64,000 bases of DNA from a virus (IMGVR_UViG_3300032236_001631:1-64000); one strand, 5' to 3'; counted from the stretch's first letter, positions 1-64,000 are shown. Notes: a model not told the origin generated them from the letters alone. A program made the numbers and translations.

Positions 1-21
1 ACATTCTTTGGTATTTCCATA

Positions 22-252
22 TTAATTTTCTTCCATAGCACTGTACATATCTCCATACAGTTCTTCATCTTCTTCTCTTACATCCCTTTCGCAAGCTTCT
101 GCAAACCATTTAGGAACCTTTACTGACTTTACATTCTCATGTAACCAACAGACATAGCTTGGATCAATATCAGAGACTTCCTCTAAAGTCTTTCCTTTAT
201 ACTTTCCAAAGTCTAAAACTGTATCAAGTACATTCATTGAGAGATTTTTCAT
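22..252 (-). CDS. DUF3820/exonuclease X C-terminal-like small protein
   Basis: LDFGKYKGKTLEEV...PSYVCWL motif; start moved to ATG 252, 7 nt after the repeat -10 box. Confidence 0.7.
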   Translation of the reverse strand: MKNLSMNVLDTVLDFGKYKGKTLEEVSDIDPSYVCWLHENVKSVKVPKWFAEACERDVREEDEELYGDMYSAMEEN

Positions 253-259
253 GATTCTT

Positions 260-288
260 ATTCTATATATTTTAGGAGGAAGTGTCAA
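260..288 (-). promoter_or_regulatory. Cassette repeat / sigma70-type early promoter
   Basis: TTGACA-17-TAGAAT. Confidence 0.85.
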
Positions 289-502
289 TAAGATTCTTCA
301 CCACAGCATCAAATCCACCTTGATTCTGGACAAACTCCCAAGCTTCCTTCCAAATCCAAATAGAAGTCTTATGGGGATTAGTGTTCCATTGAGGATGAAA
401 AATTAGACATCCATCATCATGATGAACTGCCCATTCATTGTTTTCACCAAAAGTCAAAACAGTTGGCAATTCTTTTGCTGCATTTGTATTTTCTGTGTTC
501 AT
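272..502 (-). CDS. Hypothetical protein, near-identical to 2887..3117
   Basis: 76 aa, ends IDTSS inside the repeat. Confidence 0.8.
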   Translation of the reverse strand: MNTENTNAAKELPTVLTFGENNEWAVHHDDGCLIFHPQWNTNPHKTSIWIWKEAWEFVQNQGGFDAVVKNLIDTSS

Positions 503-514
503 AATTGTTTATGT

Positions 515-542
515 ATTCTATATTATTTGAGTTAGATGTCAA
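515..542 (-). promoter_or_regulatory. Divergent early promoter
   Basis: TTGACA-16-TAGAAT with a non-repeat spacer. Confidence 0.6.
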
Positions 543-543
543 G

Positions 544-580
544 AAAAAAAAGACTCTTCCAATTAAGAAAGATTCTTTTA
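544..580 (-). terminator. Probable intrinsic terminator
   Basis: Imperfect hairpin aagaatctttct-taatt-ggaagagtctt followed by a T-run on the minus strand, downstream of 607..900. Confidence 0.55.
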
Positions 581-606
581 AATGTTTGAATTATTAATAG
601 AGATAT

Positions 607-900
607 TTATATGCCATATGGATTTTTTGGATCAGGATTAAGACCTTTAGGCTTTGTATCTGTTAACCCATGCAATTCACCAAGATCATCTGGCCAATCA
701 TCTCTTTCAAAATAATTTATATAAATTGAACCATCTTTATTCTTTTTTAACTCTCCAATAGGTCCTTCATCCTTACAATAACCTGTACAGTAGACTTTAC
801 CATCTTTTAATATAAGATCAGATCCACATTTTGAACATTCCTCATCTTTTATATTAAATGGTTTGTTCAAAATACTCTCAACTAGCTTATCAAACTTCAT
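607..900 (-). CDS. Hypothetical Zn-ribbon protein
   Basis: CSKC...CTGYC; start MKFDKLVESIL lies after TAAATA (906-911) and a degenerate repeat (917-944). Confidence 0.65.
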   Translation of the reverse strand: MKFDKLVESILNKPFNIKDEECSKCGSDLILKDGKVYCTGYCKDEGPIGELKKNKDGSIYINYFERDDWPDDLGELHGLTDTKPKGLNPDPKNPYGI

Positions 901-1020
901 ATTATTATTTATCCTTATTATAAATATTTTAGAAGAGGTATCAAGAAAATAATTAAAAGGTATATTCAAATTGCCTTAAACTACTCATAATGGTTATTTT
1001 CTTTGCTCTCAATATACCTT

Positions 1021-1218
1021 TTAAAGTTTTTCATTAGGTAAAATCTGTGCTATTTCAAATAATGCCTCTCTAAGTTTGTTATTGACTCTATTCAGAGACC
1101 ATGCAAATTCTTCTGAAATATTTTCATTAAGAGCATGTCTTCTTATGTGTAAATCTAAATCCTTTTTAAGGTCTTCGATAAGTGTTTTACATTTTGTTGT
1201 TTCTACTTCGTATTTCAT
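1021..1218 (-). CDS. Hypothetical protein, internally deleted paralogue of 4861..5211
   Basis: Shares the N-terminal ~60 aa and the downstream DNA with 4861..5211. Confidence 0.7.
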   Translation of the reverse strand: MKYEVETTKCKTLIEDLKKDLDLHIRRHALNENISEEFAWSLNRVNNKLREALFEIAQILPNEKL

Positions 1219-1227
1219 GATTTTTAT

Positions 1228-1256
1228 TTTCTATATGCTTTAGGGGGACTTGTCAA
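1228..1256 (-). promoter_or_regulatory. Cassette repeat / promoter (variant)
   Basis: TTGACA-17-TAGAAA. Confidence 0.7.
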
Positions 1257-1490
1257 TTAAAATCCTATAGTTTTAATTTCCGAAACAGTACCACCCTTAG
1301 TATATTTCTGAACCACTATAAAGGTGTGTGTTGATTCTTTTATAATTCTAAAATTAGTTTCTGGAAAAAGATATGTATATTTAGCATAAGCATCTATAGC
1401 TTTTTGCAAATCATCATGTGAATGTTCTACAACCATCCAACCACTTTCAGTATATTTTTCGAGGTTATAATATTCTGTGTATTCTTTCAT
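1257..1490 (-). CDS. Hypothetical protein
   Basis: 77-aa ORF filling the space between two repeats. Confidence 0.75.
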   Translation of the reverse strand: MKEYTEYYNLEKYTESGWMVVEHSHDDLQKAIDAYAKYTYLFPETNFRIIKESTHTFIVVQKYTKGGTVSEIKTIGF

Positions 1491-1499
1491 GATTCTTAT

Positions 1500-1528
1500 A
1501 TTCTATATGCTTTAGGAGGAGGTGTCAA
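1500..1528 (-). promoter_or_regulatory. Cassette repeat / promoter
   Basis: Perfect consensus copy. Confidence 0.9.
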
Positions 1529-1721
1529 GTTTGTTTTTAATATGCTCCCAAATTCTTTCATGAACATAGAAGAGAACGATCTTAGCAAAGAAGTCAAAGA
1601 TTGATACACTTAATGAGACAAAAGGTTTTCCTGTAAAGAAATAACAGGCTAGAAAAGTAACCAAAGAGCCAAAGATCCTATAAGAGATAGCTTTGAGTAA
1701 TGATACAGTTCTAGTTTCCAT
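1512..1721 (-). CDS. DUF2061-family small membrane protein
   Basis: SLLKAISYRIFGSLVT...KIVLFYVHERIW; ends LDTSS. Confidence 0.8.
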   Translation of the reverse strand: METRTVSLLKAISYRIFGSLVTFLACYFFTGKPFVSLSVSIFDFFAKIVLFYVHERIWEHIKNKLDTSS

Positions 1722-1743
1722 ATACTTTAGGAGGAGGTGTCAA
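1715..1743 (-). repeat. Cassette repeat with the -10 box replaced by the start of the next gene
   Basis: TTGACAcctcctcctaaagtatATGGAA. Confidence 0.8.
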
Positions 1744-2032
1744 GCTTCTTCTTCATCTCATCCCTCTCCTTAAGATACTTCAAACAGATTTGAGGAACAA
1801 ACCTACCAAGATCCTCTACTTCAGCATTCAAGTTAATATAATCAGAGACTTCATTCCACTGATTCATAACCTTTAGAGCTTCTTCTTTCCATTTCTTTAA
1901 TTCATTTAACTCAATCTCTAAATCTTGAGCAAATGATGCATAAACCCATTCTGTTGCATAAGCCTTACCATCAAGTTTATTTGAATAGGTTACAAACTTA
2001 TCAGCTGCATCTGTTCTTGGTGTCTTATACAT
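1727..2032 (-). CDS. Hypothetical protein (KTPRTDA motif)
   Basis: Shares KTPRTDA...FAQDLEIELNE with 3151..3588; ends LDTSS. Confidence 0.75.
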   Translation of the reverse strand: MYKTPRTDAADKFVTYSNKLDGKAYATEWVYASFAQDLEIELNELKKWKEEALKVMNQWNEVSDYINLNAEVEDLGRFVPQICLKYLKERDEMKKKLDTSS

Positions 2033-2038
2033 GTAATT

Positions 2039-2374
2039 TTATGCACAATAATTCCTCTTAAATGGTTCTTTAATTCCCCACCTAATACAGAAATCATCTA
2101 ACTTATCAATTGGTATAGCATCCTTTACTGATGCTCCATTACTAATAATAACATCAGCTAACTCTTCAGCAATCTCTATTAACTGTGTCCTTTGAATAAG
2201 TCTTTCTTTATTAGAGTCCATTAACTGATTAATCTCCCTCTCATCCTCTTGAGTTTTGACCCACAGAGCATCTCTTTCCAGCTTTACCTCTTCTAGCTCT
2301 TCAGCAGCATCCCTTAATTGACTGATCTCCCTAAATATATCAAACTCGAATTCATTCTCTTCAATATTATTCAT
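2039..2374 (-). CDS. Hypothetical coiled-coil protein
   Basis: ATG 6 nt after the repeat -10 box. Confidence 0.75.
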   Translation of the reverse strand: MNNIEENEFEFDIFREISQLRDAAEELEEVKLERDALWVKTQEDEREINQLMDSNKERLIQRTQLIEIAEELADVIISNGASVKDAIPIDKLDDFCIRWGIKEPFKRNYCA

Positions 2375-2380
2375 AATCTT

Positions 2381-2409
2381 ATTCTATATGCTTTAGGAGG
2401 AGGTGTCAA
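2381..2409 (-). promoter_or_regulatory. Cassette repeat / promoter
   Basis: Perfect consensus copy. Confidence 0.9.
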
Positions 2410-2678
2410 TCTATTTTACAAGAATCACAAGTACAATCAGTCCAAACAACATTTAGAATTTCATCTCCACCGTCTTTAAGATTTATAATGAAATCCATAG
2501 CTTCTTTTTCAGTCTTAAATTTTATAACTGGTAATACATTATCACCACTAGGCAAATAAAATTCTGGTATGCTTCTAAACATACATTCCCATTTATTAAA
2601 TAATCCTTGGTTAAGTTTTTGTTGTGGGTAATAATAACCACCAAGTTCTGCAATTCTATATACTATTTTTCTTTTCAT
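2406..2678 (-). CDS. Hypothetical protein
   Basis: 90 aa; stop is the TGA of TTGACA. Confidence 0.7.
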   Translation of the reverse strand: MKRKIVYRIAELGGYYYPQQKLNQGLFNKWECMFRSIPEFYLPSGDNVLPVIKFKTEKEAMDFIINLKDGGDEILNVVWTDCTCDSCKID

Positions 2679-2868
2679 TTTTCTTTTTAGTTTTAAGTTC
2701 TTTAAAGGAAGTTACACCATTCTGTTCGTATAATTCTTCAAGTCCTTCTTTAGCACCATCTACCATAGCTTTGAAAACTTCAAAGATAAATTGTGCTATC
2801 TTGAATAAAATTACAATGGCTATTGAACCAAAGACTATAATTTCGGATATATGTAGAAATGTATTCAT
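2656..2868 (-). CDS. Hypothetical membrane protein
   Basis: N-terminal hydrophobic segment; ATG 6 nt after -10. Confidence 0.7.
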   Translation of the reverse strand: MNTFLHISEIIVFGSIAIVILFKIAQFIFEVFKAMVDGAKEGLEELYEQNGVTSFKELKTKKKNEKKNSI

Positions 2869-2874
2869 TTTCTT

Positions 2875-2903
2875 ATTCTATATGCTTTAGGAGGAGGTGT
2901 CAA
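2875..2903 (-). promoter_or_regulatory. Cassette repeat / promoter
   Basis: Perfect consensus copy. Confidence 0.9.
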
Positions 2904-3117
2904 TAAGATTCTTCACCACAGCATCAAACCCACCTTGATTCTGGACAAATTCCCAAGCTTCCTTCCAAATCCAAATAGAAGTCTTATGGGGATTGGTGTT
3001 CCATTGAGGATGAAAAATTAGACATCCATCATCATGATGAACTGCCCATTCATTGTTTTCACCAAAAGTCAAAACCTTTGGTAATTCTTTTGCTGCATTT
3101 ATGTTTTCTGTATTCAT
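2887..3117 (-). CDS. Hypothetical protein, duplicate of 272..502
   Basis: Differs from 272..502 at 2 of 76 aa; ends IDTSS. Confidence 0.8.
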   Translation of the reverse strand: MNTENINAAKELPKVLTFGENNEWAVHHDDGCLIFHPQWNTNPHKTSIWIWKEAWEFVQNQGGFDAVVKNLIDTSS

Positions 3118-3125
3118 ATTTTTAT

Positions 3126-3154
3126 ATTCTATATGCTTTAGGAGGAGGTGTCAA
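3126..3154 (-). promoter_or_regulatory. Cassette repeat / promoter
   Basis: Perfect consensus copy. Confidence 0.9.
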
Positions 3155-3588
3155 GCTCTTTTATAACCAGTTTTTTTTATAATTAAATTTAACTTTGCAA
3201 GAGCTAGTTTTGATTCTTTACACCAATTCTGACTGATTTCATCACTCATAATATCAGCCAAAGTAATAGCTTCATTTAAAAGATTTCTTGTTTCATTCAA
3301 TTCAATCTCTAAATCTTGAGCAAATACAACTTCATCATCCCATGTAATATTTGTTCTATTAAAAAAAGCATCTGTTCTAGGAGTTTTGTTATGAATCATA
3401 TCCATAGCAACCTTATTATAATGCTCCTTCTCTTCTTCTGTTAAATTAGGTCTATTGGTCATATTCTTTTGTTCAAGCATAGTGTTTGTTTCATCTTTAT
3501 TGACTAATCCATATTTTACCAAATCATCAACCCATTCGTTAGCCAATGGCTTAATTAGTTTATTAAAATCTTCTGTATTCAGAAACAT
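3151..3588 (-). CDS. Hypothetical protein (KTPRTDA motif)
   Basis: 145 aa; stop within TTGACA. Confidence 0.75.
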   Translation of the reverse strand: MFLNTEDFNKLIKPLANEWVDDLVKYGLVNKDETNTMLEQKNMTNRPNLTEEEKEHYNKVAMDMIHNKTPRTDAFFNRTNITWDDEVVFAQDLEIELNETRNLLNEAITLADIMSDEISQNWCKESKLALAKLNLIIKKTGYKRA

Positions 3589-3596
3589 ATATTGTT

Positions 3597-3869
3597 TTAG
3601 TGAGAGGTGATATTTGTATCATAACTAGAGGATACAGAATCCGAACCAACAGCAAATAAAGTCTGTTGTTTAAACCAATGACTAGGTGAGTCAATGTTAC
3701 CTGTATTATGGAAATCTCTCGGATATTCAACAGGAAGATTATCAGAAGGAGTAACAGAATTAGGATGTACAAATCTTCTAGACATATTTTGCTCAATAAG
3801 TTGCTGATTCTGTTCTATAATCTTTTCTAAAAGTTTAATAATTTTGTTATTTTGTAATTTTGTATTCAT
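3597..3869 (-). CDS. Hypothetical protein
   Basis: N-terminus KIIKLLEKIIEQN resembles that of 5252..5470. Confidence 0.7.
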   Translation of the reverse strand: MNTKLQNNKIIKLLEKIIEQNQQLIEQNMSRRFVHPNSVTPSDNLPVEYPRDFHNTGNIDSPSHWFKQQTLFAVGSDSVSSSYDTNITSH

Positions 3870-3877
3870 AATCTTAC

Positions 3878-3906
3878 AGTCTATATGCTTTAGGAGGAGG
3901 TGTCAA
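3878..3906 (-). promoter_or_regulatory. Cassette repeat / promoter
   Basis: TTGACA-17-TAGACT. Confidence 0.85.
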
Positions 3907-4568
3907 GCATCATTATGATGATCTGGAGAACTTTGTGCTCTCTTTCTCATCTCTGCTCTTAGTTCTCCAAAGGTAATAGGACTTGGACAATTTTCAACAG
4001 AAACTTCATAATTGAGTCCTGTCTTTAGATATAGTCTCCCAAGTTCTGATCTATTAAGATTACCATGTACATGAGAAAAGATATGATATGCTCCCTTTCC
4101 ACTTCCATTCCAAGATAGAATAGGATAGTGGCTCATTACAATAGATTGTCCATTGATTGAAGTTTCCAAATAATTTGGAACAAAATGAACCTGCTTGTAT
4201 TCTGATGCAGAAGGTAGAAGAATATTATCCTGCACCTTTTCAATGAGTTGTTTGTATCCTGCTTGGTGATTACCAGACATGATATAAAGTTGATTGAAGT
4301 CTAGTCTACGAAAAAGGCTAATAAGTCTTTCATCAGCATTGTGACCGAAAATTGTATCACCAAGAAGAAACCCAATAGTACTAGCACCAGCTTTCTTATT
4401 CCAATTCATGATCAATCCTTCATCATGTTCAAAGGAACTATTATATCCTCTGGTCTTCCAGATAGGAACATCCCATTTTGGATCATGTCCATAGTGCATA
4501 CAGCCCCAAAACAGAACATCGTGATCGGTGCTTGTAATTTTTACAGATTTGTAAAAAAGATCCTTCAT
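3903..4568 (-). CDS. Calcineurin-like metallophosphoesterase
   Basis: Motifs CMHYGH, LLGD, GNH, SHYP, HVH. Confidence 0.8.
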   Translation of the reverse strand: MKDLFYKSVKITSTDHDVLFWGCMHYGHDPKWDVPIWKTRGYNSSFEHDEGLIMNWNKKAGASTIGFLLGDTIFGHNADERLISLFRRLDFNQLYIMSGNHQAGYKQLIEKVQDNILLPSASEYKQVHFVPNYLETSINGQSIVMSHYPILSWNGSGKGAYHIFSHVHGNLNRSELGRLYLKTGLNYEVSVENCPSPITFGELRAEMRKRAQSSPDHHNDA

Positions 4569-4574
4569 CACACT

Positions 4575-4603
4575 ATTCTATATGCTTTAGGAGGAGGTGT
4601 CAA
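4575..4603 (-). promoter_or_regulatory. Cassette repeat / promoter
   Basis: Perfect consensus copy. Confidence 0.9.
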
Positions 4604-4761
4604 TTAAATTCTCTTTCAAATTTTTTAATTTTATCTTCAAGGTCTTTAATTCTTTTTTCTAATTTATATTCTGCTCTAGAATCTATAAGAGCACTACCAA
4701 TACTCACAACAATATAGATACCAATAAACCAATAAATATATGGGATAAGTTGTTCATTCAT
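4600..4761 (-). CDS. 53-aa membrane/coiled-coil protein (not in ORF track)
   Basis: MNEQLIPYIYWFIGIYIVVSIGSAL...EREFN; exactly fills one repeat-bounded cassette. Confidence 0.7.
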   Translation of the reverse strand: MNEQLIPYIYWFIGIYIVVSIGSALIDSRAEYKLEKRIKDLEDKIKKFEREFN

Positions 4762-4767
4762 AATCTT

Positions 4768-4796
4768 ATTCTATATGCTTTAGGAGGAGGTGTCAA
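4768..4796 (-). promoter_or_regulatory. Cassette repeat / promoter
   Basis: Perfect consensus copy. Confidence 0.9.
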
Positions 4797-4860
4797 GAAA
4801 ATAATTAAAAGGTATATTCAAAATGCATTAAACTACTCATAATGGTTGTTTTCTTTGCTC

Positions 4861-5211
4861 TCAATATACCTTTTTCCAAGTTGTTTTTGTTTCTGTAATC
4901 TTCTTATATCTGATTCCCTTTATGACAAGCTCTTCAATATCTCCAGAAAGATTATCTAGGTTATCGAAAATGTCTGACTCTGTTTCTTTTTGTTTCCCAA
5001 GAAATCTTCCATATATATCTGGCTCACTGGGTAGAATTTGTGCTATTTCAAATAAAGCACCTCTAAGCTTATCATTAACTCTATTGAGAGACCATGCAAA
5101 TTCTTCTGAAATGTTTTTATTAAAAGAATGTCTTATTATATGCCAATCTAAATCCTTTTTAAGACTCTCAATAAGGGTTGTGCATTTTGTTGTTTCTACT
5201 TCGTATTTCAT
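4861..5211 (-). CDS. Hypothetical protein, full-length paralogue of 1021..1218
   Basis: 116 aa; ATG 6 nt after -10. Confidence 0.75.
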   Translation of the reverse strand: MKYEVETTKCTTLIESLKKDLDWHIIRHSFNKNISEEFAWSLNRVNDKLRGALFEIAQILPSEPDIYGRFLGKQKETESDIFDNLDNLSGDIEELVIKGIRYKKITETKTTWKKVY

Positions 5212-5217
5212 AATCTT

Positions 5218-5246
5218 ATTCTATATGCTTTAGGAGGAGATGTCAA
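5218..5246 (-). promoter_or_regulatory. Cassette repeat / promoter
   Basis: One mismatch to consensus. Confidence 0.9.
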
Positions 5247-5251
5247 GAGAA

Positions 5252-5470
5252 TTAACCATACCATTCTCTATCTGGTAAAGATTCTGAACTTACTTTACAA
5301 TCTGGTCCTTTATATGGAACATAAGGAATGTCTTTTCCAAAATGAGGGTCAATGTTTGGAGGTACTGGAACAGTTGGAAGAGTTCTCCAAATGTTTTGAT
5401 TCTTTATAATCTCTTCATTCTGCTTTACAATCATTTCAAGCAATTGAATAATCTTTTCTTTTTTCTTCAT
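5252..5470 (-). CDS. Hypothetical protein
   Basis: 72 aa, tightly packed operon. Confidence 0.7.
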   Translation of the reverse strand: MKKKEKIIQLLEMIVKQNEEIIKNQNIWRTLPTVPVPPNIDPHFGKDIPYVPYKGPDCKVSSESLPDREWYG

Positions 5471-5471
5471 A

Positions 5472-5735
5472 TTAATTTCTAGGATCAGTCCAACTTTGAA
5501 TAGGATAAGGTGTATTGAGAATCATTTCAACAAAAGCTTTTCCTTTTTCAGTGAGTGTAAGTTGATCAGCATCAGAATCATGTTCAGCAAATCTTACTAG
5601 GATATGATCTTTTAGTAATTGACTAGCAGCATCATATTCTGCACTATTCCATCTGTTGATCATATACCTTGGATGGTAATGTGCTTTGAGAACAATCTCA
5701 ATCTTTAATGGGCTGTGTAGGTTTCTTTTAATCAT
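5472..5735 (-). CDS. Hypothetical protein
   Basis: Start reassigned to MIKRNL next to the upstream stop. Confidence 0.65.
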   Translation of the reverse strand: MIKRNLHSPLKIEIVLKAHYHPRYMINRWNSAEYDAASQLLKDHILVRFAEHDSDADQLTLTEKGKAFVEMILNTPYPIQSWTDPRN

Positions 5736-5736
5736 A

Positions 5737-6042
5737 TTAGTCTTTGTTAAAGTCATTAAAGATAGCTTTCCATTCATTTAGGATATACTCTCTAATTGGA
5801 TTGTCTTGGTACATTACATCTATATCTTTTACAATTCTATCAAAGCTTTTTACTAATTGCTCTCCTCTTTTCTTATAAAGATTTGCTACATCCTCCCAAT
5901 CAATATGTTCATTTGGTACTGGAATTACCATATCTTTATTGCAATGAACACAAGTACAATGAACTCTCTGTCCTATAACAGGTGCAAACTCTAAAGTATC
6001 TTCATTGAGGAATGGATTAGCAAAAATTGTTTTGTGTTTCAT
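5737..6042 (-). CDS. Hypothetical protein
   Basis: 101 aa with CVHC; ATGA overlap with the upstream gene. Confidence 0.7.
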   Translation of the reverse strand: MKHKTIFANPFLNEDTLEFAPVIGQRVHCTCVHCNKDMVIPVPNEHIDWEDVANLYKKRGEQLVKSFDRIVKDIDVMYQDNPIREYILNEWKAIFNDFNKD

Positions 6043-6356
6043 GCTATTTGTCCTTTCTCTTTGTAATAGTCATAAGCATCATTATAGCCATTCTCGTAAG
6101 CTTTAAGAGCAGCTTTATCCTTAATTTGTTCAATCTTCTGATTAAAGATTCTCAAAAGAAAATCAACAAAGACCTGTGCAGACTCATATGTATCTCCTTC
6201 AAACTTTAATTTGTCTTCATTAAAGTCTAACTTACCAAGTTCTTTATGTTCTTTGTTAAAGAATTGAATAGTATGATTAGGTTCAAAAAGAGATAGAGAA
6301 TTATCAGTACAGATAACTTTATCCCAATTAGATTTATCTATTTTTAGATATTCCAT
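6039..6356 (-). CDS. Hypothetical protein
   Basis: 105 aa, packed operon. Confidence 0.7.
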   Translation of the reverse strand: MEYLKIDKSNWDKVICTDNSLSLFEPNHTIQFFNKEHKELGKLDFNEDKLKFEGDTYESAQVFVDFLLRIFNQKIEQIKDKAALKAYENGYNDAYDYYKEKGQIA

Positions 6357-6357
6357 A

Positions 6358-6636
6358 TTAATTTACAGCCTTCTCTGTTGTCTCATTATAAGCAAATTTT
6401 TCCATCTGCTTAATATATCTCAAAGCTGTCTGATGTCTAGTCTCATTTTCAAAACAACTAGAAACATTTAGAATTAGCTCATAGTAAAGCTCAGAAAGTT
6501 TTTCATACTTCTTTCTATTAACAACACTATCAAATGCTTCTACATTATGCATCTCCATCCAATTGTATAGCATTTTAGCAGCAGCAATGATCTCTGGTGG
6601 TACATCATTTACAGGTAGATAAATATCTTTGCTCAT
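6358..6636 (-). CDS. Hypothetical protein
   Basis: 92 aa; contains the HQTALRYIK motif seen in small phage proteins. Confidence 0.7.
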   Translation of the reverse strand: MSKDIYLPVNDVPPEIIAAAKMLYNWMEMHNVEAFDSVVNRKKYEKLSELYYELILNVSSCFENETRHQTALRYIKQMEKFAYNETTEKAVN

Positions 6637-6854
6637 AAATTGAATGCCTCATTAACCCTCTCTTCAAACTTCTTAACAGCTGGAAGGATAATTTGATTTG
6701 TTGTGAAGTCATTTGTCTTAAGCTCTCTTGCTATAACACTTCCAAACTCTAATGCTGCTAGGTTAACTTTATTTCTAATAACAGAAAGCTCATCATGTTC
6801 TTCTAGTCCAGTTAGAACTTCTTTTAGGAAATTTTTAATCTCTTCTCTTTTCAT
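6633..6854 (-). CDS. Hypothetical protein
   Basis: Start MKREEIK directly after the YopX stop. Confidence 0.65.
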   Translation of the reverse strand: MKREEIKNFLKEVLTGLEEHDELSVIRNKVNLAALEFGSVIARELKTNDFTTNQIILPAVKKFEERVNEAFNL

Positions 6855-6855
6855 A

Positions 6856-7257
6856 TTAAATCTTCTCCTTTTCGAATACATTACCAATTACTTCACAGTC
6901 ATCAACAACTGTTCTCCAAATATCTGGAATGAAGCAACCAGTAACAAACTTCACCTCATCAACTCTATAATTCTCCCTATGAAGACTATTTGTTGTCCAT
7001 CCTACTGGAATTGGATATTTGATAATGTCTCCTTCATAAATTTCTGTTCCTCCTTTATCTTTCATTCCAGTATATTGCTGAATAAAAGGCTGTTCATAAG
7101 CATCAAATACAGGTTCCCATGTTGGATCTTCTTTAGTACCATAGTTCTCATAAACAGTACCATTCAAACTAAGCATAAGATCCTCATCCTTATAGATCAT
7201 TTGCTTTGTCCCTTGTTGATCTGTATAACAAACTCTAAATTTGAATTCTCTTTTCAT
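6856..7257 (-). CDS. YopX-family protein
   Basis: MKREFKFRV...QYTGMKDKGGTEIYEGDII...EVIGNVFE. Confidence 0.9.
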   Translation of the reverse strand: MKREFKFRVCYTDQQGTKQMIYKDEDLMLSLNGTVYENYGTKEDPTWEPVFDAYEQPFIQQYTGMKDKGGTEIYEGDIIKYPIPVGWTTNSLHRENYRVDEVKFVTGCFIPDIWRTVVDDCEVIGNVFEKEKI

Positions 7258-7258
7258 A

Positions 7259-7909
7259 TTACCAACCCTCCTCTTTCTTTCTTGGTGCTGTTACCCATAC
7301 ACCAATGTTTCCTACCCACTGTAAAGCACCATCTACAAAACCAAGTTCATACTTCTCGCCTTTAGGTAATTGTGACCATTTTTTATCAATAAGATCAAAT
7401 GCTTCTTGATATTTCTTTTCACAAAAAAACGAATATAATTTCTTTTTAATTCTAGCTGGAGCAACAAAGAATTTCCTAGTACTAAAACCTTGGACAACTG
7501 GATTAGGAACATCTGAATAACTTCCCCAACAAGTATCAAAGTCACGACCAGAACCAGAGTATCCTCCATTTCTTTCGTATGCCATATATTGTCTAAGAGT
7601 CTTCCAAATCATATAGGCTTCCTCTCCCCCAAAACCATACTGACCAACTCCCCATGCGGCATTAGGAGAACCAAGATCTTTGAAATATACTTTTCTAATG
7701 AGAGCTTCAATGTCTTTATTGTCATTGAAGTGATCATAGTTCTCATGCTTGAGCATCTCAGTCTGCTTATCAGCATAGCATTCGTCCAGTGCCATAGTGA
7801 TTTGACCACTACGCATACGCATGAATACTTCCAATGCTCTTTCGATTACAGGAAGATGTCTCTCGTCAAATGTAACAGTGACTTTCTTATGTTCTTTTTT
7901 CTTAGGCAT
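7259..7909 (-). CDS. Hypothetical protein
   Basis: 216-aa ORF immediately downstream of the structured RNA. Confidence 0.75.
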   Translation of the reverse strand: MPKKKEHKKVTVTFDERHLPVIERALEVFMRMRSGQITMALDECYADKQTEMLKHENYDHFNDNKDIEALIRKVYFKDLGSPNAAWGVGQYGFGGEEAYMIWKTLRQYMAYERNGGYSGSGRDFDTCWGSYSDVPNPVVQGFSTRKFFVAPARIKKKLYSFFCEKKYQEAFDLIDKKWSQLPKGEKYELGFVDGALQWVGNIGVWVTAPRKKEEGW

Positions 7910-7924
7910 GTTTTTAAAAGTTGA

Positions 7925-8039
7925 TGACTAGGAAATACTTTGGTGGTACTTCGGACAGGCTACACGTTCATCGTATACTATGCTTCGCTATCACCTGTTG
8001 CGGAAGTTCTTTAGCTTATAAGAACTCGCACCCTAGTCA
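7925..8039 (-). ncRNA. Candidate multi-branch structured RNA of unknown family
   Basis: Closing stem TGACTAGG/CCTAGTCA enclosing three hairpins; G-U wobbles favour the minus strand. Confidence 0.55.
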
Positions 8040-8045
8040 AATTGT

Positions 8046-8282
8046 TTATCCTAGCATATTAACAGTATCTCTATATGCTGTCAAGGCATTAATGATATCA
8101 TCTAATTCACTATTCTCAAAAGACATAAAACTTCTTGGTCTACGATCTGCGTCGAAATGACTAGGACAAATATCTGTAGTTAGCATTTCAGTATATTCAT
8201 AATTGTCTGGTGATTGTCTGAATGTCAAAAAGAAATCATCTAATTTTACGTTTACTTGTACACTTGTATTTTTATTTTTCAT
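8046..8282 (-). CDS. Hypothetical protein
   Basis: 78 aa, TAATG-coupled to the upstream gene. Confidence 0.7.
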   Translation of the reverse strand: MKNKNTSVQVNVKLDDFFLTFRQSPDNYEYTEMLTTDICPSHFDADRRPRSFMSFENSELDDIINALTAYRDTVNMLG

Positions 8283-8677
8283 TACTTCTTATTACGAGTT
8301 GCTTCAAGGATAGGAAGATTAGCCTCTGTAGGAATATAGATTACCTGATTCTTGGTATTCTCAAGGTTATTCACAAAGAGATATCTAAGATATTCCTCAT
8401 TATTCTTCAGGGACTCACCAATGATTTTATTGGCTTCTGCAACTCCCTTTGCTCTTTCCACCTCTGCTTTAGCTAGAAGTGTAGCACTTTCCATCTTTGC
8501 CCTTGCTTCTGCTACTGCAACCTCACGAGAAGATTGAGCATGAGCAAGGATAGCTTCACCAGCCATTCTCTGTTGATAGACATCATACTTTGGACAACCT
8601 ACCATACCACCAGCAATAATACCAATGATAAGGATTGTGATTAATGTTACGATTGATATTACTTCTGTTGTTTTCAT
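8282..8677 (-). CDS. Membrane-anchored SPFH/band-7-like coiled-coil protein
   Basis: TM helix followed by AEVERAKGVAEANKIIGESL...YIPTEANLPILEA. Confidence 0.7.
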   Translation of the reverse strand: MKTTEVISIVTLITILIIGIIAGGMVGCPKYDVYQQRMAGEAILAHAQSSREVAVAEARAKMESATLLAKAEVERAKGVAEANKIIGESLKNNEEYLRYLFVNNLENTKNQVIYIPTEANLPILEATRNKK

Positions 8678-8685
8678 ATTTTTAT

Positions 8686-8714
8686 ATACTATATCATTTA
8701 AAAGTTTCTGTCAA
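8686..8714 (-). promoter_or_regulatory. Sigma70-type promoter (non-repeat spacer)
   Basis: TTGACA-17-TAGTAT. Confidence 0.65.
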
Positions 8715-9135
8715 CAAAAATTCTATCGAATTTTTCGGCGGTAGTATTATTTTTATGCCTTCCATCATCTACGAGAAGAACATTATCAAAACCGCTCATC
8801 ATACATTCGACAGCAACCATAATAGAATCATCAATATGAAGTACAGAACCAATCTCTTTTAGAACTGGTGATTTAGGTTTACATGCAACAGAATGAATAT
8901 CTCTAATAGGAAGTTTATACTCTTCTACATATGCTTTAACTTCTGGTATGTCCCAAGTCTCTCTGGCAGTTACAATGTCAATGATGTAACCTTCATTATG
9001 CTTCTCAAAAAGAAGATCATGAACCTTTTGAATTGGGACAAGAACTTCAGAAGAAGTCCACAGCATTCCTACTTTCTCTTCGCTTAAAGAGAACAAAGTA
9101 TCATCAAAATCCGTTGAAATAACTAAACCTTTCAT
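8698..9135 (-). CDS. HAD-superfamily hydrolase
   Basis: DFDDTL, VTAR, K, HIDD motifs. Confidence 0.8.
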   Translation of the reverse strand: MKGLVISTDFDDTLFSLSEEKVGMLWTSSEVLVPIQKVHDLLFEKHNEGYIIDIVTARETWDIPEVKAYVEEYKLPIRDIHSVACKPKSPVLKEIGSVLHIDDSIMVAVECMMSGFDNVLLVDDGRHKNNTTAEKFDRIFVDRNF

Positions 9136-9141
9136 AAAATA

Positions 9142-9170
9142 AACTTATATGAAATTCTATTCATTGTCAA
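9142..9170 (-). promoter_or_regulatory. Sigma70-type promoter, leaderless spacing
   Basis: TTGACA-17-TAAGTT-6-ATG. Confidence 0.6.
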
Positions 9171-9233
9171 TTTTATATTTCAAAAAAAACCTCCAGAACT
9201 TTTACTTCTTTTCTTTAAACATGCTGTGATACT

Positions 9234-9269
9234 TTATTCATCAAAGTCAAAAGTGATTAGTTGTTTCAC
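9234..9269 (-). pseudogene. Possible remnant of a HAD hydrolase 5' end
   Basis: GTG start overlapping the upstream stop, MKQLITFDFDE then stop. Confidence 0.35.
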
Positions 9270-9484
9270 CTTGGAATGATAACAGCCATAGCATTAGGTT
9301 CGTATTGATCAGTTACATGATGAACCTCATGCTTACCATAATACCACTCTTCATGGACATTCAGTCTAATAGGAGTCTGATAAGGCTTACTAGGAGAAGC
9401 AATTCCTCCCTCATATCCTTCTACCATGACAAGCATTTCTGGATCAAACTGCTGTAGCTGTTCTATAAGTTCTTTTATTTTCAT
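9266..9484 (-). CDS. Hypothetical phage protein
   Basis: MKIKELIEQLQQFDPEMLVMVEGYEGG. Confidence 0.75.
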   Translation of the reverse strand: MKIKELIEQLQQFDPEMLVMVEGYEGGIASPSKPYQTPIRLNVHEEWYYGKHEVHHVTDQYEPNAMAVIIPR

Positions 9485-9606
9485 TTTATAACAAACATAA
9501 GCCACAATGCAAAAATGCACGATATAGTTGAGAATGCGATGAATGCACTTATACCTAAAAAGATATAGAACGCAATTGTTAATTTATTCGGATATTTATT
9601 TTTCAT
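9481..9606 (-). CDS. 41-aa membrane peptide (not in ORF track)
   Basis: MKNKYPNKLTIAFYIFLGISAFIAF...; ATG 6 nt after -10, ATGA-coupled to the next gene. Confidence 0.65.
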   Translation of the reverse strand: MKNKYPNKLTIAFYIFLGISAFIAFSTISCIFALWLMFVIK

Positions 9607-9612
9607 AATCCT

Positions 9613-9641
9613 ATTCTATATGCTTTAGGAGGTGGTGTCAA
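9613..9641 (-). promoter_or_regulatory. Cassette repeat / promoter
   Basis: One mismatch to consensus. Confidence 0.9.
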
Positions 9642-9795
9642 GAGGTTCATACAAATCTGGACAAAATTCTCTATTATATGTTTCTCTAACTCTGATATAC
9701 TCTTCAAAAGTTAAACCAGAGATTGTTACAGTTATAAGAGCATTAGGACTATCAAAAAACTCTTTATCAGATTTTGAATCAAATATTCTAGGCAT
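9625..9795 (-). CDS. Hypothetical protein
   Basis: Start MPRIFD preceded by AATAAGATT (repeat tail); ends LDTTS. Confidence 0.65.
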   Translation of the reverse strand: MPRIFDSKSDKEFFDSPNALITVTISGLTFEEYIRVRETYNREFCPDLYEPLDTTS

Positions 9796-9799
9796 AATC

Positions 9800-10033
9800 T
9801 TATTTGTTTTGGTTCCAAAGAGGAAAGTCATCCCATTGTTTGATAATCCAACCACCAGTATGATAAGACTCAAAATGTGTACCATTTTTAAAACCATCAG
9901 AAACAAATTTAGCTTCTACATTTGGAACACTAAAGGTTGCTATTCCATCTGGTGTATTCTTTGTAATGATAATATGAGTATCATTACAGCTAATCTCTGA
10001 GGTATCTACCATCACTTCTAATTTATATTTCAT
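9800..10033 (-). CDS. Hypothetical protein
   Basis: ATG 6 nt after -10. Confidence 0.75.
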   Translation of the reverse strand: MKYKLEVMVDTSEISCNDTHIIITKNTPDGIATFSVPNVEAKFVSDGFKNGTHFESYHTGGWIIKQWDDFPLWNQNK

Positions 10034-10039
10034 AATCTT

Positions 10040-10068
10040 ATTCTATATGCTTTAGGATGACTTGTCAA
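10040..10068 (-). promoter_or_regulatory. Cassette repeat / promoter (variant)
   Basis: TTGACAagtcatcctaaagcataTAGAAT. Confidence 0.85.
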
Positions 10069-10237
10069 GATTTTTGCATTGATCAATAATATAATCAACA
10101 GGAATCATATTAGTTAATGTTCTATTACTTTCTCTTAATTGCTTAACAGTCCAAATAAGCTCTTCTACTGTCATTTTTTCTGGTTCAACACAATATTCTA
10201 AATCATCTCCGAATTTATTAGTTCTGTATTCATTCAT
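10052..10237 (-). CDS. Hypothetical protein
   Basis: Fills one cassette; ends LDKSS. Confidence 0.75.
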   Translation of the reverse strand: MNEYRTNKFGDDLEYCVEPEKMTVEELIWTVKQLRESNRTLTNMIPVDYIIDQCKNLDKSS

Positions 10238-10243
10238 AATCTT

Positions 10244-10272
10244 ATTCTATATGCTTTAGGAGGATGTGTCAA
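10244..10272 (-). promoter_or_regulatory. Cassette repeat / promoter
   Basis: One mismatch to consensus. Confidence 0.9.
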
Positions 10273-10441
10273 GCTTTTCTTTCAATTTAGCAATTTCCAC
10301 ACATTGCTTACTGATTATATCCTTTAGATATTTGATTCTATGTTCATGTGAATCACCACAATTATAACCTCCAAGAGATCTATAATAATCGAATGCCTTT
10401 TTTTGATAAGGGTCTGTTAGATTATATGAATTGAATTTCAT
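10256..10441 (-). CDS. Hypothetical protein
   Basis: Fills one cassette; ends LDTSS. Confidence 0.75.
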   Translation of the reverse strand: MKFNSYNLTDPYQKKAFDYYRSLGGYNCGDSHEHRIKYLKDIISKQCVEIAKLKEKLDTSS

Positions 10442-10447
10442 AATCTT

Positions 10448-10475
10448 ATTATATAGTATTAAGAGGAGGTGTCAA
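10448..10475 (-). promoter_or_regulatory. Cassette repeat / promoter (divergent)
   Basis: TTGACAcctcctc...-16-TATAAT. Confidence 0.75.
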
Positions 10476-10630
10476 TGAAAAAGATTAAGTGTTGCAGCTA
10501 TAAAATAAAATGCCAATGCTATAAAGAAAGTTTTCTCCATAAGACTAACCTTACACATTAGCCCTAATCCAAGAGTTATAAAGGTTGCTACTACAGCAAT
10601 GGTTGTAAAAATAGGTAATACTATATTCAT
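10472..10630 (-). CDS. 52-aa two-TM membrane protein (not in ORF track)
   Basis: MNIVLPIFTTIAVVATFITLGLGLM...; fills one cassette. Confidence 0.7.
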   Translation of the reverse strand: MNIVLPIFTTIAVVATFITLGLGLMCKVSLMEKTFFIALAFYFIAATLNLFH

Positions 10631-10636
10631 TATTAC

Positions 10637-10665
10637 AGTCTATATGCTTTAGGAGGAGGTGTCAA
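10637..10665 (-). promoter_or_regulatory. Cassette repeat / promoter
   Basis: TTGACA-17-TAGACT. Confidence 0.85.
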
Positions 10666-10868
10666 GGCTCTTCTCTCTCAGCACTCAGCTTTAGAATCCC
10701 ATTACTAATGTATAGGTTAGCTGTAATTCTTGAGCCATCCTGAAGAGTAATTCCAAGCCAGAACCTATCCTGATCCATTCTTTCTAGATGGACAAATTGA
10801 GCATCTTCGGCAATAACTTCATCAAAGTTACCTTCTCTATCAGATCTGATTTCCCATTCTGGTTTCAT
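10662..10868 (-). CDS. Hypothetical protein
   Basis: VHLERMDQDRFWLGI motif; stop within TTGACA. Confidence 0.75.
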   Translation of the reverse strand: MKPEWEIRSDREGNFDEVIAEDAQFVHLERMDQDRFWLGITLQDGSRITANLYISNGILKLSAEREEP

Positions 10869-10965
10869 TGATTAAAATCTCATTTATTTTCTTTTTCTTT
10901 TCTATCTCTTATCCATTTTATAATCATTGGCATACCTAGTAAGCCATATTTTGGAATTCTTTTTT

Positions 10966-11202
10966 TCATGAATTTAAATCCAAGTTATGCTCATTCAAGA
11001 GCCTCCAAAGCTCATCTCTTACCTTAGCCATAGTATCAGTGAGAATAGGATCCTCTTTATCAGATGGATACTTGACAAAGTTTCTAAGGTACTGGTCTAG
11101 CTCCCAAAGCACTAAAGAATACTTTCTAGCATTATTAGCTAGTTCAAATTCTTCAAGATCTTCAGGTTCGTTTAAGTTATATTCTAAAGTGGCTTTTGGC
11201 AT
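10966..11202 (-). CDS. Hypothetical phage protein
   Basis: KATLEYNL...LWELDQYLR pattern common in small phage proteins. Confidence 0.75.
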   Translation of the reverse strand: MPKATLEYNLNEPEDLEEFELANNARKYSLVLWELDQYLRNFVKYPSDKEDPILTDTMAKVRDELWRLLNEHNLDLNS

Positions 11203-11203
11203 A

Positions 11204-11530
11204 TTAAGATTTTATATTATTTTTATAAAGGTCATAGCTCAGAATCAGACTAATAGTATAACCAAAAGCTGTCCATATCCATCCATAATAGAGTAATATT
11301 ATAATAAAAACAATTGTAATAGGAGTACTAATCCATACAGGAACAGGTCTTCCTTCTTTAATGATTCTATCATGAATCTCTTTATTATTCATAGCTAGAA
11401 TACAACATGATACTCCAAACCAAGTAAGAAAATAAATCATGTATTGTGCTGCTTTCATTCCTTTGATACCATACCAGAGAACAATCAAAGAAAAACACAG
11501 AGAAATAAAATATTTTGATTTTCTGTTCAT
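11204..11530 (-). CDS. Hypothetical multi-TM membrane protein
   Basis: Several hydrophobic segments; start MNRKSK. Confidence 0.7.
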   Translation of the reverse strand: MNRKSKYFISLCFSLIVLWYGIKGMKAAQYMIYFLTWFGVSCCILAMNNKEIHDRIIKEGRPVPVWISTPITIVFIIILLYYGWIWTAFGYTISLILSYDLYKNNIKS

Positions 11531-11531
11531 A

Positions 11532-11969
11532 TTATTCTTTATTGTCAATTTGACTTCTTAGCATTTGATTTTCAGATTCGAGTATATCAATACGCTCTCT
11601 CATTCCTTGAATAAGTGCTTTTGTTTCTTTTAAAATTCTAGCATCTTTTCCTGCTACATCATAAATTCTAAAAATATCTTCTTCGTTATGAGTTTTATCG
11701 TTATACGTCATGATTATTTTTTCCAATTCTACCAATATTTTTTTGTAATTGCAATCATTATTTTTATATTCTGAAATCAATTTTAAGCAAATATCTTTAA
11801 TCTTAAAGAATTTTATGGCATTCTTATCCATACTATCTGCCATTTCCTTTACCAGATCTCTCCAATAATTTAAAGATTTTTGAAATTCTTTATTTTGTAT
11901 TTCTAGATTGATATTCTTGATTCTCAAATTAGCAATATCATCTATCATATTTGGTTTATAATCATCCAT
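11532..11969 (-). CDS. Hypothetical coiled-coil protein
   Basis: 145-aa ORF in packed operon. Confidence 0.7.
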   Translation of the reverse strand: MDDYKPNMIDDIANLRIKNINLEIQNKEFQKSLNYWRDLVKEMADSMDKNAIKFFKIKDICLKLISEYKNNDCNYKKILVELEKIIMTYNDKTHNEEDIFRIYDVAGKDARILKETKALIQGMRERIDILESENQMLRSQIDNKE

Positions 11970-11970
11970 A

Positions 11971-12654
11971 TTATTTTGTTAATTCGTATTCAAGAAGAAT
12001 AGAAGAAAGTTCTTTTTGAACTTCATTAAGGAGATTTTTTTCCTTTTTATTTGGTTTCAGACTTTCCCATATACTAGAATCATCTGTAGAAAAATAAGCA
12101 TTAATCTCATCGACTATGACCTTTTTAGTATATCCAATATGAAGCAGATATTCTTCAATATTTTTGTAAAGGTTTGGAGTGATACGTTTAATTATCTTAT
12201 CAACTTTATTCTTATAATCTTTATTGAGATGATAAAGTGCATGAGCAACTTCATGTCTCTTGGTAATCTTATTATTACCTTCACTACCAATAAGATAATA
12301 CTTTGGATCTTTTTCATCCAATTCATCCATGATAGTATCATGAATGTCCATGATGACATCATCATAATAATTCATATCTATAGTATTTTTCTCATAATAA
12401 CATTTTTGAATCATAGAACCCGGAATATTAAATCCTGACCAATCAGCAGGATAACCAAAATAAACTTCTTTATTTTTCTTAGCATACAAGCGCATGAAAT
12501 CCAAAAGCTCAAAGTTTTTTCCACGAATCTCTTTGAAGGGAGATTCGTAAAACTCTTGCACACGGCAAAAAGTCATTGCAAGATCATAACGATTATTGAT
12601 TATGCAATGATAAATTCTATTAGAAATTTTTTCTAGTTTGTATTTAATTTTCAT
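11971..12654 (-). CDS. Hypothetical protein with HExxH zinc-peptidase motif
   Basis: RHEVAH ... DEINAY. Confidence 0.65.
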   Translation of the reverse strand: MKIKYKLEKISNRIYHCIINNRYDLAMTFCRVQEFYESPFKEIRGKNFELLDFMRLYAKKNKEVYFGYPADWSGFNIPGSMIQKCYYEKNTIDMNYYDDVIMDIHDTIMDELDEKDPKYYLIGSEGNNKITKRHEVAHALYHLNKDYKNKVDKIIKRITPNLYKNIEEYLLHIGYTKKVIVDEINAYFSTDDSSIWESLKPNKKEKNLLNEVQKELSSILLEYELTK

Positions 12655-12854
12655 AATGGGTTTCCACTTTTAAGTTTTTCTATCATTTTATTCAATGATT
12701 TAGTATCTCCCTTGGAGATCATATTCCAAGGAATCTGATTTTCAAATGTATTATTAGGAGTAATTAACCATTTTGCAATTTCCTTCCTTTCCATAATTTC
12801 TTCAAGCTTCTCATACCATTCCATGCAGAGAAGATAATCATTATCAATATTCAT
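12651..12854 (-). CDS. MbcA/ParS/Xre antitoxin C-terminal-like (DUF2384) protein
   Basis: WLITPNNTFENQIPWNMI...G pattern. Confidence 0.6.
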   Translation of the reverse strand: MNIDNDYLLCMEWYEKLEEIMERKEIAKWLITPNNTFENQIPWNMISKGDTKSLNKMIEKLKSGNPL

Positions 12855-13143
12855 AATCATCCTCTTCTTCCAGATCAATTCTTTCCATAATAGATTCTCT
12901 TTGCTTTACTTTCTTATTAAAGAGACGAAGAGCTTTTTTTTCAAATTGAATCTGATCTTTTTCAGGAACAGCATCAATCATACACTCGGTTACAGAAACT
13001 AAAAGACCTGCCAATGTTTCTGCATCAAATGTAACATTATCTAATGTATTATATGTCTTGGCAGCAGGATAAAAAGTTTCCTTATCATGAGAAGATTTGA
13101 TAAAACCAAGTGCTAAAATTTGAATAAAATTATCATCATCCAT
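12844..13143 (-). CDS. Hypothetical protein
   Basis: 99 aa, packed operon. Confidence 0.7.
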   Translation of the reverse strand: MDDDNFIQILALGFIKSSHDKETFYPAAKTYNTLDNVTFDAETLAGLLVSVTECMIDAVPEKDQIQFEKKALRLFNKKVKQRESIMERIDLEEEDDYEY

Positions 13144-13144
13144 A

Positions 13145-13576
13145 TTAATTGTCCCTTATTTTTAAACATTCAGTAAGCATGTCTGCACATTGCAGTGCAG
13201 TAAGTTCCTTATTATACTCCATACTACGACCAATATACTTGTACCACCAAACCTTAAAGTCCAATGGTTTATAATAGAAATTGGGTGCATGTTCTTCTCC
13301 ACACCATTTACAATCTTCTGCCTCACACCAGCAGTAGCGATGTAAAGAGAACACGCAATTATCTACATTCGTACCATACTTGTCAGCCCATTCACCTTCT
13401 TCTGAATGGTAATCTGCAATGGCACGAATAACAGAATCAATAAGATAATCTTTTTTTGTTCCAAACATTCCAATAGGAACTATGAATTCTATTTGTTCAG
13501 GCATTTCATATGGATCATATTCCAATAACTCAGAAATGGATGGAAATCCATCATCTTTTTCAATTTTTTCACTCAT
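13145..13576 (-). CDS. Hypothetical Cys-rich protein
   Basis: CWCEAEDCKWC...PNF...VWWYKYIGR. Confidence 0.7.
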   Translation of the reverse strand: MSEKIEKDDGFPSISELLEYDPYEMPEQIEFIVPIGMFGTKKDYLIDSVIRAIADYHSEEGEWADKYGTNVDNCVFSLHRYCWCEAEDCKWCGEEHAPNFYYKPLDFKVWWYKYIGRSMEYNKELTALQCADMLTECLKIRDN

Positions 13577-14049
13577 TTGTGATAGATAATATAACCAATG
13601 ATTATAGCAAATGCAACAAAATTCACAAAAAATGCAATCTGAAGTTTGAAGATAAGACTGAAATATTTCTTGTAAAGATCATCCAACATATTACCATCTT
13701 GAGTAATCACCTTGATTACTCTCTCATGAATATCTTGATGATTAGCCAGACATTCATTATGTTTACCAAACAAACCAGCAAGAGAATTAAACCCATCATG
13801 ATTAGTTTGAATCATATTTCTATGAGAATGCTGAACAGATACTAAGGCTTCAAGTGCTTGATTGGTAGACTTGGAAACCTTATCTATAGAATCATTGATC
13901 TTGGACAAAACCTGATCTAATTCTTTGACAGAATCCATACTCACCGAACTTGTTGTCATTGAATAAGCAACAGGAAAAGTACTACTAGTATTAGTAGTAT
14001 AAGTTTCTGAAACAACATTTTCTGATTTTTTTTCCTTTTTCTTTTTCAT
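13573..14049 (-). CDS. Hypothetical coiled-coil protein with C-terminal TM
   Basis: 158 aa. Confidence 0.7.
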   Translation of the reverse strand: MKKKKEKKSENVVSETYTTNTSSTFPVAYSMTTSSVSMDSVKELDQVLSKINDSIDKVSKSTNQALEALVSVQHSHRNMIQTNHDGFNSLAGLFGKHNECLANHQDIHERVIKVITQDGNMLDDLYKKYFSLIFKLQIAFFVNFVAFAIIIGYIIYHK

Positions 14050-14300
14050 GAGATTTGTATAAAGGTTGGAGTCTTTTCTCCTACATATGATCCGATGATA
14101 TTGTACTCAAAGTATTCGACTGCTTCTTCATTGGTCATACCATCAGCCATTAATTTTTCGATACACTTTCCCATATCATAAGCTACATGATTCTCTTGTC
14201 CAAATCTAGAAGCAACACCGATGATACAATCATCAAATCCATCAGCAAATAACAATTCTTCATCATTAAAATTTTCTACAATGGTTTCTCGAATGTCCAT
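14046..14300 (-). CDS. Conserved hypothetical phage protein
   Basis: DGFDDCIIG...EEAVEYFEYNIIGSYVGEKTP. Confidence 0.8.
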   Translation of the reverse strand: MDIRETIVENFNDEELLFADGFDDCIIGVASRFGQENHVAYDMGKCIEKLMADGMTNEEAVEYFEYNIIGSYVGEKTPTFIQIS

Positions 14301-14322
14301 ATGAATATGATATATTATAATT

Positions 14323-15234
14323 TTAAATTGTCAATAGTTGCTGAGAACATCTTTTTTCAATCAGAGGAATATAATCAGGATTCAATTCAATTAGAATTGC
14401 CTTCTTACCTTGCTCAAGTGCAACCTGTCCTGTTGTTCCCGATCCACCAAAAGGATCAAGAACAGTTCCATCTTCAGGGCATCCTGCTGTGATGCAAGGT
14501 CGGATGAGATCAGGAGGGAATACTGCGAAGTGTGCGCCTTTATATGGCTTAGTTGTAACGCTCCATACACTTCTCTTGTTAGCCATAGGATATGACTTGG
14601 TTAGACCAGTATGAGGCTGAAGACCAGATCCTTCATTATGATACTTTCCTTTGGTACGATCTCTTGTTCCCCAATCCTGTTTAGAAGGAATCTTGATTGC
14701 CTCATTGTCAAAATAATACTTGTTAGACTTGGACATGAGGAAAATATACTCATGAGCCTTGGTACAACGATCAGTGACAGATTCAGGCATTGGGTTAGGT
14801 TTGTGCCAAATTATATCTTGACGCAAATACCACCCATCAGCACGAAGAGCAAAAGCAAGCATCCAAGGAATGCCAATAAGATCTTTACTCTTGAGTCCAT
14901 CAACAATACGATTCTTGGATATTACTTGAGCATTACGTCCTTTGGGATTCTTAGGATCACGATGCTTTCCTTTGTCACCAGTTCCTACATAGCTGTCTCC
15001 GATGTTAAGCCAGAGAGTACCATCATTCTTTAAAACTCTACGAACTTCACGAAACAAAAGAACAAGCTTGTTGACATACTCTTCAGGAGTTTGCTCTTGT
15101 CCAATCTGTCCATCCATTCCATAATCACGCAAAGCATAATAGGGAGGAGAAGTCACGCAACAATTTACGGATTCATCTGGAAGTTTTTTAAGAACCTCAA
15201 GGCTATCACCACAAAGGATTTGAAGGTTGTCCAT
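14323..15234 (-). CDS. DNA N4-cytosine/N6-adenine methyltransferase (beta class)
   Basis: TSPPY catalytic motif N-terminal, DPFGGSGTT SAM-binding motif C-terminal. Confidence 0.92.
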   Translation of the reverse strand: MDNLQILCGDSLEVLKKLPDESVNCCVTSPPYYALRDYGMDGQIGQEQTPEEYVNKLVLLFREVRRVLKNDGTLWLNIGDSYVGTGDKGKHRDPKNPKGRNAQVISKNRIVDGLKSKDLIGIPWMLAFALRADGWYLRQDIIWHKPNPMPESVTDRCTKAHEYIFLMSKSNKYYFDNEAIKIPSKQDWGTRDRTKGKYHNEGSGLQPHTGLTKSYPMANKRSVWSVTTKPYKGAHFAVFPPDLIRPCITAGCPEDGTVLDPFGGSGTTGQVALEQGKKAILIELNPDYIPLIEKRCSQQLLTI

Positions 15235-15497
15235 TATTTAGGCAGTTGAAGATTCAGAGCATCCTTTACACGATTAAAAAGAATAGTGTTAACCAGTTCC
15301 GCCTCATACTTCTTGATATAATACTCTTTATTATGATTGATATATAAAATACCTGCTACAAACAAAAAAATTACAATAAGCATGTTAATTGCATGTTTGG
15401 TATATCCCATCAAAAGACGAGCTATAATCAAAGAGAGTAGTAAACAAGAAGATGCTAGAAGCATACTTTGAATTGTTTGGAGTGTGTCTGGATTCAT
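15234..15497 (-). CDS. Hypothetical membrane protein
   Basis: Two hydrophobic segments; TTGACT-17-TATAAT upstream at 15507-15535. Confidence 0.7.
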   Translation of the reverse strand: MNPDTLQTIQSMLLASSCLLLSLIIARLLMGYTKHAINMLIVIFLFVAGILYINHNKEYYIKKYEAELVNTILFNRVKDALNLQLPK

Positions 15498-15552
15498 ATT
15501 TTTAGGATTATAGGTTATAGGATATAGATAGTCAAGAGTTTATTTTTAAACA

Positions 15553-16773
15553 ATGATTGTAAATAAAAGAGTGACCGATAAAATTTTTGTTCAAATTGCT
15601 TCTTACAGAGATCATGAACTCATTCCAACAATAAAGGATTGTATTGAGAAAGCGAAACATCCTGAGAATCTCACCTTTGGAATCTGTTGGCAAAGAGATG
15701 AACATGAGTCTTTGGATGAATTTAAAGATGATCCTAGATTCAAGATTATAGATGTTCCTTGGCACGAAAGCAAGGGATTATGTTGGGCTAGAAGTTTGAT
15801 TCAAAAGCTGTGGAATGATGAGAAGTATACAATGCAACTTGATAGTCATCATAGATTTGTACAGAATTGGGATGAAGAATTAATTGAGATGATGAGTCTT
15901 GTGGATTCAGAAAAACCAATTATAACTTCTTATGCTGGAATGTATTCTCCAAAAGAAAACAAGCTTTTAAACTTTGAACCTTATAAGATGGTTGCCGATA
16001 AGTTTACTCCTTCTGGTACTATTCTTTTTTATCCATCCACTATAGCAGAATATAAAGAACTAAAAGCTCCCATCCCTGCAAGATTTGTAAGTGGACATTT
16101 CTATTTCACTCTTGGTATTCATTGTAAAGAATACAAATATGATCCTAATTTATATTTCGCAGGTGATGAAATAAGTCTCAGTATTCGTTCCTTTACTTTA
16201 GGATATGACTTGTTTCATCCTCATAAACTGGTTATCTGGCACGAGTATACCAGAGAAGGGAGAACAAAGCACTGGACTGATTTCAACGAAGAGAACAAAA
16301 AATCAGGTAAGATAGAAAAACAATGGTGGGAGATGGATGTGGAAAGTAAAAAAAGATTAAGACACATGCTAAGAGAAGAGGATAATCAAATAGACTTAGG
16401 TGAGTATGATCTAGGTACTGTAAGAAGCCATACTGATTATGAACTCTATGCAGGTATAGACTTTAAGAATAGAAAGCTACATCCTGATACACTCAAAGGA
16501 GTTAATCCTCCGATCAATGACACATCAAAATGGTTTAAATTAGAAGAACAGACTTACAATTTAAATCTTAACATACCCAAAACAGAAAACTTTAAATTCA
16601 TTTATATTGGAGTTGAAGATGAAAATGGTAATGTAATTTATAGAGAAGACTTATATGAATACAAGCCTTTATTAAATGTAGAATTCAAATCCTTTACTCC
16701 TCCTTATAAATGGATACACTGGCCCGTTGATCTTAGCGACAATTGGGTTGATAGAGTAGATTCAATTATCTAA
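15553..16773 (+). CDS. GlcNAc transferase-like glycosyltransferase (Skp1 GlcNAc-T/GT60-like)
   Basis: IFVQIASYRD, GLCWARS, QLDSHHRF, GDEISLSIR, WHEY. Confidence 0.8.
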   Translation: MIVNKRVTDKIFVQIASYRDHELIPTIKDCIEKAKHPENLTFGICWQRDEHESLDEFKDDPRFKIIDVPWHESKGLCWARSLIQKLWNDEKYTMQLDSHHRFVQNWDEELIEMMSLVDSEKPIITSYAGMYSPKENKLLNFEPYKMVADKFTPSGTILFYPSTIAEYKELKAPIPARFVSGHFYFTLGIHCKEYKYDPNLYFAGDEISLSIRSFTLGYDLFHPHKLVIWHEYTREGRTKHWTDFNEENKKSGKIEKQWWEMDVESKKRLRHMLREEDNQIDLGEYDLGTVRSHTDYELYAGIDFKNRKLHPDTLKGVNPPINDTSKWFKLEEQTYNLNLNIPKTENFKFIYIGVEDENGNVIYREDLYEYKPLLNVEFKSFTPPYKWIHWPVDLSDNWVDRVDSII

Positions 16774-16950
16774 TACTTCAGATAACTTGCGCTGTAATCT
16801 CATGGCAGCACCTATACTCATAGTAATTAAAATTCCTTCAAATGATATTTGAATTATAGTATTTTCCTTTACTTCTCCAGAAGCATCAGGAATTTCTTTA
16901 ACTGTAATATCTCCTTTAACTATAAAAGGTTCTTTCTTTTTCGTAGTAGG
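16762..16950 (-). CDS. Hypothetical protein (start uncertain)
   Basis: Open frame downstream of rmlC; true start not resolved. Confidence 0.35.
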   Translation of the reverse strand, partial: PTTKKKEPFIVKGDITVKEIPDASGEVKENTIIQISFEGILITMSIGAAMRLQRKLSEVLDN

Positions 16951-16972
16951 AATTTCATTGGCTTTCTTTGAT

Positions 16973-17524
16973 TTAGGTTTCACGGTATTTCTCACAATAC
17001 TTAAAGGAGATACCAGCCAAATCTTTAGGAGAAATGATAAGATCATCAAGCCATTTCCAATTTATATTGACATCAGGATCATTCCAGATCAAAGTTCTTT
17101 CCGCTTCCTTATTCCAAGAATTTGAACAACAATAGTTAAATTCTGTTCCCCTTTCAAGAGTAAGGAACCCATGAGCACATCCCTTTGGGATGAAAAGTCT
17201 ATTACCATTTGGTATGAGATCAACCGAATCCCATTGACCAAAAGTTGGAGAATCTTCTCGAAGATCAACAAAGACATCCTGAACCTTTCCGTGACTAACC
17301 CAAACTAGTTTTGCTTGTGCATTAAATCCAACCTGATAGTGTAATCCTCTAAGAACGTTCTTATGAGAAATACTGGTGTTAATTTGGGCAATATTTAGAT
17401 TAAGAATACCTAAATTGTTATATATGTCTCTATTAAAAGTTGTATAAAATGTTCCTCTATCATCTTCATGAAAGACAGGCTTGATGATAAAAGCACCATC
17501 AATTTTTGTTTCTATTTTTATCAT
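16973..17524 (-). CDS. rmlC: dTDP-4-dehydrorhamnose 3,5-epimerase
   Basis: DDRG, VLRGLHYQ, QAKLV, DLREDSPTFGQW, IPKGCAHGF, WNDPD, SPKD. Confidence 0.93.
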   Translation of the reverse strand: MIKIETKIDGAFIIKPVFHEDDRGTFYTTFNRDIYNNLGILNLNIAQINTSISHKNVLRGLHYQVGFNAQAKLVWVSHGKVQDVFVDLREDSPTFGQWDSVDLIPNGNRLFIPKGCAHGFLTLERGTEFNYCCSNSWNKEAERTLIWNDPDVNINWKWLDDLIISPKDLAGISFKYCEKYRET

Positions 17525-17696
17525 AAATTTTTTTCTTTTTTTTATATTTTTTAATCAAAGGTTTGAATGTATCTAGCTTTAAAACTTTTCTTCTATAATC
17601 TTGATACCATTTCTTTAATGAATCATCATCCAATATTACATATGATTCAGAACTAAATTCAGTTTCTTTACCAAATGGATTATAATCATTATTCAT
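17499..17696 (-). CDS. Hypothetical basic protein
   Basis: 65-aa ORF. Confidence 0.5.
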   Translation of the reverse strand: MNNDYNPFGKETEFSSESYVILDDDSLKKWYQDYRRKVLKLDTFKPLIKKYKKKKKIYDKNRNKN

Positions 17697-17699
17697 ATA

Positions 17700-17864
17700 C
17701 TACCAGTTTCTATTCATTTCTATTCGTATGCTTTCATTATACTCTTCGTCATTAATATCTTCAATAATATAACAACACTTGTAATATTTTTCGGATTCTG
17801 GTTCAATGAAAAGCATTTGAAACCTTACAATCAGTCGAGCTAGTTTGTATTTGATTCGGTACAT
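17700..17864 (-). CDS. 54-aa hypothetical protein (not in ORF track)
   Basis: MYRIKYKLARL...NRNW; abuts the next gene. Confidence 0.5.
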   Translation of the reverse strand: MYRIKYKLARLIVRFQMLFIEPESEKYYKCCYIIEDINDEEYNESIRIEMNRNW

Positions 17865-17932
17865 ATAATTGGTGCTTTATATTTTACTCCAATTATCTGT
17901 ATTAGCAAAGTCTTTTTGCTAAAAATGTTAAA

Positions 17933-18112
17933 CTATTTTACGAATCCTTCATCCATTAAATACATGATTATGATATTAGCTTCTTCATCAGGAACCTCTT
18001 CATCACTTGCTTCATCATCATTATCATAGGCAACTTCAATTACATTACCTTTTTGGATGATGAGATAATCCTTCCCTCTTATCTTAATTGGAAAGAAAGA
18101 AGCATTTTTCAT
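17933..18112 (-). CDS. 59-aa acidic hypothetical protein (not in ORF track)
   Basis: MKNASFFPIKIRGKDY...YLMDEGFVK. Confidence 0.6.
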   Translation of the reverse strand: MKNASFFPIKIRGKDYLIIQKGNVIEVAYDNDDEASDEEVPDEEANIIIMYLMDEGFVK

Positions 18113-18294
18113 ATTATTATAAAGTCGCTTTATAGCGATATATAATAATACTTAATGTTTTTACAGATCAAAAAACTCAATAATCATCATACGAATTATT
18201 AAAATTTCACGATATATCAGAAAATATAAAATTTCAGGAAGATTTTTTAAGAAGTAATAGACTAACCAAAAATAATACTTAAATCCTTTTTTCA

Positions 18295-18957
18295 TTAGTG
18301 ACGACCACCTCCACCGTAGCTTCCTCCACCATAGCTTCCACCACCGTAGGAACGACTTCCTCCACCGTAGCTTCCACCACCATAGGAACGACTTCCTCCA
18401 CCGTAGCTTCCTCCACCATAGCTTCCACCACCGTAGGAACGACTTCCTCCACCGTAGCTTCCTCCACCATAGCTTCCACCACCGTAGGAACGACTTCCTC
18501 CAGTATAGCTTCCTGTATGGCTATAAGAACCTCCACCTGCTGTAGTGTTTCCTGTATATGTATTTCCTCTTCTACCTGTTACAGAGGTAGAACCTGTATA
18601 TGTTCCATTATTATATGACCCATTGCGAGTAGCACTACCTGCTGTGGTAGAATTATTATAGGTTGTAGTTGATGTATAGGTGGTATTACCGCTGTTATTG
18701 TTATAACTTCCATAACCATATCCAAACAAACCGCCTAGCCAACCTAAACCACCACCATAACCATAACCATAACCTCCATAACCTCCATAGACAGGATAAT
18801 ATCCACCGCCATATGAACCAGAGGTTCCGTAACAATAGGGATTATCATAACCAACTGGAACAATTGCTGCACCATCAGGTCCAACAGCAATAGGAGGATA
18901 ATAGGCACATGCACAAAGCGAAAAGCTCAATGCGACTAGGAGTAATATTTTTTTCAT
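18295..18957 (-). CDS. Gly/Ser/Tyr-rich putative lipoprotein
   Basis: MKKILLLVALSFSLCAC signal/lipobox; C-terminal GGGSY/GGGSRSY repeats. Confidence 0.75.
   Translation of the reverse strand: MKKILLLVALSFSLCACAYYPPIAVGPDGAAIVPVGYDNPYCYGTSGSYGGGYYPVYGGYGGYGYGYGGGLGWLGGLFGYGYGSYNNNSGNTTYTSTTTYNNSTTAGSATRNGSYNNGTYTGSTSVTGRRGNTYTGNTTAGGGSYSHTGSYTGGSRSYGGGSYGGGSYGGGSRSYGGGSYGGGSYGGGSRSYGGGSYGGGSRSYGGGSYGGGSYGGGGRH
18304..18510 (-). repeat. Coding tandem repeats of 15-bp and 21-bp units
   Basis: Repeated cctccaccgtagctt / ccaccaccgtaggaacgactt. Confidence 0.9.
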
Positions 18958-19013
18958 AACAAAAAGAATACTACTAATTTTTTCCGGTAAAGGCAAGAAT
19001 TATTTTTTACAAA

Positions 19014-19139
19014 TCAATACTTCTTGACCAACTTGCCTTTAATCTTAATAAATCCCTCTACCTTTCCAGACAACTTTGGAAAGTTGTTCTTATATGCTTT
19101 GCTGAAGGATGATCTGTCTTTGTCTCCTTTACCAGCCAT
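19014..19139 (-). CDS. 41-aa basic peptide (not in ORF track)
   Basis: MAGKGDKDRSSFSKAYKNNF... Confidence 0.55.
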   Translation of the reverse strand: MAGKGDKDRSSFSKAYKNNFPKLSGKVEGFIKIKGKLVKKY

Positions 19140-19141
19140 TT

Positions 19142-19339
19142 TTAAACCTTATAAGTAAAATTGATACTAGCATTCTTGTCGTTTTTGTTTACGACATCGT
19201 GAGTAAGAGGATAAAATCCTCTACTTCTTAGCGTACTCAGAATCTTGGTGATTTCTGTGTTGATAAGTGATTCTCTTTCAGAGAATGAAGCACCGGGTTT
19301 GAATTCTACTGTGTGTTTTATGCTTAATATTTGACTCAT
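19142..19339 (-). CDS. Hypothetical protein
   Basis: 65 aa preceded by TAAATA. Confidence 0.65.
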   Translation of the reverse strand: MSQILSIKHTVEFKPGASFSERESLINTEITKILSTLRSRGFYPLTHDVVNKNDKNASINFTYKV

Positions 19340-19354
19340 AATCTTATATTTAGA

Positions 19355-20104
19355 TCACTTATGTAAAAAAGCAAATGGACACTTCTTTACTTCTCCTTGC
19401 TCATATTTCTTAGGTGAACGGAAAAACCTTTTATATCTGTCAAAGAAAACAGTATGTGCCTTTTCCCATTGAGTCTTGAAGAATCCTGTATCATAAGAGA
19501 ATTCAGATTTAAAATCAGATCTCTTGAATGGAATTACTTGAATCAAAGGAGTTCCCTTTTCAATAAGACCTTCAAAGTTTTTCTTGAGAAAGAATGGAAA
19601 GTTTACAAACGTAGGATGTTTGTCAGTATCAACAATTGCAGGAAGACACTTGAAGGGAAGATCATCAGAATGAAGCGGATGAGTAAATAAACAAGACCAT
19701 CCTTTAGGTGTCTTAACAATCCAAGGATTGATCCATTTAAATACTGTTGGATAGTATCCTTCTGGAATAGGATATGTTTGAATTTGTTCTTGATTCTGTA
19801 TATCTACTACTTTAATAGTATCCCAAGACCATCTGATATTGATATCATCAGCCCCTTTGTTTTCTACCCATACATCTGAATGTAAAGGAATGTGATAACC
19901 AGCAGTTATAGAATCAAATACTGGCATACATTTTTTGATGGTAGAAGTAGGATCACTATATTCATCTACTCCTTTCCTTCCACCAATATAAGAAGGAGTA
20001 TTACTAATCCACTCAGGAAGTTTTTGAATAGCTGGATAAGGTTTCTCCAAAACCTCTAACATTTCTTTTGTATCAGCTATAAACTGTATCTTTGACTTAC
20101 TCAT
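19355..20104 (-). CDS. Conserved phage protein (DUF6065-like, possible dUTPase-like fold)
   Basis: TIKKCMPVFD...KWINPW.VKTP.GWS...GTPLIQVIPFKR. Confidence 0.65.
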   Translation of the reverse strand: MSKSKIQFIADTKEMLEVLEKPYPAIQKLPEWISNTPSYIGGRKGVDEYSDPTSTIKKCMPVFDSITAGYHIPLHSDVWVENKGADDINIRWSWDTIKVVDIQNQEQIQTYPIPEGYYPTVFKWINPWIVKTPKGWSCLFTHPLHSDDLPFKCLPAIVDTDKHPTFVNFPFFLKKNFEGLIEKGTPLIQVIPFKRSDFKSEFSYDTGFFKTQWEKAHTVFFDRYKRFFRSPKKYEQGEVKKCPFAFLHK

Positions 20105-20134
20105 GCCATAACTATAACCCAAAAACCATAGATG

Positions 20135-20326
20135 TCAATCTATTTTTGAGATGAGTTCTGCAAGTTTCAGTAATTTCTTCTGTATTTCCTTTATCTGTTT
20201 CTTGTGTTTTGAACTAAAAATAGGTATCTTAACAGGAATAGGAACGACTCTTGGAATACTTCTAACAACATTAGAAGTAACTCCCATAGGAACATTTGAA
20301 ATGTAATCTGAGGAAAAAGTATCCAT
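20135..20326 (-). CDS. Hypothetical protein
   Basis: 63 aa preceded by TAAATA. Confidence 0.55.
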   Translation of the reverse strand: MDTFSSDYISNVPMGVTSNVVRSIPRVVPIPVKIPIFSSKHKKQIKEIQKKLLKLAELISKID

Positions 20327-20357
20327 CTTTTATTTACTTACTGTATTAAGTATAATT

Positions 20358-20522
20358 GTGGCAAACAATATCACAACTTTAAATTCTTACACAAGAGGAG
20401 CTTCTAATATAAGAGGCAGTTTTCTTATTTCTACTAATGATCCTAATGATTGTTATACAGGAGGAGTTACTATTACAGAAAATACTGATGAGTTTATTTC
20501 AGAAGATCTTCCTTTGGATTAA
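20358..20522 (+). CDS. 54-aa hypothetical protein (GTG start, not in ORF track)
   Basis: Follows TAAGTA and fills the gap before 20535. Confidence 0.45.
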   Translation: MANNITTLNSYTRGASNIRGSFLISTNDPNDCYTGGVTITENTDEFISEDLPLD

Positions 20523-20534
20523 ATATTACTAAGC

Positions 20535-23500
20535 ATGTCTGCACCTTTAACTACAGTTTCACCTCTGACCTATCCTACATGGTTAAAATATCAAGGTAAT
20601 CTAAAGCCTGATACTGCTCCAGAATTGTATACTGAATATCTACATGAATGGTACAGAAACAATACTCTTTTAACTTCTAATAATAGTAATGCTATTAAAG
20701 AGAACTACATACAACTTTTAAAGGATCTAAGTTTTTTATTTGGTACACAGGAAAAAGATCTTTTCCTAGCTGATCTTGATTATACAAACGATGAAGAGCT
20801 TATTTTTGCTATTCCTTATTTTGTAAAGAAACTTAAAGAAATCTCCAAAGTATTATCAAATAAGAGAGAAGCGGTAAAAAATGCAAAATTAAGATATAAT
20901 CTGATTGGTTCTAATCATGGTTTAGAAACTCTTTTGTATGAATATATCCTAAAAGGATTTACCAAAGATGAAAATTATATTACTCAGGTTCCTATATCTT
21001 CTCTTTCAAACTTCTTTCCTAATCTTTCTTCGGTTAATGGAAACTTTTTTGTAGAATTAGAAGAACTGCATGATTCTCAAACCTATCATGATTCTGATCC
21101 ATCTGTTTCTATTAATGAGTATGTTGATGTGACTCAGTTAGAGAATGAAATTCCTTTTGAAGGTTTATCTGAAGATGAAATACTAGGAATCATTTCAACT
21201 CGTTATCTTTCAAGAATTGCTGATACTCCACTTTCAAGACTTTTTAATCAATATCTTCTTGAAGTTCCTACTCTTTCCACAGCTGCTCTTTCTAATAAAG
21301 TTAATGGGTTGGTATATAATCAAATTGCAGCTAACCAAAAATATCTTGGTGAAACTGTTTACGGTTTAACAGCAATAAGAACAAGTGAGATAAACACTCC
21401 TGATTATATTTTAAATCTTAGTTTTGAACAGGGTAATAATTGGTTTTATTGGCCCTCTGGTGACAAGATAGTTGATGATTCAAAATTTAATAATATTTTT
21501 TCACCTATTGCTATTAATGATACAAATTTTGTAGCTTCTAGTGCAACAGGAGGAAGTGATTATACAAACTCTGATTTATTATTTTCTGATAAAACAGGTA
21601 TAGTCGAAGGTGCTTGGCTAAGAGGTCCGAGAACTCAATATAGTTCTGATGTGATGAATCTTACCATCAAACCTAATATCACCAGAGATTTTATATTTCC
21701 GTATCCGGGTTTTAGTTTAACTTCAAAAGGAACTCTTTGGAATGGATATTCATTAAATGATAGTGATTATTTTTTATATGAAAAATTATTACCAGAACAA
21801 AGAAAAACAATATTAACAAAATATTATACAGAAACACTTCCAAGTTCAGCATCGCTTCCTATCTACATTAATGATACATCATTAATATATAATGGGGCAT
21901 ATGCTGATAAATTCTCTGATACTGCTGATACAATTACCAAGAAACTCACATATAAAGGAATAAACACTATTTATAGTGATTCCCTTTCTGGTTCTATAGA
22001 ACAGACATATCTTTATAAGTTTGATAAAACAGATTTTCCTATTTCAAAAGGAGTCAATGATATTATATGGCCCTTAGATGTTTTCGATTCTACTCAGAAC
22101 ATTCCAATTACCGTTCTTAGTGATACTTGTATACCAGTAAAATTAAGTGAAATTGATATTCCTAATACAATGGCTGGTGCTGTAGCTGGTGCTAATTTTG
22201 GTGATGCTGATATAATTTATAAACTTAATACAAGAACAGATGATCCCATTGAGGCTGCATGGTTGGGTGCTGGTTTTGTTCATAGTCTTGATCTCACATC
22301 AAAGATTGATATTTATAACACACCTGCTGTTAATTGTGCTACCTATGTGGATGGTATCATACAAGGAGCACTCTCAATAAAAATAGATCCAAGACAAAAG
22401 ATTTCATTTGTATGGATGGATGAAGATACTTTTGCTGATGAAGTATTCTTCTATAGACAACATTCTGTTGATTGTCCTTATCTCAAGGAGTCTCCGCATA
22501 ACTACTATAAAAATCAAGACTATCAGAATCCAAATCCTATAAATAAACAACAAGGTTGGACAAAATGTAGATGTAAATCAATTCATTATTCTCCTATTGG
22601 ACATTCAGGTTCAAAGGTTACAGATTACAATAAGATGGCAGATTATTTATTTGCTGATCCTCAATGCTTGGGAGTGGATTTTGCATTTAATACATGGACT
22701 GATACTCGTGGATTTAATTACACAAATAGTCCACAGTTCTCTTTCTATCAGTTAGATGAACAAGAAGGTGATAATCAGGTAGGATGGGGAACAGGTAAAT
22801 GGAAAACACCTACAGGTGATTCAATGATTCTTAAGACAGGAAGAGTCTATACCTATTATCGTACTTCATTTAGAAGTGATTATATTACATCATCCGATAA
22901 CACAAGTCCTTATCTTATAGTAAACTATCCTTATAAAAATATAAAAGGATTATATTCTAATACAGCTTCCAATCAATATGATATTTCCATTATCATTGAT
23001 AAGAGTCGTTCTGAAAATAGAAATATAGATCAAACATTAGAATTGGTAAAGTCATTTGCCAATAATTTAATCAATAGTAACATTGATACACAAATATCTA
23101 TCATATCATTCAACAAAAATGCAACCGTAGCATCTTATCTGACTCATGATATAAATGCCATCAACTATAATATTGATAGTATTACTGTTGATACCACATA
23201 TCCAGAATATAAAACAGACATCTATTCAGCTTTAAAAATTTCTCAGAGTGTATTGGACACTACTATTATTGATAATAATCAAGCAACAAGTTTCTATGAA
23301 CTTTGTAATTCTCTAAATGCAACAATAAAAAAAACAGGCACATTTAATATAACAAGAAACATCCCTAGAAGTAATGCTAAAAAGGTTATAATTCTTTTAA
23401 GTGATGGGTATGAAACATTAAATGTTGGAAATGCTGTTCCTTATGCACAGACATTAAAAGATGCTGGAAAATATATATATGCAATTGATATCGGACCTAA

Positions 23501-25055
23501 TTCAAGTTATGACGATACAATGGAACAGATAGCAAGTAATAAAGGATATTTCAATTTACAAAAATATCTCACACAGGGAGATGGTAATATTAATAACTTT
23601 ATACAGTATATTCTTTCAGTATTCAGTGAAAACAAACTTTCTGTTGTTCCTAGATGGTATAAGGCAATTAGAGATACTTCTGGTAATTGGATAACAACAA
23701 CCGATATCTCTGACATGGAACTTTTACCGGGTGATTACATTACATATGTCCACAGAGAACAGGCAACATATAGCAGTAATAATAGCATTTCATTCTCAAC
23801 ACCTTCTATATCATTCACGGTTAATATAAAGTTAAACGGATGGAATTATAAAACAAACAGTTTTTCTTTAACTTCTATCGGAAGTATTTATGGGGCAAAG
23901 CCTTTCTGGGGAAAGAGCTATGTGACTCCTGAAGAAAATTATGATCAGCATTTTGATAAACAGGTAATATCATTCGGAGGACAAGTAAGATTCATTGATG
24001 GATATCTTCCTGTTCACCAGCCAGAAATATCTCCGATGGTTTTAAATAATGGAAATCTATTAAGTTACACAAGAAATGGAGACAATAATCTTATATGGAA
24101 TCAACCTCTTTCATTTGGTGTAAATCTTTCTTCTTATCAATGGAATAAAATTGTCTTTTATAAAGATTATTCAAATCTACAAGATATGTTTAGAAGTGGA
24201 AACAATTTAGATTTAATTGGTTATAGTTCTAATGAAGCAAGTGATATAATGTTAGAAAGCTATTCTGCTTTTACTCCTTCCAAGTATAACTACTTCGCTC
24301 GTAATGCTTTTAATTATATACAAAATCTTTATTATAAAAGTAAATGCTTAACAAGCTTTGTACAGTTTAGTACTGGTGTTGCAGTTGAGGCAGTTCACCC
24401 ATATGCAAACCTTGATAATGTTCACTATCCAACCGTAGCTACTGTTTCCTTTCCTTCGCTTGCCAAGTCTGATAAGGAAATAGGTGAATATATGTTACCT
24501 GAAAAATTAGGTGTATCATATTGGAGAGGTCGTGGATATACTATTAATGTAAGCGGAGATACATTAACATTCATTGATGGTATTAGTGCCGAGAGATTAT
24601 TCCTTAATACTAATAAGTTTGGTCCTCGTCAAAGAGGATTAACAAAGAACGATCAATATTCTCCTGTAGTTATTGATAATATTGATAATAGATGGATGAT
24701 GGAATCCTATAGTTCATCAAATGCAGCAGGAAGAGTTACTGACACATTAAATAATCAAAAATTTACTCCATATCAATCAAAATATGAAATAACAAAAAAG
24801 AATACTCTTGGTTTATCAAGGCAAAATGATGATTTTGATTTTTGGAATTTTCCAATTCCCGGTACTTGGAATAAACCAGAAAAATATCCTGTAACATTTA
24901 GACAAGAATTATTAACTTCTTCTTATGAAAACAGAAAGAAAGAATTACTTGTAGATAAAGGTAATATGGTGGATTGGAAAAATGATATTTTTGGAAATAA
25001 TTATGGGCTATTCAAATCTCAATATACATTAAATAAATTCTTAAGTGGTATATGA
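20535..25055 (+). CDS. Large putative virion protein with vWA domain
   Basis: 1506 aa; IIIDKSRS (MIDAS DxSxS) and VIILLSDG; late motif TAAATA at 20520. Confidence 0.75.
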
Positions 25056-26110
25056 AAATAATAGAAATACCTTTAGAAATAACCTGTGATTGTACTCCTG
25101 TTCCTACTCCAACAGGAACTCCTAGACCTACGCCTACACCTACACCTGTACCAACTCCTACACCTACCCATACTCCAACTCCTACTCCAACTCCTACACC
25201 TACTCCGACACCAACTCCAACACCTACTCCAACGCCAACGCCAACGGTAAGACCTACTGTTACTCCAACTCCTACACCAACTCCTACATTACCTCCAACT
25301 CCTACACCAACTCCTACACCAACTCCTACATTACCTCCATTACCTTCATTACCTCCTATATATCCACCATATAATCCTCCTAAATATCCAAAACAAAAAG
25401 TTGTTCCATCTCCTCCTTCTCCTCCTCCTCCTATAATTGGTGTTAATTCGTGTTATATAGGATTTGGAGCATCTACAGGTGCATATAATTCTGAACAATG
25501 GGTTCATGATTTTATTTTTACTAATAACTATCAAACAATTAGATTGAGTGATATTGTTAATAATCCTGCTATTGTAGGAAATGCTATAATAGAAAATGGT
25601 CAGATAAGATTGACACCACCAGTATATGCACAAGCAGGAAATGTATATTATGATATTCCTGCATATGTTACGGATATAAATAATAACTATATAGATTTTT
25701 CTGTATATATGAAGATGTCTATGGGTGGTACAACATCAGGACAACATGCTGATGGTCTTGGTTTTATAATGCAAAGTAATACTACTGATTTTGGTGGAGG
25801 TGGTGGTGGAATTGGTTATGGTGGAATTCCTAATAGTATTGGTATCATGTGTGATAATTACCAAAACGAGTTTGATCCAAATAATAATCACATGGAACTT
25901 GATGTAAATGGTGTTGTTGAAAACTCTTTAATAACAGCCACACCTTCATTCGAAATGTGGCAACCAGATCCCTATGTTTATAGATATATTTGGATAGATT
26001 ATAAAAATGGAATATTTTATATCTATATTTCAGAAAGTAATTCAAAACCATTAACACCTCTTATAACATATGAATTGGATATAAGAAATTATCTAATTCT
26101 TAATAACTAA
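25052..26110 (+). CDS. Pro/Thr-linker plus L-type (legume) lectin domain protein
   Basis: (PT)n stalk; [25 protein letters not shown] motifs. Confidence 0.8.
25094..25340 (+). repeat. Coding (Pro-Thr)n 6-bp repeat
   Basis: ccwacw iterations. Confidence 0.9.
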
Positions 26111-26152
26111 GATATTACTTTTTTAGGCTCTTTTACTAAATATTAGAGTAAC

Positions 26153-29100
26153 ATGGCATCAACTCAGGCATATTTCATAAACGAAGTAGGTACTTGGCCC
26201 AATGAAGTCTATAAAATAGCTTTATCTGGTCAATTAATCAATCCTGATTTAAATTATTTACCAGCCGAAAACTTTTTTCGTTTTTATAAAGATTCTACAC
26301 TGCCTATAAACTATCTATCAAAATATGATTATCTTGCTACAAGACCTTCATTCGATGCACAAGGATTGGTACAGATAGATACATATAGTAATTCCTTATT
26401 GGTTTGGAATGTTAGTGCAGAAAGAAGATCATTCAATATTGGAAATATTTTCAATTCTCTTAATATTGATGTAAAACCGGGTGTTCCTGCTGACCAGAAG
26501 TTTTATTCTTATCTTCTATATCCAAAAAGACTTTTTTTAAAACCAACAGGTATTCCTACTCTTGTTGGTGGTAATTGGGTTTTAAATACTCAAACAGTAT
26601 TATTAGATACTAATACTTCTTATTTTTATTCTTCTGCTGTAGATACTGATGTTGCATATGCACACTTAAATTATCTTAAAACCCAACCATCAACAACTTC
26701 CATACCTTCAAACTCTAATTTCTCACTTGTTTATAACATTTCTGCAACTCGTACTAGAGCAGATTTACCATTAATAAACTTTACCAATACATATAATCCA
26801 GTTTATTATTCAACTGTTTTAGAAAACGTTCCAGTAGGAATTACTGATAAATGCAGAATCAGACCCAATTCTACCTATATATCATATGCTGTAAATTTTT
26901 ATGCTAATGATGAAAATAAAAATACAATTTTAGGAAATCTTGGTCAGATAAGACCTGATACTATTAATACAACTCTTCCAACAATTAAATCTTCTTATAT
27001 AATGAATTACGATCCTAATGGATCTAATCCTAATCTACAAGCTTTCCAGCTTTTACAGATTAAGAATGATGGAGATAAGAATATAGATCTTAGTGATGCA
27101 AGATATTGTGTATTAAGTGGTGTATTTGATCTGTCCACAAGTAACTTTACCTACTATAGTGATAACTATCAATCTTCCAATGGTTCTATAGTAAACGTAG
27201 TAACTGGTATACCTGATACATATATTGGAGTAAGCTATATAGCAGACTGTCCTACCATGCAGTTTTCTCAAGAGAGATGGCAAGATACTGTTATTTCTGT
27301 AGAAACACAATTAGGTACTCCTATCAGTACAACATCAATACCTGCAAGTATTAACTGGACTACAAAATACCCACCTCATTATTATTCTTATAAGGTATCT
27401 CTTTCTGGATCAGCAGAAAGTACTTACAATACATTGAGTTCATTGATGGAAACATCAAATCTTACTTGGTATCTATATTCATCAGCTGTATCTGCTGGAT
27501 ATACTTCAAGTAACTATACAACTTCTATAGCACTATCTTCATTTATAACATCTGACTATAACTTTGTAAGTTATGATCTTTTTAATGGAGCAAATAAAGA
27601 CTATATTAAGTTTACTCCTTTAGTAAAATCAAATACAATATTTCTTTCTTCTCTATATTGTTATTACGGAAAAGATTTAAATAATTCTTATTCATTGATA
27701 GATACACCTTGGATTCCTGCTTCTGCTGCAAATAACTTCATTATTACATATCCTGTAGTTACTCATGGTGAGTTAAATTTCTCAATTAGACCCACTCTTT
27801 GTTCTATAGCTGGTTATCTTGATGCATATCAAGCAACGCAAATAAACTTGGCAATAGGACAAGCTCCTGTAAATATTGGTCAACCAATCTTTATATCAAA
27901 GATAATGGAAGTAGAAGATTATATAGAAGTAGATTCTTCTTTCTTAATATCTGCAAGTTCTTGGCCCACAAGAGATTTAACAAATTCCTATGTTTCTTGG
28001 TTTTTTACACCAACAAGTACATTTGTAAGCATCAATGCAGTTGATTCTAATGGAATTTATCTACAGCAAATTCCTGCATTTAGTGCTGTTCCTTTTAATT
28101 CTAATACATGGGCAGTAGTTGTTTCTGGATATGGTCCGCAGACAACAGTAATCAATCTTTCATCACAGAAATATAATGAAGTGACAAATCTTACTTCAAA
28201 TTCTTCGTTGTTTAATTATTTCACCGAAGGAAAACTTTTAGTAGGATCTCCTCTTGGTCTTAACAATTATAATCCTACAAGAACAATTTATCTAACCGCT
28301 GGTGTTCCTTATAAAGGAAGACAGTATAATCTTCCAAACAATACACAAGTTAGTTGGATTTGGTCTTATAATAATGATATAAATTATGAAACAATTCCTG
28401 TCAGTGCTTATTTCTTACCAACACTAAGTTCATATCCATACGGTTATGATTTAGACAGTTCTCTTTTAAGTTCTGTTACAATTAATGTAATTCCTCCCTT
28501 TAAGGCTGATACTCCACAAGTTAATAATGTTAATACAACAATTTCTATTGATACACAAGATGGATTAATACAAGGAAATTATAATTTTTATGTTGATGAT
28601 TTTCCAGATCCTTCTATTTTTAATACAGACTTTGCTGCTTACTATACTGCCTTCCAAGATGTTTCTGCACAAATTCTTAGTACAAGAGATGGTAAAAATG
28701 TAATAACAAGACCAAACGATGGAACTAATAATTTTACATTCTCTGCATTAGGAGATGTTATTCCTAATATTACAAATGCTACTATAGTTTGGAATTTATC
28801 AAGTGATAGTGGATATAACATTCAAAGCTATTCATTAAATCCAATAAATTTTACAACATCAAATGTATCAAAAACATTAGTTACATTAAGTGCTTTAAGT
28901 GCTGTTGTTCCCGGTTGGACAAGTGCTCATAATGTACAATCAAATGTTATTGTTTATGTCTTAGATTCAGTAACATTCTACACTCCTTTGGATTTCTTAT
29001 CAATACCTGAGTTCTTCTGGATTGATGGAAGAAACCTAATCATCAGTAATCAGACAAATTATACATTACTTTCTGTTAACACAGCATTTGAAAATAAAAC

Positions 29101-31852
29101 ATCAAATAGTCAAAGATATTATCTATCTGCTAATAAGTCATTCTTGAATGATTTTAAATATTATACAGGATCTACTAATTCAACAAATATTAGCGGAGTT
29201 TCTTCATATTATCAACTAGTTGATATTCCATATCAAAGTGAATTTTTTACCAATATTGGATTACCTATAAGTCTCACTGCTTACAATGATACTACATTCC
29301 CTGAATATAATGGAATTTATTACAGCATACCAGTAGGATCAAATCTTGTAACTTCTAAATTTAATATCACAAGTCAAAGTGAAATAGGAAATTCAATACC
29401 ATTAAAAAATTCTCCTAAGTTAATTCCTTATAGTCCTATAACCGTTTCTTTTACTTCAAATACAACTTCTATTAATCTTGATACTGATAGAATTGTATCA
29501 GTAACACAAACAATTAGTACAAATCCACTTGAATCTGCTGTACAGCTTATAGATGGAACCATTACCTATACACTTTCCACATATTATTGGAGTGTTAATA
29601 AAGATATTCCAGCAATCAATGGATCATATGATATATTCCAACTTTCTATAGGTGATCCTATTAATGAATTGACTGTTAGTGGAACAAAAAATAATAGTCT
29701 TTTTCTATCTGCATCTGCCAACCTTTCGAAGAAAATATATCCTTCTACATTTAGCAATTATGCAGAAAATCAATATACCGGACCTAGAGATATCTGGAAT
29801 ACTGTAACACAGACAGTAACATCACTTTCTGGATTCACACCTATAGCTGCAAATAGTAATGCTATAAATCCTGAAATTTATATTTCAACAACATATGCAT
29901 TAACCGGACAAAATATTTTTATCCAATATAATACTCCATATAATCAAAGTGAATATTATGTAGTTGCTTATATGACAGATTTCGGTGAACCAGACTCTGC
30001 TAGAATATCTGCATATGATTCATCCATTTTTTATAACTATAAGAAAAAGGGAACTTTCTATATTTCTTACAGTGCATTATACAATGATGGATCTATAAAA
30101 TACTATCAACATCCTAATCCTATAATAATCGAACCTTCATGGGAAGTATATGATCCTAATGCTCTTAGATTCATAGAAGAAACAACTCTTACACTTCCTT
30201 ATAATGATCAAGATATAATGATTCAACCGAATGAATGGGGAGATGCTGATATTTTTAATACATCTATTTTTAGATTACAGGATAATCTTGACTATCTTGC
30301 TTCAAATTTACAGACACTTAATACTGCTTCTCCTACATTATTATTCGGTTGGCTTGGAAGTAATGCTGTGAATCAAGTAGATGGTATCAGATGGTATACA
30401 AAAGATTTTGGTAGTGAATATCATCTCAATCCTTCTCTTTCAATATCAACAGGAACCACTTATTTTAATAGCATTAAGGATGCTATAGAAATAAATGATC
30501 ATATATTTGTAATTGATAGTACAAAGTTTAGATCATTCTCTGCTGGTAACTTTGCTCCTGATATTAATTTTATAGGTTCATCTGATTTAGATTCTGTATT
30601 CTTAACTCCTATTTCCATAGAAACAAATGATACTGGTGATATAATATATGTTGCAGATCCTCCTAAAAATAAAATTTATAGATTTGATATGGAATATAAT
30701 GGATATAATTCCGTATTAAATTATACATTAAATATAGGTAGTCTTGGATCTAAACAAGATACAAACAAATTCAATTCACCATCTGAATTAGCATTTGGTT
30801 TAGGAAATCTTTTTGTTCTTGATTATAATAATTTCTGTATAAAAGAATATAATCCAGACTTGAATTGGATTCATACATATAGCGCAGATGAATTAGATGA
30901 TGATCAACCAATAAACATCGCAGTTCATCCTAGATTTGGATTCCTTTATGTATTAACAAAATCACATACAGTTTATGTATTTGATCCTCTCGCAACAACA
31001 TACTTCTCAAAATTCTTCATTCCTCAAACTTCTTCTAAAAAAATAGTTAAAATGATATTTGATGAAGTAGGAGATTTCTTATATATTATAGGAACCAATA
31101 ATGTTTACAAGTATTCTTCGTCTGGATACTTTATATCTGAATTAAATCTTCCTTCTGGATTAACATATATAGGAGGAAAAAAGTCTTCTAATCGTTCTAT
31201 ACTTCTTTTCACAGAAAAAGCTATTATAAAACTACAAGATATTCTTGAGGTTCATAAGGTAGGAGAAGGATTACCTTCACAATATTGGTCTAAAGATCAA
31301 TTAATAGTGGATAGAGATGAATTAGCTTCTGATACAAACTATAATCGCTGTTTGGTTAGAATGGCACAGAACCTAAAGACATTTAGAAATTCATTAAACT
31401 ATAAACTAGTTCTTGCTACAGAACAAACATCTACAAATATCATTACATATTTTGCTTCTGTTCCTATAGCAATATCAGATCGTCCTATATTTGATCCTAC
31501 AATAGAAGGAGAGGTGTTAAGTGTAGGTGTTAATGAATTACATTTACCACAATCAATTAATAAAGAATTAATTAAGCTTTATAGTGCGGTATATGATTTA
31601 AAATCTTTCTTAGATATCACTAACTATAATATCCAAAGTAACAATACTTCTGGTGGATGTGGATCACAGTTCTGTTGGTCTTGGAAAGCTATGTCATGCT
31701 ACAATTTAACGCTACCTGCTGTTAGAATTTGTAATATCAATCCTATTACATATGCAGAATTAGAATCATCATTCCCTGTAAGCTATGCACCAACAAAAAC
31801 ATGGATAGATGCTACTTCAGAATGTTGTAATAAAGTGATACCTCCAGTATAA
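26153..31852 (+). CDS. Very large putative virion protein with C-terminal NHL/beta-propeller region
   Basis: 1899 aa; IYVADPPKNKI, FNSPSELAF, LFVLDYNN, QPINIAV. Confidence 0.7.
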   Translation: MASTQAYFINEVGTWPNEVYKIALSGQLINPDLNYLPAENFFRFYKDSTLPINYLSKYDYLATRPSFDAQGLVQIDTYSNSLLVWNVSAERRSFNIGNIFNSLNIDVKPGVPADQKFYSYLLYPKRLFLKPTGIPTLVGGNWVLNTQTVLLDTNTSYFYSSAVDTDVAYAHLNYLKTQPSTTSIPSNSNFSLVYNISATRTRADLPLINFTNTYNPVYYSTVLENVPVGITDKCRIRPNSTYISYAVNFYANDENKNTILGNLGQIRPDTINTTLPTIKSSYIMNYDPNGSNPNLQAFQLLQIKNDGDKNIDLSDARYCVLSGVFDLSTSNFTYYSDNYQSSNGSIVNVVTGIPDTYIGVSYIADCPTMQFSQERWQDTVISVETQLGTPISTTSIPASINWTTKYPPHYYSYKVSLSGSAESTYNTLSSLMETSNLTWYLYSSAVSAGYTSSNYTTSIALSSFITSDYNFVSYDLFNGANKDYIKFTPLVKSNTIFLSSLYCYYGKDLNNSYSLIDTPWIPASAANNFIITYPVVTHGELNFSIRPTLCSIAGYLDAYQATQINLAIGQAPVNIGQPIFISKIMEVEDYIEVDSSFLISASSWPTRDLTNSYVSWFFTPTSTFVSINAVDSNGIYLQQIPAFSAVPFNSNTWAVVVSGYGPQTTVINLSSQKYNEVTNLTSNSSLFNYFTEGKLLVGSPLGLNNYNPTRTIYLTAGVPYKGRQYNLPNNTQVSWIWSYNNDINYETIPVSAYFLPTLSSYPYGYDLDSSLLSSVTINVIPPFKADTPQVNNVNTTISIDTQDGLIQGNYNFYVDDFPDPSIFNTDFAAYYTAFQDVSAQILSTRDGKNVITRPNDGTNNFTFSALGDVIPNITNATIVWNLSSDSGYNIQSYSLNPINFTTSNVSKTLVTLSALSAVVPGWTSAHNVQSNVIVYVLDSVTFYTPLDFLSIPEFFWIDGRNLIISNQTNYTLLSVNTAFENKTSNSQRYYLSANKSFLNDFKYYTGSTNSTNISGVSSYYQLVDIPYQSEFFTNIGLPISLTAYNDTTFPEYNGIYYSIPVGSNLVTSKFNITSQSEIGNSIPLKNSPKLIPYSPITVSFTSNTTSINLDTDRIVSVTQTISTNPLESAVQLIDGTITYTLSTYYWSVNKDIPAINGSYDIFQLSIGDPINELTVSGTKNNSLFLSASANLSKKIYPSTFSNYAENQYTGPRDIWNTVTQTVTSLSGFTPIAANSNAINPEIYISTTYALTGQNIFIQYNTPYNQSEYYVVAYMTDFGEPDSARISAYDSSIFYNYKKKGTFYISYSALYNDGSIKYYQHPNPIIIEPSWEVYDPNALRFIEETTLTLPYNDQDIMIQPNEWGDADIFNTSIFRLQDNLDYLASNLQTLNTASPTLLFGWLGSNAVNQVDGIRWYTKDFGSEYHLNPSLSISTGTTYFNSIKDAIEINDHIFVIDSTKFRSFSAGNFAPDINFIGSSDLDSVFLTPISIETNDTGDIIYVADPPKNKIYRFDMEYNGYNSVLNYTLNIGSLGSKQDTNKFNSPSELAFGLGNLFVLDYNNFCIKEYNPDLNWIHTYSADELDDDQPINIAVHPRFGFLYVLTKSHTVYVFDPLATTYFSKFFIPQTSSKKIVKMIFDEVGDFLYIIGTNNVYKYSSSGYFISELNLPSGLTYIGGKKSSNRSILLFTEKAIIKLQDILEVHKVGEGLPSQYWSKDQLIVDRDELASDTNYNRCLVRMAQNLKTFRNSLNYKLVLATEQTSTNIITYFASVPIAISDRPIFDPTIEGEVLSVGVNELHLPQSINKELIKLYSAVYDLKSFLDITNYNIQSNNTSGGCGSQFCWSWKAMSCYNLTLPAVRICNINPITYAELESSFPVSYAPTKTWIDATSECCNKVIPPV

Positions 31853-31855
31853 ATA
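31848..31855 (+). promoter_or_regulatory. T4-type late promoter
   Basis: TATAAATA upstream of the tail fibre gene. Confidence 0.7.
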
Positions 31856-31918
31856 TTTGTACATTCGATAAAGTGACCCGCATGGGTTCCAGTAGAAATA
31901 CTGCGACTTGAGAATAAT

Positions 31919-34900
31919 ATGAGTAATAGATTTCACAACAAATGGCATAGACGTAATCACCATACCTACGGTAATGGTAGCAATCCTGACGCTGGACATG
32001 ATCCAATAGCGAGTCAACAACAACCTTTCTTAGGAGAATTCGTTCTCTCTGGTTCTTTAAGTGCAACGGCTCCTTTGAGTGCTTATGCAGCTTTCTTATA
32101 CACTGATCATACTGCTCTCTGTGCTTATGCAGGAACTCGTGGTGCTTTAGTTCATAGTGAAGGATATCTTGGTATTGAGGTATGGAGTACAAAATCCACT
32201 GCTCTCTCTGCATATGCTCCTAAAGTTGCAATTGAAGCTGCTTCACCTGTAAGAACTCTTAGTGCATATGCTGGTTATCTTGGAGCCGATATCTATTCAG
32301 ATGTAAGAGCAATCTCTGCTTATGGTAATTTTGTAGGTATTGATGTTTATAGTCCTAGAATAGCCCTTTCTGCTTCTGGTGGACAAGTAGGTATAGAAGC
32401 ACACTCACACTCCAGAGCATTATCTGCCTATGGTCAATTTATTGGTGGAGAATTTTACAGCCCAAGAACAGCACTCTCTGCATGGGGAGGAATTATAGGA
32501 TTAGAAGTAGGTTCTCCTAATATTGCTTTAAGTGCTTATGGTAATGATATTGGTGGTGCTTTCTATTCTGATCAAAAAGCACTATCTGCGTATGGTGTAG
32601 TAGTAGGTGCTGAGTTATTCAGTCCCAGACGAGCATTATCTGCTTATGGTGGTCAAATAGGATTAGAAACATTTTCTCCTAAATGGGGCTTGTCAGCATG
32701 GGGCGGTTATGTTGGTGTAGAATCATATTCCAACAATAGAGCAATTTCGGCATATGGACAGATAGTTGCTGGTGAATTTTATAGTCCTATAAGAGCATTA
32801 TCTGCATGGGGAGGAGTTTTAGGTGCAAGTATAGGATCTCCTAATATTGCTCTAAGTGCTTATGGAAGAAGAATTGGTGGTGCTTTTTATTCTGATGAAA
32901 AAGCATTATCTGCTTATGGTATCGTAGTAGGTGCTGAACTTTATAGTCCAAGAGCCGCACTTTCAGCATGGGGAGGTCAGGTTGGTTTAGAAGTAGTTTC
33001 TCCTACAAGAGCTTTAAGTGCTTTTGGTAGTTACCTCGGAGCCGATATTTATTCAAATAACAGAGCAATCTCTGCATATGGACAAGTAGTTGCTGGAGAA
33101 TTTTATAGTCCAAGAAGAGCACTCTCCGCATGGGGAGGTACAGTTGGTCTTGATGTTTCATCACCTTATTGGGGATTAAGTTCCTATGGTGGTTTAATGG
33201 CTATTGGTGCTTATTCTGATAACGTAGCACTTTCTGGTTATGGCGCATTGACAGGTATCAAGGTAGAAGGCGGAACTGTTGGTGGTATGTTCCATAGTCC
33301 ATTTATCTCACTCTCAACAGGTGGTGGAGGTATTAATATTTTCAATAGTAGAACTGGTATCTACAAGAGACCAGCAGATTATTATGGTCTTTCACAAAAA
33401 GGACAGGTAGTTCTTGATGTTGGCGGTGATACTTGGATTGCTGGTAGTTTAACAGTTACAGGCGATCTTTCGGCTCTTGGTAATATTTCTTATCTTGATA
33501 CTAATGTAACTGTAACTAGTGCATTTAAAGTTTATAATACAGGAACCGCCCCTGCTGCTACCTTTATTCAAAGTGGAGCACAACCAATTTTACAATGCTT
33601 TGATGGTGATATATCTACAAGTATACCATCTCTTATAGTTGATGGTGCTACTAATGGTTGGGTAGGTCTCGGAGTAGTAACTCCTACTGCTCCTTTTAAT
33701 ATTGTTAAGAGTAGTGCCTCTGGTGAATTAGCCAGTGCAAATCAACCTCATGTAAGAATCTACGATGGCACTGTTAATAAAATTATTGCTGGTACATATG
33801 GTACTAATAACGGTGGAGCTAATCCCGGTGCCGCTACAAATCCTTATATTGGAACCGAAAATTCTGTACCTTTTGATTTATATACAAACAACCAACAAAG
33901 AGTATCTATATTATCTAATGGTAATGTAGGTGTTAATGATGCAGGTGCTCGTGCGAAGGTTTCTGTATTTGCCAATGATGCAACAAGTAACTATAGAGCA
34001 ATCTCCGCATATGGAACATTTGTAGGTGCTGTATTTGCATCACCTATGAGAGCACTAAGTGCCTATGGTGCTTATACTGCTGGTGAATTCTATTCAGATA
34101 AGAGAGCACTCTCCGCATGGGGAGGTATAGTAGGTGCTGATATAGCTTCTTCTCAAATAGCTCTTTCAGCATGGGGAGGAACCTATGGTGCAATCATAGC
34201 TGGTGGTACAACTAGAATTAACTATGATGGTGGTGGTTCAACCTATATTAATACAAATAATGGTGTAGCAACTACAGTAGGTATTGGTAATACATTAGCA
34301 ACATTAACAACTCTTGGTTCCACAACAATCAATAATAATGCTGGAACTAATACTACAGGAATCGGTACAGGAACTACTACAGGAAAGATTACTATCGGTA
34401 ATACTGGTCTTACTGGTGGTATTGAAATGGATGGCGCAACAATCAGTATCAATGATAATGCTGGAACATATGTAACAAACATAGCTACAACAGGTACTTC
34501 TGGTGCAGTATCCATAGCAAATGGAACAGCTACAAGTAATGTTTCTCTTGGTAATGGTACAGGTTCTAATACACTTTTAGGAAATCCTGTTAACATCAAT
34601 GTTGACAATGGAACTGATATAACTAATATTGGAACAGGTACGACTTCTGGTGCTGTTAATATTGCAACAGGAACAGGAAATGTTTCTATTGGAAATTCTA
34701 CTGGATCATTAACAGTTAATGGTAATGCTGGTACTATATCTACTGCAAGTACTCTTGGTGTAACAACTGGTAGCACTGTAAGTGTAAACACAACAACAGC
34801 CAGAACAACTAACTTAAACACTGGTACTGGTGCTGTAACAACAACCATTGGTAATGCTGGTACTGTTGCAGTTGCTGGTAGTACGGCAGTTACACTAACA

Positions 34901-36172
34901 GGACCTACTACAATCAATAATAATGCTGGAACTAATACTACAGTTATTAATACAGGAACAACCACAGGTAATATTCAGATTGGTAATACTACTGGTTCTA
35001 CTACTGCATTAGTTGGTATCGGAACAAGTCCTTCAGTAAGATTAGATATCAGTAATAATGCAACAGTACCATCTGCTGCCACAGGAACAACTGTCCATGT
35101 GACTCAAACTGATAGTACAAATAATAGAGTATTAGTTGATTCATTTGGTTTGGTTAGTGTTGCTAGACCAGCCTTCACAGGAAGACATGCAAGAAATACT
35201 GCCGCATCTCCAACTGCTGTTTCAACTGATGATGTTCTTTGTGAATTCACTGGTCAAGGATATGGAGCTACTGGATATTCAAGTACTTCTCGTGGTAGAA
35301 TGACAATTCGTTCTGCTGAAGGATGGACTGATACAGCACAAGGAACATATTTAACATATGAAACTACAACAATAGGCGGTACTTCAACAACAGAAAAATT
35401 AAGAATTACAGATGCTGGAAATGTCGGTATTGGTACAAATAATCCAGCTGCAACCTTAACTGTTAATGGTCAGATAAGTGCAAACGGAGCAATTACATCA
35501 ACAAATGGTTTTACAACCATTGATAGATTTGGTACTAATTACTCTGTATTTTATAGAGCAAACGACAAGACCAAACTTTATGATAGTTCTTATGGTGATG
35601 TATTATATTATGATACATCTGGTCAGGTTGGTATTGGTGGAATACCAACTAGTGGTAAAAGACTATCTGTGTCAGGAGATTTATATTTTACTGGAGAAAT
35701 TAATGGACCTCTTGCAAGTTCTTCTAGTTTCAATAGTGCTGCAAATACAACAACTGCTTCTCCGGGTCAAGCTGCATTTAATACTACAGTTTCAATGCAA
35801 GCTAATAGTAGTTATGAATTAACTTATAATGTTTTATATACAACAAGTGCTGGTGGGCAAGCCACATTTGCATTATCAGGAAACAATACATTTAATGGTT
35901 CTGGTTTTATCTCTCATTCTAACACTGGAGGTATTGGAACTAATGCGGCTTCTGGTTCTTTAGGTGGGGCTAGTATAACTCTTTCTACAAATTTATTAAC
36001 TCTGACAAAACCTGTAGCAAGCACGGCATCAACAACTCAAGGTGCAAATATTACTTTTTACGTTCAAACTGGAAGCAGTGCAACGACAGCTAATTTAGTT
36101 GTATGGAATTCTACAGCTGGAACCATAGCAGTTAAACAAGGCTCCTATTGGAAGAAAACAAATCTAAATTAA
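31919..36172 (+). CDS. Tail fibre / receptor-binding protein
   Basis: 1417 aa; 18-aa ALSAxG repeats, Gly/Thr/Asn-rich beta repeats, GNVGIGT motifs. Confidence 0.8.
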   Translation: MSNRFHNKWHRRNHHTYGNGSNPDAGHDPIASQQQPFLGEFVLSGSLSATAPLSAYAAFLYTDHTALCAYAGTRGALVHSEGYLGIEVWSTKSTALSAYAPKVAIEAASPVRTLSAYAGYLGADIYSDVRAISAYGNFVGIDVYSPRIALSASGGQVGIEAHSHSRALSAYGQFIGGEFYSPRTALSAWGGIIGLEVGSPNIALSAYGNDIGGAFYSDQKALSAYGVVVGAELFSPRRALSAYGGQIGLETFSPKWGLSAWGGYVGVESYSNNRAISAYGQIVAGEFYSPIRALSAWGGVLGASIGSPNIALSAYGRRIGGAFYSDEKALSAYGIVVGAELYSPRAALSAWGGQVGLEVVSPTRALSAFGSYLGADIYSNNRAISAYGQVVAGEFYSPRRALSAWGGTVGLDVSSPYWGLSSYGGLMAIGAYSDNVALSGYGALTGIKVEGGTVGGMFHSPFISLSTGGGGINIFNSRTGIYKRPADYYGLSQKGQVVLDVGGDTWIAGSLTVTGDLSALGNISYLDTNVTVTSAFKVYNTGTAPAATFIQSGAQPILQCFDGDISTSIPSLIVDGATNGWVGLGVVTPTAPFNIVKSSASGELASANQPHVRIYDGTVNKIIAGTYGTNNGGANPGAATNPYIGTENSVPFDLYTNNQQRVSILSNGNVGVNDAGARAKVSVFANDATSNYRAISAYGTFVGAVFASPMRALSAYGAYTAGEFYSDKRALSAWGGIVGADIASSQIALSAWGGTYGAIIAGGTTRINYDGGGSTYINTNNGVATTVGIGNTLATLTTLGSTTINNNAGTNTTGIGTGTTTGKITIGNTGLTGGIEMDGATISINDNAGTYVTNIATTGTSGAVSIANGTATSNVSLGNGTGSNTLLGNPVNINVDNGTDITNIGTGTTSGAVNIATGTGNVSIGNSTGSLTVNGNAGTISTASTLGVTTGSTVSVNTTTARTTNLNTGTGAVTTTIGNAGTVAVAGSTAVTLTGPTTINNNAGTNTTVINTGTTTGNIQIGNTTGSTTALVGIGTSPSVRLDISNNATVPSAATGTTVHVTQTDSTNNRVLVDSFGLVSVARPAFTGRHARNTAASPTAVSTDDVLCEFTGQGYGATGYSSTSRGRMTIRSAEGWTDTAQGTYLTYETTTIGGTSTTEKLRITDAGNVGIGTNNPAATLTVNGQISANGAITSTNGFTTIDRFGTNYSVFYRANDKTKLYDSSYGDVLYYDTSGQVGIGGIPTSGKRLSVSGDLYFTGEINGPLASSSSFNSAANTTTASPGQAAFNTTVSMQANSSYELTYNVLYTTSAGGQATFALSGNNTFNGSGFISHSNTGGIGTNAASGSLGGASITLSTNLLTLTKPVASTASTTQGANITFYVQTGSSATTANLVVWNSTAGTIAVKQGSYWKKTNLN

Positions 36173-36208
36173 GTATAGAAAATAAGAGTTTTCCATTAAA
36201 TATTAATA

Positions 36209-36883
36209 ATGGATCATAGTAAAACAGTTTATTTAAATACGGCATATCAAGCAATTACTGGCTTGTCTCCGTTTATTCTTACTATTAGTCCTTCTACTAT
36301 ATCCACATCTAATAAGATTTATAAAATAACATATGACTTTGGTGATGGTACTCTTATAGAAAGATTAATAAATCCAGATAATGATGAAGTTTTTTTATCT
36401 ACAGATGAAACATATGTTTATTATCTTACAGGAAATATTCAAAAAACATTTAATATAAATGTTCATGAATATCAGTTCAATACTTCTTTGTATAATGATT
36501 ATACAATATCTTTGGATTTAAAAGCACCTCCTATAGAAAGTATAGCAACAAATCTTAGTGGACTATCTAGTTCTGCATATTTTGATGAATTGCATTTAGT
36601 AGGTACAAGAATGTTTGGTACAGAAAATGAAATTCTTTATATGTTTGAAAGTATTAATCCAAATTATATTTTACCTATATTGGTAAATTGGAAAACAAGA
36701 CCTATCAAAAATATTGTCAAGACAATTGATAATTCATATACTCCTTACAAACTTCTTGCTCCATTTGAAAATGAATTTGTAACAAGTATTAATACAGGAA
36801 CAAACATCATAACATTCCCTGATGTAGATGCTGCACCAAATCCTGATTACGGAAGTCCTGATATGACTTTAAACGAAGGATAA
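36209..36883 (+). CDS. Hypothetical virion-associated protein
   Basis: PKD-like YDFGDG; TAAATA at 36197. Confidence 0.6.
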   Translation: MDHSKTVYLNTAYQAITGLSPFILTISPSTISTSNKIYKITYDFGDGTLIERLINPDNDEVFLSTDETYVYYLTGNIQKTFNINVHEYQFNTSLYNDYTISLDLKAPPIESIATNLSGLSSSAYFDELHLVGTRMFGTENEILYMFESINPNYILPILVNWKTRPIKNIVKTIDNSYTPYKLLAPFENEFVTSINTGTNIITFPDVDAAPNPDYGSPDMTLNEG

Positions 36884-36893
36884 GATTTAAATT

Positions 36894-37691
36894 ATGAGCA
36901 TTTATTACGACAGACAAATACCCGGTGAACTTTGGTTAAGAGATCTAAAGAATAATGTAGACTCAGCAAGTAATATTTTATCTGCGATTTATTTAAAATA
37001 TAAAAATATTAATGAAAATTTTTATTTTTATCTAAACACTAATCAAATAACTAGATTTGATTTGTTCTATGATACAATTTTTGTTGAGACTCCTATTGGC
37101 TATATTTTTGAAAAGTTTTATATTCAGGATGAAGCTATTCTTCCTTTCAATCAGATCAATCTTTTTAATAGTAAAAAAACAACTAATGTTGATTACTGGT
37201 TTAATGAAAGTAAGAACAGAGTAATTCAAGCTGAAATATATTGTTATAATGACCCTCTTAGAAATCCAGATGAAAAATATTTTGATTTCATTTTAATTTT
37301 AAAATCTTTTGATTGTATAACAGGATTAAATCAAACAATTGCAATTGAACTAATAAGATTAGCTTATTCTTCTAGTATTAATTGGAGCAATTCATCATTT
37401 TTATTAGAAACTCCTAAGATAACTTATAACAAAGATACTAAAAATTATAATGTTTCATTTATTCTTAGAAACTCGGTTAAAACATTAGGTTTAGTAAGTC
37501 TTAATATTTTACAAAGTGATTATCCTACTATTACTGAAGTAAATGGATTTTTACCTTATTTTACGCAAGATACTTTAAATTCAGGTGTGAGTTCTTTAAA
37601 AGCACTTCCTACAGCAGTTGCATACTATATCTTAACTCAAAATGGTTATATACTAGAAACCGAAGCACCTGAAATAATATCCTTTGATTAG
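36894..37691 (+). CDS. Hypothetical protein
   Basis: 265-aa ORF in the late cluster. Confidence 0.65.
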   Translation: MSIYYDRQIPGELWLRDLKNNVDSASNILSAIYLKYKNINENFYFYLNTNQITRFDLFYDTIFVETPIGYIFEKFYIQDEAILPFNQINLFNSKKTTNVDYWFNESKNRVIQAEIYCYNDPLRNPDEKYFDFILILKSFDCITGLNQTIAIELIRLAYSSSINWSNSSFLLETPKITYNKDTKNYNVSFILRNSVKTLGLVSLNILQSDYPTITEVNGFLPYFTQDTLNSGVSSLKALPTAVAYYILTQNGYILETEAPEIISFD

Positions 37692-37713
37692 CATTGATTA
37701 GTTGATTTTTTTG

Positions 37714-37721
37714 TATAAATA
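37714..37721 (+). promoter_or_regulatory. T4-type late promoter
   Basis: TATAAATA upstream of the portal gene. Confidence 0.7.
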
Positions 37722-37737
37722 GAATATAATAAACATT

Positions 37738-39615
37738 ATGGCAGATCTTACGTCAAATTCCAATAGAATACCAGATACAAGTAGAAACTTTGTATCTCAG
37801 ATTCTCCAAAGACTTCCTTATATTGCTGGTGCTGTTACTCCTGATGTAAGCAACTCCAAATATGAACTTTTTGACCGTTTATCAAAGAGAAACGAGTTAA
37901 AAATCATGCAACAGTCTGTTCTTACTGGACCGTTCATGCGTAATGAATACGGAGAATATTATAATCCGGGTTCATTCACTTCTGATCATGCATATCATCG
38001 TTATATATATGCTAATATTGATTCTGATAAGATTCGTCGTTTGGCAGAATATCGCAGAATGGGTGCGTATGCAGAAGTTTCTGATTGTTTAGATGAAATT
38101 TGTGATGAAATAATCGTAAAGGATGAAAACGGAAAGATAATTCATTTAGGTTTTTCTACTTTTTCTAATTTGAATCAAGAAGTAAAAAATGAATTACTAA
38201 AGGAATTTAATAAATTCATTAGTATTTATGATTTGGAACATAAAGGATGGGGATATGCCAGAAGAATTCTTACAGAAGGTGAATTATTTTTTGAAAATGT
38301 AATTCACGAGGAAAATAGAGACAGAGGTATCATTGGTGTTCTTACAATCCCCGGTGAGCTTATTAATCCTATCTATGATAACATTCAGAACAATGTTATC
38401 GAGAACTTCGTATTTCAAAAGCCAATCAGTTTAACAAATGATCCTTCTGCTGCTCTTTCACAGGTACAGAGCAATACAAGTCCTGTAAATTCTCTTCAAC
38501 AGCAGATAGTAACTCTTCAAGGTAATCAGGTCACATACATGCACTCTGGAATGTGGAATGAAGATCAATCCATTCGTATTCCTTTCATTGAGAATTGTAG
38601 AAGAGCCTACAAACAACTTTCCCTCTTAGAAGATTCTATCATTATCTATAGAATGGTTCGTGCTCCAGAGCGTCTTAAATTTAAGATTGATGTTGGTAAC
38701 ATGCCTCCTGCAAAGGCAGAGTCATATTTAAAACAACTCATGCAACAGTACTGGAGTAAGCAGACATATAATTCCAGTACACAATCCCCCGGTGCTGGTA
38801 ATCAATACAATCCACAGACAATGTTAGATTCTTATTGGTTTGCCAGAAGAAACGGTGAGGTTGGTTCTGATGTTGAATTAATGCCCGGTGGTCAGAATCT
38901 TGGTCAATTGGATGATCTCATGTATTTCGTCAATAAACTTTATAAGAGTTTAAAGGTTCCTGTTTCTCGTTTGAATCCTAATGAGCCATTCAAGGATGGT
39001 GCAGAACTCTTAAGAGAAGAGCTTAGATTTGCCAAGTTTATTATTCGTGTTCAGAATCAACTTGCCGCTGGTCTTAAGGATGCTTTTGTCACTCATCTAA
39101 AATTAAGAGGTTGGTGGAAGGAGCTTAAACTTCATGAGTCATATTTTAACTTCCGATTCACAGAGCCTTCTAACTTTTTTGCTATCCGTCAGCAACAACT
39201 TCTCGAACTCAAACTTAAGAACTTCTCTGATATGAGTTCAAATGATGGTATTTCCAATACCTTTGCTCAGAGGCACTATCTTGATTACTCTGATGCCAAG
39301 ATCGGTGAGAATATGGAATGGAAACGTAAGGATGCTGCTCTTAGATGGGAGCTTTCACAGATAGAAACTAATGGTCCTAACTGGAGAGAGCATATTGAGG
39401 CTGCTGAGAACATTGCCGCTGGTGTTGAAAGTGGTGGTGTTAGCGGTGGAGGAGGGGGCGGTACATCTGCTTCTGCAATCCCTGAATTCGGTGGAGGAGG
39501 AGGCGGTGCTCCTGCTGGAGGAGAAGCAACACCTGAAGCAGGAGAAGCCACTGCTCCTGCTGGAGAAGAAGCAACATCTGCCCCTGCAACTCCAGCCGCT
39601 GAAACAACTGCATAA
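37738..39615 (+). CDS. gp20: Portal vertex protein (T4 gp20-like)
   Basis: LEDSIIIYRMVRAPERLKFKIDVGNMPPAKAE, GGQNLG, REELRF. Confidence 0.95.
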   Translation: MADLTSNSNRIPDTSRNFVSQILQRLPYIAGAVTPDVSNSKYELFDRLSKRNELKIMQQSVLTGPFMRNEYGEYYNPGSFTSDHAYHRYIYANIDSDKIRRLAEYRRMGAYAEVSDCLDEICDEIIVKDENGKIIHLGFSTFSNLNQEVKNELLKEFNKFISIYDLEHKGWGYARRILTEGELFFENVIHEENRDRGIIGVLTIPGELINPIYDNIQNNVIENFVFQKPISLTNDPSAALSQVQSNTSPVNSLQQQIVTLQGNQVTYMHSGMWNEDQSIRIPFIENCRRAYKQLSLLEDSIIIYRMVRAPERLKFKIDVGNMPPAKAESYLKQLMQQYWSKQTYNSSTQSPGAGNQYNPQTMLDSYWFARRNGEVGSDVELMPGGQNLGQLDDLMYFVNKLYKSLKVPVSRLNPNEPFKDGAELLREELRFAKFIIRVQNQLAAGLKDAFVTHLKLRGWWKELKLHESYFNFRFTEPSNFFAIRQQQLLELKLKNFSDMSSNDGISNTFAQRHYLDYSDAKIGENMEWKRKDAALRWELSQIETNGPNWREHIEAAENIAAGVESGGVSGGGGGGTSASAIPEFGGGGGGAPAGGEATPEAGEATAPAGEEATSAPATPAAETTA

Positions 39616-39648
39616 GAAAGTTTATATTCTGACATAAGTATTGGTATT

Positions 39649-40014
39649 ATGTCAGAATATAGTACCTTGCCTTCTTACGAGATTCCTGCTCATGTAACAG
39701 GAGATACTTGGAGTGGGATTCCTCTTATAACATTACAACAAAATGGATCAGCCGTTGATCTTAGTGATGATGCTATTGTTAAGATGCAGGTTAGATTTCA
39801 AATAGATAGTCCTTCAGTCATTGATTTTTCCACAGAAGATAACACTATTACTATAATGGAACCAGCTACCGCTGGTAATATTTCTTTTCCTGAACAAATA
39901 GTAAGTATTCCTGTGGGAGTATATCAATACGATATTAAGGTAATATTTTCTACAGGAAAGATTAAAACATATTTAAGAGGAATATGGAATATTATTTCAC
40001 ACTGCACAAGATGA
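39649..40014 (+). CDS. BppU N-terminal-like structural protein
   Basis: GDT...VDLS...GVYQYDI...YLRG pattern. Confidence 0.55.
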   Translation: MSEYSTLPSYEIPAHVTGDTWSGIPLITLQQNGSAVDLSDDAIVKMQVRFQIDSPSVIDFSTEDNTITIMEPATAGNISFPEQIVSIPVGVYQYDIKVIFSTGKIKTYLRGIWNIISHCTR

Positions 40015-40070
40015 ATAATACTATTACTATAAACCTTAACTTAGATAATATAAGTAGTTAAACAAATACA

Positions 40071-40967
40071 ATGAGTTCTGCTTATCCTTCTACTCCTGTT
40101 CTGCCTAATGGCTTTCATGGTTCTACAACTTTTAATTCACAGATTAAAAGTTATGATCATCTTGCACAGAGGGTTCGTAGAAGTTTAGGAGAACCTTTAA
40201 TAAAAATTGAAATCAGTAGTGAACAGATTTATGAAATGATAGATATTGCTATTGAATACTTTACGAAATTTGCTGGTCTTGAAGAGGAGTATCTTATCTT
40301 CCGTTCCGATCTCTATAAGTCAGGTGTTGGTCTTAATGTTGGTGAATTGATGAATATCACTCCTGATATGTATAACTCCAATACAAGCAATCCTTCTCTT
40401 AGTGCATGTTATGATTATGATTTGGATGACTACAGAAAAGTAGTAGATGTTTTTTCTTTTGCAGAAGGTAATAATACTGGTGTTAACACGCTTTTCACAA
40501 TTGAAAATACAATTGCACAACAAGCATATTTTGGACAACTTCTTGGCAATGTAGGTTATGATTTGATTACATGGCAAGCACTTAAGACATGGCTTGATAC
40601 TCGTGAAAAGGTACTTGCATTAACTCCTTATCTTCGCTTTGATCCTGATACACAGATTTTAAAGATTATACCTGAACCTGCACAGCAAAATGGAGCAAGT
40701 ACATACTTTGGTTTGATTGGTTGTAAGATGCAGAAGCCTCTTAAATTCTTAGTTAATCAGCTTTGGGTATACAGATATACCCTTGCACTATCAAAGATAG
40801 CTATAGGGCATGTGAGAGGTAAATTCAGTGGTACTAATCTCTTTGGTGGACAGACTGTAAACTATCAGGATCTTATGTCTCAAGGCTTATCAGAAAAAGC
40901 TGCTCTTGAAGATGAGATTACCAAAGATACTATAGACAGGGACCCAATAAAATTCTTTATCGGTTGA
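40071..40967 (+). CDS. gp13: Neck protein (T4 gp13-like)
   Basis: RSLGEPLIKIEIS.EQ...A..YF; WVYRY.LA..K...G...GKF.G..L.GG; FFIG end. Confidence 0.85.
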   Translation: MSSAYPSTPVLPNGFHGSTTFNSQIKSYDHLAQRVRRSLGEPLIKIEISSEQIYEMIDIAIEYFTKFAGLEEEYLIFRSDLYKSGVGLNVGELMNITPDMYNSNTSNPSLSACYDYDLDDYRKVVDVFSFAEGNNTGVNTLFTIENTIAQQAYFGQLLGNVGYDLITWQALKTWLDTREKVLALTPYLRFDPDTQILKIIPEPAQQNGASTYFGLIGCKMQKPLKFLVNQLWVYRYTLALSKIAIGHVRGKFSGTNLFGGQTVNYQDLMSQGLSEKAALEDEITKDTIDRDPIKFFIG

Positions 40968-41024
40968 CCACGAACTTATAAATTTTTACTTAATTTGTCA
41001 CATTTATATACTAAGTATAAATGT

Positions 41025-42074
41025 ATGAATATAAATTTAATAATAGAAGACTATAATAGATTGAAGTCTATAAAAAAAGTAGCAAAAATACATAATACCT
41101 ATTTTGAAAAAATTCGCATTATCCTAAAAAACAATGGAATTTTTATGGTATGTAAAAATACCAAAAATAAAAATAACATATCAAAGGCTATTGAAGATTA
41201 TAAAAAAGGAGCATCTTTAAATCAACTAAACCAAAAATATGGTTTTGATCATAATGTATTTAAAAGAATTTTAATAGAAAATGGAATAGATTATATCAAT
41301 AGAGCAAAGGTTCCTATAGAAGGAGAAGTTCTTATTATAAGAGATAAATTAAATGATATTTTATCAGTTTATAAAAAAAATAAAAATGTAAGAAAAACAT
41401 CAAAATTATTTAAAGTTAAAGAGTGTAATCTATATAGATTTTTAAAAAATGAAAATCTTTTAATTAAAAAACATGAAAAAATATCTGTAGAAAAAGAAAA
41501 CCAGATAAAAAATGAAATATATGATCTCTATATAAATCAAAATCTTAATACTTCTGATATAGGTAAAAAATATGGTATTACTCGTTACAATATTAAGAAA
41601 ATTCTAACCTCTAATTTTGGAGAAGCTATAATAAAAACAAAAAGTGATATAACCAGAGATATGAATTACTCTATAGAACACCAAACCAAATGTCATAAAG
41701 GATTAGCTAAAAAAAGTCCTTATATTCTACCATCAGGAAAAATTATTGGATTACAAGGATATGAGCATGATTTTCTAGATTATACTTTCAAACATAGCAA
41801 TTTATCAGAAGATGATTTTAATTTTGAAAATAAACTTAGAATAAAATTATCAGACAAAAAAATAAAACATAAACATTATTATCCTGATTTTTATTTACAG
41901 AAATATAACATTGTTATAGAGATAAAATCTTGGTATACCTTTAATATGAATGTTTATCTCAACAAGAAAAAAATTAAAAAAACCAAAGAGTCTGGATATT
42001 CTATGCTTTTGATAAAAGATAAAAACTATTCAAAATATAGAAAATTTTTAGAAACTCATAATTTATTAAAATGA
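41025..42074 (+). CDS. Free-standing putative homing endonuclease (HTH repeats + PD-(D/E)xK)
   Basis: HYYPDFYL...IEIKS; repeated helix-turn-helix-like segments; markedly A-rich DNA. Confidence 0.7.
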   Translation: MNINLIIEDYNRLKSIKKVAKIHNTYFEKIRIILKNNGIFMVCKNTKNKNNISKAIEDYKKGASLNQLNQKYGFDHNVFKRILIENGIDYINRAKVPIEGEVLIIRDKLNDILSVYKKNKNVRKTSKLFKVKECNLYRFLKNENLLIKKHEKISVEKENQIKNEIYDLYINQNLNTSDIGKKYGITRYNIKKILTSNFGEAIIKTKSDITRDMNYSIEHQTKCHKGLAKKSPYILPSGKIIGLQGYEHDFLDYTFKHSNLSEDDFNFENKLRIKLSDKKIKHKHYYPDFYLQKYNIVIEIKSWYTFNMNVYLNKKKIKKTKESGYSMLLIKDKNYSKYRKFLETHNLLK

Positions 42075-42532
42075 AACCAAAATTAGGGAAAAAAAATAAA
42101 AAATTTATACAAGGTTTTTTTAAACCAATGTTTCCTAAAAAATACATAGGTTCTGATCCAGTATATAGATCATCACTTGAGCTTAAAACAATGCGTTGGT
42201 TTGATAACAATCCTAATGTTGTTACATGGGGATCAGAAAGTGTTATTATTCCTTATCAGTCTCCTCTTGATGGGAGAGTACATAGATACTTTGTAGACTT
42301 TGTTGTAGCTTTGAAGGAAAAGGATGGAAATATAAAAAAACTGCTTATTGAGGTAAAACCTTATAAGCAAACATTAAGACCAGAGGCAACAAGAAATAAA
42401 AAACCAAAGACAATGATCTATGAGCAAACAGAATGGGTAAAGAATCAAGCTAAGTGGTCGGCTGCTGAACAATATGCAAAATTAAAAGGTTATCAGTTTG
42501 TTATTTTAACAGAAAAACATATAAACAATTGA
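42071..42532 (+). CDS. gp4: Head completion nuclease (T4 gp4-like)
   Basis: YRSSLE...WGSE...IPY.SP.DG..HRYFVDF...IEVKP...NQAKW. Confidence 0.9.
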   Translation: MKPKLGKKNKKFIQGFFKPMFPKKYIGSDPVYRSSLELKTMRWFDNNPNVVTWGSESVIIPYQSPLDGRVHRYFVDFVVALKEKDGNIKKLLIEVKPYKQTLRPEATRNKKPKTMIYEQTEWVKNQAKWSAAEQYAKLKGYQFVILTEKHINN

Positions 42533-42615
42533 TTATTGAATTTTTAGTGTAAATATAGAAACAGAAAATAATTAGTAAAAAAGAGTAAGTTAATAATAAA
42601 TATATTAAGAACATT

Positions 42616-43290
42616 ATGTCCAATAATACCTATAGCCTTTTAGTAGAAGAACCAACATATGAAGTAAAGTATCTCATTGAAGAAAAAAATCGTAATACTC
42701 CTTCAATTCTTCACATCCAAGGTCCATTCCTTATGGCTAATGAAGCCAATAAAAATAAGAGAGTATATCCTCTTGAAGAAATGGTCAAAGAAGTTGGTCG
42801 TTATCAAACAGAAATGATTGACACCAAAAGAGCTACTGGTGAACTCAATCACCCACAGTCTCCTGAAATTAATTTAGAAAGAGTTTGTCATGTTGTTACA
42901 GAATTAAAGCAGAATGGAAATATCTTTGAAGGTAAGTCTAAGGTTCTCTCAACACCAATGGGACAAATTGTTCGTTCATTAATCATGGATGGTGTTAAGC
43001 TTGGTGTATCAAGTCGTGCTCTTGGTAGACTTGAAGAAGATGGTAAAGGAGTTAATCGTGTTGCTGATTTTAGATTAGTAGCAGTTGATGTTGTTGCTGA
43101 TCCTTCAGTACCTTCCGCATTCGTAAATGGTATCTTAGAATCAAAACAATGGATCTTAAATGAGAATGGTGAGTTTGCTCAATCATATGACAAATTTGAG
43201 AAGTCTATTGCAAGTCTTCCTAAGAATAATGTTGATGTTTATCTGAAGGAACAGATCATTACATTCATCAATGCATTAAAAACTCTTTAA
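42616..43290 (+). CDS. gp21: Prohead core protease (T4 gp21-like)
   Basis: NKNKRVYP, GELNHP, LGVSSRALG, DVVADPS. Confidence 0.93.
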   Translation: MSNNTYSLLVEEPTYEVKYLIEEKNRNTPSILHIQGPFLMANEANKNKRVYPLEEMVKEVGRYQTEMIDTKRATGELNHPQSPEINLERVCHVVTELKQNGNIFEGKSKVLSTPMGQIVRSLIMDGVKLGVSSRALGRLEEDGKGVNRVADFRLVAVDVVADPSVPSAFVNGILESKQWILNENGEFAQSYDKFEKSIASLPKNNVDVYLKEQIITFINALKTL

Positions 43291-43323
43291 TTGTAAACAA
43301 TCAAAGGTAAATAATATAACAAT

Positions 43324-43572
43324 ATGAATATTCGTAATTTAATCTCAAAGCTTATAGCACAAGTATGTGAAAAGAACTTTGCTGCTGCAAACAAAACACT
43401 TGATGAAGTTGTAACCGAAAAGGTAAAGACACGCATCAAGAAAACTTCTGAGAAACTTTCACCAAAACAAAAAGCCATAGCTAAAGCTGCACCTCCTCGT
43501 GATAAAATCACAGGAGCAGATTTCAAGGCTTTAAAAAAGTCTTCAAAAAAGGTAACTAAGAAGAATAAGTAA
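43324..43572 (+). CDS. Small basic head-associated protein
   Basis: Between gp21 and gp22; LSPKQKAIA...DKITGADFKAL. Confidence 0.6.
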   Translation: MNIRNLISKLIAQVCEKNFAAANKTLDEVVTEKVKTRIKKTSEKLSPKQKAIAKAAPPRDKITGADFKALKKSSKKVTKKNK

Positions 43573-43583
43573 TATTATAATTT

Positions 43584-44474
43584 ATGGATATCTCATCTAT
43601 CATCAAAAATATTGATACCAATGTCCTCAACGAGGAAGTTGCAACAGCAATCGCTGAAGCTTTTGAAAGTGCAGTAAATGAGAAGGTTGATTCTCGTATT
43701 ACTCTCGAAGTTGAAAGTGCTCTTAGCAAGCAAGATGAAGATCATGCTGTTAAGCTTGAGAGTCTCTTAGGTGCAATTGATGCAGACCACTCCACAAAAC
43801 TCAACAAGGTTGTTGAGGCAATCAATGAGAATCATGCAGGTAAGTTAGAGAATCTTGCATCTTTTTATCGTAAGGCTCTTAACGAGAAGGCTGAAGCTTT
43901 CAGTTCCAAGATCGTTGATGAACTTAGTAATTTTATGGATGCCTATATCGAAAAGGCTATCCCCCAAGCACAGTTAGAGGAAGCAGTTGCTAATACAACC
44001 GCTCGTCAGCAGCTTGAACAGATTAAGAGTGTAATCTCTTTTGATCCATCTTCACTTAATGAAGATGTGAAGAATTTGATCTCCCAAGGAAAGGGCAAGA
44101 TCGAAGAGCTTCAGAATCAGCTTAATGAATCCTATAAGGAGAACATTGAGTTGCATGAGAAGCTGAAGGAAGTTAATGCTTCCCTCATCTTAGAAAAGAA
44201 GACATTAGGAATGCCTTCATCTAAGAAGAGTTATATTTCCAAATTGTTGAGCGACAAGTCCTCTGAGTATATCGAAGAGAACTTCAAGTATGTCGTTGAG
44301 ATGTTCGAAAGAGAAGAAAGCGAATCATCAGCTAAATTAGTCGAAGAGGCTAAGACCAAGGCAGTATCAAAGGATGCCAAGGTTCCAAAGACTGAAGTAA
44401 TCGCAGAATCCTCTGCTGGTGAAGTCAACACACCAGTTAACGGATATCTTAGTGCTTTAAAAGACATACGATAA
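43584..44474 (+). CDS. gp22: Prohead core scaffold (T4 gp22-like)
   Basis: Acidic coiled coil (FESAVNEKV), directly upstream of the capsid gene. Confidence 0.8.
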   Translation: MDISSIIKNIDTNVLNEEVATAIAEAFESAVNEKVDSRITLEVESALSKQDEDHAVKLESLLGAIDADHSTKLNKVVEAINENHAGKLENLASFYRKALNEKAEAFSSKIVDELSNFMDAYIEKAIPQAQLEEAVANTTARQQLEQIKSVISFDPSSLNEDVKNLISQGKGKIEELQNQLNESYKENIELHEKLKEVNASLILEKKTLGMPSSKKSYISKLLSDKSSEYIEENFKYVVEMFEREESESSAKLVEEAKTKAVSKDAKVPKTEVIAESSAGEVNTPVNGYLSALKDIR

Positions 44475-44544
44475 AAGATTTATAGGTTGGAGAAGGCAAT
44501 AACGCACTTCCCGAACGCTATATCCATAAAGGAGAAATAACAAT

Positions 44545-45990
44545 ATGGCTAATGTAAAACCCGCACCCGGTTTCATCGACAAATCCCGTGCGAATCAACT
44601 CCTCGAAAAGTGGGCCCCAGTTCTGAACTACAGTTCAGACAAGGTTCGTCCTATCGAAGATGAACACTCAAGAGTTACCACAGCAATGCTGATGGAAAAC
44701 CAAGAGCGTTGGTGCTTAGAGGAAGGCGGTAACTACGCTGGAAATGGTGGAGCTTTTGGCTCTGGCAGTTCCATCGGTGGTATCTACAATCCTCCCGGCA
44801 CAATTGGTTCAAATGACGGATATGCTTCAGGTGATGCACGTTTACCAAAGGTATTAATACCTATGATCAGACGTACATTCCCAGAGCTTATCACAAACGA
44901 GATTGTTGGTGTTCAACCAATGAGTGGTCCAGTAGGTCTTGCTTTCGCCCTGCGTTACCGTTATGAGAACAATAGTCTTGGAGCAAATGGTCTTGACGGT
45001 TACGCCACAGGCGCAACCACAACAAGCAACAATGGTACACCCAGAGTTGCCGGACCAAATGAGCTAGGCTATCAGTATCTCGACACTCGCTTCACAGGAA
45101 CAAGCTCAACATTCTTATCAGGTAACAACGACTTCTCAGTCCAAAGTACCGATCAGGGCGTTGCTGCTATCCTTAGCCAGTTCGAGTTATCTGGAAACAT
45201 TCCACAGGTTACTGTCGAATTCAGCAAGACAGCAGTTGAAGCTGGCACACGCCGCCTCGCTGCTCGTTGGTCAGTTGAACTCGAACAGGATCTTAAGAAC
45301 ATGAATGGTCTCGATATCGACTCTGAATTAACAAATGCTATGTCATATGAAATTCAGGCTGAAATCGACCGTGAAATGGTCATCAGAATGATCCAGATTG
45401 CTCTCAATGCAGGTAATCCAAACGGATACACATTCTGGTACGCTCAGTCAGCCGACGCACGTTGGTTGGGTGAGAGAAACAGAGACTTCTACAGCAAGGT
45501 AATTGTCGAGGCTAACCGCATCGCAATCCGTAACCGCCGTGGTGCAGCTAACTTCATCGTTGCTACACCTCGTGTTTGCGCTATCCTTGAGATGCTCCCT
45601 GAGTTCCAGTGGATGCCAGTAAATGGCAACGTCAACACACAACCAACAGGCATCGCCAAAGTTGGTACATTGGGTGGACGTTTCACCGTTTACCGCGACA
45701 CTCGTACAGATGCTCAGTATCTAGCAGGTCAGAGAACAAACCCATTGGAGTACGCTCTGCTCGGTTATAAAGGCACAGAGTACTACGATACAGGTATCGT
45801 ATACTGCCCTTACATTCCTGTCATGATTCAGCGTACAGTCGGAACTAACGACTTCAGCCCACGAGTTGGACTGATGACACGTTACGGAGTCGTAGATTAT
45901 ATCTTCGGCGCATCCCTCTACTACCATGTAATCATCGTCAAGGGACTAGGGGAAGCCTTTGCTCAACAGCAGACTTCACTCTATCTGTAA
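44545..45990 (+). CDS. gp23: Major capsid protein (T4 gp23-like)
   Basis: EKWAPVL, GVQPMSGPVGLAFALR, SVELEQDLK, EIDRE, YCPYIP, TRYG. Confidence 0.97.
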   Translation: MANVKPAPGFIDKSRANQLLEKWAPVLNYSSDKVRPIEDEHSRVTTAMLMENQERWCLEEGGNYAGNGGAFGSGSSIGGIYNPPGTIGSNDGYASGDARLPKVLIPMIRRTFPELITNEIVGVQPMSGPVGLAFALRYRYENNSLGANGLDGYATGATTTSNNGTPRVAGPNELGYQYLDTRFTGTSSTFLSGNNDFSVQSTDQGVAAILSQFELSGNIPQVTVEFSKTAVEAGTRRLAARWSVELEQDLKNMNGLDIDSELTNAMSYEIQAEIDREMVIRMIQIALNAGNPNGYTFWYAQSADARWLGERNRDFYSKVIVEANRIAIRNRRGAANFIVATPRVCAILEMLPEFQWMPVNGNVNTQPTGIAKVGTLGGRFTVYRDTRTDAQYLAGQRTNPLEYALLGYKGTEYYDTGIVYCPYIPVMIQRTVGTNDFSPRVGLMTRYGVVDYIFGASLYYHVIIVKGLGEAFAQQQTSLYL

Positions 45991-46011
45991 GTTCTTACAG
46001 ACCTCAAAGCT

Positions 46012-46048
46012 TTGCTCATCCTCGAAAGGGGATGAGCAATTCTTTTTT
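46012..46048 (+). terminator. Intrinsic terminator after the capsid gene
   Basis: ttgctcatcctc-gaaa-ggggatgagcaa followed by a T-rich run. Confidence 0.85.
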
Positions 46049-46083
46049 ATAGACATATCACCATTTTGTAATAAAATATCCTA

Positions 46084-46632
46084 ATGGAAAATACCATAGT
46101 ATGGTTAACTGGTCTCTCTGGAGCAGGTAAAACCACTTTAGCCTATAAATTAAAAGATATGATGGCATTGTATGATCAATGCATGTTTATGGATATTGAT
46201 CCTACTCCTGTAACCGTTATTGATGGTGATGAACTCAGGAAAGAAAGACCTAAACTTGGATTTTCTAGAGAAGATAGAGAATCTAACATTTTCCATGCTG
46301 TTTATAGGGCATTTATCCATCTTAGTTATAATGGTGGACTTGCTATAGTTTCTTTGATCTCTCCATATAAAGAATCAAGAGAAAGTGTCAAAAAAATGTT
46401 TAAAAATTATACCAATGCTAGATTCATCGAAGTCTATGTTAATACGCCTTTAGATGTCTGTGAGGCTCGTGACCCAAAAGGGCTTTATAAACGAGCTAGA
46501 GAGGGCAAATTGAGCGATTTTACAGGTATAGACTCTCCTTATGAGGCTCCTGAGAATCCAGATATTATAATCACTCCTGATATACCACTTTTGGATTCTG
46601 TAAAGCTCCTCCATAAGGCTGTTCGTGAATAA
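46084..46632 (+). CDS. cysC: Adenylyl-sulfate kinase
   Basis: WLTGLSGAGKTT, DGD, LGFSREDR, ISPY, RDPKGLY, FTGIDSPYEAP. Confidence 0.93.
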   Translation: MENTIVWLTGLSGAGKTTLAYKLKDMMALYDQCMFMDIDPTPVTVIDGDELRKERPKLGFSREDRESNIFHAVYRAFIHLSYNGGLAIVSLISPYKESRESVKKMFKNYTNARFIEVYVNTPLDVCEARDPKGLYKRAREGKLSDFTGIDSPYEAPENPDIIITPDIPLLDSVKLLHKAVRE

Positions 46633-46669
46633 TTCTTTACAAATACTTGAAATATAGTATAATTTTGTG

Positions 46670-47200
46670 ATGAGATATGCCTTAACAGGTTCACACGGAG
46701 TCGGAAAGACTTCAATAATAAATGGTTTGGAAGATTTTCTGATAGAAAAGCGTATCACTGCTATTACCAATAGCTCAAGGGCTAGGAATATTAAGGCATC
46801 AGGCTTGAATATCAATGATAAAGCAGATGATATCACAGAACTCCTTATTGCTTCCAATCATATCAGTCACTTTAGTAATGATAATTGGTTTGCAGACAGG
46901 TCAATCATTGATACCTATGCTTATGCAGAGATAAGCTATAAGAGGGGGAATATCTCTGCAAAGACCTTTAATACCATATCACATCTTGCTGTTAACTTTG
47001 TCAGTCTCTATGATATTATCTTCTATATTCCTATAGAATTTGATATGGTAAGTGATGGTATTCGTAAAGATGATGAGTCTTATAGAAAAGAAGTTGATAA
47101 AGAAATCATCAACTTCCTAGAATATCACAAGAAATTTGAAGTCTTGAGTGGTTCTGTTGAGAACCGTGTTGCAAAAGCACAGAAGATTATGAGTCTTTAG
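46670..47200 (+). CDS. P-loop nucleoside/nucleotide kinase (AAA_28/NadR-like)
   Basis: GSHGVGKTS, DRSIID, DGIR, GSVENR. Confidence 0.8.
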   Translation: MRYALTGSHGVGKTSIINGLEDFLIEKRITAITNSSRARNIKASGLNINDKADDITELLIASNHISHFSNDNWFADRSIIDTYAYAEISYKRGNISAKTFNTISHLAVNFVSLYDIIFYIPIEFDMVSDGIRKDDESYRKEVDKEIINFLEYHKKFEVLSGSVENRVAKAQKIMSL

Positions 47201-47672
47201 AGAACTCGCCTTCTATTAATTCTATTTTTTCTTTCTTACCACTAGGTCTATCGAACAATTTATTCATAACCTCATCTCTTGTAGCAATCATAATATTATT
47301 TGTTTGAGTACCAATTGGAAGAGCCTTTGTACCACTTGCTTCGACTTTTGCCACTTCCAAATTATTCTTATGCTGCTTGGTTTGAAGATTAATCTTATTA
47401 AGGTTATCAATAGCCTTAGTGACTGCACCAATCATTTGAGCCAATGCAGCTATCTCCTTTGGATCTTGACCAGCAGTAACCATATCCTTTAGATTATTAA
47501 CAGCTTCCAATCCAACTTCAATTACCTCGGCAGTTTTTTTATAGACATAATCACTAACATTGTCATCATTAAGATTTTCTACCTCTGTTTTTTCTGTTGG
47601 CTTAGGTTGAGAAGGAACCGCATCTCCACGCAATTGATCTATAATTGCATCTATTTCATTTGAAGAATCCAT
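47187..47672 (-). CDS. Probable terminase small subunit (gp16-like)
   Basis: Two long helices around DPKEIAALAQMI and C-terminal TNNIMIATRDEV, as in T4-like gp16; TAAATA upstream. Confidence 0.6.
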   Translation of the reverse strand: MDSSNEIDAIIDQLRGDAVPSQPKPTEKTEVENLNDDNVSDYVYKKTAEVIEVGLEAVNNLKDMVTAGQDPKEIAALAQMIGAVTKAIDNLNKINLQTKQHKNNLEVAKVEASGTKALPIGTQTNNIMIATRDEVMNKLFDRPSGKKEKIELIEGEFSKDS

Positions 47673-47739
47673 ATTTTAATACTGTAACTATTTAGTTGAT
47701 AATTATCGAATTTCTACTATAATACTCTTATAAACACAG

Positions 47740-48681
47740 ATGAGTAACCATTATAATAACCTTTGGTGTGAAAAATATCGTCCTAAAACGCTTGATGATA
47801 TCCTTTTAGATAGTGATCTCAAGGATCATTTCAAGACAATCAAGGAAGATATCCCTAATCTTCTTTTCTATGGATCTCCGGGTACTGGTAAAAGCACTCT
47901 GGCTAAGATTATCATCAATGATATTCTAAAGTGCCAGTATCTATATATCAATGCCTCTGATGAGAATGGTATTGATACTATCCGAAATAAGGTCATTTCA
48001 TTTGCTCAGACTCGTTCTCTTGATAGTAAAAAGAAAGTGGTTATCCTAGAGGAAGCCGATGGTCTTACTGGAGAATCACTTAGAATCCTTCGTAATGTCA
48101 TGGAGGAGTATATAGATACTACACGCTTTATATTAACTGCAAACTATATCAATAAGATCATTGAACCAATCAGATCTCGTTGTATGTTATTCAAGCTACA
48201 TAATGATATAGAGGATTGTGTTGCTCGTTGTGCAGAGATCATTAAAAAAGAGAACATCAAGATTAGTGATGAATCTAAGAAGAAGTTTATAGAATTTGTA
48301 ACAGATCGTTATCCTGATCTTAGAAGGATTATCAATGATCTACAAAGATTCTGTGTAACAGGTGAACTCATCATTCCAGATGGTGATGAACTCTTGGATC
48401 TTACAGGTTATATCATCAAGGGAATAGCTATTAGTAAGATATCCTCTCTAGACATTAGAAAGAAGGTTATAGAGTCAGAGAAGAGCTTTGGTAATGATTA
48501 TCAACAGCTTCTTAAGAACCTATTTGATTATGTCTATAGCTCAGATGAACTTTCAGACAAGGTTAAGAAGACCTTCTTAATTGATATCGGAGAGCATCTT
48601 TATAGAGACAATTTCGTGTTAGATCACGAAATTAACTTCTTTTGCTGTATTTTAGCAATGGAAACTTCTACTTCTTCTTAG
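47740..48681 (+). CDS. gp44: Sliding-clamp loader AAA+ subunit (T4 gp44/RFC-like)
   Basis: WCEKYRP, GSPGTGKS, INASDENGID, SRC, PDLRR. Confidence 0.93.
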   Translation: MSNHYNNLWCEKYRPKTLDDILLDSDLKDHFKTIKEDIPNLLFYGSPGTGKSTLAKIIINDILKCQYLYINASDENGIDTIRNKVISFAQTRSLDSKKKVVILEEADGLTGESLRILRNVMEEYIDTTRFILTANYINKIIEPIRSRCMLFKLHNDIEDCVARCAEIIKKENIKISDESKKKFIEFVTDRYPDLRRIINDLQRFCVTGELIIPDGDELLDLTGYIIKGIAISKISSLDIRKKVIESEKSFGNDYQQLLKNLFDYVYSSDELSDKVKKTFLIDIGEHLYRDNFVLDHEINFFCCILAMETSTSS

Positions 48682-49282
48682 AAGATTTCTTACTCTTTTT
48701 AGGACCTGTGAAATACTTCTTAGCAATAGCAGGTGAAGCAGGAATTGAAGTTTGAGTAACAGGAAGCTTGTTGTCTGTGGGTTGATTGCCTAGTGCCTTA
48801 AACTCATCAGGATTAGCAGGAACTGGTTGTGACTGAACATAGTCCTGATAGTGCTCATACTTGTTAGGAACACCTTGTACAGGAGGAAGATTGATACCGA
48901 AATCAAGAACCTCTATAAGCTTGTAATCACCGGGAACGGTGAATTCATTATACTCTGTAGGTGATTGTAATGTACGAGGATCGGTCTTTAATGTAAGAAA
49001 AATATGATTAGAACCAGCAAGATCATTAGCATCCTTTGCATTGGCATTATTACTGTTTGCAGCAATATCATGAATGAAGAAGAATAGATTTGGATTTGAC
49101 TCTATTGAACCTCTGAGCCACTGATCAAAGGCTGAATCCTTCTGATAGTGTGACTTATAGAAATCGGAATTGAAAAACTCAGGACGGAGTTTTACAGGTG
49201 TATTGGTGCGGAAACCACCATTTGAATGGTGAGTGAATGCTTTTTCACAGAGAGTTTCAAATTTATTAAACTTTTTGCTCAT
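48668..49282 (-). CDS. Hypothetical late protein
   Basis: Start MSKKFNKFETLCE after TAAATA. Confidence 0.7.
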   Translation of the reverse strand: MSKKFNKFETLCEKAFTHHSNGGFRTNTPVKLRPEFFNSDFYKSHYQKDSAFDQWLRGSIESNPNLFFFIHDIAANSNNANAKDANDLAGSNHIFLTLKTDPRTLQSPTEYNEFTVPGDYKLIEVLDFGINLPPVQGVPNKYEHYQDYVQSQPVPANPDEFKALGNQPTDNKLPVTQTSIPASPAIAKKYFTGPKKSKKSSKKK

Positions 49283-49301
49283 ATATTTTGGGTTTTTATC
49301 A

Positions 49302-49311
49302 TAAATATTTA
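49302..49311. promoter_or_regulatory. Palindromic bidirectional late promoter
   Basis: TAAATATTTA between divergent ATGs at 49282 and 49318. Confidence 0.6.
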
Positions 49312-49317
49312 CCACAC

Positions 49318-49824
49318 ATGGCTACTATTTACATAGATAATCTTATAAAACCAAGAGAGGTTAATTCTCCTACTAATTATCCTGCCAAGGAGACAAAACC
49401 AAATCAATTCGTTTATACAGATCTTCATTTAGATTTAACTATAGATAAGAACGTTGGAAATGGCTTAAGTCCAGTAAATAGCAATGATATTGTTGCTGAT
49501 TATGATTCTAATGCAATAAAGAATTCTTTATATAATATATTCACTACAAAAAAAGGACAGAAAATCCTTAATCCTAACTTTGGTGGTTCTTTAGACCAAT
49601 TTCTTTTTGAAGGTATAACCGATGTTAAAGCAAAATTACTTGGTAATAACATTTTAAACTCAGTAGGTCAATTTGAACCAAGAATAGAAGTACAAAATGT
49701 ACAAGTAATGCCAATGCCAGATGAAAATCAATATTATGTAATATTTGTGTATAAAGTATTAAATATTGGTAAGGTTGATAAATTTGAAATAAACTTCCAA
49801 AGAGATAAAATTAATATTCTATGA
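49318..49824 (+). CDS. gp25: Baseplate wedge protein (T4 gp25-like)
   Basis: AIKNSLYNIFTTKKGQKILNPNFG...FEPRI. Confidence 0.9.
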   Translation: MATIYIDNLIKPREVNSPTNYPAKETKPNQFVYTDLHLDLTIDKNVGNGLSPVNSNDIVADYDSNAIKNSLYNIFTTKKGQKILNPNFGGSLDQFLFEGITDVKAKLLGNNILNSVGQFEPRIEVQNVQVMPMPDENQYYVIFVYKVLNIGKVDKFEINFQRDKINIL

Positions 49825-51623
49825 GCGATTTAGTACCATTTAACAAAAATTCATATGTAGCCTTTGATGGTATTAGCATCAGAGATATCATAGTAAACCG
49901 TCTTAACCAAGGAAAGGTATTCACCGATCAAAATTATCAGGGATCTAATCTATCAGGTCTTATTGATATTATCAGTTATACCTTTACTACTCTTTTATAC
50001 TATTTAAACAAGACATCTTCTGAAAGTATGTTCTCCGAATCACAGATTTATGAGAACATGAATCGTATTGTAAAATTACTTAACTATAAACCAATAGGTC
50101 GCCTTGGTCAAAATGTACCTTTCAATCTTTCAGCAACTGCTGATCTTACCAAGGGAAATTATTTCATTCCTCGTTATAGTTATATCAATGTAGGAGGAAC
50201 TCAGTATTCAACCAATCAAGATATAGTATTTTCAAAATTAACCGATGATGCATCAAAAATTGATGATGTAAACAATAACTATCTCTTATATCAAGGAACC
50301 TTCCAAGAATATCCTTTATATAGTGCTGCTGGTATTGATAATGAAGTTATTTACCTTGCATTAGGAGATAATGTACAAATAGACCATTTCAACATTTTTG
50401 TATATGTAAAGCCAAAAAATGCTAATTCTTGGCAGGAATGGTCAAATGTATCAGATCTTTTTCTATACACCGCAACCGATAATGTTTACACAACAAGATT
50501 TAATGAAAATCTGAAATATGAAATTAGTTTTGGTAATGGAGTTAATGGAAGAAAACTTCAAGAAGGTGATCAGGTAGCAATTTATTATCTACAAATAGAT
50601 TCTAATGCCACAGGCATTTCATCTAATGCAATCAATAATTCAAAAATTATTCAATTTAATTCTGTTCAATACAATCAAATATTAACCGATACAAGTTTTA
50701 ATTTTGATGAGAAATTAAGTAGTAATCAATTAGGATATATTTCATTATCTAATGATTATCCTTCAAATTCATATTCTGATTATGAAGGTGTTGATAACAT
50801 TAGATTAAATGCTCCTCAGAATTTTAGATCACAATATCGTCTTGTAACAACAAGAGATTATGAATCTTACATCAAGTCTAATTTCTTTAATATAATATGT
50901 GATACTAAGGTCATTAGTAATGATGATTATTTAACAGGACATATAAAGTATCTTTATAATATAGGACTAAATCAACCACAATTACAGAATCAAGTATTAT
51001 TTAATCAGATTAAATTTGCTAATAGTTGTAACTTTAATAATCTATATGTTTATGCAGTTCCTAATAATGAACTTCAGAATTTCTTATCTCCTCCACAAAA
51101 AGAATTGATATTAAATGGTCTTCAGGAATCAAAAACAATAACATCAAATATTGTTGTTTCTGATCCTGTTTATATGAACTTAGATTTTTATACAAAATCA
51201 CCTATAAGTAATCCTACAATCAATGATTTAAATATCAATAAACTTAGAATTATTAAATCAAAAAACACAAGAAGAGCTTCTTCGGCAATTATTGCTGATA
51301 TCAAAACACTCTTCACAAATATGTTTAATCATAAAGTATCTAAGTTGGGACAAGTCATTGATCTATATCAATTGACCTCTGATATCCTCAACATTAATGG
51401 TGTTGAAAATGTAGAAACTTATAGATCGGATACAGATACTTCTGTAAATGGAATCTCAATACTTTTATGGAATGATTTATATCCAATTCAAGACACAGCT
51501 GTATATACACAGAATATTACATTAGGATATTTTCAATATCCAGTGTTTAATAATATAAATGATATTGCTTCAAGAATTGAAGTAATAGAACAAACTGGAT
51601 CTATCAAAGCTGTTGACTTATAA
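49821..51623 (+). CDS. gp6: Baseplate wedge protein (T4 gp6-like)
   Basis: FTDQNYQGSNLS, ISFGNGVNG, NAP...SQYRLVT..DY. Confidence 0.85.
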   Translation: MSDLVPFNKNSYVAFDGISIRDIIVNRLNQGKVFTDQNYQGSNLSGLIDIISYTFTTLLYYLNKTSSESMFSESQIYENMNRIVKLLNYKPIGRLGQNVPFNLSATADLTKGNYFIPRYSYINVGGTQYSTNQDIVFSKLTDDASKIDDVNNNYLLYQGTFQEYPLYSAAGIDNEVIYLALGDNVQIDHFNIFVYVKPKNANSWQEWSNVSDLFLYTATDNVYTTRFNENLKYEISFGNGVNGRKLQEGDQVAIYYLQIDSNATGISSNAINNSKIIQFNSVQYNQILTDTSFNFDEKLSSNQLGYISLSNDYPSNSYSDYEGVDNIRLNAPQNFRSQYRLVTTRDYESYIKSNFFNIICDTKVISNDDYLTGHIKYLYNIGLNQPQLQNQVLFNQIKFANSCNFNNLYVYAVPNNELQNFLSPPQKELILNGLQESKTITSNIVVSDPVYMNLDFYTKSPISNPTINDLNINKLRIIKSKNTRRASSAIIADIKTLFTNMFNHKVSKLGQVIDLYQLTSDILNINGVENVETYRSDTDTSVNGISILLWNDLYPIQDTAVYTQNITLGYFQYPVFNNINDIASRIEVIEQTGSIKAVDL

Positions 51624-51628
51624 TTCAA

Positions 51629-54600
51629 ATGGCTGCTCCGTTCATACCATCTAAACAATCTTTTGATATAATCTTTGGCACTTTTTTTAGTGATATAATT
51701 GATTATAGTGGAACAGGTCCATTTACATGGCTTGCTGTGGGTTTACCTGATGGATTGAGTATTGATATTGATAGTGGGTTAATTACAGGAACTCCTACTG
51801 TAATTGGAAATAGATCAGCTTATATTCTATTAACAAATTCTGAAGGAAATTTTGCTACTGTTGTTAATTTTACAATTAAATCAAATGTTGAAAATTCTTT
51901 AAGTTTTTCAATATCTCCTGAAGTAGGATATTCTAGAGTAACTCATTATCAATTCACAACAAATGTTAATAAGACTCTTTCTGCATATTCCTTAATGTGG
52001 GATTTTGGTGATGGTTCTATAAGCAATATAGAAAATCCTATACACATATATAATTTACCGGGAAATTATAATATAACATTAAATGCTTATGTTTCTTCTG
52101 GTGTAATTAGTCTTTCATCTGTAGTGAATGTTCATCTTCTGATGAATGAATCAATTTATTTTGAGTATGTACCACCTCCAACATTTGCAGGTCATTATAA
52201 TAGATATCCTTTCCGTATTCAATATACATCATCAAAAGAAGGTCCGCATTATATTGATATAGGTGCTCAATTCTCTAGGTCATATGAAAATCAAATTCCT
52301 GAAAATAAATGGTCTTTTCTAAGACCTCAATGGAGATTTTTAGACCTTAATGGAAATCCTATAGATGTAATAATTCCTAGTGAAACATTAATATACTCAG
52401 ATGATTTAGGAAAAATAAATCATGATGCAAGGGGATTAGTAGTTGGTGTAACTGGAGTTGCAGAATTTTATTTTGTAGATGATATCTATAATTTTGATTT
52501 ATTTTTAGAAGAAAAACCATATACAACAATCATAGCTACACTTCGTACTAGTGGAATAAGGTCTTTCGGAGATAGTTTTAATCTTAGTGATGATCTTCCA
52601 AGTTTTTCTAATAGTTTGGCTACTGTTGCATGTCCTTATTTGTTCATGTACAGAACACCTGATATTTTAAGAATATCTGAAAATGGAATAAGAGAACATG
52701 TCAATCCAAGATGGCAAGAAGCAGAACAACCTTTAATCGTAGCTGCTGATTATAGTGAACCATATCCAGAGCCTTTTGAATGGGATGATAATAGTAATGG
52801 TGTTAAATTATATGACAGAGAAAAAGCATTTGCTCATTATATTCCTCTTTCTGATTCTATTTCATTATCATTAGGAGCAACTGGAATAAGTGCTAGATTC
52901 ACACCAGAACCTACACAATTTCAATGGATAGATGATACTGGTTATAAAACACCGGGTTATTATAAAGGTAGTTTTTTTACTAATACCGTATCATCTTTAA
53001 ATGCTATCATTACAGCATCTGCAATGTTTAATCCACCTGCACTATCTGCTCAATATCTTAATCCTGTGCTTTGGATATCTAATCCAGAAGCAGGACTTAT
53101 GGCTACTGCTCAGTACAACTATAGTGCATCATTATCAGCTGCTGTTACTACTCCTAATCTTAATATAGCACAAGTTCATAGTTTTGGAATGCCTATAATC
53201 AATCAGGTAGATTTTGTAAAAGATCCTATGGCACTTTCTGGTATTCACGGAATTTATAGTATAGCTGCTATGCCCTTCCCTGATTATCATGCATGGGCAT
53301 TAGATTCTGAATTGAACTATCTTTACAGATTAACAACCAATGGAGATATTCTATGTGCTATTGATGTTAATCAGGTTGTATATGATAATCAATTAGGATT
53401 TCTTTCACCTGATCAGGTTTCTCCTGCTTCTATAGTATTAGATAGTAAACAGAATATATGGATGACTCTCCATGACACTATCTCAACTCTTAAGTTTGAT
53501 AGATGGGGAAATTTCTTATTTGCTACAATACCACTTTCTAGTACTGGATATCTATTTCCTCCTGCTCCTAATATAGCTGGTCCTTGGTATGCTGAGAATT
53601 CATATTATGATTATGATCAGACTGCTAAGTACGATTGGAATAAACTAAACAATGTCGATCTTAATTTTGTAGAACCTAATTGTGTTGATACAGATTCAAA
53701 GGATAATGCATGGGTAACATATTCTCATTATGCTAGTGGTTATTTAGTAAAATATAACTCTCAAGGTGGAATGATTTATTCGCACACCTATCCAGTATGT
53801 TCATGTCCTCAACAAATTGTTGTAGATAATAAAGATAATATATGGATTGCATTATCTAATAATATATGGGATTCTCAATGTACTCTTGAAAAGAGATCTT
53901 CTACAGGTCAATTATTAAGTTCTGTATTCCCTATAAGAGGTCTAAACTACCTAACTATAGACTCAAATCAAAATCCTTGGTTTACCTTTAGTTATAGTTG
54001 GATAGGATCTATTGATGAAGATACAGGTGATATCTTTACTATCAATCTTTCAGGTTCTAATCAAACAACAAATGCTGCTGATTGGTTAAATCCTAATTAT
54101 GGAAATGATGAAACAGCATTAGAAGGTATTGCCTGTGATCTCAAGGGAAGAGTCTATGTAATTAATTCAATTGAAAATCAAGTTTATGTAATTGATGCAG
54201 TTAATAGAAAATTCCTAAACAAATTCTATATCAATCCACAAGGATTTACATTCTATTTAGAAGATCAATCAAGTCCAACTGTGATGTCTGCATCTCTTTG
54301 GAATAAATCTCTACAGGCATCAGGAGATTGGTCAGGTCTTAAATGGGTTAATAAATATGGTAATATTAGTTTACCATTCTATAAAGGAGATACATTTACT
54401 GTTCAAATAACTGGTCAATCTAAATATTTAAATTTCATCAAGCATGAAGATTATGATATTTTTAAGAAAAATGAAGATTTTGATATGGCAGGTCAAATGC
54501 AATCATTAGCGTTTATGCCAGCACTTAATGAAAGTACTAATTTATTTGAAAATTTCTTAGGTTCTATTTATGGAAAATATCCATTTGCTCATGATGATTT

Positions 54601-55219
54601 GGGCGTAGCAACCTATGAAAAAATTGCAAACTATGTATCAAATCATTCCGACATAGATTATTGTAATATCAATCAACTTTATGATATGGCACAGGAAATA
54701 GGAATGGATTCTGAAGATTTTAGGTTAAACTTTCCTCCTAATATTCAAAGATTAGTTGATTATGCAAGTGTAAATCAATCTAGACTATTTGGTTCACGTT
54801 CATTAAGTCAGGATGCATTTATCAATATCAATAATCAAAGTATTAGTAATAAAGGAAGTTTAATAAATTCATTAACATATACTATAACAGCTGGAAAACC
54901 AGTTATATTAAAAGATAAAACTTTAAACAAATATAGAATAATACCTACAGGAGAGATATACGGAAATTATACCTATTCTCTTTACGACCTTAGTGTATTC
55001 ATAGGATTAGAAAATAACTGGCAACAATACTATGAATTTTATGAATTTGTACCTAGTTATGATATGAAACAAGTGGCTGGTCTCATTGATTGGGATAATC
55101 CACAAACAACAATTAATGAAAATCTTTCAACAGCAAACTATTGGTTTGGTGAGGAAGGATTCATTGATTCTGAATTCTCTTATGAGTTATATAAGGGACT
55201 AGGATTAATACAAAACTAG
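51629..55219 (+). CDS. Baseplate-associated protein with Ig-like, PKD and beta-propeller regions
   Basis: GLPDGLSID..SGLITGTPT; WDFGDG...NPIHIY..PG.Y; repeated D...N.W blades. Confidence 0.75.
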   Translation: MAAPFIPSKQSFDIIFGTFFSDIIDYSGTGPFTWLAVGLPDGLSIDIDSGLITGTPTVIGNRSAYILLTNSEGNFATVVNFTIKSNVENSLSFSISPEVGYSRVTHYQFTTNVNKTLSAYSLMWDFGDGSISNIENPIHIYNLPGNYNITLNAYVSSGVISLSSVVNVHLLMNESIYFEYVPPPTFAGHYNRYPFRIQYTSSKEGPHYIDIGAQFSRSYENQIPENKWSFLRPQWRFLDLNGNPIDVIIPSETLIYSDDLGKINHDARGLVVGVTGVAEFYFVDDIYNFDLFLEEKPYTTIIATLRTSGIRSFGDSFNLSDDLPSFSNSLATVACPYLFMYRTPDILRISENGIREHVNPRWQEAEQPLIVAADYSEPYPEPFEWDDNSNGVKLYDREKAFAHYIPLSDSISLSLGATGISARFTPEPTQFQWIDDTGYKTPGYYKGSFFTNTVSSLNAIITASAMFNPPALSAQYLNPVLWISNPEAGLMATAQYNYSASLSAAVTTPNLNIAQVHSFGMPIINQVDFVKDPMALSGIHGIYSIAAMPFPDYHAWALDSELNYLYRLTTNGDILCAIDVNQVVYDNQLGFLSPDQVSPASIVLDSKQNIWMTLHDTISTLKFDRWGNFLFATIPLSSTGYLFPPAPNIAGPWYAENSYYDYDQTAKYDWNKLNNVDLNFVEPNCVDTDSKDNAWVTYSHYASGYLVKYNSQGGMIYSHTYPVCSCPQQIVVDNKDNIWIALSNNIWDSQCTLEKRSSTGQLLSSVFPIRGLNYLTIDSNQNPWFTFSYSWIGSIDEDTGDIFTINLSGSNQTTNAADWLNPNYGNDETALEGIACDLKGRVYVINSIENQVYVIDAVNRKFLNKFYINPQGFTFYLEDQSSPTVMSASLWNKSLQASGDWSGLKWVNKYGNISLPFYKGDTFTVQITGQSKYLNFIKHEDYDIFKKNEDFDMAGQMQSLAFMPALNESTNLFENFLGSIYGKYPFAHDDLGVATYEKIANYVSNHSDIDYCNINQLYDMAQEIGMDSEDFRLNFPPNIQRLVDYASVNQSRLFGSRSLSQDAFININNQSISNKGSLINSLTYTITAGKPVILKDKTLNKYRIIPTGEIYGNYTYSLYDLSVFIGLENNWQQYYEFYEFVPSYDMKQVAGLIDWDNPQTTINENLSTANYWFGEEGFIDSEFSYELYKGLGLIQN

Positions 55220-55680
55220 TTTTTTACCAAAGAAAGAAGGTAATTTGCTTTATTTAATCTGGTTATAATATCATCAACAGTATTATGTATACCTGTTTTT
55301 GCTTGGGTTAGGAAATTGTTAAATTCCAAAGAAGTTAAAAGCTCTATGAGAATATTATAAACCTTATAATAGGTTTCTAGTATATTACTATTCTCATCTC
55401 TATATTGCAATATATAGTCTAAATCTAATATAACAGAGTTAATTCTAGGAAGTGTTATATTATTCTGTCTACAAACTCCTATTATTTCTTCTTGAATCTT
55501 ATCAAATAATCCATCAAGATCTTCATAGAGATTACCAAGTATTTTATGGGCATCATAATTTAAGACATACCAATGAACCATATGAATGATAGATTCTGCC
55601 TTTAATAAAAGAATTCCAAACTCTCTAGTTGAATCTAGAGAGTTTTCTACTGGTTGAGGAGCTATTACTTGTATTTCCAT
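55216..55680 (-). CDS. Ferritin/Dps-like protein (DUF5856-like)
   Basis: HMVHW...HKILGNLYE...D...E...YLL. Confidence 0.7.
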   Translation of the reverse strand: MEIQVIAPQPVENSLDSTREFGILLLKAESIIHMVHWYVLNYDAHKILGNLYEDLDGLFDKIQEEIIGVCRQNNITLPRINSVILDLDYILQYRDENSNILETYYKVYNILIELLTSLEFNNFLTQAKTGIHNTVDDIITRLNKANYLLSLVKN

Positions 55681-55681
55681 A

Positions 55682-56167
55682 TTATATTTTTTTGTATATT
55701 TGAGTTCTTATCATAAACTCACCTGCAAAATTATCACCACTTGTTATTAATTTATAATTATCTAAATTTTGATCTATTTTATGCTTATAAAAGGTTTCTT
55801 CTTGATTTTCTTCTGAATGTATTTTTATTTTTGCTTTAGAGGATGATAATCCTAATTTATCTGATGTTAATTCGACTTTGTAACCAGCTTCCTCCATCTC
55901 TTTAGCTAAAGATTGAACAAGATCTTCTGCATTTCGAAAAAATAATCTCCAAAAAGGTATTGGGAATAAAATATTCAATGCATTAGCCCTCTCAGAACAT
56001 ACTTTACATGGCTTATTCTTGCCTGTAATGATTTTTGTTAACCATCCTATGGCTTTACTATGCAAAATGGATGCAATTGCATCTCCTAATCCACGAGAAT
56101 ATCGTAATTTTAGACTAGGATCATTATTATTTTCCAAATGCGTTATTGAATTGTTGCTCTGATTCAT
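55682..56167 (-). CDS. Hypothetical protein
   Basis: GLGD...PCKVC.ER...LN motif. Confidence 0.7.
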   Translation of the reverse strand: MNQSNNSITHLENNNDPSLKLRYSRGLGDAIASILHSKAIGWLTKIITGKNKPCKVCSERANALNILFPIPFWRLFFRNAEDLVQSLAKEMEEAGYKVELTSDKLGLSSSKAKIKIHSEENQEETFYKHKIDQNLDNYKLITSGDNFAGEFMIRTQIYKKI

Positions 56168-56570
56168 GTCTTGGTATTAAATTGGCGTAATTTCTATAAT
56201 AATTAACTCTTTTAGTGTATTTGTCTACTGCACTTATTATACAATCTGACATATCCATAAATTCATCATCTTGTAATCGGTCATTATCTTGTACGATTCT
56301 TTTTAATTGCTTTATTATTTTAAGTATTTGAACATTAATAGGATATTCCTTGCCTATATACTCAAATAACTGTCTTTCTAATTCTATTTCTTCTATGGGA
56401 TATCCTATATTTATAGAAATCATTCTACCATTATCATAGTCTCCTTCCCATCTCCACAGAGTAATATCAGATTGTTCCTCTGGTATATCTTTCTTTAAGA
56501 TATTTGAATTTTCTGGAATATCAGGACTATATCCTATAAATTGTTTTTCTGTATTAAAAAGTGCAAACAT
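56127..56570 (-). CDS. Hypothetical protein (possible fibre assembly factor)
   Basis: Directly downstream of the adhesin gene. Confidence 0.6.
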   Translation of the reverse strand: MFALFNTEKQFIGYSPDIPENSNILKKDIPEEQSDITLWRWEGDYDNGRMISINIGYPIEEIELERQLFEYIGKEYPINVQILKIIKQLKRIVQDNDRLQDDEFMDMSDCIISAVDKYTKRVNYYRNYANLIPRHESEQQFNNAFGK

Positions 56571-56576
56571 ACTTCA

Positions 56577-58121
56577 TTATAGCACAAATAATCCTCTAAT
56601 GTCACCGTTAATAGACACAGGATTAGAATTTGTTGTTGTAATTGAGTTTATGAAATTATATCCTTTAATAGCTGCACCTGCCTTACCACCAAGAGGAGGT
56701 AATTGAGTTCCTTTAGCGTCTTTAACTCCTGTGTTAATACCATCAGATCCTAAAGTTCCGCCAGTTCCACCATTTACATAACCGCTTCCACCATTTCCGG
56801 GTGTATTAAATGTACCAGAAATACCATCAGTTCCAGCACTATCAGTCCAAAGATATTTTATTTTTGGGTTGAGAGGTTTTACGTTTTTAAATCCACCAGA
56901 ACCAGCAGCACCACCAGCATAACCAGCACCTCCTCCACCTCCACCTCCACCTTGAAGTTTTTCCCCTTTCTTTCCCTTTAAAGTAATATAACTAGTATTA
57001 TTATATGTGGCAATTCCTCCAGCACCTCCACCACCTCCACCAGCTATAACTCCGTTATTAACTATTTTAGTAGGGAATGTTAATAAAATTGCATCTCCAC
57101 CATTTGAACCATTATTAGAATTTGATAAAGGAATACCGAGAGATTCACCATCACCACCGAGACCTCCATAACCATATATATTTCCATTATTTTTTATGGT
57201 TATAGTATCTCCTACGGTAAATCCAGAAACAACCAGTGCAGCACCACCATTTACATTACTTCCAACATTAACACCTCTATTAATAGTTAATATTACATCA
57301 GTATAACCAGCATAATAAAGACCACTATGAACTGTTTGATAGAATAAATCAAAGTTTGTTGTGTCATTAACTAAAGTTAGTTCTATAGTAGATCTACCAT
57401 TTTCTGTTGAAGGTCTGGTTGATATTCTAGGAGGTATACCTTTAACAAAAATGGGTTGTTTTGTTACTTCTGTACTACCTACATCTAAACTATCATATAT
57501 CCAATTGCCATTGTTATCATTATAAAATTTAAATATTTTTCCATTTCCTAAATGAATATCTTGTTTTATGTATTCAGCATACATATGCCTAGTCATAAAT
57601 GAAAATTCAGGACTAGTATTAAAGGTTATTAAATCATTTGGATCATTAGGATTTACAGGAACATTATAAAGGAAAAATATAACATTTACATTTGTATTTT
57701 TTGTATAACCTGTTGCGGGATAATTTTTATTTAAATATGTTTTAGCTAAAGAAATTAATTTTTGATCTAATTGATTAACTGTTGGACAACTTATTGCAAG
57801 ATTATTAAGAAGTGATATATTAAGAGGATAATGAACAGAAAATTCATGTTTATCCCAATAGGCACTAAGCAAGTTTACTGTTGCTGTAACAAGATTATAT
57901 CTGCTTGGGTCTAAAAACAAATTAGTAGCTTGTATAAAGATAGGATAATTTTTTATAAAATCACTGAATATTGTATAAAAATTATTTTTTGATATAAAAA
58001 ATTCACTAGATAGATTGCAAATATATGTGTCCAAAGACATTAAATTATAATTGTGTTTTCCAGAAGAATCTCCTACACAATCTTCTTTATAAATTTCTTG
58101 AGTTAATTTTCTATTGCTCAT
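56577..58121 (-). CDS. Receptor-binding protein with T-even gp38-like polyglycine domain
   Basis: NNGNIYGYGGLGG...GGDAI...NNGVIAGGGGGG...GGKAGAAI...GDIRG. Confidence 0.75.
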   Translation of the reverse strand: MSNRKLTQEIYKEDCVGDSSGKHNYNLMSLDTYICNLSSEFFISKNNFYTIFSDFIKNYPIFIQATNLFLDPSRYNLVTATVNLLSAYWDKHEFSVHYPLNISLLNNLAISCPTVNQLDQKLISLAKTYLNKNYPATGYTKNTNVNVIFFLYNVPVNPNDPNDLITFNTSPEFSFMTRHMYAEYIKQDIHLGNGKIFKFYNDNNGNWIYDSLDVGSTEVTKQPIFVKGIPPRISTRPSTENGRSTIELTLVNDTTNFDLFYQTVHSGLYYAGYTDVILTINRGVNVGSNVNGGAALVVSGFTVGDTITIKNNGNIYGYGGLGGDGESLGIPLSNSNNGSNGGDAILLTFPTKIVNNGVIAGGGGGGAGGIATYNNTSYITLKGKKGEKLQGGGGGGGGAGYAGGAAGSGGFKNVKPLNPKIKYLWTDSAGTDGISGTFNTPGNGGSGYVNGGTGGTLGSDGINTGVKDAKGTQLPPLGGKAGAAIKGYNFINSITTTNSNPVSINGDIRGLFVL

Positions 58122-58122
58122 T

Positions 58123-59133
58123 TTATGTTATATATTTTTTGTCAAATACCCACTTACAGTTTTTAACTTTAAAAACAACTGCTGTTATAGTATCTAATTC
58201 ATTTCTGTCTTGAAATGTCATTTCTATATTTGCCGTTATACCACCATAAGAATTTTTGTTACTTGGTGTAGGTGTACTAGGAACAAGTGTTCTTGTTGTC
58301 CATTTTACAACTCTTTGAACAACTTTCTTTATATATTTAAATAATATCCCTTTTTTATTTAAAATAGGATTATTTACAACTGTTGGTATAGTAGAATAAT
58401 GATCTTCTGTTTTCCAAGTATATGTTATGGGAGGGACATAAAGATTATAAGGAGGAGTTTTATAATAACAACTCAATGTTTGACATTTTTGACATGAAAA
58501 TGCTTGTCCCCCACAGTTGAAATTTCCATTACTACAATAAACATATCCATAATACCTATCAGTACAATATGAACAAATAGTTTTATCAGCAGTAGTGCAT
58601 AATGTGTAATCTAATATAAATTGATTTTCTGAAATACTTGTACCATATTGCCATGTATGTGCATATATAATAGCCATTTGGTTTTCTACATAGTTAGTTT
58701 TTGTTGGTGGTATTTCTATTGTATTTCCAGTAGTATCATCAATAACATATTTAGTAGGATTAATAACTGGAAAATAAGATTCCACCCAAGATGATATAGT
58801 TTCTACTATAGAATTAGTTGGATAATTAGAAGGAAATAATGATGGATAAAATATAGTAATAGGTTTTATCCAACCAGAAGAATTACTTTCTACAGTTGTA
58901 GCAGTGCTGATTAATAAAGAAGAATTTCTCTGAACAATACTAGTTGTATCTTTTAAAAATTTATTAAAGGTAAGATAATACTCCAACATAGGAGTCCATA
59001 ATTTATCAGCACTTGTTTTTACTGTAAAGGTATCTAACTCTAAGTTATAATAGTTAATATTAACAGAAGATAATGAGTTTCCTATAGTATCTTGTGGATT
59101 TATTGTATAATATACACTCATATAACAGTCCAA
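58123..59133 (-). CDS. Tail-associated protein with Cys-rich insert
   Basis: N-terminal IGNSLSSVNIN motif shared with both neighbours. Confidence 0.65.
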   Translation of the reverse strand: MDCYMSVYYTINPQDTIGNSLSSVNINYYNLELDTFTVKTSADKLWTPMLEYYLTFNKFLKDTTSIVQRNSSLLISTATTVESNSSGWIKPITIFYPSLFPSNYPTNSIVETISSWVESYFPVINPTKYVIDDTTGNTIEIPPTKTNYVENQMAIIYAHTWQYGTSISENQFILDYTLCTTADKTICSYCTDRYYGYVYCSNGNFNCGGQAFSCQKCQTLSCYYKTPPYNLYVPPITYTWKTEDHYSTIPTVVNNPILNKKGILFKYIKKVVQRVVKWTTRTLVPSTPTPSNKNSYGGITANIEMTFQDRNELDTITAVVFKVKNCKWVFDKKYIT

Positions 59134-59897
59134 CTCCTATTTATATTTTTAAACCTTACATTTACTGTTCTAGCAGTATTTTTATCAGTAGCATTTCTAT
59201 TCAATCCTATATTTAAGGTTTTTGCTCCGCTTCCAGTACAAGATACAGATGCAGGATTATTCGAAGTTCGTGTTATGTTACAACCATCATAAGCATTTGT
59301 ACAAGGACCATAACCTGCTTTCCCTCCGTGGTGGTTACATCCTCTATACGGTCTCTCACCACAACCATTACATGAAATAGATAATCCACCTCCTGTAGGT
59401 ATGCAAGATTCATAGAATGATCTGTTAAATCTAAATGAAAATGGTTGATTTTGATTTAAATAAACCACAATATCAATTATTTGATTTATATTATAAATCT
59501 TAGAACTAAAGTTATTATTCAACCAAGTTATTAAGATATTATTTTGATTTGTTGTTCCAAGACCATTCCAATAATTTATATCAAGCATTTTGGGATAATA
59601 CAAAGTATATGATTTATTCCAATTAGAACTAAGTGTTGAAACTGTTGTTGCAGTATCAATCCATGTAGCACTAAAAGATTTAATATTAGTAGCTGTTTTT
59701 ATCCATTTAGAACTATATGTTGTAAATATGGTATATAAGTTAAACCATGTAGAATAATATCTGCTTACATCAGTAATAGCCGAAGAAAGCGAATATATAT
59801 TGTAATTTATAGTATCTAATGTATTAGCCAAGCAAAGATTCTCATCTATCAAATAGATATTTGAACATGTTGGTGTTGTTTTTTTGAAAGTTGTCAT
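59118..59897 (-). CDS. Tail-associated protein with Cys-rich insert
   Basis: N-terminal LANTLDTINYN motif; 7 Cys and HH in the C-terminal insert. Confidence 0.65.
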   Translation of the reverse strand: MTTFKKTTPTCSNIYLIDENLCLANTLDTINYNIYSLSSAITDVSRYYSTWFNLYTIFTTYSSKWIKTATNIKSFSATWIDTATTVSTLSSNWNKSYTLYYPKMLDINYWNGLGTTNQNNILITWLNNNFSSKIYNINQIIDIVVYLNQNQPFSFRFNRSFYESCIPTGGGLSISCNGCGERPYRGCNHHGGKAGYGPCTNAYDGCNITRTSNNPASVSCTGSGAKTLNIGLNRNATDKNTARTVNVRFKNINRSWTVI

Positions 59898-59898
59898 T

Positions 59899-62800
59899 TT
59901 ACATCCATTTTATCTTATAAAGAGAAGATTCAGCAGGTATAATCTTAGATATACTTGATTTTAAAGATTCCTCTAAAATTTTCTTTATATTTTCATCTAT
60001 ATTTAGGTTGTGTATATTAATATTAAAGTACTTGCTTTTACTACCGGGCATTTGCATCTTATACCAATGTTCAATTTCTTCAATAAAATTTCTACTACCA
60101 ACTCTCATATTCCAATTAAGATCCTTACGAGAATCCGTAAAATCTGAAGAGAAATATATCTGTTCTATTTCTCCATTTGTAAGAGATTTAGAATACATTT
60201 TAAGATCTGAAACATTACCTATGAATTTATAACTATCATCTATTCCTATAATATCGTTCAAAGTTGTATTTTTAACAGTAGCTGCACCAAGTAATAATGA
60301 AGATCTGTAATCATAGTACAATTGATATTTAAAAGGAGTAAATGATACACTATCTACTGGTATAGAATCTATGTAGTATTTTGCATTTCCTTTTAATGAA
60401 TCAAAAACAAATGAGAAATGATGCCATCCTTTAGGTAGTGAACTTACAGCATAGTTAAGTGATAATAGCTTAGAATTTTTACCATTAGGTTCTGATATTT
60501 TAAACTTCCAAGAAAGTCTTTTTACATTTCCTCCAAATTTTCTAAGATATTGATATCCTGTAAAATCTCCCTTTGCATAAAAATTTAATAAAATTTTTGG
60601 ATTTGATAGTAAGCCTCTTATATCAAGTTTAGATAAAAAATTTCCTGTTTGATCTAATACATAAATTTCATTATCTCTTACATCAACAATAATTAAATTA
60701 TCTTGATATACTACGCTCTTATCACATGTTTCTGTATTTCCTTTTGGTACTTTAACAAAATCTATATAACGAAATCTTTCTTGTGATTTACAAGGATTTA
60801 ATTCTGCTGACGAATTTCTACCTATTCTAAATGAGAATTCGAACAATCCTGTAATTGTGTTTAACTTTGAAATTGTATCTTGATTATGTGATATCCAAAT
60901 ATTATTTTTAGAATCACATGTCAATTGTTGTGTTGGACCTATATTTGCAAATACTTGTCTGTTCTTATATAAATTACCACCGACAACTTCCCATATGTTA
61001 TTATAGTTATCAATTACAGATGCATTTCCGTATATACCAATCACATCATTAGTTTGATTATCTATTTCTATTCTATTAAAACCAGAAGTCAATGAGAAAT
61101 AATTTTGTTCAATAAAATTGCCATTACCATCTGTTTTTATATATGATTTAATTGTATTATCATAGAAATAAAAATTTTGATATGCATCAATTTCTATTTG
61201 ATCTATTCCACTGAGTTTTGTATTTAAACTAGAAAGACCTCCTATAATATTATTAATTGCATTGTATTTAACTCCTGTTTTATTTTTTGAATCAAATACC
61301 CAATAACTATAATCAGGTAGTCTTTGTATAAAAGTATATTCAGAATTTTTATTAGCAGGAAGAGGTATCTCAGAAAGTTTTGTAAATTTATAATTTATAT
61401 TATATGCTACTGCTGATCCTACATTGGTTATAGTTAATATAGGAGCACTTAAAGCACCTTCATTAACTAACCCAAAACCACTATCGTAATAATTTCCAAA
61501 TACTTGATCTCCATATATATTAGACCAATCATTCACATTAATCCACATGGAAACAGTAAGTCTGGACTTTTGTAAAAGTGAAGATTTTGATGGAAATACT
61601 GCATGATTTGTTCCATCCAATTTCCAATAATTACCATTTAAATTTTCAGAAATATTAAAGAAGGTTAATCCGTTATTATGATATTTAGAATCATCTACTA
61701 AAACAGCAGAAGACCAATTAGTTATACTCAATAATTTTGCACCATTTGGTAAATTTTTATCTTGATCCAGATAAGATAAAAATTGTTTACTGCTTTCCTG
61801 ACCTGTTCTATTGTATTTGTAAAGAACACCAGGTTCTAGAATAATTGTAGAAGGAACATCATATGTAAATGGTTTATCAGCATATAAAGCAGGATTATAA
61901 ACAACTGCTTTTGCAGTTAATGCTTGATCTAAAGTATAGTAAGCAGCATTATAGTATCTATCTAGCCAAATTTTATGACCTAAATTAGAACCAGATAACC
62001 AAGAACAAAGCCAAACATTGTCATATTTAGTTATACTTTTTGGTTGTGGTTGACCGGGAATTGTTTCTTCATAATTTTTTCTATAAATATAAATACGATC
62101 AGAAGTAAATGGCAATTCACCTGCTGTAGCACCATCTTCTATAAGTCCAGAATTTTGAAGTGTAACTCTTTTACAAGTAGATGGATAATAAAAAGGAGTT
62201 TCTTGATTTACTTTGAAATTATATTCTTTTGTATCTGCACTATATCCCAGATAAACTTTATCATAACCATTAAGTTGATTAGTTCCTGTGTATATCTTAT
62301 TATATAATCTTCTTATTGAGGAAGATATGCCTGTTAAGGGATTTGCTGTTGTGTATTTATATTCAGGAGTTTGATAATTTTTCAAACCATGTACTTGTAA
62401 ATCATAAACACAATCCACATCGGTTATGTTGGGATTTTCTACAGGGAAAAGACCAAGATAATTTTGTGACAATAAATTATTATTAGAAAAATTATAATCA
62501 ACATCCAAAATATTTTCATAGATTATTGGATTTGTTTTATATTTTACCATAAAACTGTCAGAAACATCATTTTCAAAATCTATTAAATTTTTCTTATAAG
62601 AAATAAAATTAAAAATTGCATCATTAGGTAAAATGTTATTATTTGTTAAATTTACAGAACTTAATACATATATATTATCTGTATTTCTTATTACTATATT
62701 TGTATAATTTGTATTAGATTTAAATAAAATAATAGATGATTCTCCTAAAAAGTAATCAAAAAGTTGTGTTTGTGTAGGTGGATATATTTGAGATTTAAAT

Positions 62801-63288
62801 TTTAAGCCATTAGTACCAAAAAAATCAGCAGTAAGAACATTTCCTAGTTTATTTTTTATGCTTACTTTATTATTTTCTTCAAAATAAAACGTAAAAACAT
62901 CATTTTTACCAAAAATAGTACCAAGAGTATCCTTTAAAACAGTAGGATTATTAGGTAAAGAAGAATTTGAATTGTAAAAGGTTACTATATTACCAGATAA
63001 AGTAGCAATAGGAGATTCAATCTTTGTCAAATTATCTACTAATTTTGGATTTTTCTTATTTTTTAAAAAATATGAATTGTATATTATACTTGATAGAAAT
63101 GTTCCTGTTTTTCTATTAAAAGTAAAATCTATAGGATCAGATAATACATTATGTAAATAAAAATACATCCCATTATCAAGAAGCAAAGGTGTCTTTTTGA
63201 CATCAAATTGCTCCCCAACTACATTAAAATCTACTGGTTTCCAGTAGGTAGCAGATAAAATATTGTATATACTAAACGTAGCAGACAT
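59899..63288 (-). CDS. Large virion protein with LamG/concanavalin-like and propeller regions
   Basis: LTVSMWIN, GWHHFSFVFD, FIGNVSDLKMYSKSLT..EI; TAAATA at 63295-63300. Confidence 0.75.
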   Translation of the reverse strand: MSATFSIYNILSATYWKPVDFNVVGEQFDVKKTPLLLDNGMYFYLHNVLSDPIDFTFNRKTGTFLSSIIYNSYFLKNKKNPKLVDNLTKIESPIATLSGNIVTFYNSNSSLPNNPTVLKDTLGTIFGKNDVFTFYFEENNKVSIKNKLGNVLTADFFGTNGLKFKSQIYPPTQTQLFDYFLGESSIILFKSNTNYTNIVIRNTDNIYVLSSVNLTNNNILPNDAIFNFISYKKNLIDFENDVSDSFMVKYKTNPIIYENILDVDYNFSNNNLLSQNYLGLFPVENPNITDVDCVYDLQVHGLKNYQTPEYKYTTANPLTGISSSIRRLYNKIYTGTNQLNGYDKVYLGYSADTKEYNFKVNQETPFYYPSTCKRVTLQNSGLIEDGATAGELPFTSDRIYIYRKNYEETIPGQPQPKSITKYDNVWLCSWLSGSNLGHKIWLDRYYNAAYYTLDQALTAKAVVYNPALYADKPFTYDVPSTIILEPGVLYKYNRTGQESSKQFLSYLDQDKNLPNGAKLLSITNWSSAVLVDDSKYHNNGLTFFNISENLNGNYWKLDGTNHAVFPSKSSLLQKSRLTVSMWINVNDWSNIYGDQVFGNYYDSGFGLVNEGALSAPILTITNVGSAVAYNINYKFTKLSEIPLPANKNSEYTFIQRLPDYSYWVFDSKNKTGVKYNAINNIIGGLSSLNTKLSGIDQIEIDAYQNFYFYDNTIKSYIKTDGNGNFIEQNYFSLTSGFNRIEIDNQTNDVIGIYGNASVIDNYNNIWEVVGGNLYKNRQVFANIGPTQQLTCDSKNNIWISHNQDTISKLNTITGLFEFSFRIGRNSSAELNPCKSQERFRYIDFVKVPKGNTETCDKSVVYQDNLIIVDVRDNEIYVLDQTGNFLSKLDIRGLLSNPKILLNFYAKGDFTGYQYLRKFGGNVKRLSWKFKISEPNGKNSKLLSLNYAVSSLPKGWHHFSFVFDSLKGNAKYYIDSIPVDSVSFTPFKYQLYYDYRSSLLLGAATVKNTTLNDIIGIDDSYKFIGNVSDLKMYSKSLTNGEIEQIYFSSDFTDSRKDLNWNMRVGSRNFIEEIEHWYKMQMPGSKSKYFNINIHNLNIDENIKKILEESLKSSISKIIPAESSLYKIKWM

Positions 63289-63340
63289 TAACAATATTTA
63301 TGGATAATACCTCATTTATCTTGTAGTATTTGATTAAAAA

Positions 63341-63832
63341 TCAATTAAAAAGTAAAAATCCATTTATACTTGGTTTTTGATAAGGAATAAATCCACTCCA
63401 AGAACTAATAGAATATGAATAGCTATCTCTAGATAACAAACCATATCCAGCTTCGTTTTCTATTATTATATCAATATATGTACTATATCCTTCTTTTTGA
63501 AGAATATAATTAAAAAATTCATTAGGTATATTAAAAATAATTTTAGTATCACCTATTAATGTAAATTCAGGAACTGCATAGGCAGTAAAACCGGGATTAT
63601 TTTCTGATAAGTTAGGAAATGAAGAGAATGGATTGAAATAACTATAACTAAGTCCATTATATAATTCTATATCAGCTGCACTTAAATATAAATTTCTTGG
63701 TAATAAAAAACTTTTACCAAGAAGATTAACAGTTTTAGACTGTGATGATGAAAGTGGTAAAGACAAAACATAAAGACTATAAGGCTTTATATCAGTAGCA
63801 CTAGGTTTTGCGTAAAAAGAGACTTTTTCCAT
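63341..63832 (-). CDS. Hypothetical virion-associated protein
   Basis: 163 aa in the late operon. Confidence 0.65.
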   Translation of the reverse strand: MEKVSFYAKPSATDIKPYSLYVLSLPLSSSQSKTVNLLGKSFLLPRNLYLSAADIELYNGLSYSYFNPFSSFPNLSENNPGFTAYAVPEFTLIGDTKIIFNIPNEFFNYILQKEGYSTYIDIIIENEAGYGLLSRDSYSYSISSWSGFIPYQKPSINGFLLFN

Positions 63833-63835
63833 ATT

Positions 63836-64000
63836 TTAGAGTTCGGTTAATATAATAGAATCTTGTTGTGGATTAGTAGAATCAAAAAAGTCTGCATTAA
63901 TTGTATAAATTTTCTTAACAACCTGATCTGTTTTCTTAAACAACCAACCTTTAATTGTAAAAGATGTATCAGCAGATACTCTATATGGCTGTGTTGGTCC
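63836..64000 (-). CDS. Partial tail sheath stabiliser/terminator (T4 gp15-like), C-terminus
   Basis: YRVSADTSFTIKGWLF; truncated by the window edge. Confidence 0.55.
   Translation of the reverse strand, partial: GPTQPYRVSADTSFTIKGWLFKKTDQVVKKIYTINADFFDSTNPQQDSIILTEL

Follow-up and report, generated by a model that had tools for sequence, protein, structure and literature searches.

Why should a 29-bp sequence, promoter spacer included, be kept almost unchanged in front of one small unrelated gene after another in the genome of an uncultured phage? The question is raised by a viral contig of 74.8 kb (IMGVR_UViG_3300032236_001631, hereafter G000; record estimated as 35% complete), of which a window of 64,000 nt, the whole stretch of DNA under study, was analysed. 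The window begins at the contig end, so that the array may be cut. The original prediction saw here an integron-like platform for acquiring and shuffling genes.

G000 encodes T4-like markers (portal, baseplate wedge and a gp23-type capsid protein, phrog_138, with 35% identity to cyanophage gp23) and, judged from its sequence, is a distant T4-like freshwater myovirus, the array being its hyperplastic early region. Nothing in a cultured-phage collection closely matched positions 1–12000, and a search of 185,579 prokaryote genomes for the motif matched 0 stretches, yielding neither a host clue nor a host promoter model. Among RNA runs searched for the locus, none carried it. Arrays headed by the same element were found in many other freshwater phage contigs, with hundreds of copies across metagenomes, and the element also occurs in a 154-kb phage that has no gp23-type capsid gene.

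A compact stop, promoter and start module

The repeat is present in 14 copies with ≤3 mismatches (0 in 100 shuffles) and in 15 when four are allowed; two decayed copies, both with 16-nt spacers, bring the total to 17, all on the minus strand (Table 1). Outside 260–10665, the remaining 64 kb of the contig held no copy. The prediction of 16 near-identical copies was about right, the copies lying in the same two clusters (260–5246 and 9613–10665), and its units of about 190–750 bp agree with the measured copy-to-copy spacing of 193–752 nt; a single orientation was also correct, although the strand had not been stated. The 29-bp unit itself was real but incomplete. Among distinct copies, conservation has a sharp edge upstream of the −35 box and continues downstream through the start codon, giving a module of ~40 nt that reads TTGACA, a conserved 17-nt spacer (CCTCCTCCTAAAGCATA), TAGAAT, AAGATT and ATG-AA.

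Table 1. Repeat copies, promoters, cassettes and early genes in the first part of the window.
Feature	Position	Strand	Remarks
Element copy, 3 mismatches	260–288	−	ATG of ORF 22–252 7 nt after −10
Decayed copy, TTGACA-16-TAGAAT	515–542	−	upstream of ORF 272–502
Decayed copy, TTGATA-16-TATAAT	917–944	−	paralogous to copy 4768–4796
Element copy, 4 mismatches	1228–1256	−	
Element copy, exact	1500–1528	−	
Element copy, 3 mismatches	1715–1743	−	−10 mutated to TGGAAA, containing ATG of ORF 1512–1721
Element copy, exact	2381–2409	−	
Element copy, exact	2875–2903	−	
Element copy, exact	3126–3154	−	
Element copy, TAGACT variant	3878–3906	−	
Element copy, exact	4575–4603	−	
Element copy, exact	4768–4796	−	
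Element copy, 1 mismatch	5218–5246	−	
Element copy, 1 mismatch	9613–9641	−	
Element copy, 3 mismatches	10040–10068	−	
Element copy, 1 mismatch	10244–10272	−	
Element copy, TAGACT variant	10637–10665	−	
Consensus promoter TTGACA-16-TATAAT	10448–10475	−	outside element set; ATG of ORF 10256–10441 6 nt past −10
Promoter TTGACA-17-TAGTAT	8686–8714	−	ATG of ORF 8282–8677 8 nt past −10; spacer 9/17 as element
Further non-repeat promoters	9154–9183, 15507–15535		
Cluster 1 cassette ORFs (16)	22–5211	−	
Cluster 1 ORFs, first half	4861–5211, 4600–4761, 3903–4568, 3597–3869, 3151–3588, 2887–3117, 2656–2868, 2406–2678		
Cluster 1 ORFs, second half	2039–2374, 1727–2032, 1512–1721, 1257–1490, 1021–1218, 607–900, 272–502, 22–252		
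Phosphoesterase-like ORF	3903–4568	−	phrog_547
Cluster 2 cassette ORFs	9481–10630	−	10472–10630, 10256–10441, 10052–10237, 9800–10033, 9625–9906, 9481–9606
Paralogous cassette	255–512	−	to 2870–3127, 94%; homology spans promoter to promoter
Paralogous cassette	927–1224	−	to 4779–5217, 85–93%; about 140 nt shorter
Early genes between clusters, without element	5252–9606	−	family F1 (7259–7909) among them

The element matches the sigma-70 consensus at 11 of 12 positions, with a 17-nt gap between the boxes, and on this sequence match is very probably an early promoter. An ATG lies 6–9 nt after 14 of the 15 copies, opening an ORF of 41–221 aa, and among 101 distinct copies from 36 sources the distance from the −10 box is exactly 6 nt in 69 and 6–9 nt in 84. 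With just 6–9 nt between −10 and ATG, that gap contains no Shine–Dalgarno (SD) sequence or other ribosome-binding site, and SD sequences are seldom used in this phage. A near-consensus promoter of this kind would be read by host sigma-70, and the usual start, the seventh nt after the −10 box, would be the A of the ATG. From this geometry each cassette would be made as a leaderless mRNA, a state we think probable, and leaderless mRNAs would explain both the want of SD sequences and the provision of a promoter to every cassette.

The module also closes the gene before it. In G000, 12/15 copies contain the end of the ORF upstream, as do 38/57 across seven genomes. The module has a TGA in its −35 box and a TAA in its spacer, and genes thereby abut with neither intergenic DNA nor a terminator. 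Scanning the minus strand of 1–11000 gave 0 terminator-like sites, and none of six copies folded significantly better than shuffles (z −0.34 to +1.52, 4/6 above +1). Absence of a stem-loop, absence of a ribosome-binding site and overlap with gene ends had all been foreseen; the leaderless geometry had been missed. No dyad symmetry in the spacer was obvious by eye.

Promoters outside the element set, which had been placed at 8686, 9142 and 15507, do exist (the second at 9154–9183) and likewise lie 6–8 nt before ATG, but the claim that their spacers are unrelated does not fully hold for the one at 8686. In a motif-free relative, G001, TTGACA promoters stand 6–8 nt before ATG with spacers unrelated to that of the element; the element's spacer is thus dispensable for expressing early genes in this clade. 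A replacement repeated promoter in G001 was considered and rejected, its repeated 16-mers being tandem repeats in coding sequence.

Eight of the 16 cluster 1 ORFs were scanned for domains, with 0 Pfam matches; against PHROGs the same eight gave one strong named match (the phosphoesterase), three weak ones (E 2.5e-4 to 3e-3) and four none. ORF 9625–9906 probably has an internal true start, because its homologue in a related contig, G010, is 56 aa long; G010 also shares the mutated −10 state of copy 1715–1743. Several of the early genes between the clusters are linked by stop/start overlaps (e.g. 6356/6358 and 6633/6636).

Homology breaks at the element

All genomes compared are short-read metagenome assemblies. 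At 8/8 junctions compared between G000 and G010, one flank of the 29-mer showed 88–100% identity and the opposite flank 26–42%. Among 58 copies from seven genomes, 21 between-genome pairs had a conserved flank and none kept both; in a larger set, 268 distinct copies drawn from 127 sources, 415 of 424 such pairs were one-sided and nine two-sided. One-sided pairs thus made up 98% at the element, compared with 57%, 41%, 33% and 39% at control points placed at −230, −170, +100 and +160 nt within these loci. Recurrent upstream contexts had more than one downstream partner in 56/58 cases, the numbers reaching up to 10 and 14. The element is probably the preferred crossover site, and the comparison of relatives bears out the predicted gain, loss and reordering of cassettes with breakpoints in the repeat, as well as supporting the idea of a recombination site that doubles as an expression signal.

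Within G000 alone, motif gene starts were one-sided in 15 cases and conserved on both sides in one non-adjacent and no adjacent case, and non-motif starts in 25, two and two cases (one-sided, adjacent and non-adjacent); this small control did not separate the two classes, and mosaicism extends over the early region as a whole. Block ends in the array numbered 36; 17 of them were over 40 nt away from the nearest copy, for the most part within genes.

Variants of the −10 box and leader stay with the gene downstream (mismatch rate 0.08 versus 0.37–0.38). Positions 1–20 of the element show linkage to neither flank, a pattern that conversion or recurrent mutation would fit as well as crossover. One event is recent. 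L188 is a metagenome contig that matches G007 at ~98% identity but is missing a stretch of 672 nt with two cassettes; the one copy that L188 has at this indel combines sequence from both G007 copies bounding the stretch. Here the crossover maps to the extreme 3′ end of 47 nt of homology, beyond the 29-mer, so that breaks do not occur at one set position. A second difference between the pair (455 nt in place of 217 nt) is away from any copy, and a third falls at G007 contig ends. One Logan contig joins 4594–4138, then 253 unlike letters, then 1743–1499. Logan contigs break at every copy, and of the joints in them this one alone was kept, since most have sides of 20–44 nt that are the repeat itself.

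Recombination machinery

A RecA/UvsX-like gene was found in G006, G007 and G001; in G009 no RecA-family match was found. Neither Phage_integrase (PF00589; 0 matches) nor Resolvase was found in G000 (the 35% complete record), G006, G007, G009 or G001 (four complete, three of these motif-bearing); the original prediction had likewise seen no recombinase in the window. As complete T4-like relatives possess a RecA/UvsX-like gene, general homologous recombination on 29–47 nt of identity should be enough, and recombination here is probably of that general type rather than site-specific.

We suggest that the identical −35/spacer stretch would offer short homology to a general recombinase, presumably of UvsX/RecA type, both inside one genome and between co-infecting phages. 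The −10 box, leader and gene travel as one unit, and the outcome would be deletion, duplication, reordering and exchange of cassettes, including with an unrelated phage lineage.

Family F1 adjoins the arrays in G000, G006, G007 and G009, has a homologue in G008 and is absent from G001. Searches of Pfam, PHROGs and PDB sequences gave no match for it and the Atlas nothing informative, its AlphaFold model (pLDDT 50) was too poor for a fold search, and it was dropped as a candidate motif-linked factor.

Alternative explanations

The repeat could be a very strong early promoter or operator and nothing else, its spacer read by a host or phage factor (in early shut-off, for example), with breaks gathered there for no other reason than its position at gene borders in a mosaic region. 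The 29-mer is exact in genomes whose capsid proteins are 69–85% identical and again in an unrelated lineage, a pattern suggestive of purifying selection; in G000, most gene starts without the motif are one-sided as well, and the promoters of the best-known comparable system, the PeSLs discussed below, were reported as too strong for cloning (PMC2839356). We nevertheless find such a role unlikely to be the whole explanation, given that G001 keeps the same distance to ATG with unrelated spacers, that the spacer has no obvious dyad symmetry, that the excess of breaks is specific to the element (98% versus 33–57% at shifted points) and that both ends of the 672-nt indel fall inside copies. Recombination as a by-product would be compatible with it.

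In an integron-like alternative, the spacer would be read by a dedicated enzyme, a recombinase or nuclease from some unrecognised family, that excises or inserts cassettes. This would sit well with the strict retention of 29 nt, with a crossover zone that maps to the −35 box and spacer, and with family F1, assigned to no known fold or family, which lies beside the arrays and is missing from motif-free G001. Yet neither a tyrosine nor a serine recombinase turned up in the five genomes searched, three of them complete and motif-bearing, the element lacks inverted repeats and hairpins, the L188/G007 crossover lies beyond the 29-mer, and the F1 model is unusable; we give this reading very little credence. 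Assembly error, in which short-read assemblers switch between co-occurring strains at repeats of 29–47 nt, is similarly improbable: Logan contigs of the source run do end at copies and several contigs terminate inside arrays, but the one-sided pattern recurs in 127 independent sources, and paralogous cassettes within a contig agree with orthologous junctions shared between assemblies. The repeat is, moreover, far shorter than a read and hence bridgeable.

Relation to known systems

Our preferred reading, which we consider likely, is of a recombination-and-expression module that resembles the promoter-early stem-loops (PeSLs) in promoter-only, leaderless form. PeSLs are described from the T4-like phages RB49/phi1, T4/PST and KVP40/nt-1, with homologous recombination as the proposed mechanism (PMC2839356, PMC4122927). 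As those accounts present them, the likeness extends to repeated strong sigma-70-type early promoters before ORFans in hyperplastic regions, to motif-located ends of indels, replacements and reorderings between related phages, to cassettes that each carry their own expression signal, and to a T4-like myovirus as host genome, yet the element here is shared with a non-T4-like phage too. A further trait ascribed to PeSLs is the formation of mini-circles when neighbouring motifs recombine. The element differs in lacking the stable stem-loop that in PeSLs serves as terminator or attenuator in or beside the promoter, and in placing the ATG at the predicted start site without an SD sequence, whereas a PeSL has SD and start codon at its 3′ end; these two differences, already proposed in the original prediction, are upheld by the published description (PMC2839356). 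The conserved unit is about 40 nt including the whole spacer, against roughly 100 bp of looser conservation in published PeSLs (PMC2839356), and it supplies the upstream stop codon. The mechanism would be that of PeSLs in RB49/phi1-type phages, pared down. A search of one literature library returned no PeSL work newer than 2015 and nothing containing this motif.

With integrons the array shares a single orientation and small unrelated cassettes gained, lost and reordered at a repeated site. The integron-like label is not retained, however: no IntI-type integrase or resolvase was found (five genomes), there is no hairpin-forming attC-like site, cassettes come each with a promoter in place of a common Pc, crossovers do not keep to one point, and general homologous recombination, for which the complete T4-like relatives have a RecA/UvsX-like gene, should be enough. 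The module is the known T4-phage kind of shuffling in simpler form, not an integron.

T4 early promoters are likewise read by host sigma-70, are numerous in a genome and stand before small non-essential early genes, but in T4 the leaders of early genes contain SD sequences and the promoter spacers are not known to be identical. In lambdoid phages, conserved boundary or linker sequences have been proposed to serve modular exchange; short shared gene-boundary sequences act there too as crossover points between unrelated modules, but the linker here is a complete promoter, stop and start module with hundreds of copies across metagenomes.

Likely exchange between phages

Within the early 16 kb, blocks of ≥85% nt identity to G000 totalled 855 nt in G006, 1271 nt in G007 and 499 nt in the non-T4-like G009, and there were none in motif-free G001. 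Over the rest of the genome G001 and G007 are equally similar to G000 (about 19 kb aligned at ≤79%), and capsid gene nt identity is just 72.5–78.6%. A tentative interpretation, possible rather than probable, is that early-gene sharing tracks possession of the module and not core-genome kinship, the 40-nt module being an exchange currency that joins otherwise unrelated phages and its spacer being fixed as a crossover zone, by second-order selection for recombination compatibility and not for transcription. If true, the module would be a recombinase-free, self-expressing counterpart of the integron that acts between viruses. A shared host could account for both the common motif and the common genes.

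PeSL-type shuffling has so far been described for only a few cultured T4-like phage pairs. Here the mechanism is seen in uncultured freshwater phages at three scales, between genomes ~98% identical, between genomes of ~75% nt identity and across to a different lineage, and it needs neither stem-loop nor SD sequence. In a phage where SD sequences are seldom used, it would be tied to expression from leaderless mRNAs, with stop, promoter and start packed into one compact, portable junction. The module offers a simple, searchable marker for early-gene traffic among phages in metagenomes.

Results

The 29-mer TTGACACCTCCTCCTAAAGCATATAGAAT, core of the promoter repeat that heads small early genes, was recovered 14 times in the window at ≤3 mismatches, compared with 0 in 100 shuffles. 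All 14 copies lay on the minus strand in two clusters, bearing out the array seen in the original prediction, and a looser scan together with alignment of paralogous cassettes brought the total to 17, decayed copies included. Spacing between copies inside clusters was 193-752 nt. The rest of the 74,799-base contig (G000) was without further copies and, since the contig begins at window position 1, the array adjoins a contig end. Conservation across 101 distinct copies (36 sources) had a sharp upstream edge at the initial T of TTGACA and extended on through TAGAAT-AAGATT-ATG-AA, so that the repeat unit first described is real but too short.

Positions of the element array and of other features (window coordinates unless a genome is named)
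Feature	Position	Observation
Element cluster	260-5246	minus strand
Element cluster	9613-10665	minus strand
Additional copy	1228-1256	4 mismatches (looser scan)
Decayed copies	515-542; 917-944	16-nt spacers; found by paralogous-cassette alignment and promoter scan
Dead copy	1715-1743	-10 mutated to TGGAAA; same state in G010
ORF	1512-1721	opened by the ATG created in the mutated -10 of the dead copy, 5 nt past the stop of ORF 1727-2032
ORF	2039-2374	weak match to MazG-like pyrophosphatase (phrog_3301)
Family F1 ORF	7259-7909	adjoins the arrays
N6/N4 DNA methylase	14323-15234 (-)	303 aa; first large ORF downstream of promoter 15507-15535, with minor ORFs between
Glycosyltransferase	15553-16773 (+)	divergent to the methylase; 80% aa identity with G009 counterpart
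Very large ORFs in series	20535-36172; 51629-55219	1506, 352, 1899, 1417 and 1196 aa; VWA, legume-lectin, PKD/Ig or no family; probably virion surface or adhesin proteins
Second promoter family (L156)	G009 ~127,300-127,900	3 copies (CTTGACACTATAACCAAAAAATA...), a few nt ahead of ATG
20-mer CGATTTGTAAAACAAAGTTT (L166, L167)	G007 190,973-210,306	15 copies, often inverted pairs; absent from G000
Tandem coding repeats (L143)	G001 177,993-181,010	~42-84 nt, within a large gene, probably for a fibre-like protein

In other data the exact motif was present in 35 stretches on 25 viral contigs and in 114 metagenome stretches, and in 0 genomes of a prokaryote collection. Copies in related or motif-bearing viral genomes were for the most part clustered, often at contig ends. 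Among the window's genes are those for a portal, a baseplate wedge protein and a capsid protein of gp23 type; the nearest capsids from culture are cyanophage gp23 (35% identity), and relatives in IMG/VR measure 210-230 kb. Presence of the motif was discordant with the capsid tree.

Motif copies, capsid relatedness and high-identity early DNA in viral genomes compared with the window (parts of the records were examined for G003, G008 and G010)
Genome	Motif copies (≤3 mismatches)	Capsid protein identity to window	Window's early 16 kb at ≥85% nt identity
G001	0	81%	0 nt (431 nt align in all, at 68%)
G002	0	82%
G003	5	85%
G004	0
G005	0
G006	4	69%	855 nt
G007	9	81%	1271 nt
G008	10
G009	5		499 nt
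G010	6	80%

The element couples a promoter to a start codon with little room between them. The -10 hexamer was followed by ATG after exactly 6 nt in 69/101 copies (6-9 nt in 84/101), and in the window 14/15 copies led at 6-9 nt into an ATG opening an ORF of 41-221 aa. Sigma-70 promoters usually start transcription at the 7th base after the -10. With a 6-nt gap the A of the ATG falls on that base, from which we infer that the cassette mRNAs would be leaderless; T4 early genes, by comparison, have leaders with a Shine-Dalgarno (SD) sequence. The upstream ORF terminated inside the element in 12/15 window copies, at the spacer TAA in 7 and at the TGA inside TTGACA in 5, and the element closed the upstream ORF in 38/57 copies across 7 genomes, the third frame, which reads through to an ATGA overlap, being used in 0/57. 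Folding of 6 copies gave none significantly better than shuffles (z -0.34 to +1.52, 4/6 above +1), and the array's minus strand contained 0 terminator-like sites.

The majority of the other genes of the contig were also without SD. Promoters outside the repeat family (window 8686, 10448) stood 6-8 nt before ATG, as did TTGACA promoters of the motif-free relative G001, so SD-poor, leaderless early expression appears to be a trait of the clade and the identical spacer does not. Most ORFs of ≥150 aa on the whole contig lacked an SD in their AT-rich upstream regions (for example upstream of 20535, 26153, 37738 and 43584), the capsid gene at 44545 being among the few with AAGGAG ahead; this suggests that the phage host makes little use of SD.

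Sequence flanking the element was linked on one side at a time. Two pairs of cassette paralogues in the window (255-512 and 2870-3127; 927-1224 and 4779-5217) were homologous from promoter to next promoter, where homology ended. Cassettes common to G000 and G010 (88-96% nt identity) differed in order, and at 8/8 junctions one side of the 29-mer showed 88-100% identity and the other 26-42%; one G010 copy combined the upstream flank of window 9613-9641 with the downstream flank of 4575-4603. Among 58 copies from 7 genomes, 21 between-genome and 8 within-genome pairs had one flank at ≥80% identity, and 0 of these 29 kept both. In a larger set of 268 distinct copies from 127 sources, which includes 80 of the 114 metagenome stretches and leaves out copies with >4 mismatches, without 60-nt flanks or in exact duplicate windows, 56/58 recurrent upstream contexts had more than one downstream partner (up to 10) and 52/54 recurrent downstream contexts more than one upstream partner (up to 14).

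As a control, the identical flank test was applied at shifted points within the same loci. At the element itself 9 pairs kept both flanks and 415 kept one (98% one-sided), compared with 61 and 43 at -170 nt (41%), 38 and 51 at -230 nt (57%), 123 and 60 at +100 nt (33%) and 71 and 45 at +160 nt (39%). Variants of the -10 and leader went with the gene that follows them: leaders mismatched at a rate of 0.08 in pairs sharing only the downstream flank, 0.37 in those sharing only the upstream flank and 0.38 in unrelated pairs. Element positions 1-20 were linked to neither flank. This pattern of linkage indicates that the mobile unit would consist of -10, leader and gene, with the invariant -35/spacer stretch as the crossover zone.

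A recent event could be followed in L188, a metagenome contig with 96.6-98.5% identity to G007 over aligned array blocks. In L188 the 672 nt that lie between G007 copies 1791-1819 and 1119-1147, copy 1541-1569 among them, are missing. The single L188 copy and its upstream flank were those of the first G007 copy (100%) through ATGAATGAAGAA, past which it matched the downstream flank of the second at 96%. A further difference, a 455-nt for 217-nt replacement, lay away from any copy, and a third at G007 contig ends.

Early DNA and core genome differed in age. Of the 58.8 kb outside the early 16 kb, 19.6 kb aligned with G001 (at ≤74.8%) and 19.2 kb with G007 (≤78.6%), there was no ≥85% block with G006, G007, G009 or G001, and nt identity of the capsid gene ran from 72.5% (G010) to 78.6% (G007). 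Confinement of ≥85% blocks to the early 16 kb and to motif-bearing genomes indicates that the early cassettes are far younger than the core genomes and move among motif-bearing phages. One motif-bearing genome, G009, is a 154-kb sequence of 36% GC whose ends match and in which no gp23-type capsid match was found; its terminase weakly matched phrog_2, a generic large-terminase family, the structural-region ORFs scanned had no PHROG match, and 28/177 ORFs of ≥100 aa matched G000 or G001. G009 nevertheless carries the exact 29-mer, and some of its early genes have counterparts in the window (74-88% aa identity); the DNA in common is restricted to the 4-32 kb region of G009. A shared host as the source of these common early genes would be expected to give the same picture as exchange among the phages themselves. 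Both ribonucleotide reductase subunits of the unrelated G009 (61,702-64,361) had 78-85% aa identity with those of the T4-like G006 and G007 and no match in G001, a further sign of gene flow in the motif-bearing set.

Several results limit these conclusions. In a small control on G000, motif gene starts (15 one-sided, 1 both-sided non-adjacent, 0 adjacent) and non-motif gene starts (25 one-sided, 2 adjacent, 2 not adjacent) were not told apart; the early region is generally mosaic. Homology-block ends fell within 40 nt of a copy in 19/36 cases in the array, against 25% expected (binomial p = 3e-4; HSPs of ≥100 nt and ≥80% identity with both ends in the array), a comparison biased by conservation of the motif itself, and the remaining 17/36 lay for the most part inside genes. 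About 150 nt upstream of copy 1715-1743 (window 1748-1906, the 3' end of ORF 1727-2032) had 93-97% identity to the 3' ends of three G006/G008 genes of differing length (130, 164 and 266 aa), a common C-terminal module plus promoter that points to crossovers within genes too. All genome records are short-read assemblies, and Logan contigs from the run that is the likely source stop at copies, so the order of cassettes depends on the original assemblers. In the likely source sample (X1, depth 28) and a second sample (X2, depth 39.5), contigs joined a TAGACT-type copy directly to the start of F1 (window 7910 with 3128 or 10637), which in the window is without such a promoter; these contigs probably derive from co-occurring relatives.

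F1 also adjoins arrays in G006, G007 and G009, with a homologue in G008, and was not found in G001; it belongs to no recognisable family, and its predicted structural model was unusable. Searches for Phage_integrase and Resolvase gave no match in G000, G001, G006, G007 or G009. A RecA-family match was present in G006, G007 and G001, in agreement with expectation for UvsX, with none in G009 or the incomplete G000.

Relatives hold other repeats. At L156 one main-element cassette is inserted between two members of the CTTGACACTATAACCAAAAAATA family, and the third member carries the main element's AAGATTATGAA leader and may be a hybrid. The CGATTTGTAAAACAAAGTTT region of G007 seemed to have a higher G+C content than elsewhere in that genome, judged by eye from flanks, and the tandem repeats at L143 account for the repeated 16-mers of G001.

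Discussion

The original prediction of an integron-like shuffling platform holds for promoter-repeat shuffling and fails for the integron label, because no integrase was found in the five genomes searched, no attC-like hairpin in the six copies folded, and every cassette has its own promoter. General homologous recombination is the most likely means of shuffling.

Promoter-early stem-loops (PeSLs) are the closest known system. According to PMC2839356 they comprise an AT-rich region, sigma-70 promoter, transcription-terminating stem-loop, SD and start codon, conserved over ~100 bp, lie in hyperplastic regions beside ORFans, and mediate indels and mini-circles; the L188/G007 pattern is the same as that described there for ORFan192 of RB49 versus phi1. 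PMC4122927 adds PeSLs for the T4/PST and KVP40/nt-1 pairs, with a looser promoter consensus, and a cyanophage study (PMC4503421) reports no comparable motif density. Phage transcripts are often leaderless according to the AR9 paper (PMC5312081), and no leaderless transcript was found for phiKZ (PMC8244752). Our search of the available literature for the motif, PeSLs and leaderless early genes found no account of the present element. It matches PeSLs in location and effect but lacks two of their defining parts, stem-loop and SD. Three features are added: the spacer is conserved throughout, a stop codon is built in, and the element has spread to a phage that is not T4-like. The element is a new stem-loop-free, probably leaderless form of PeSL.
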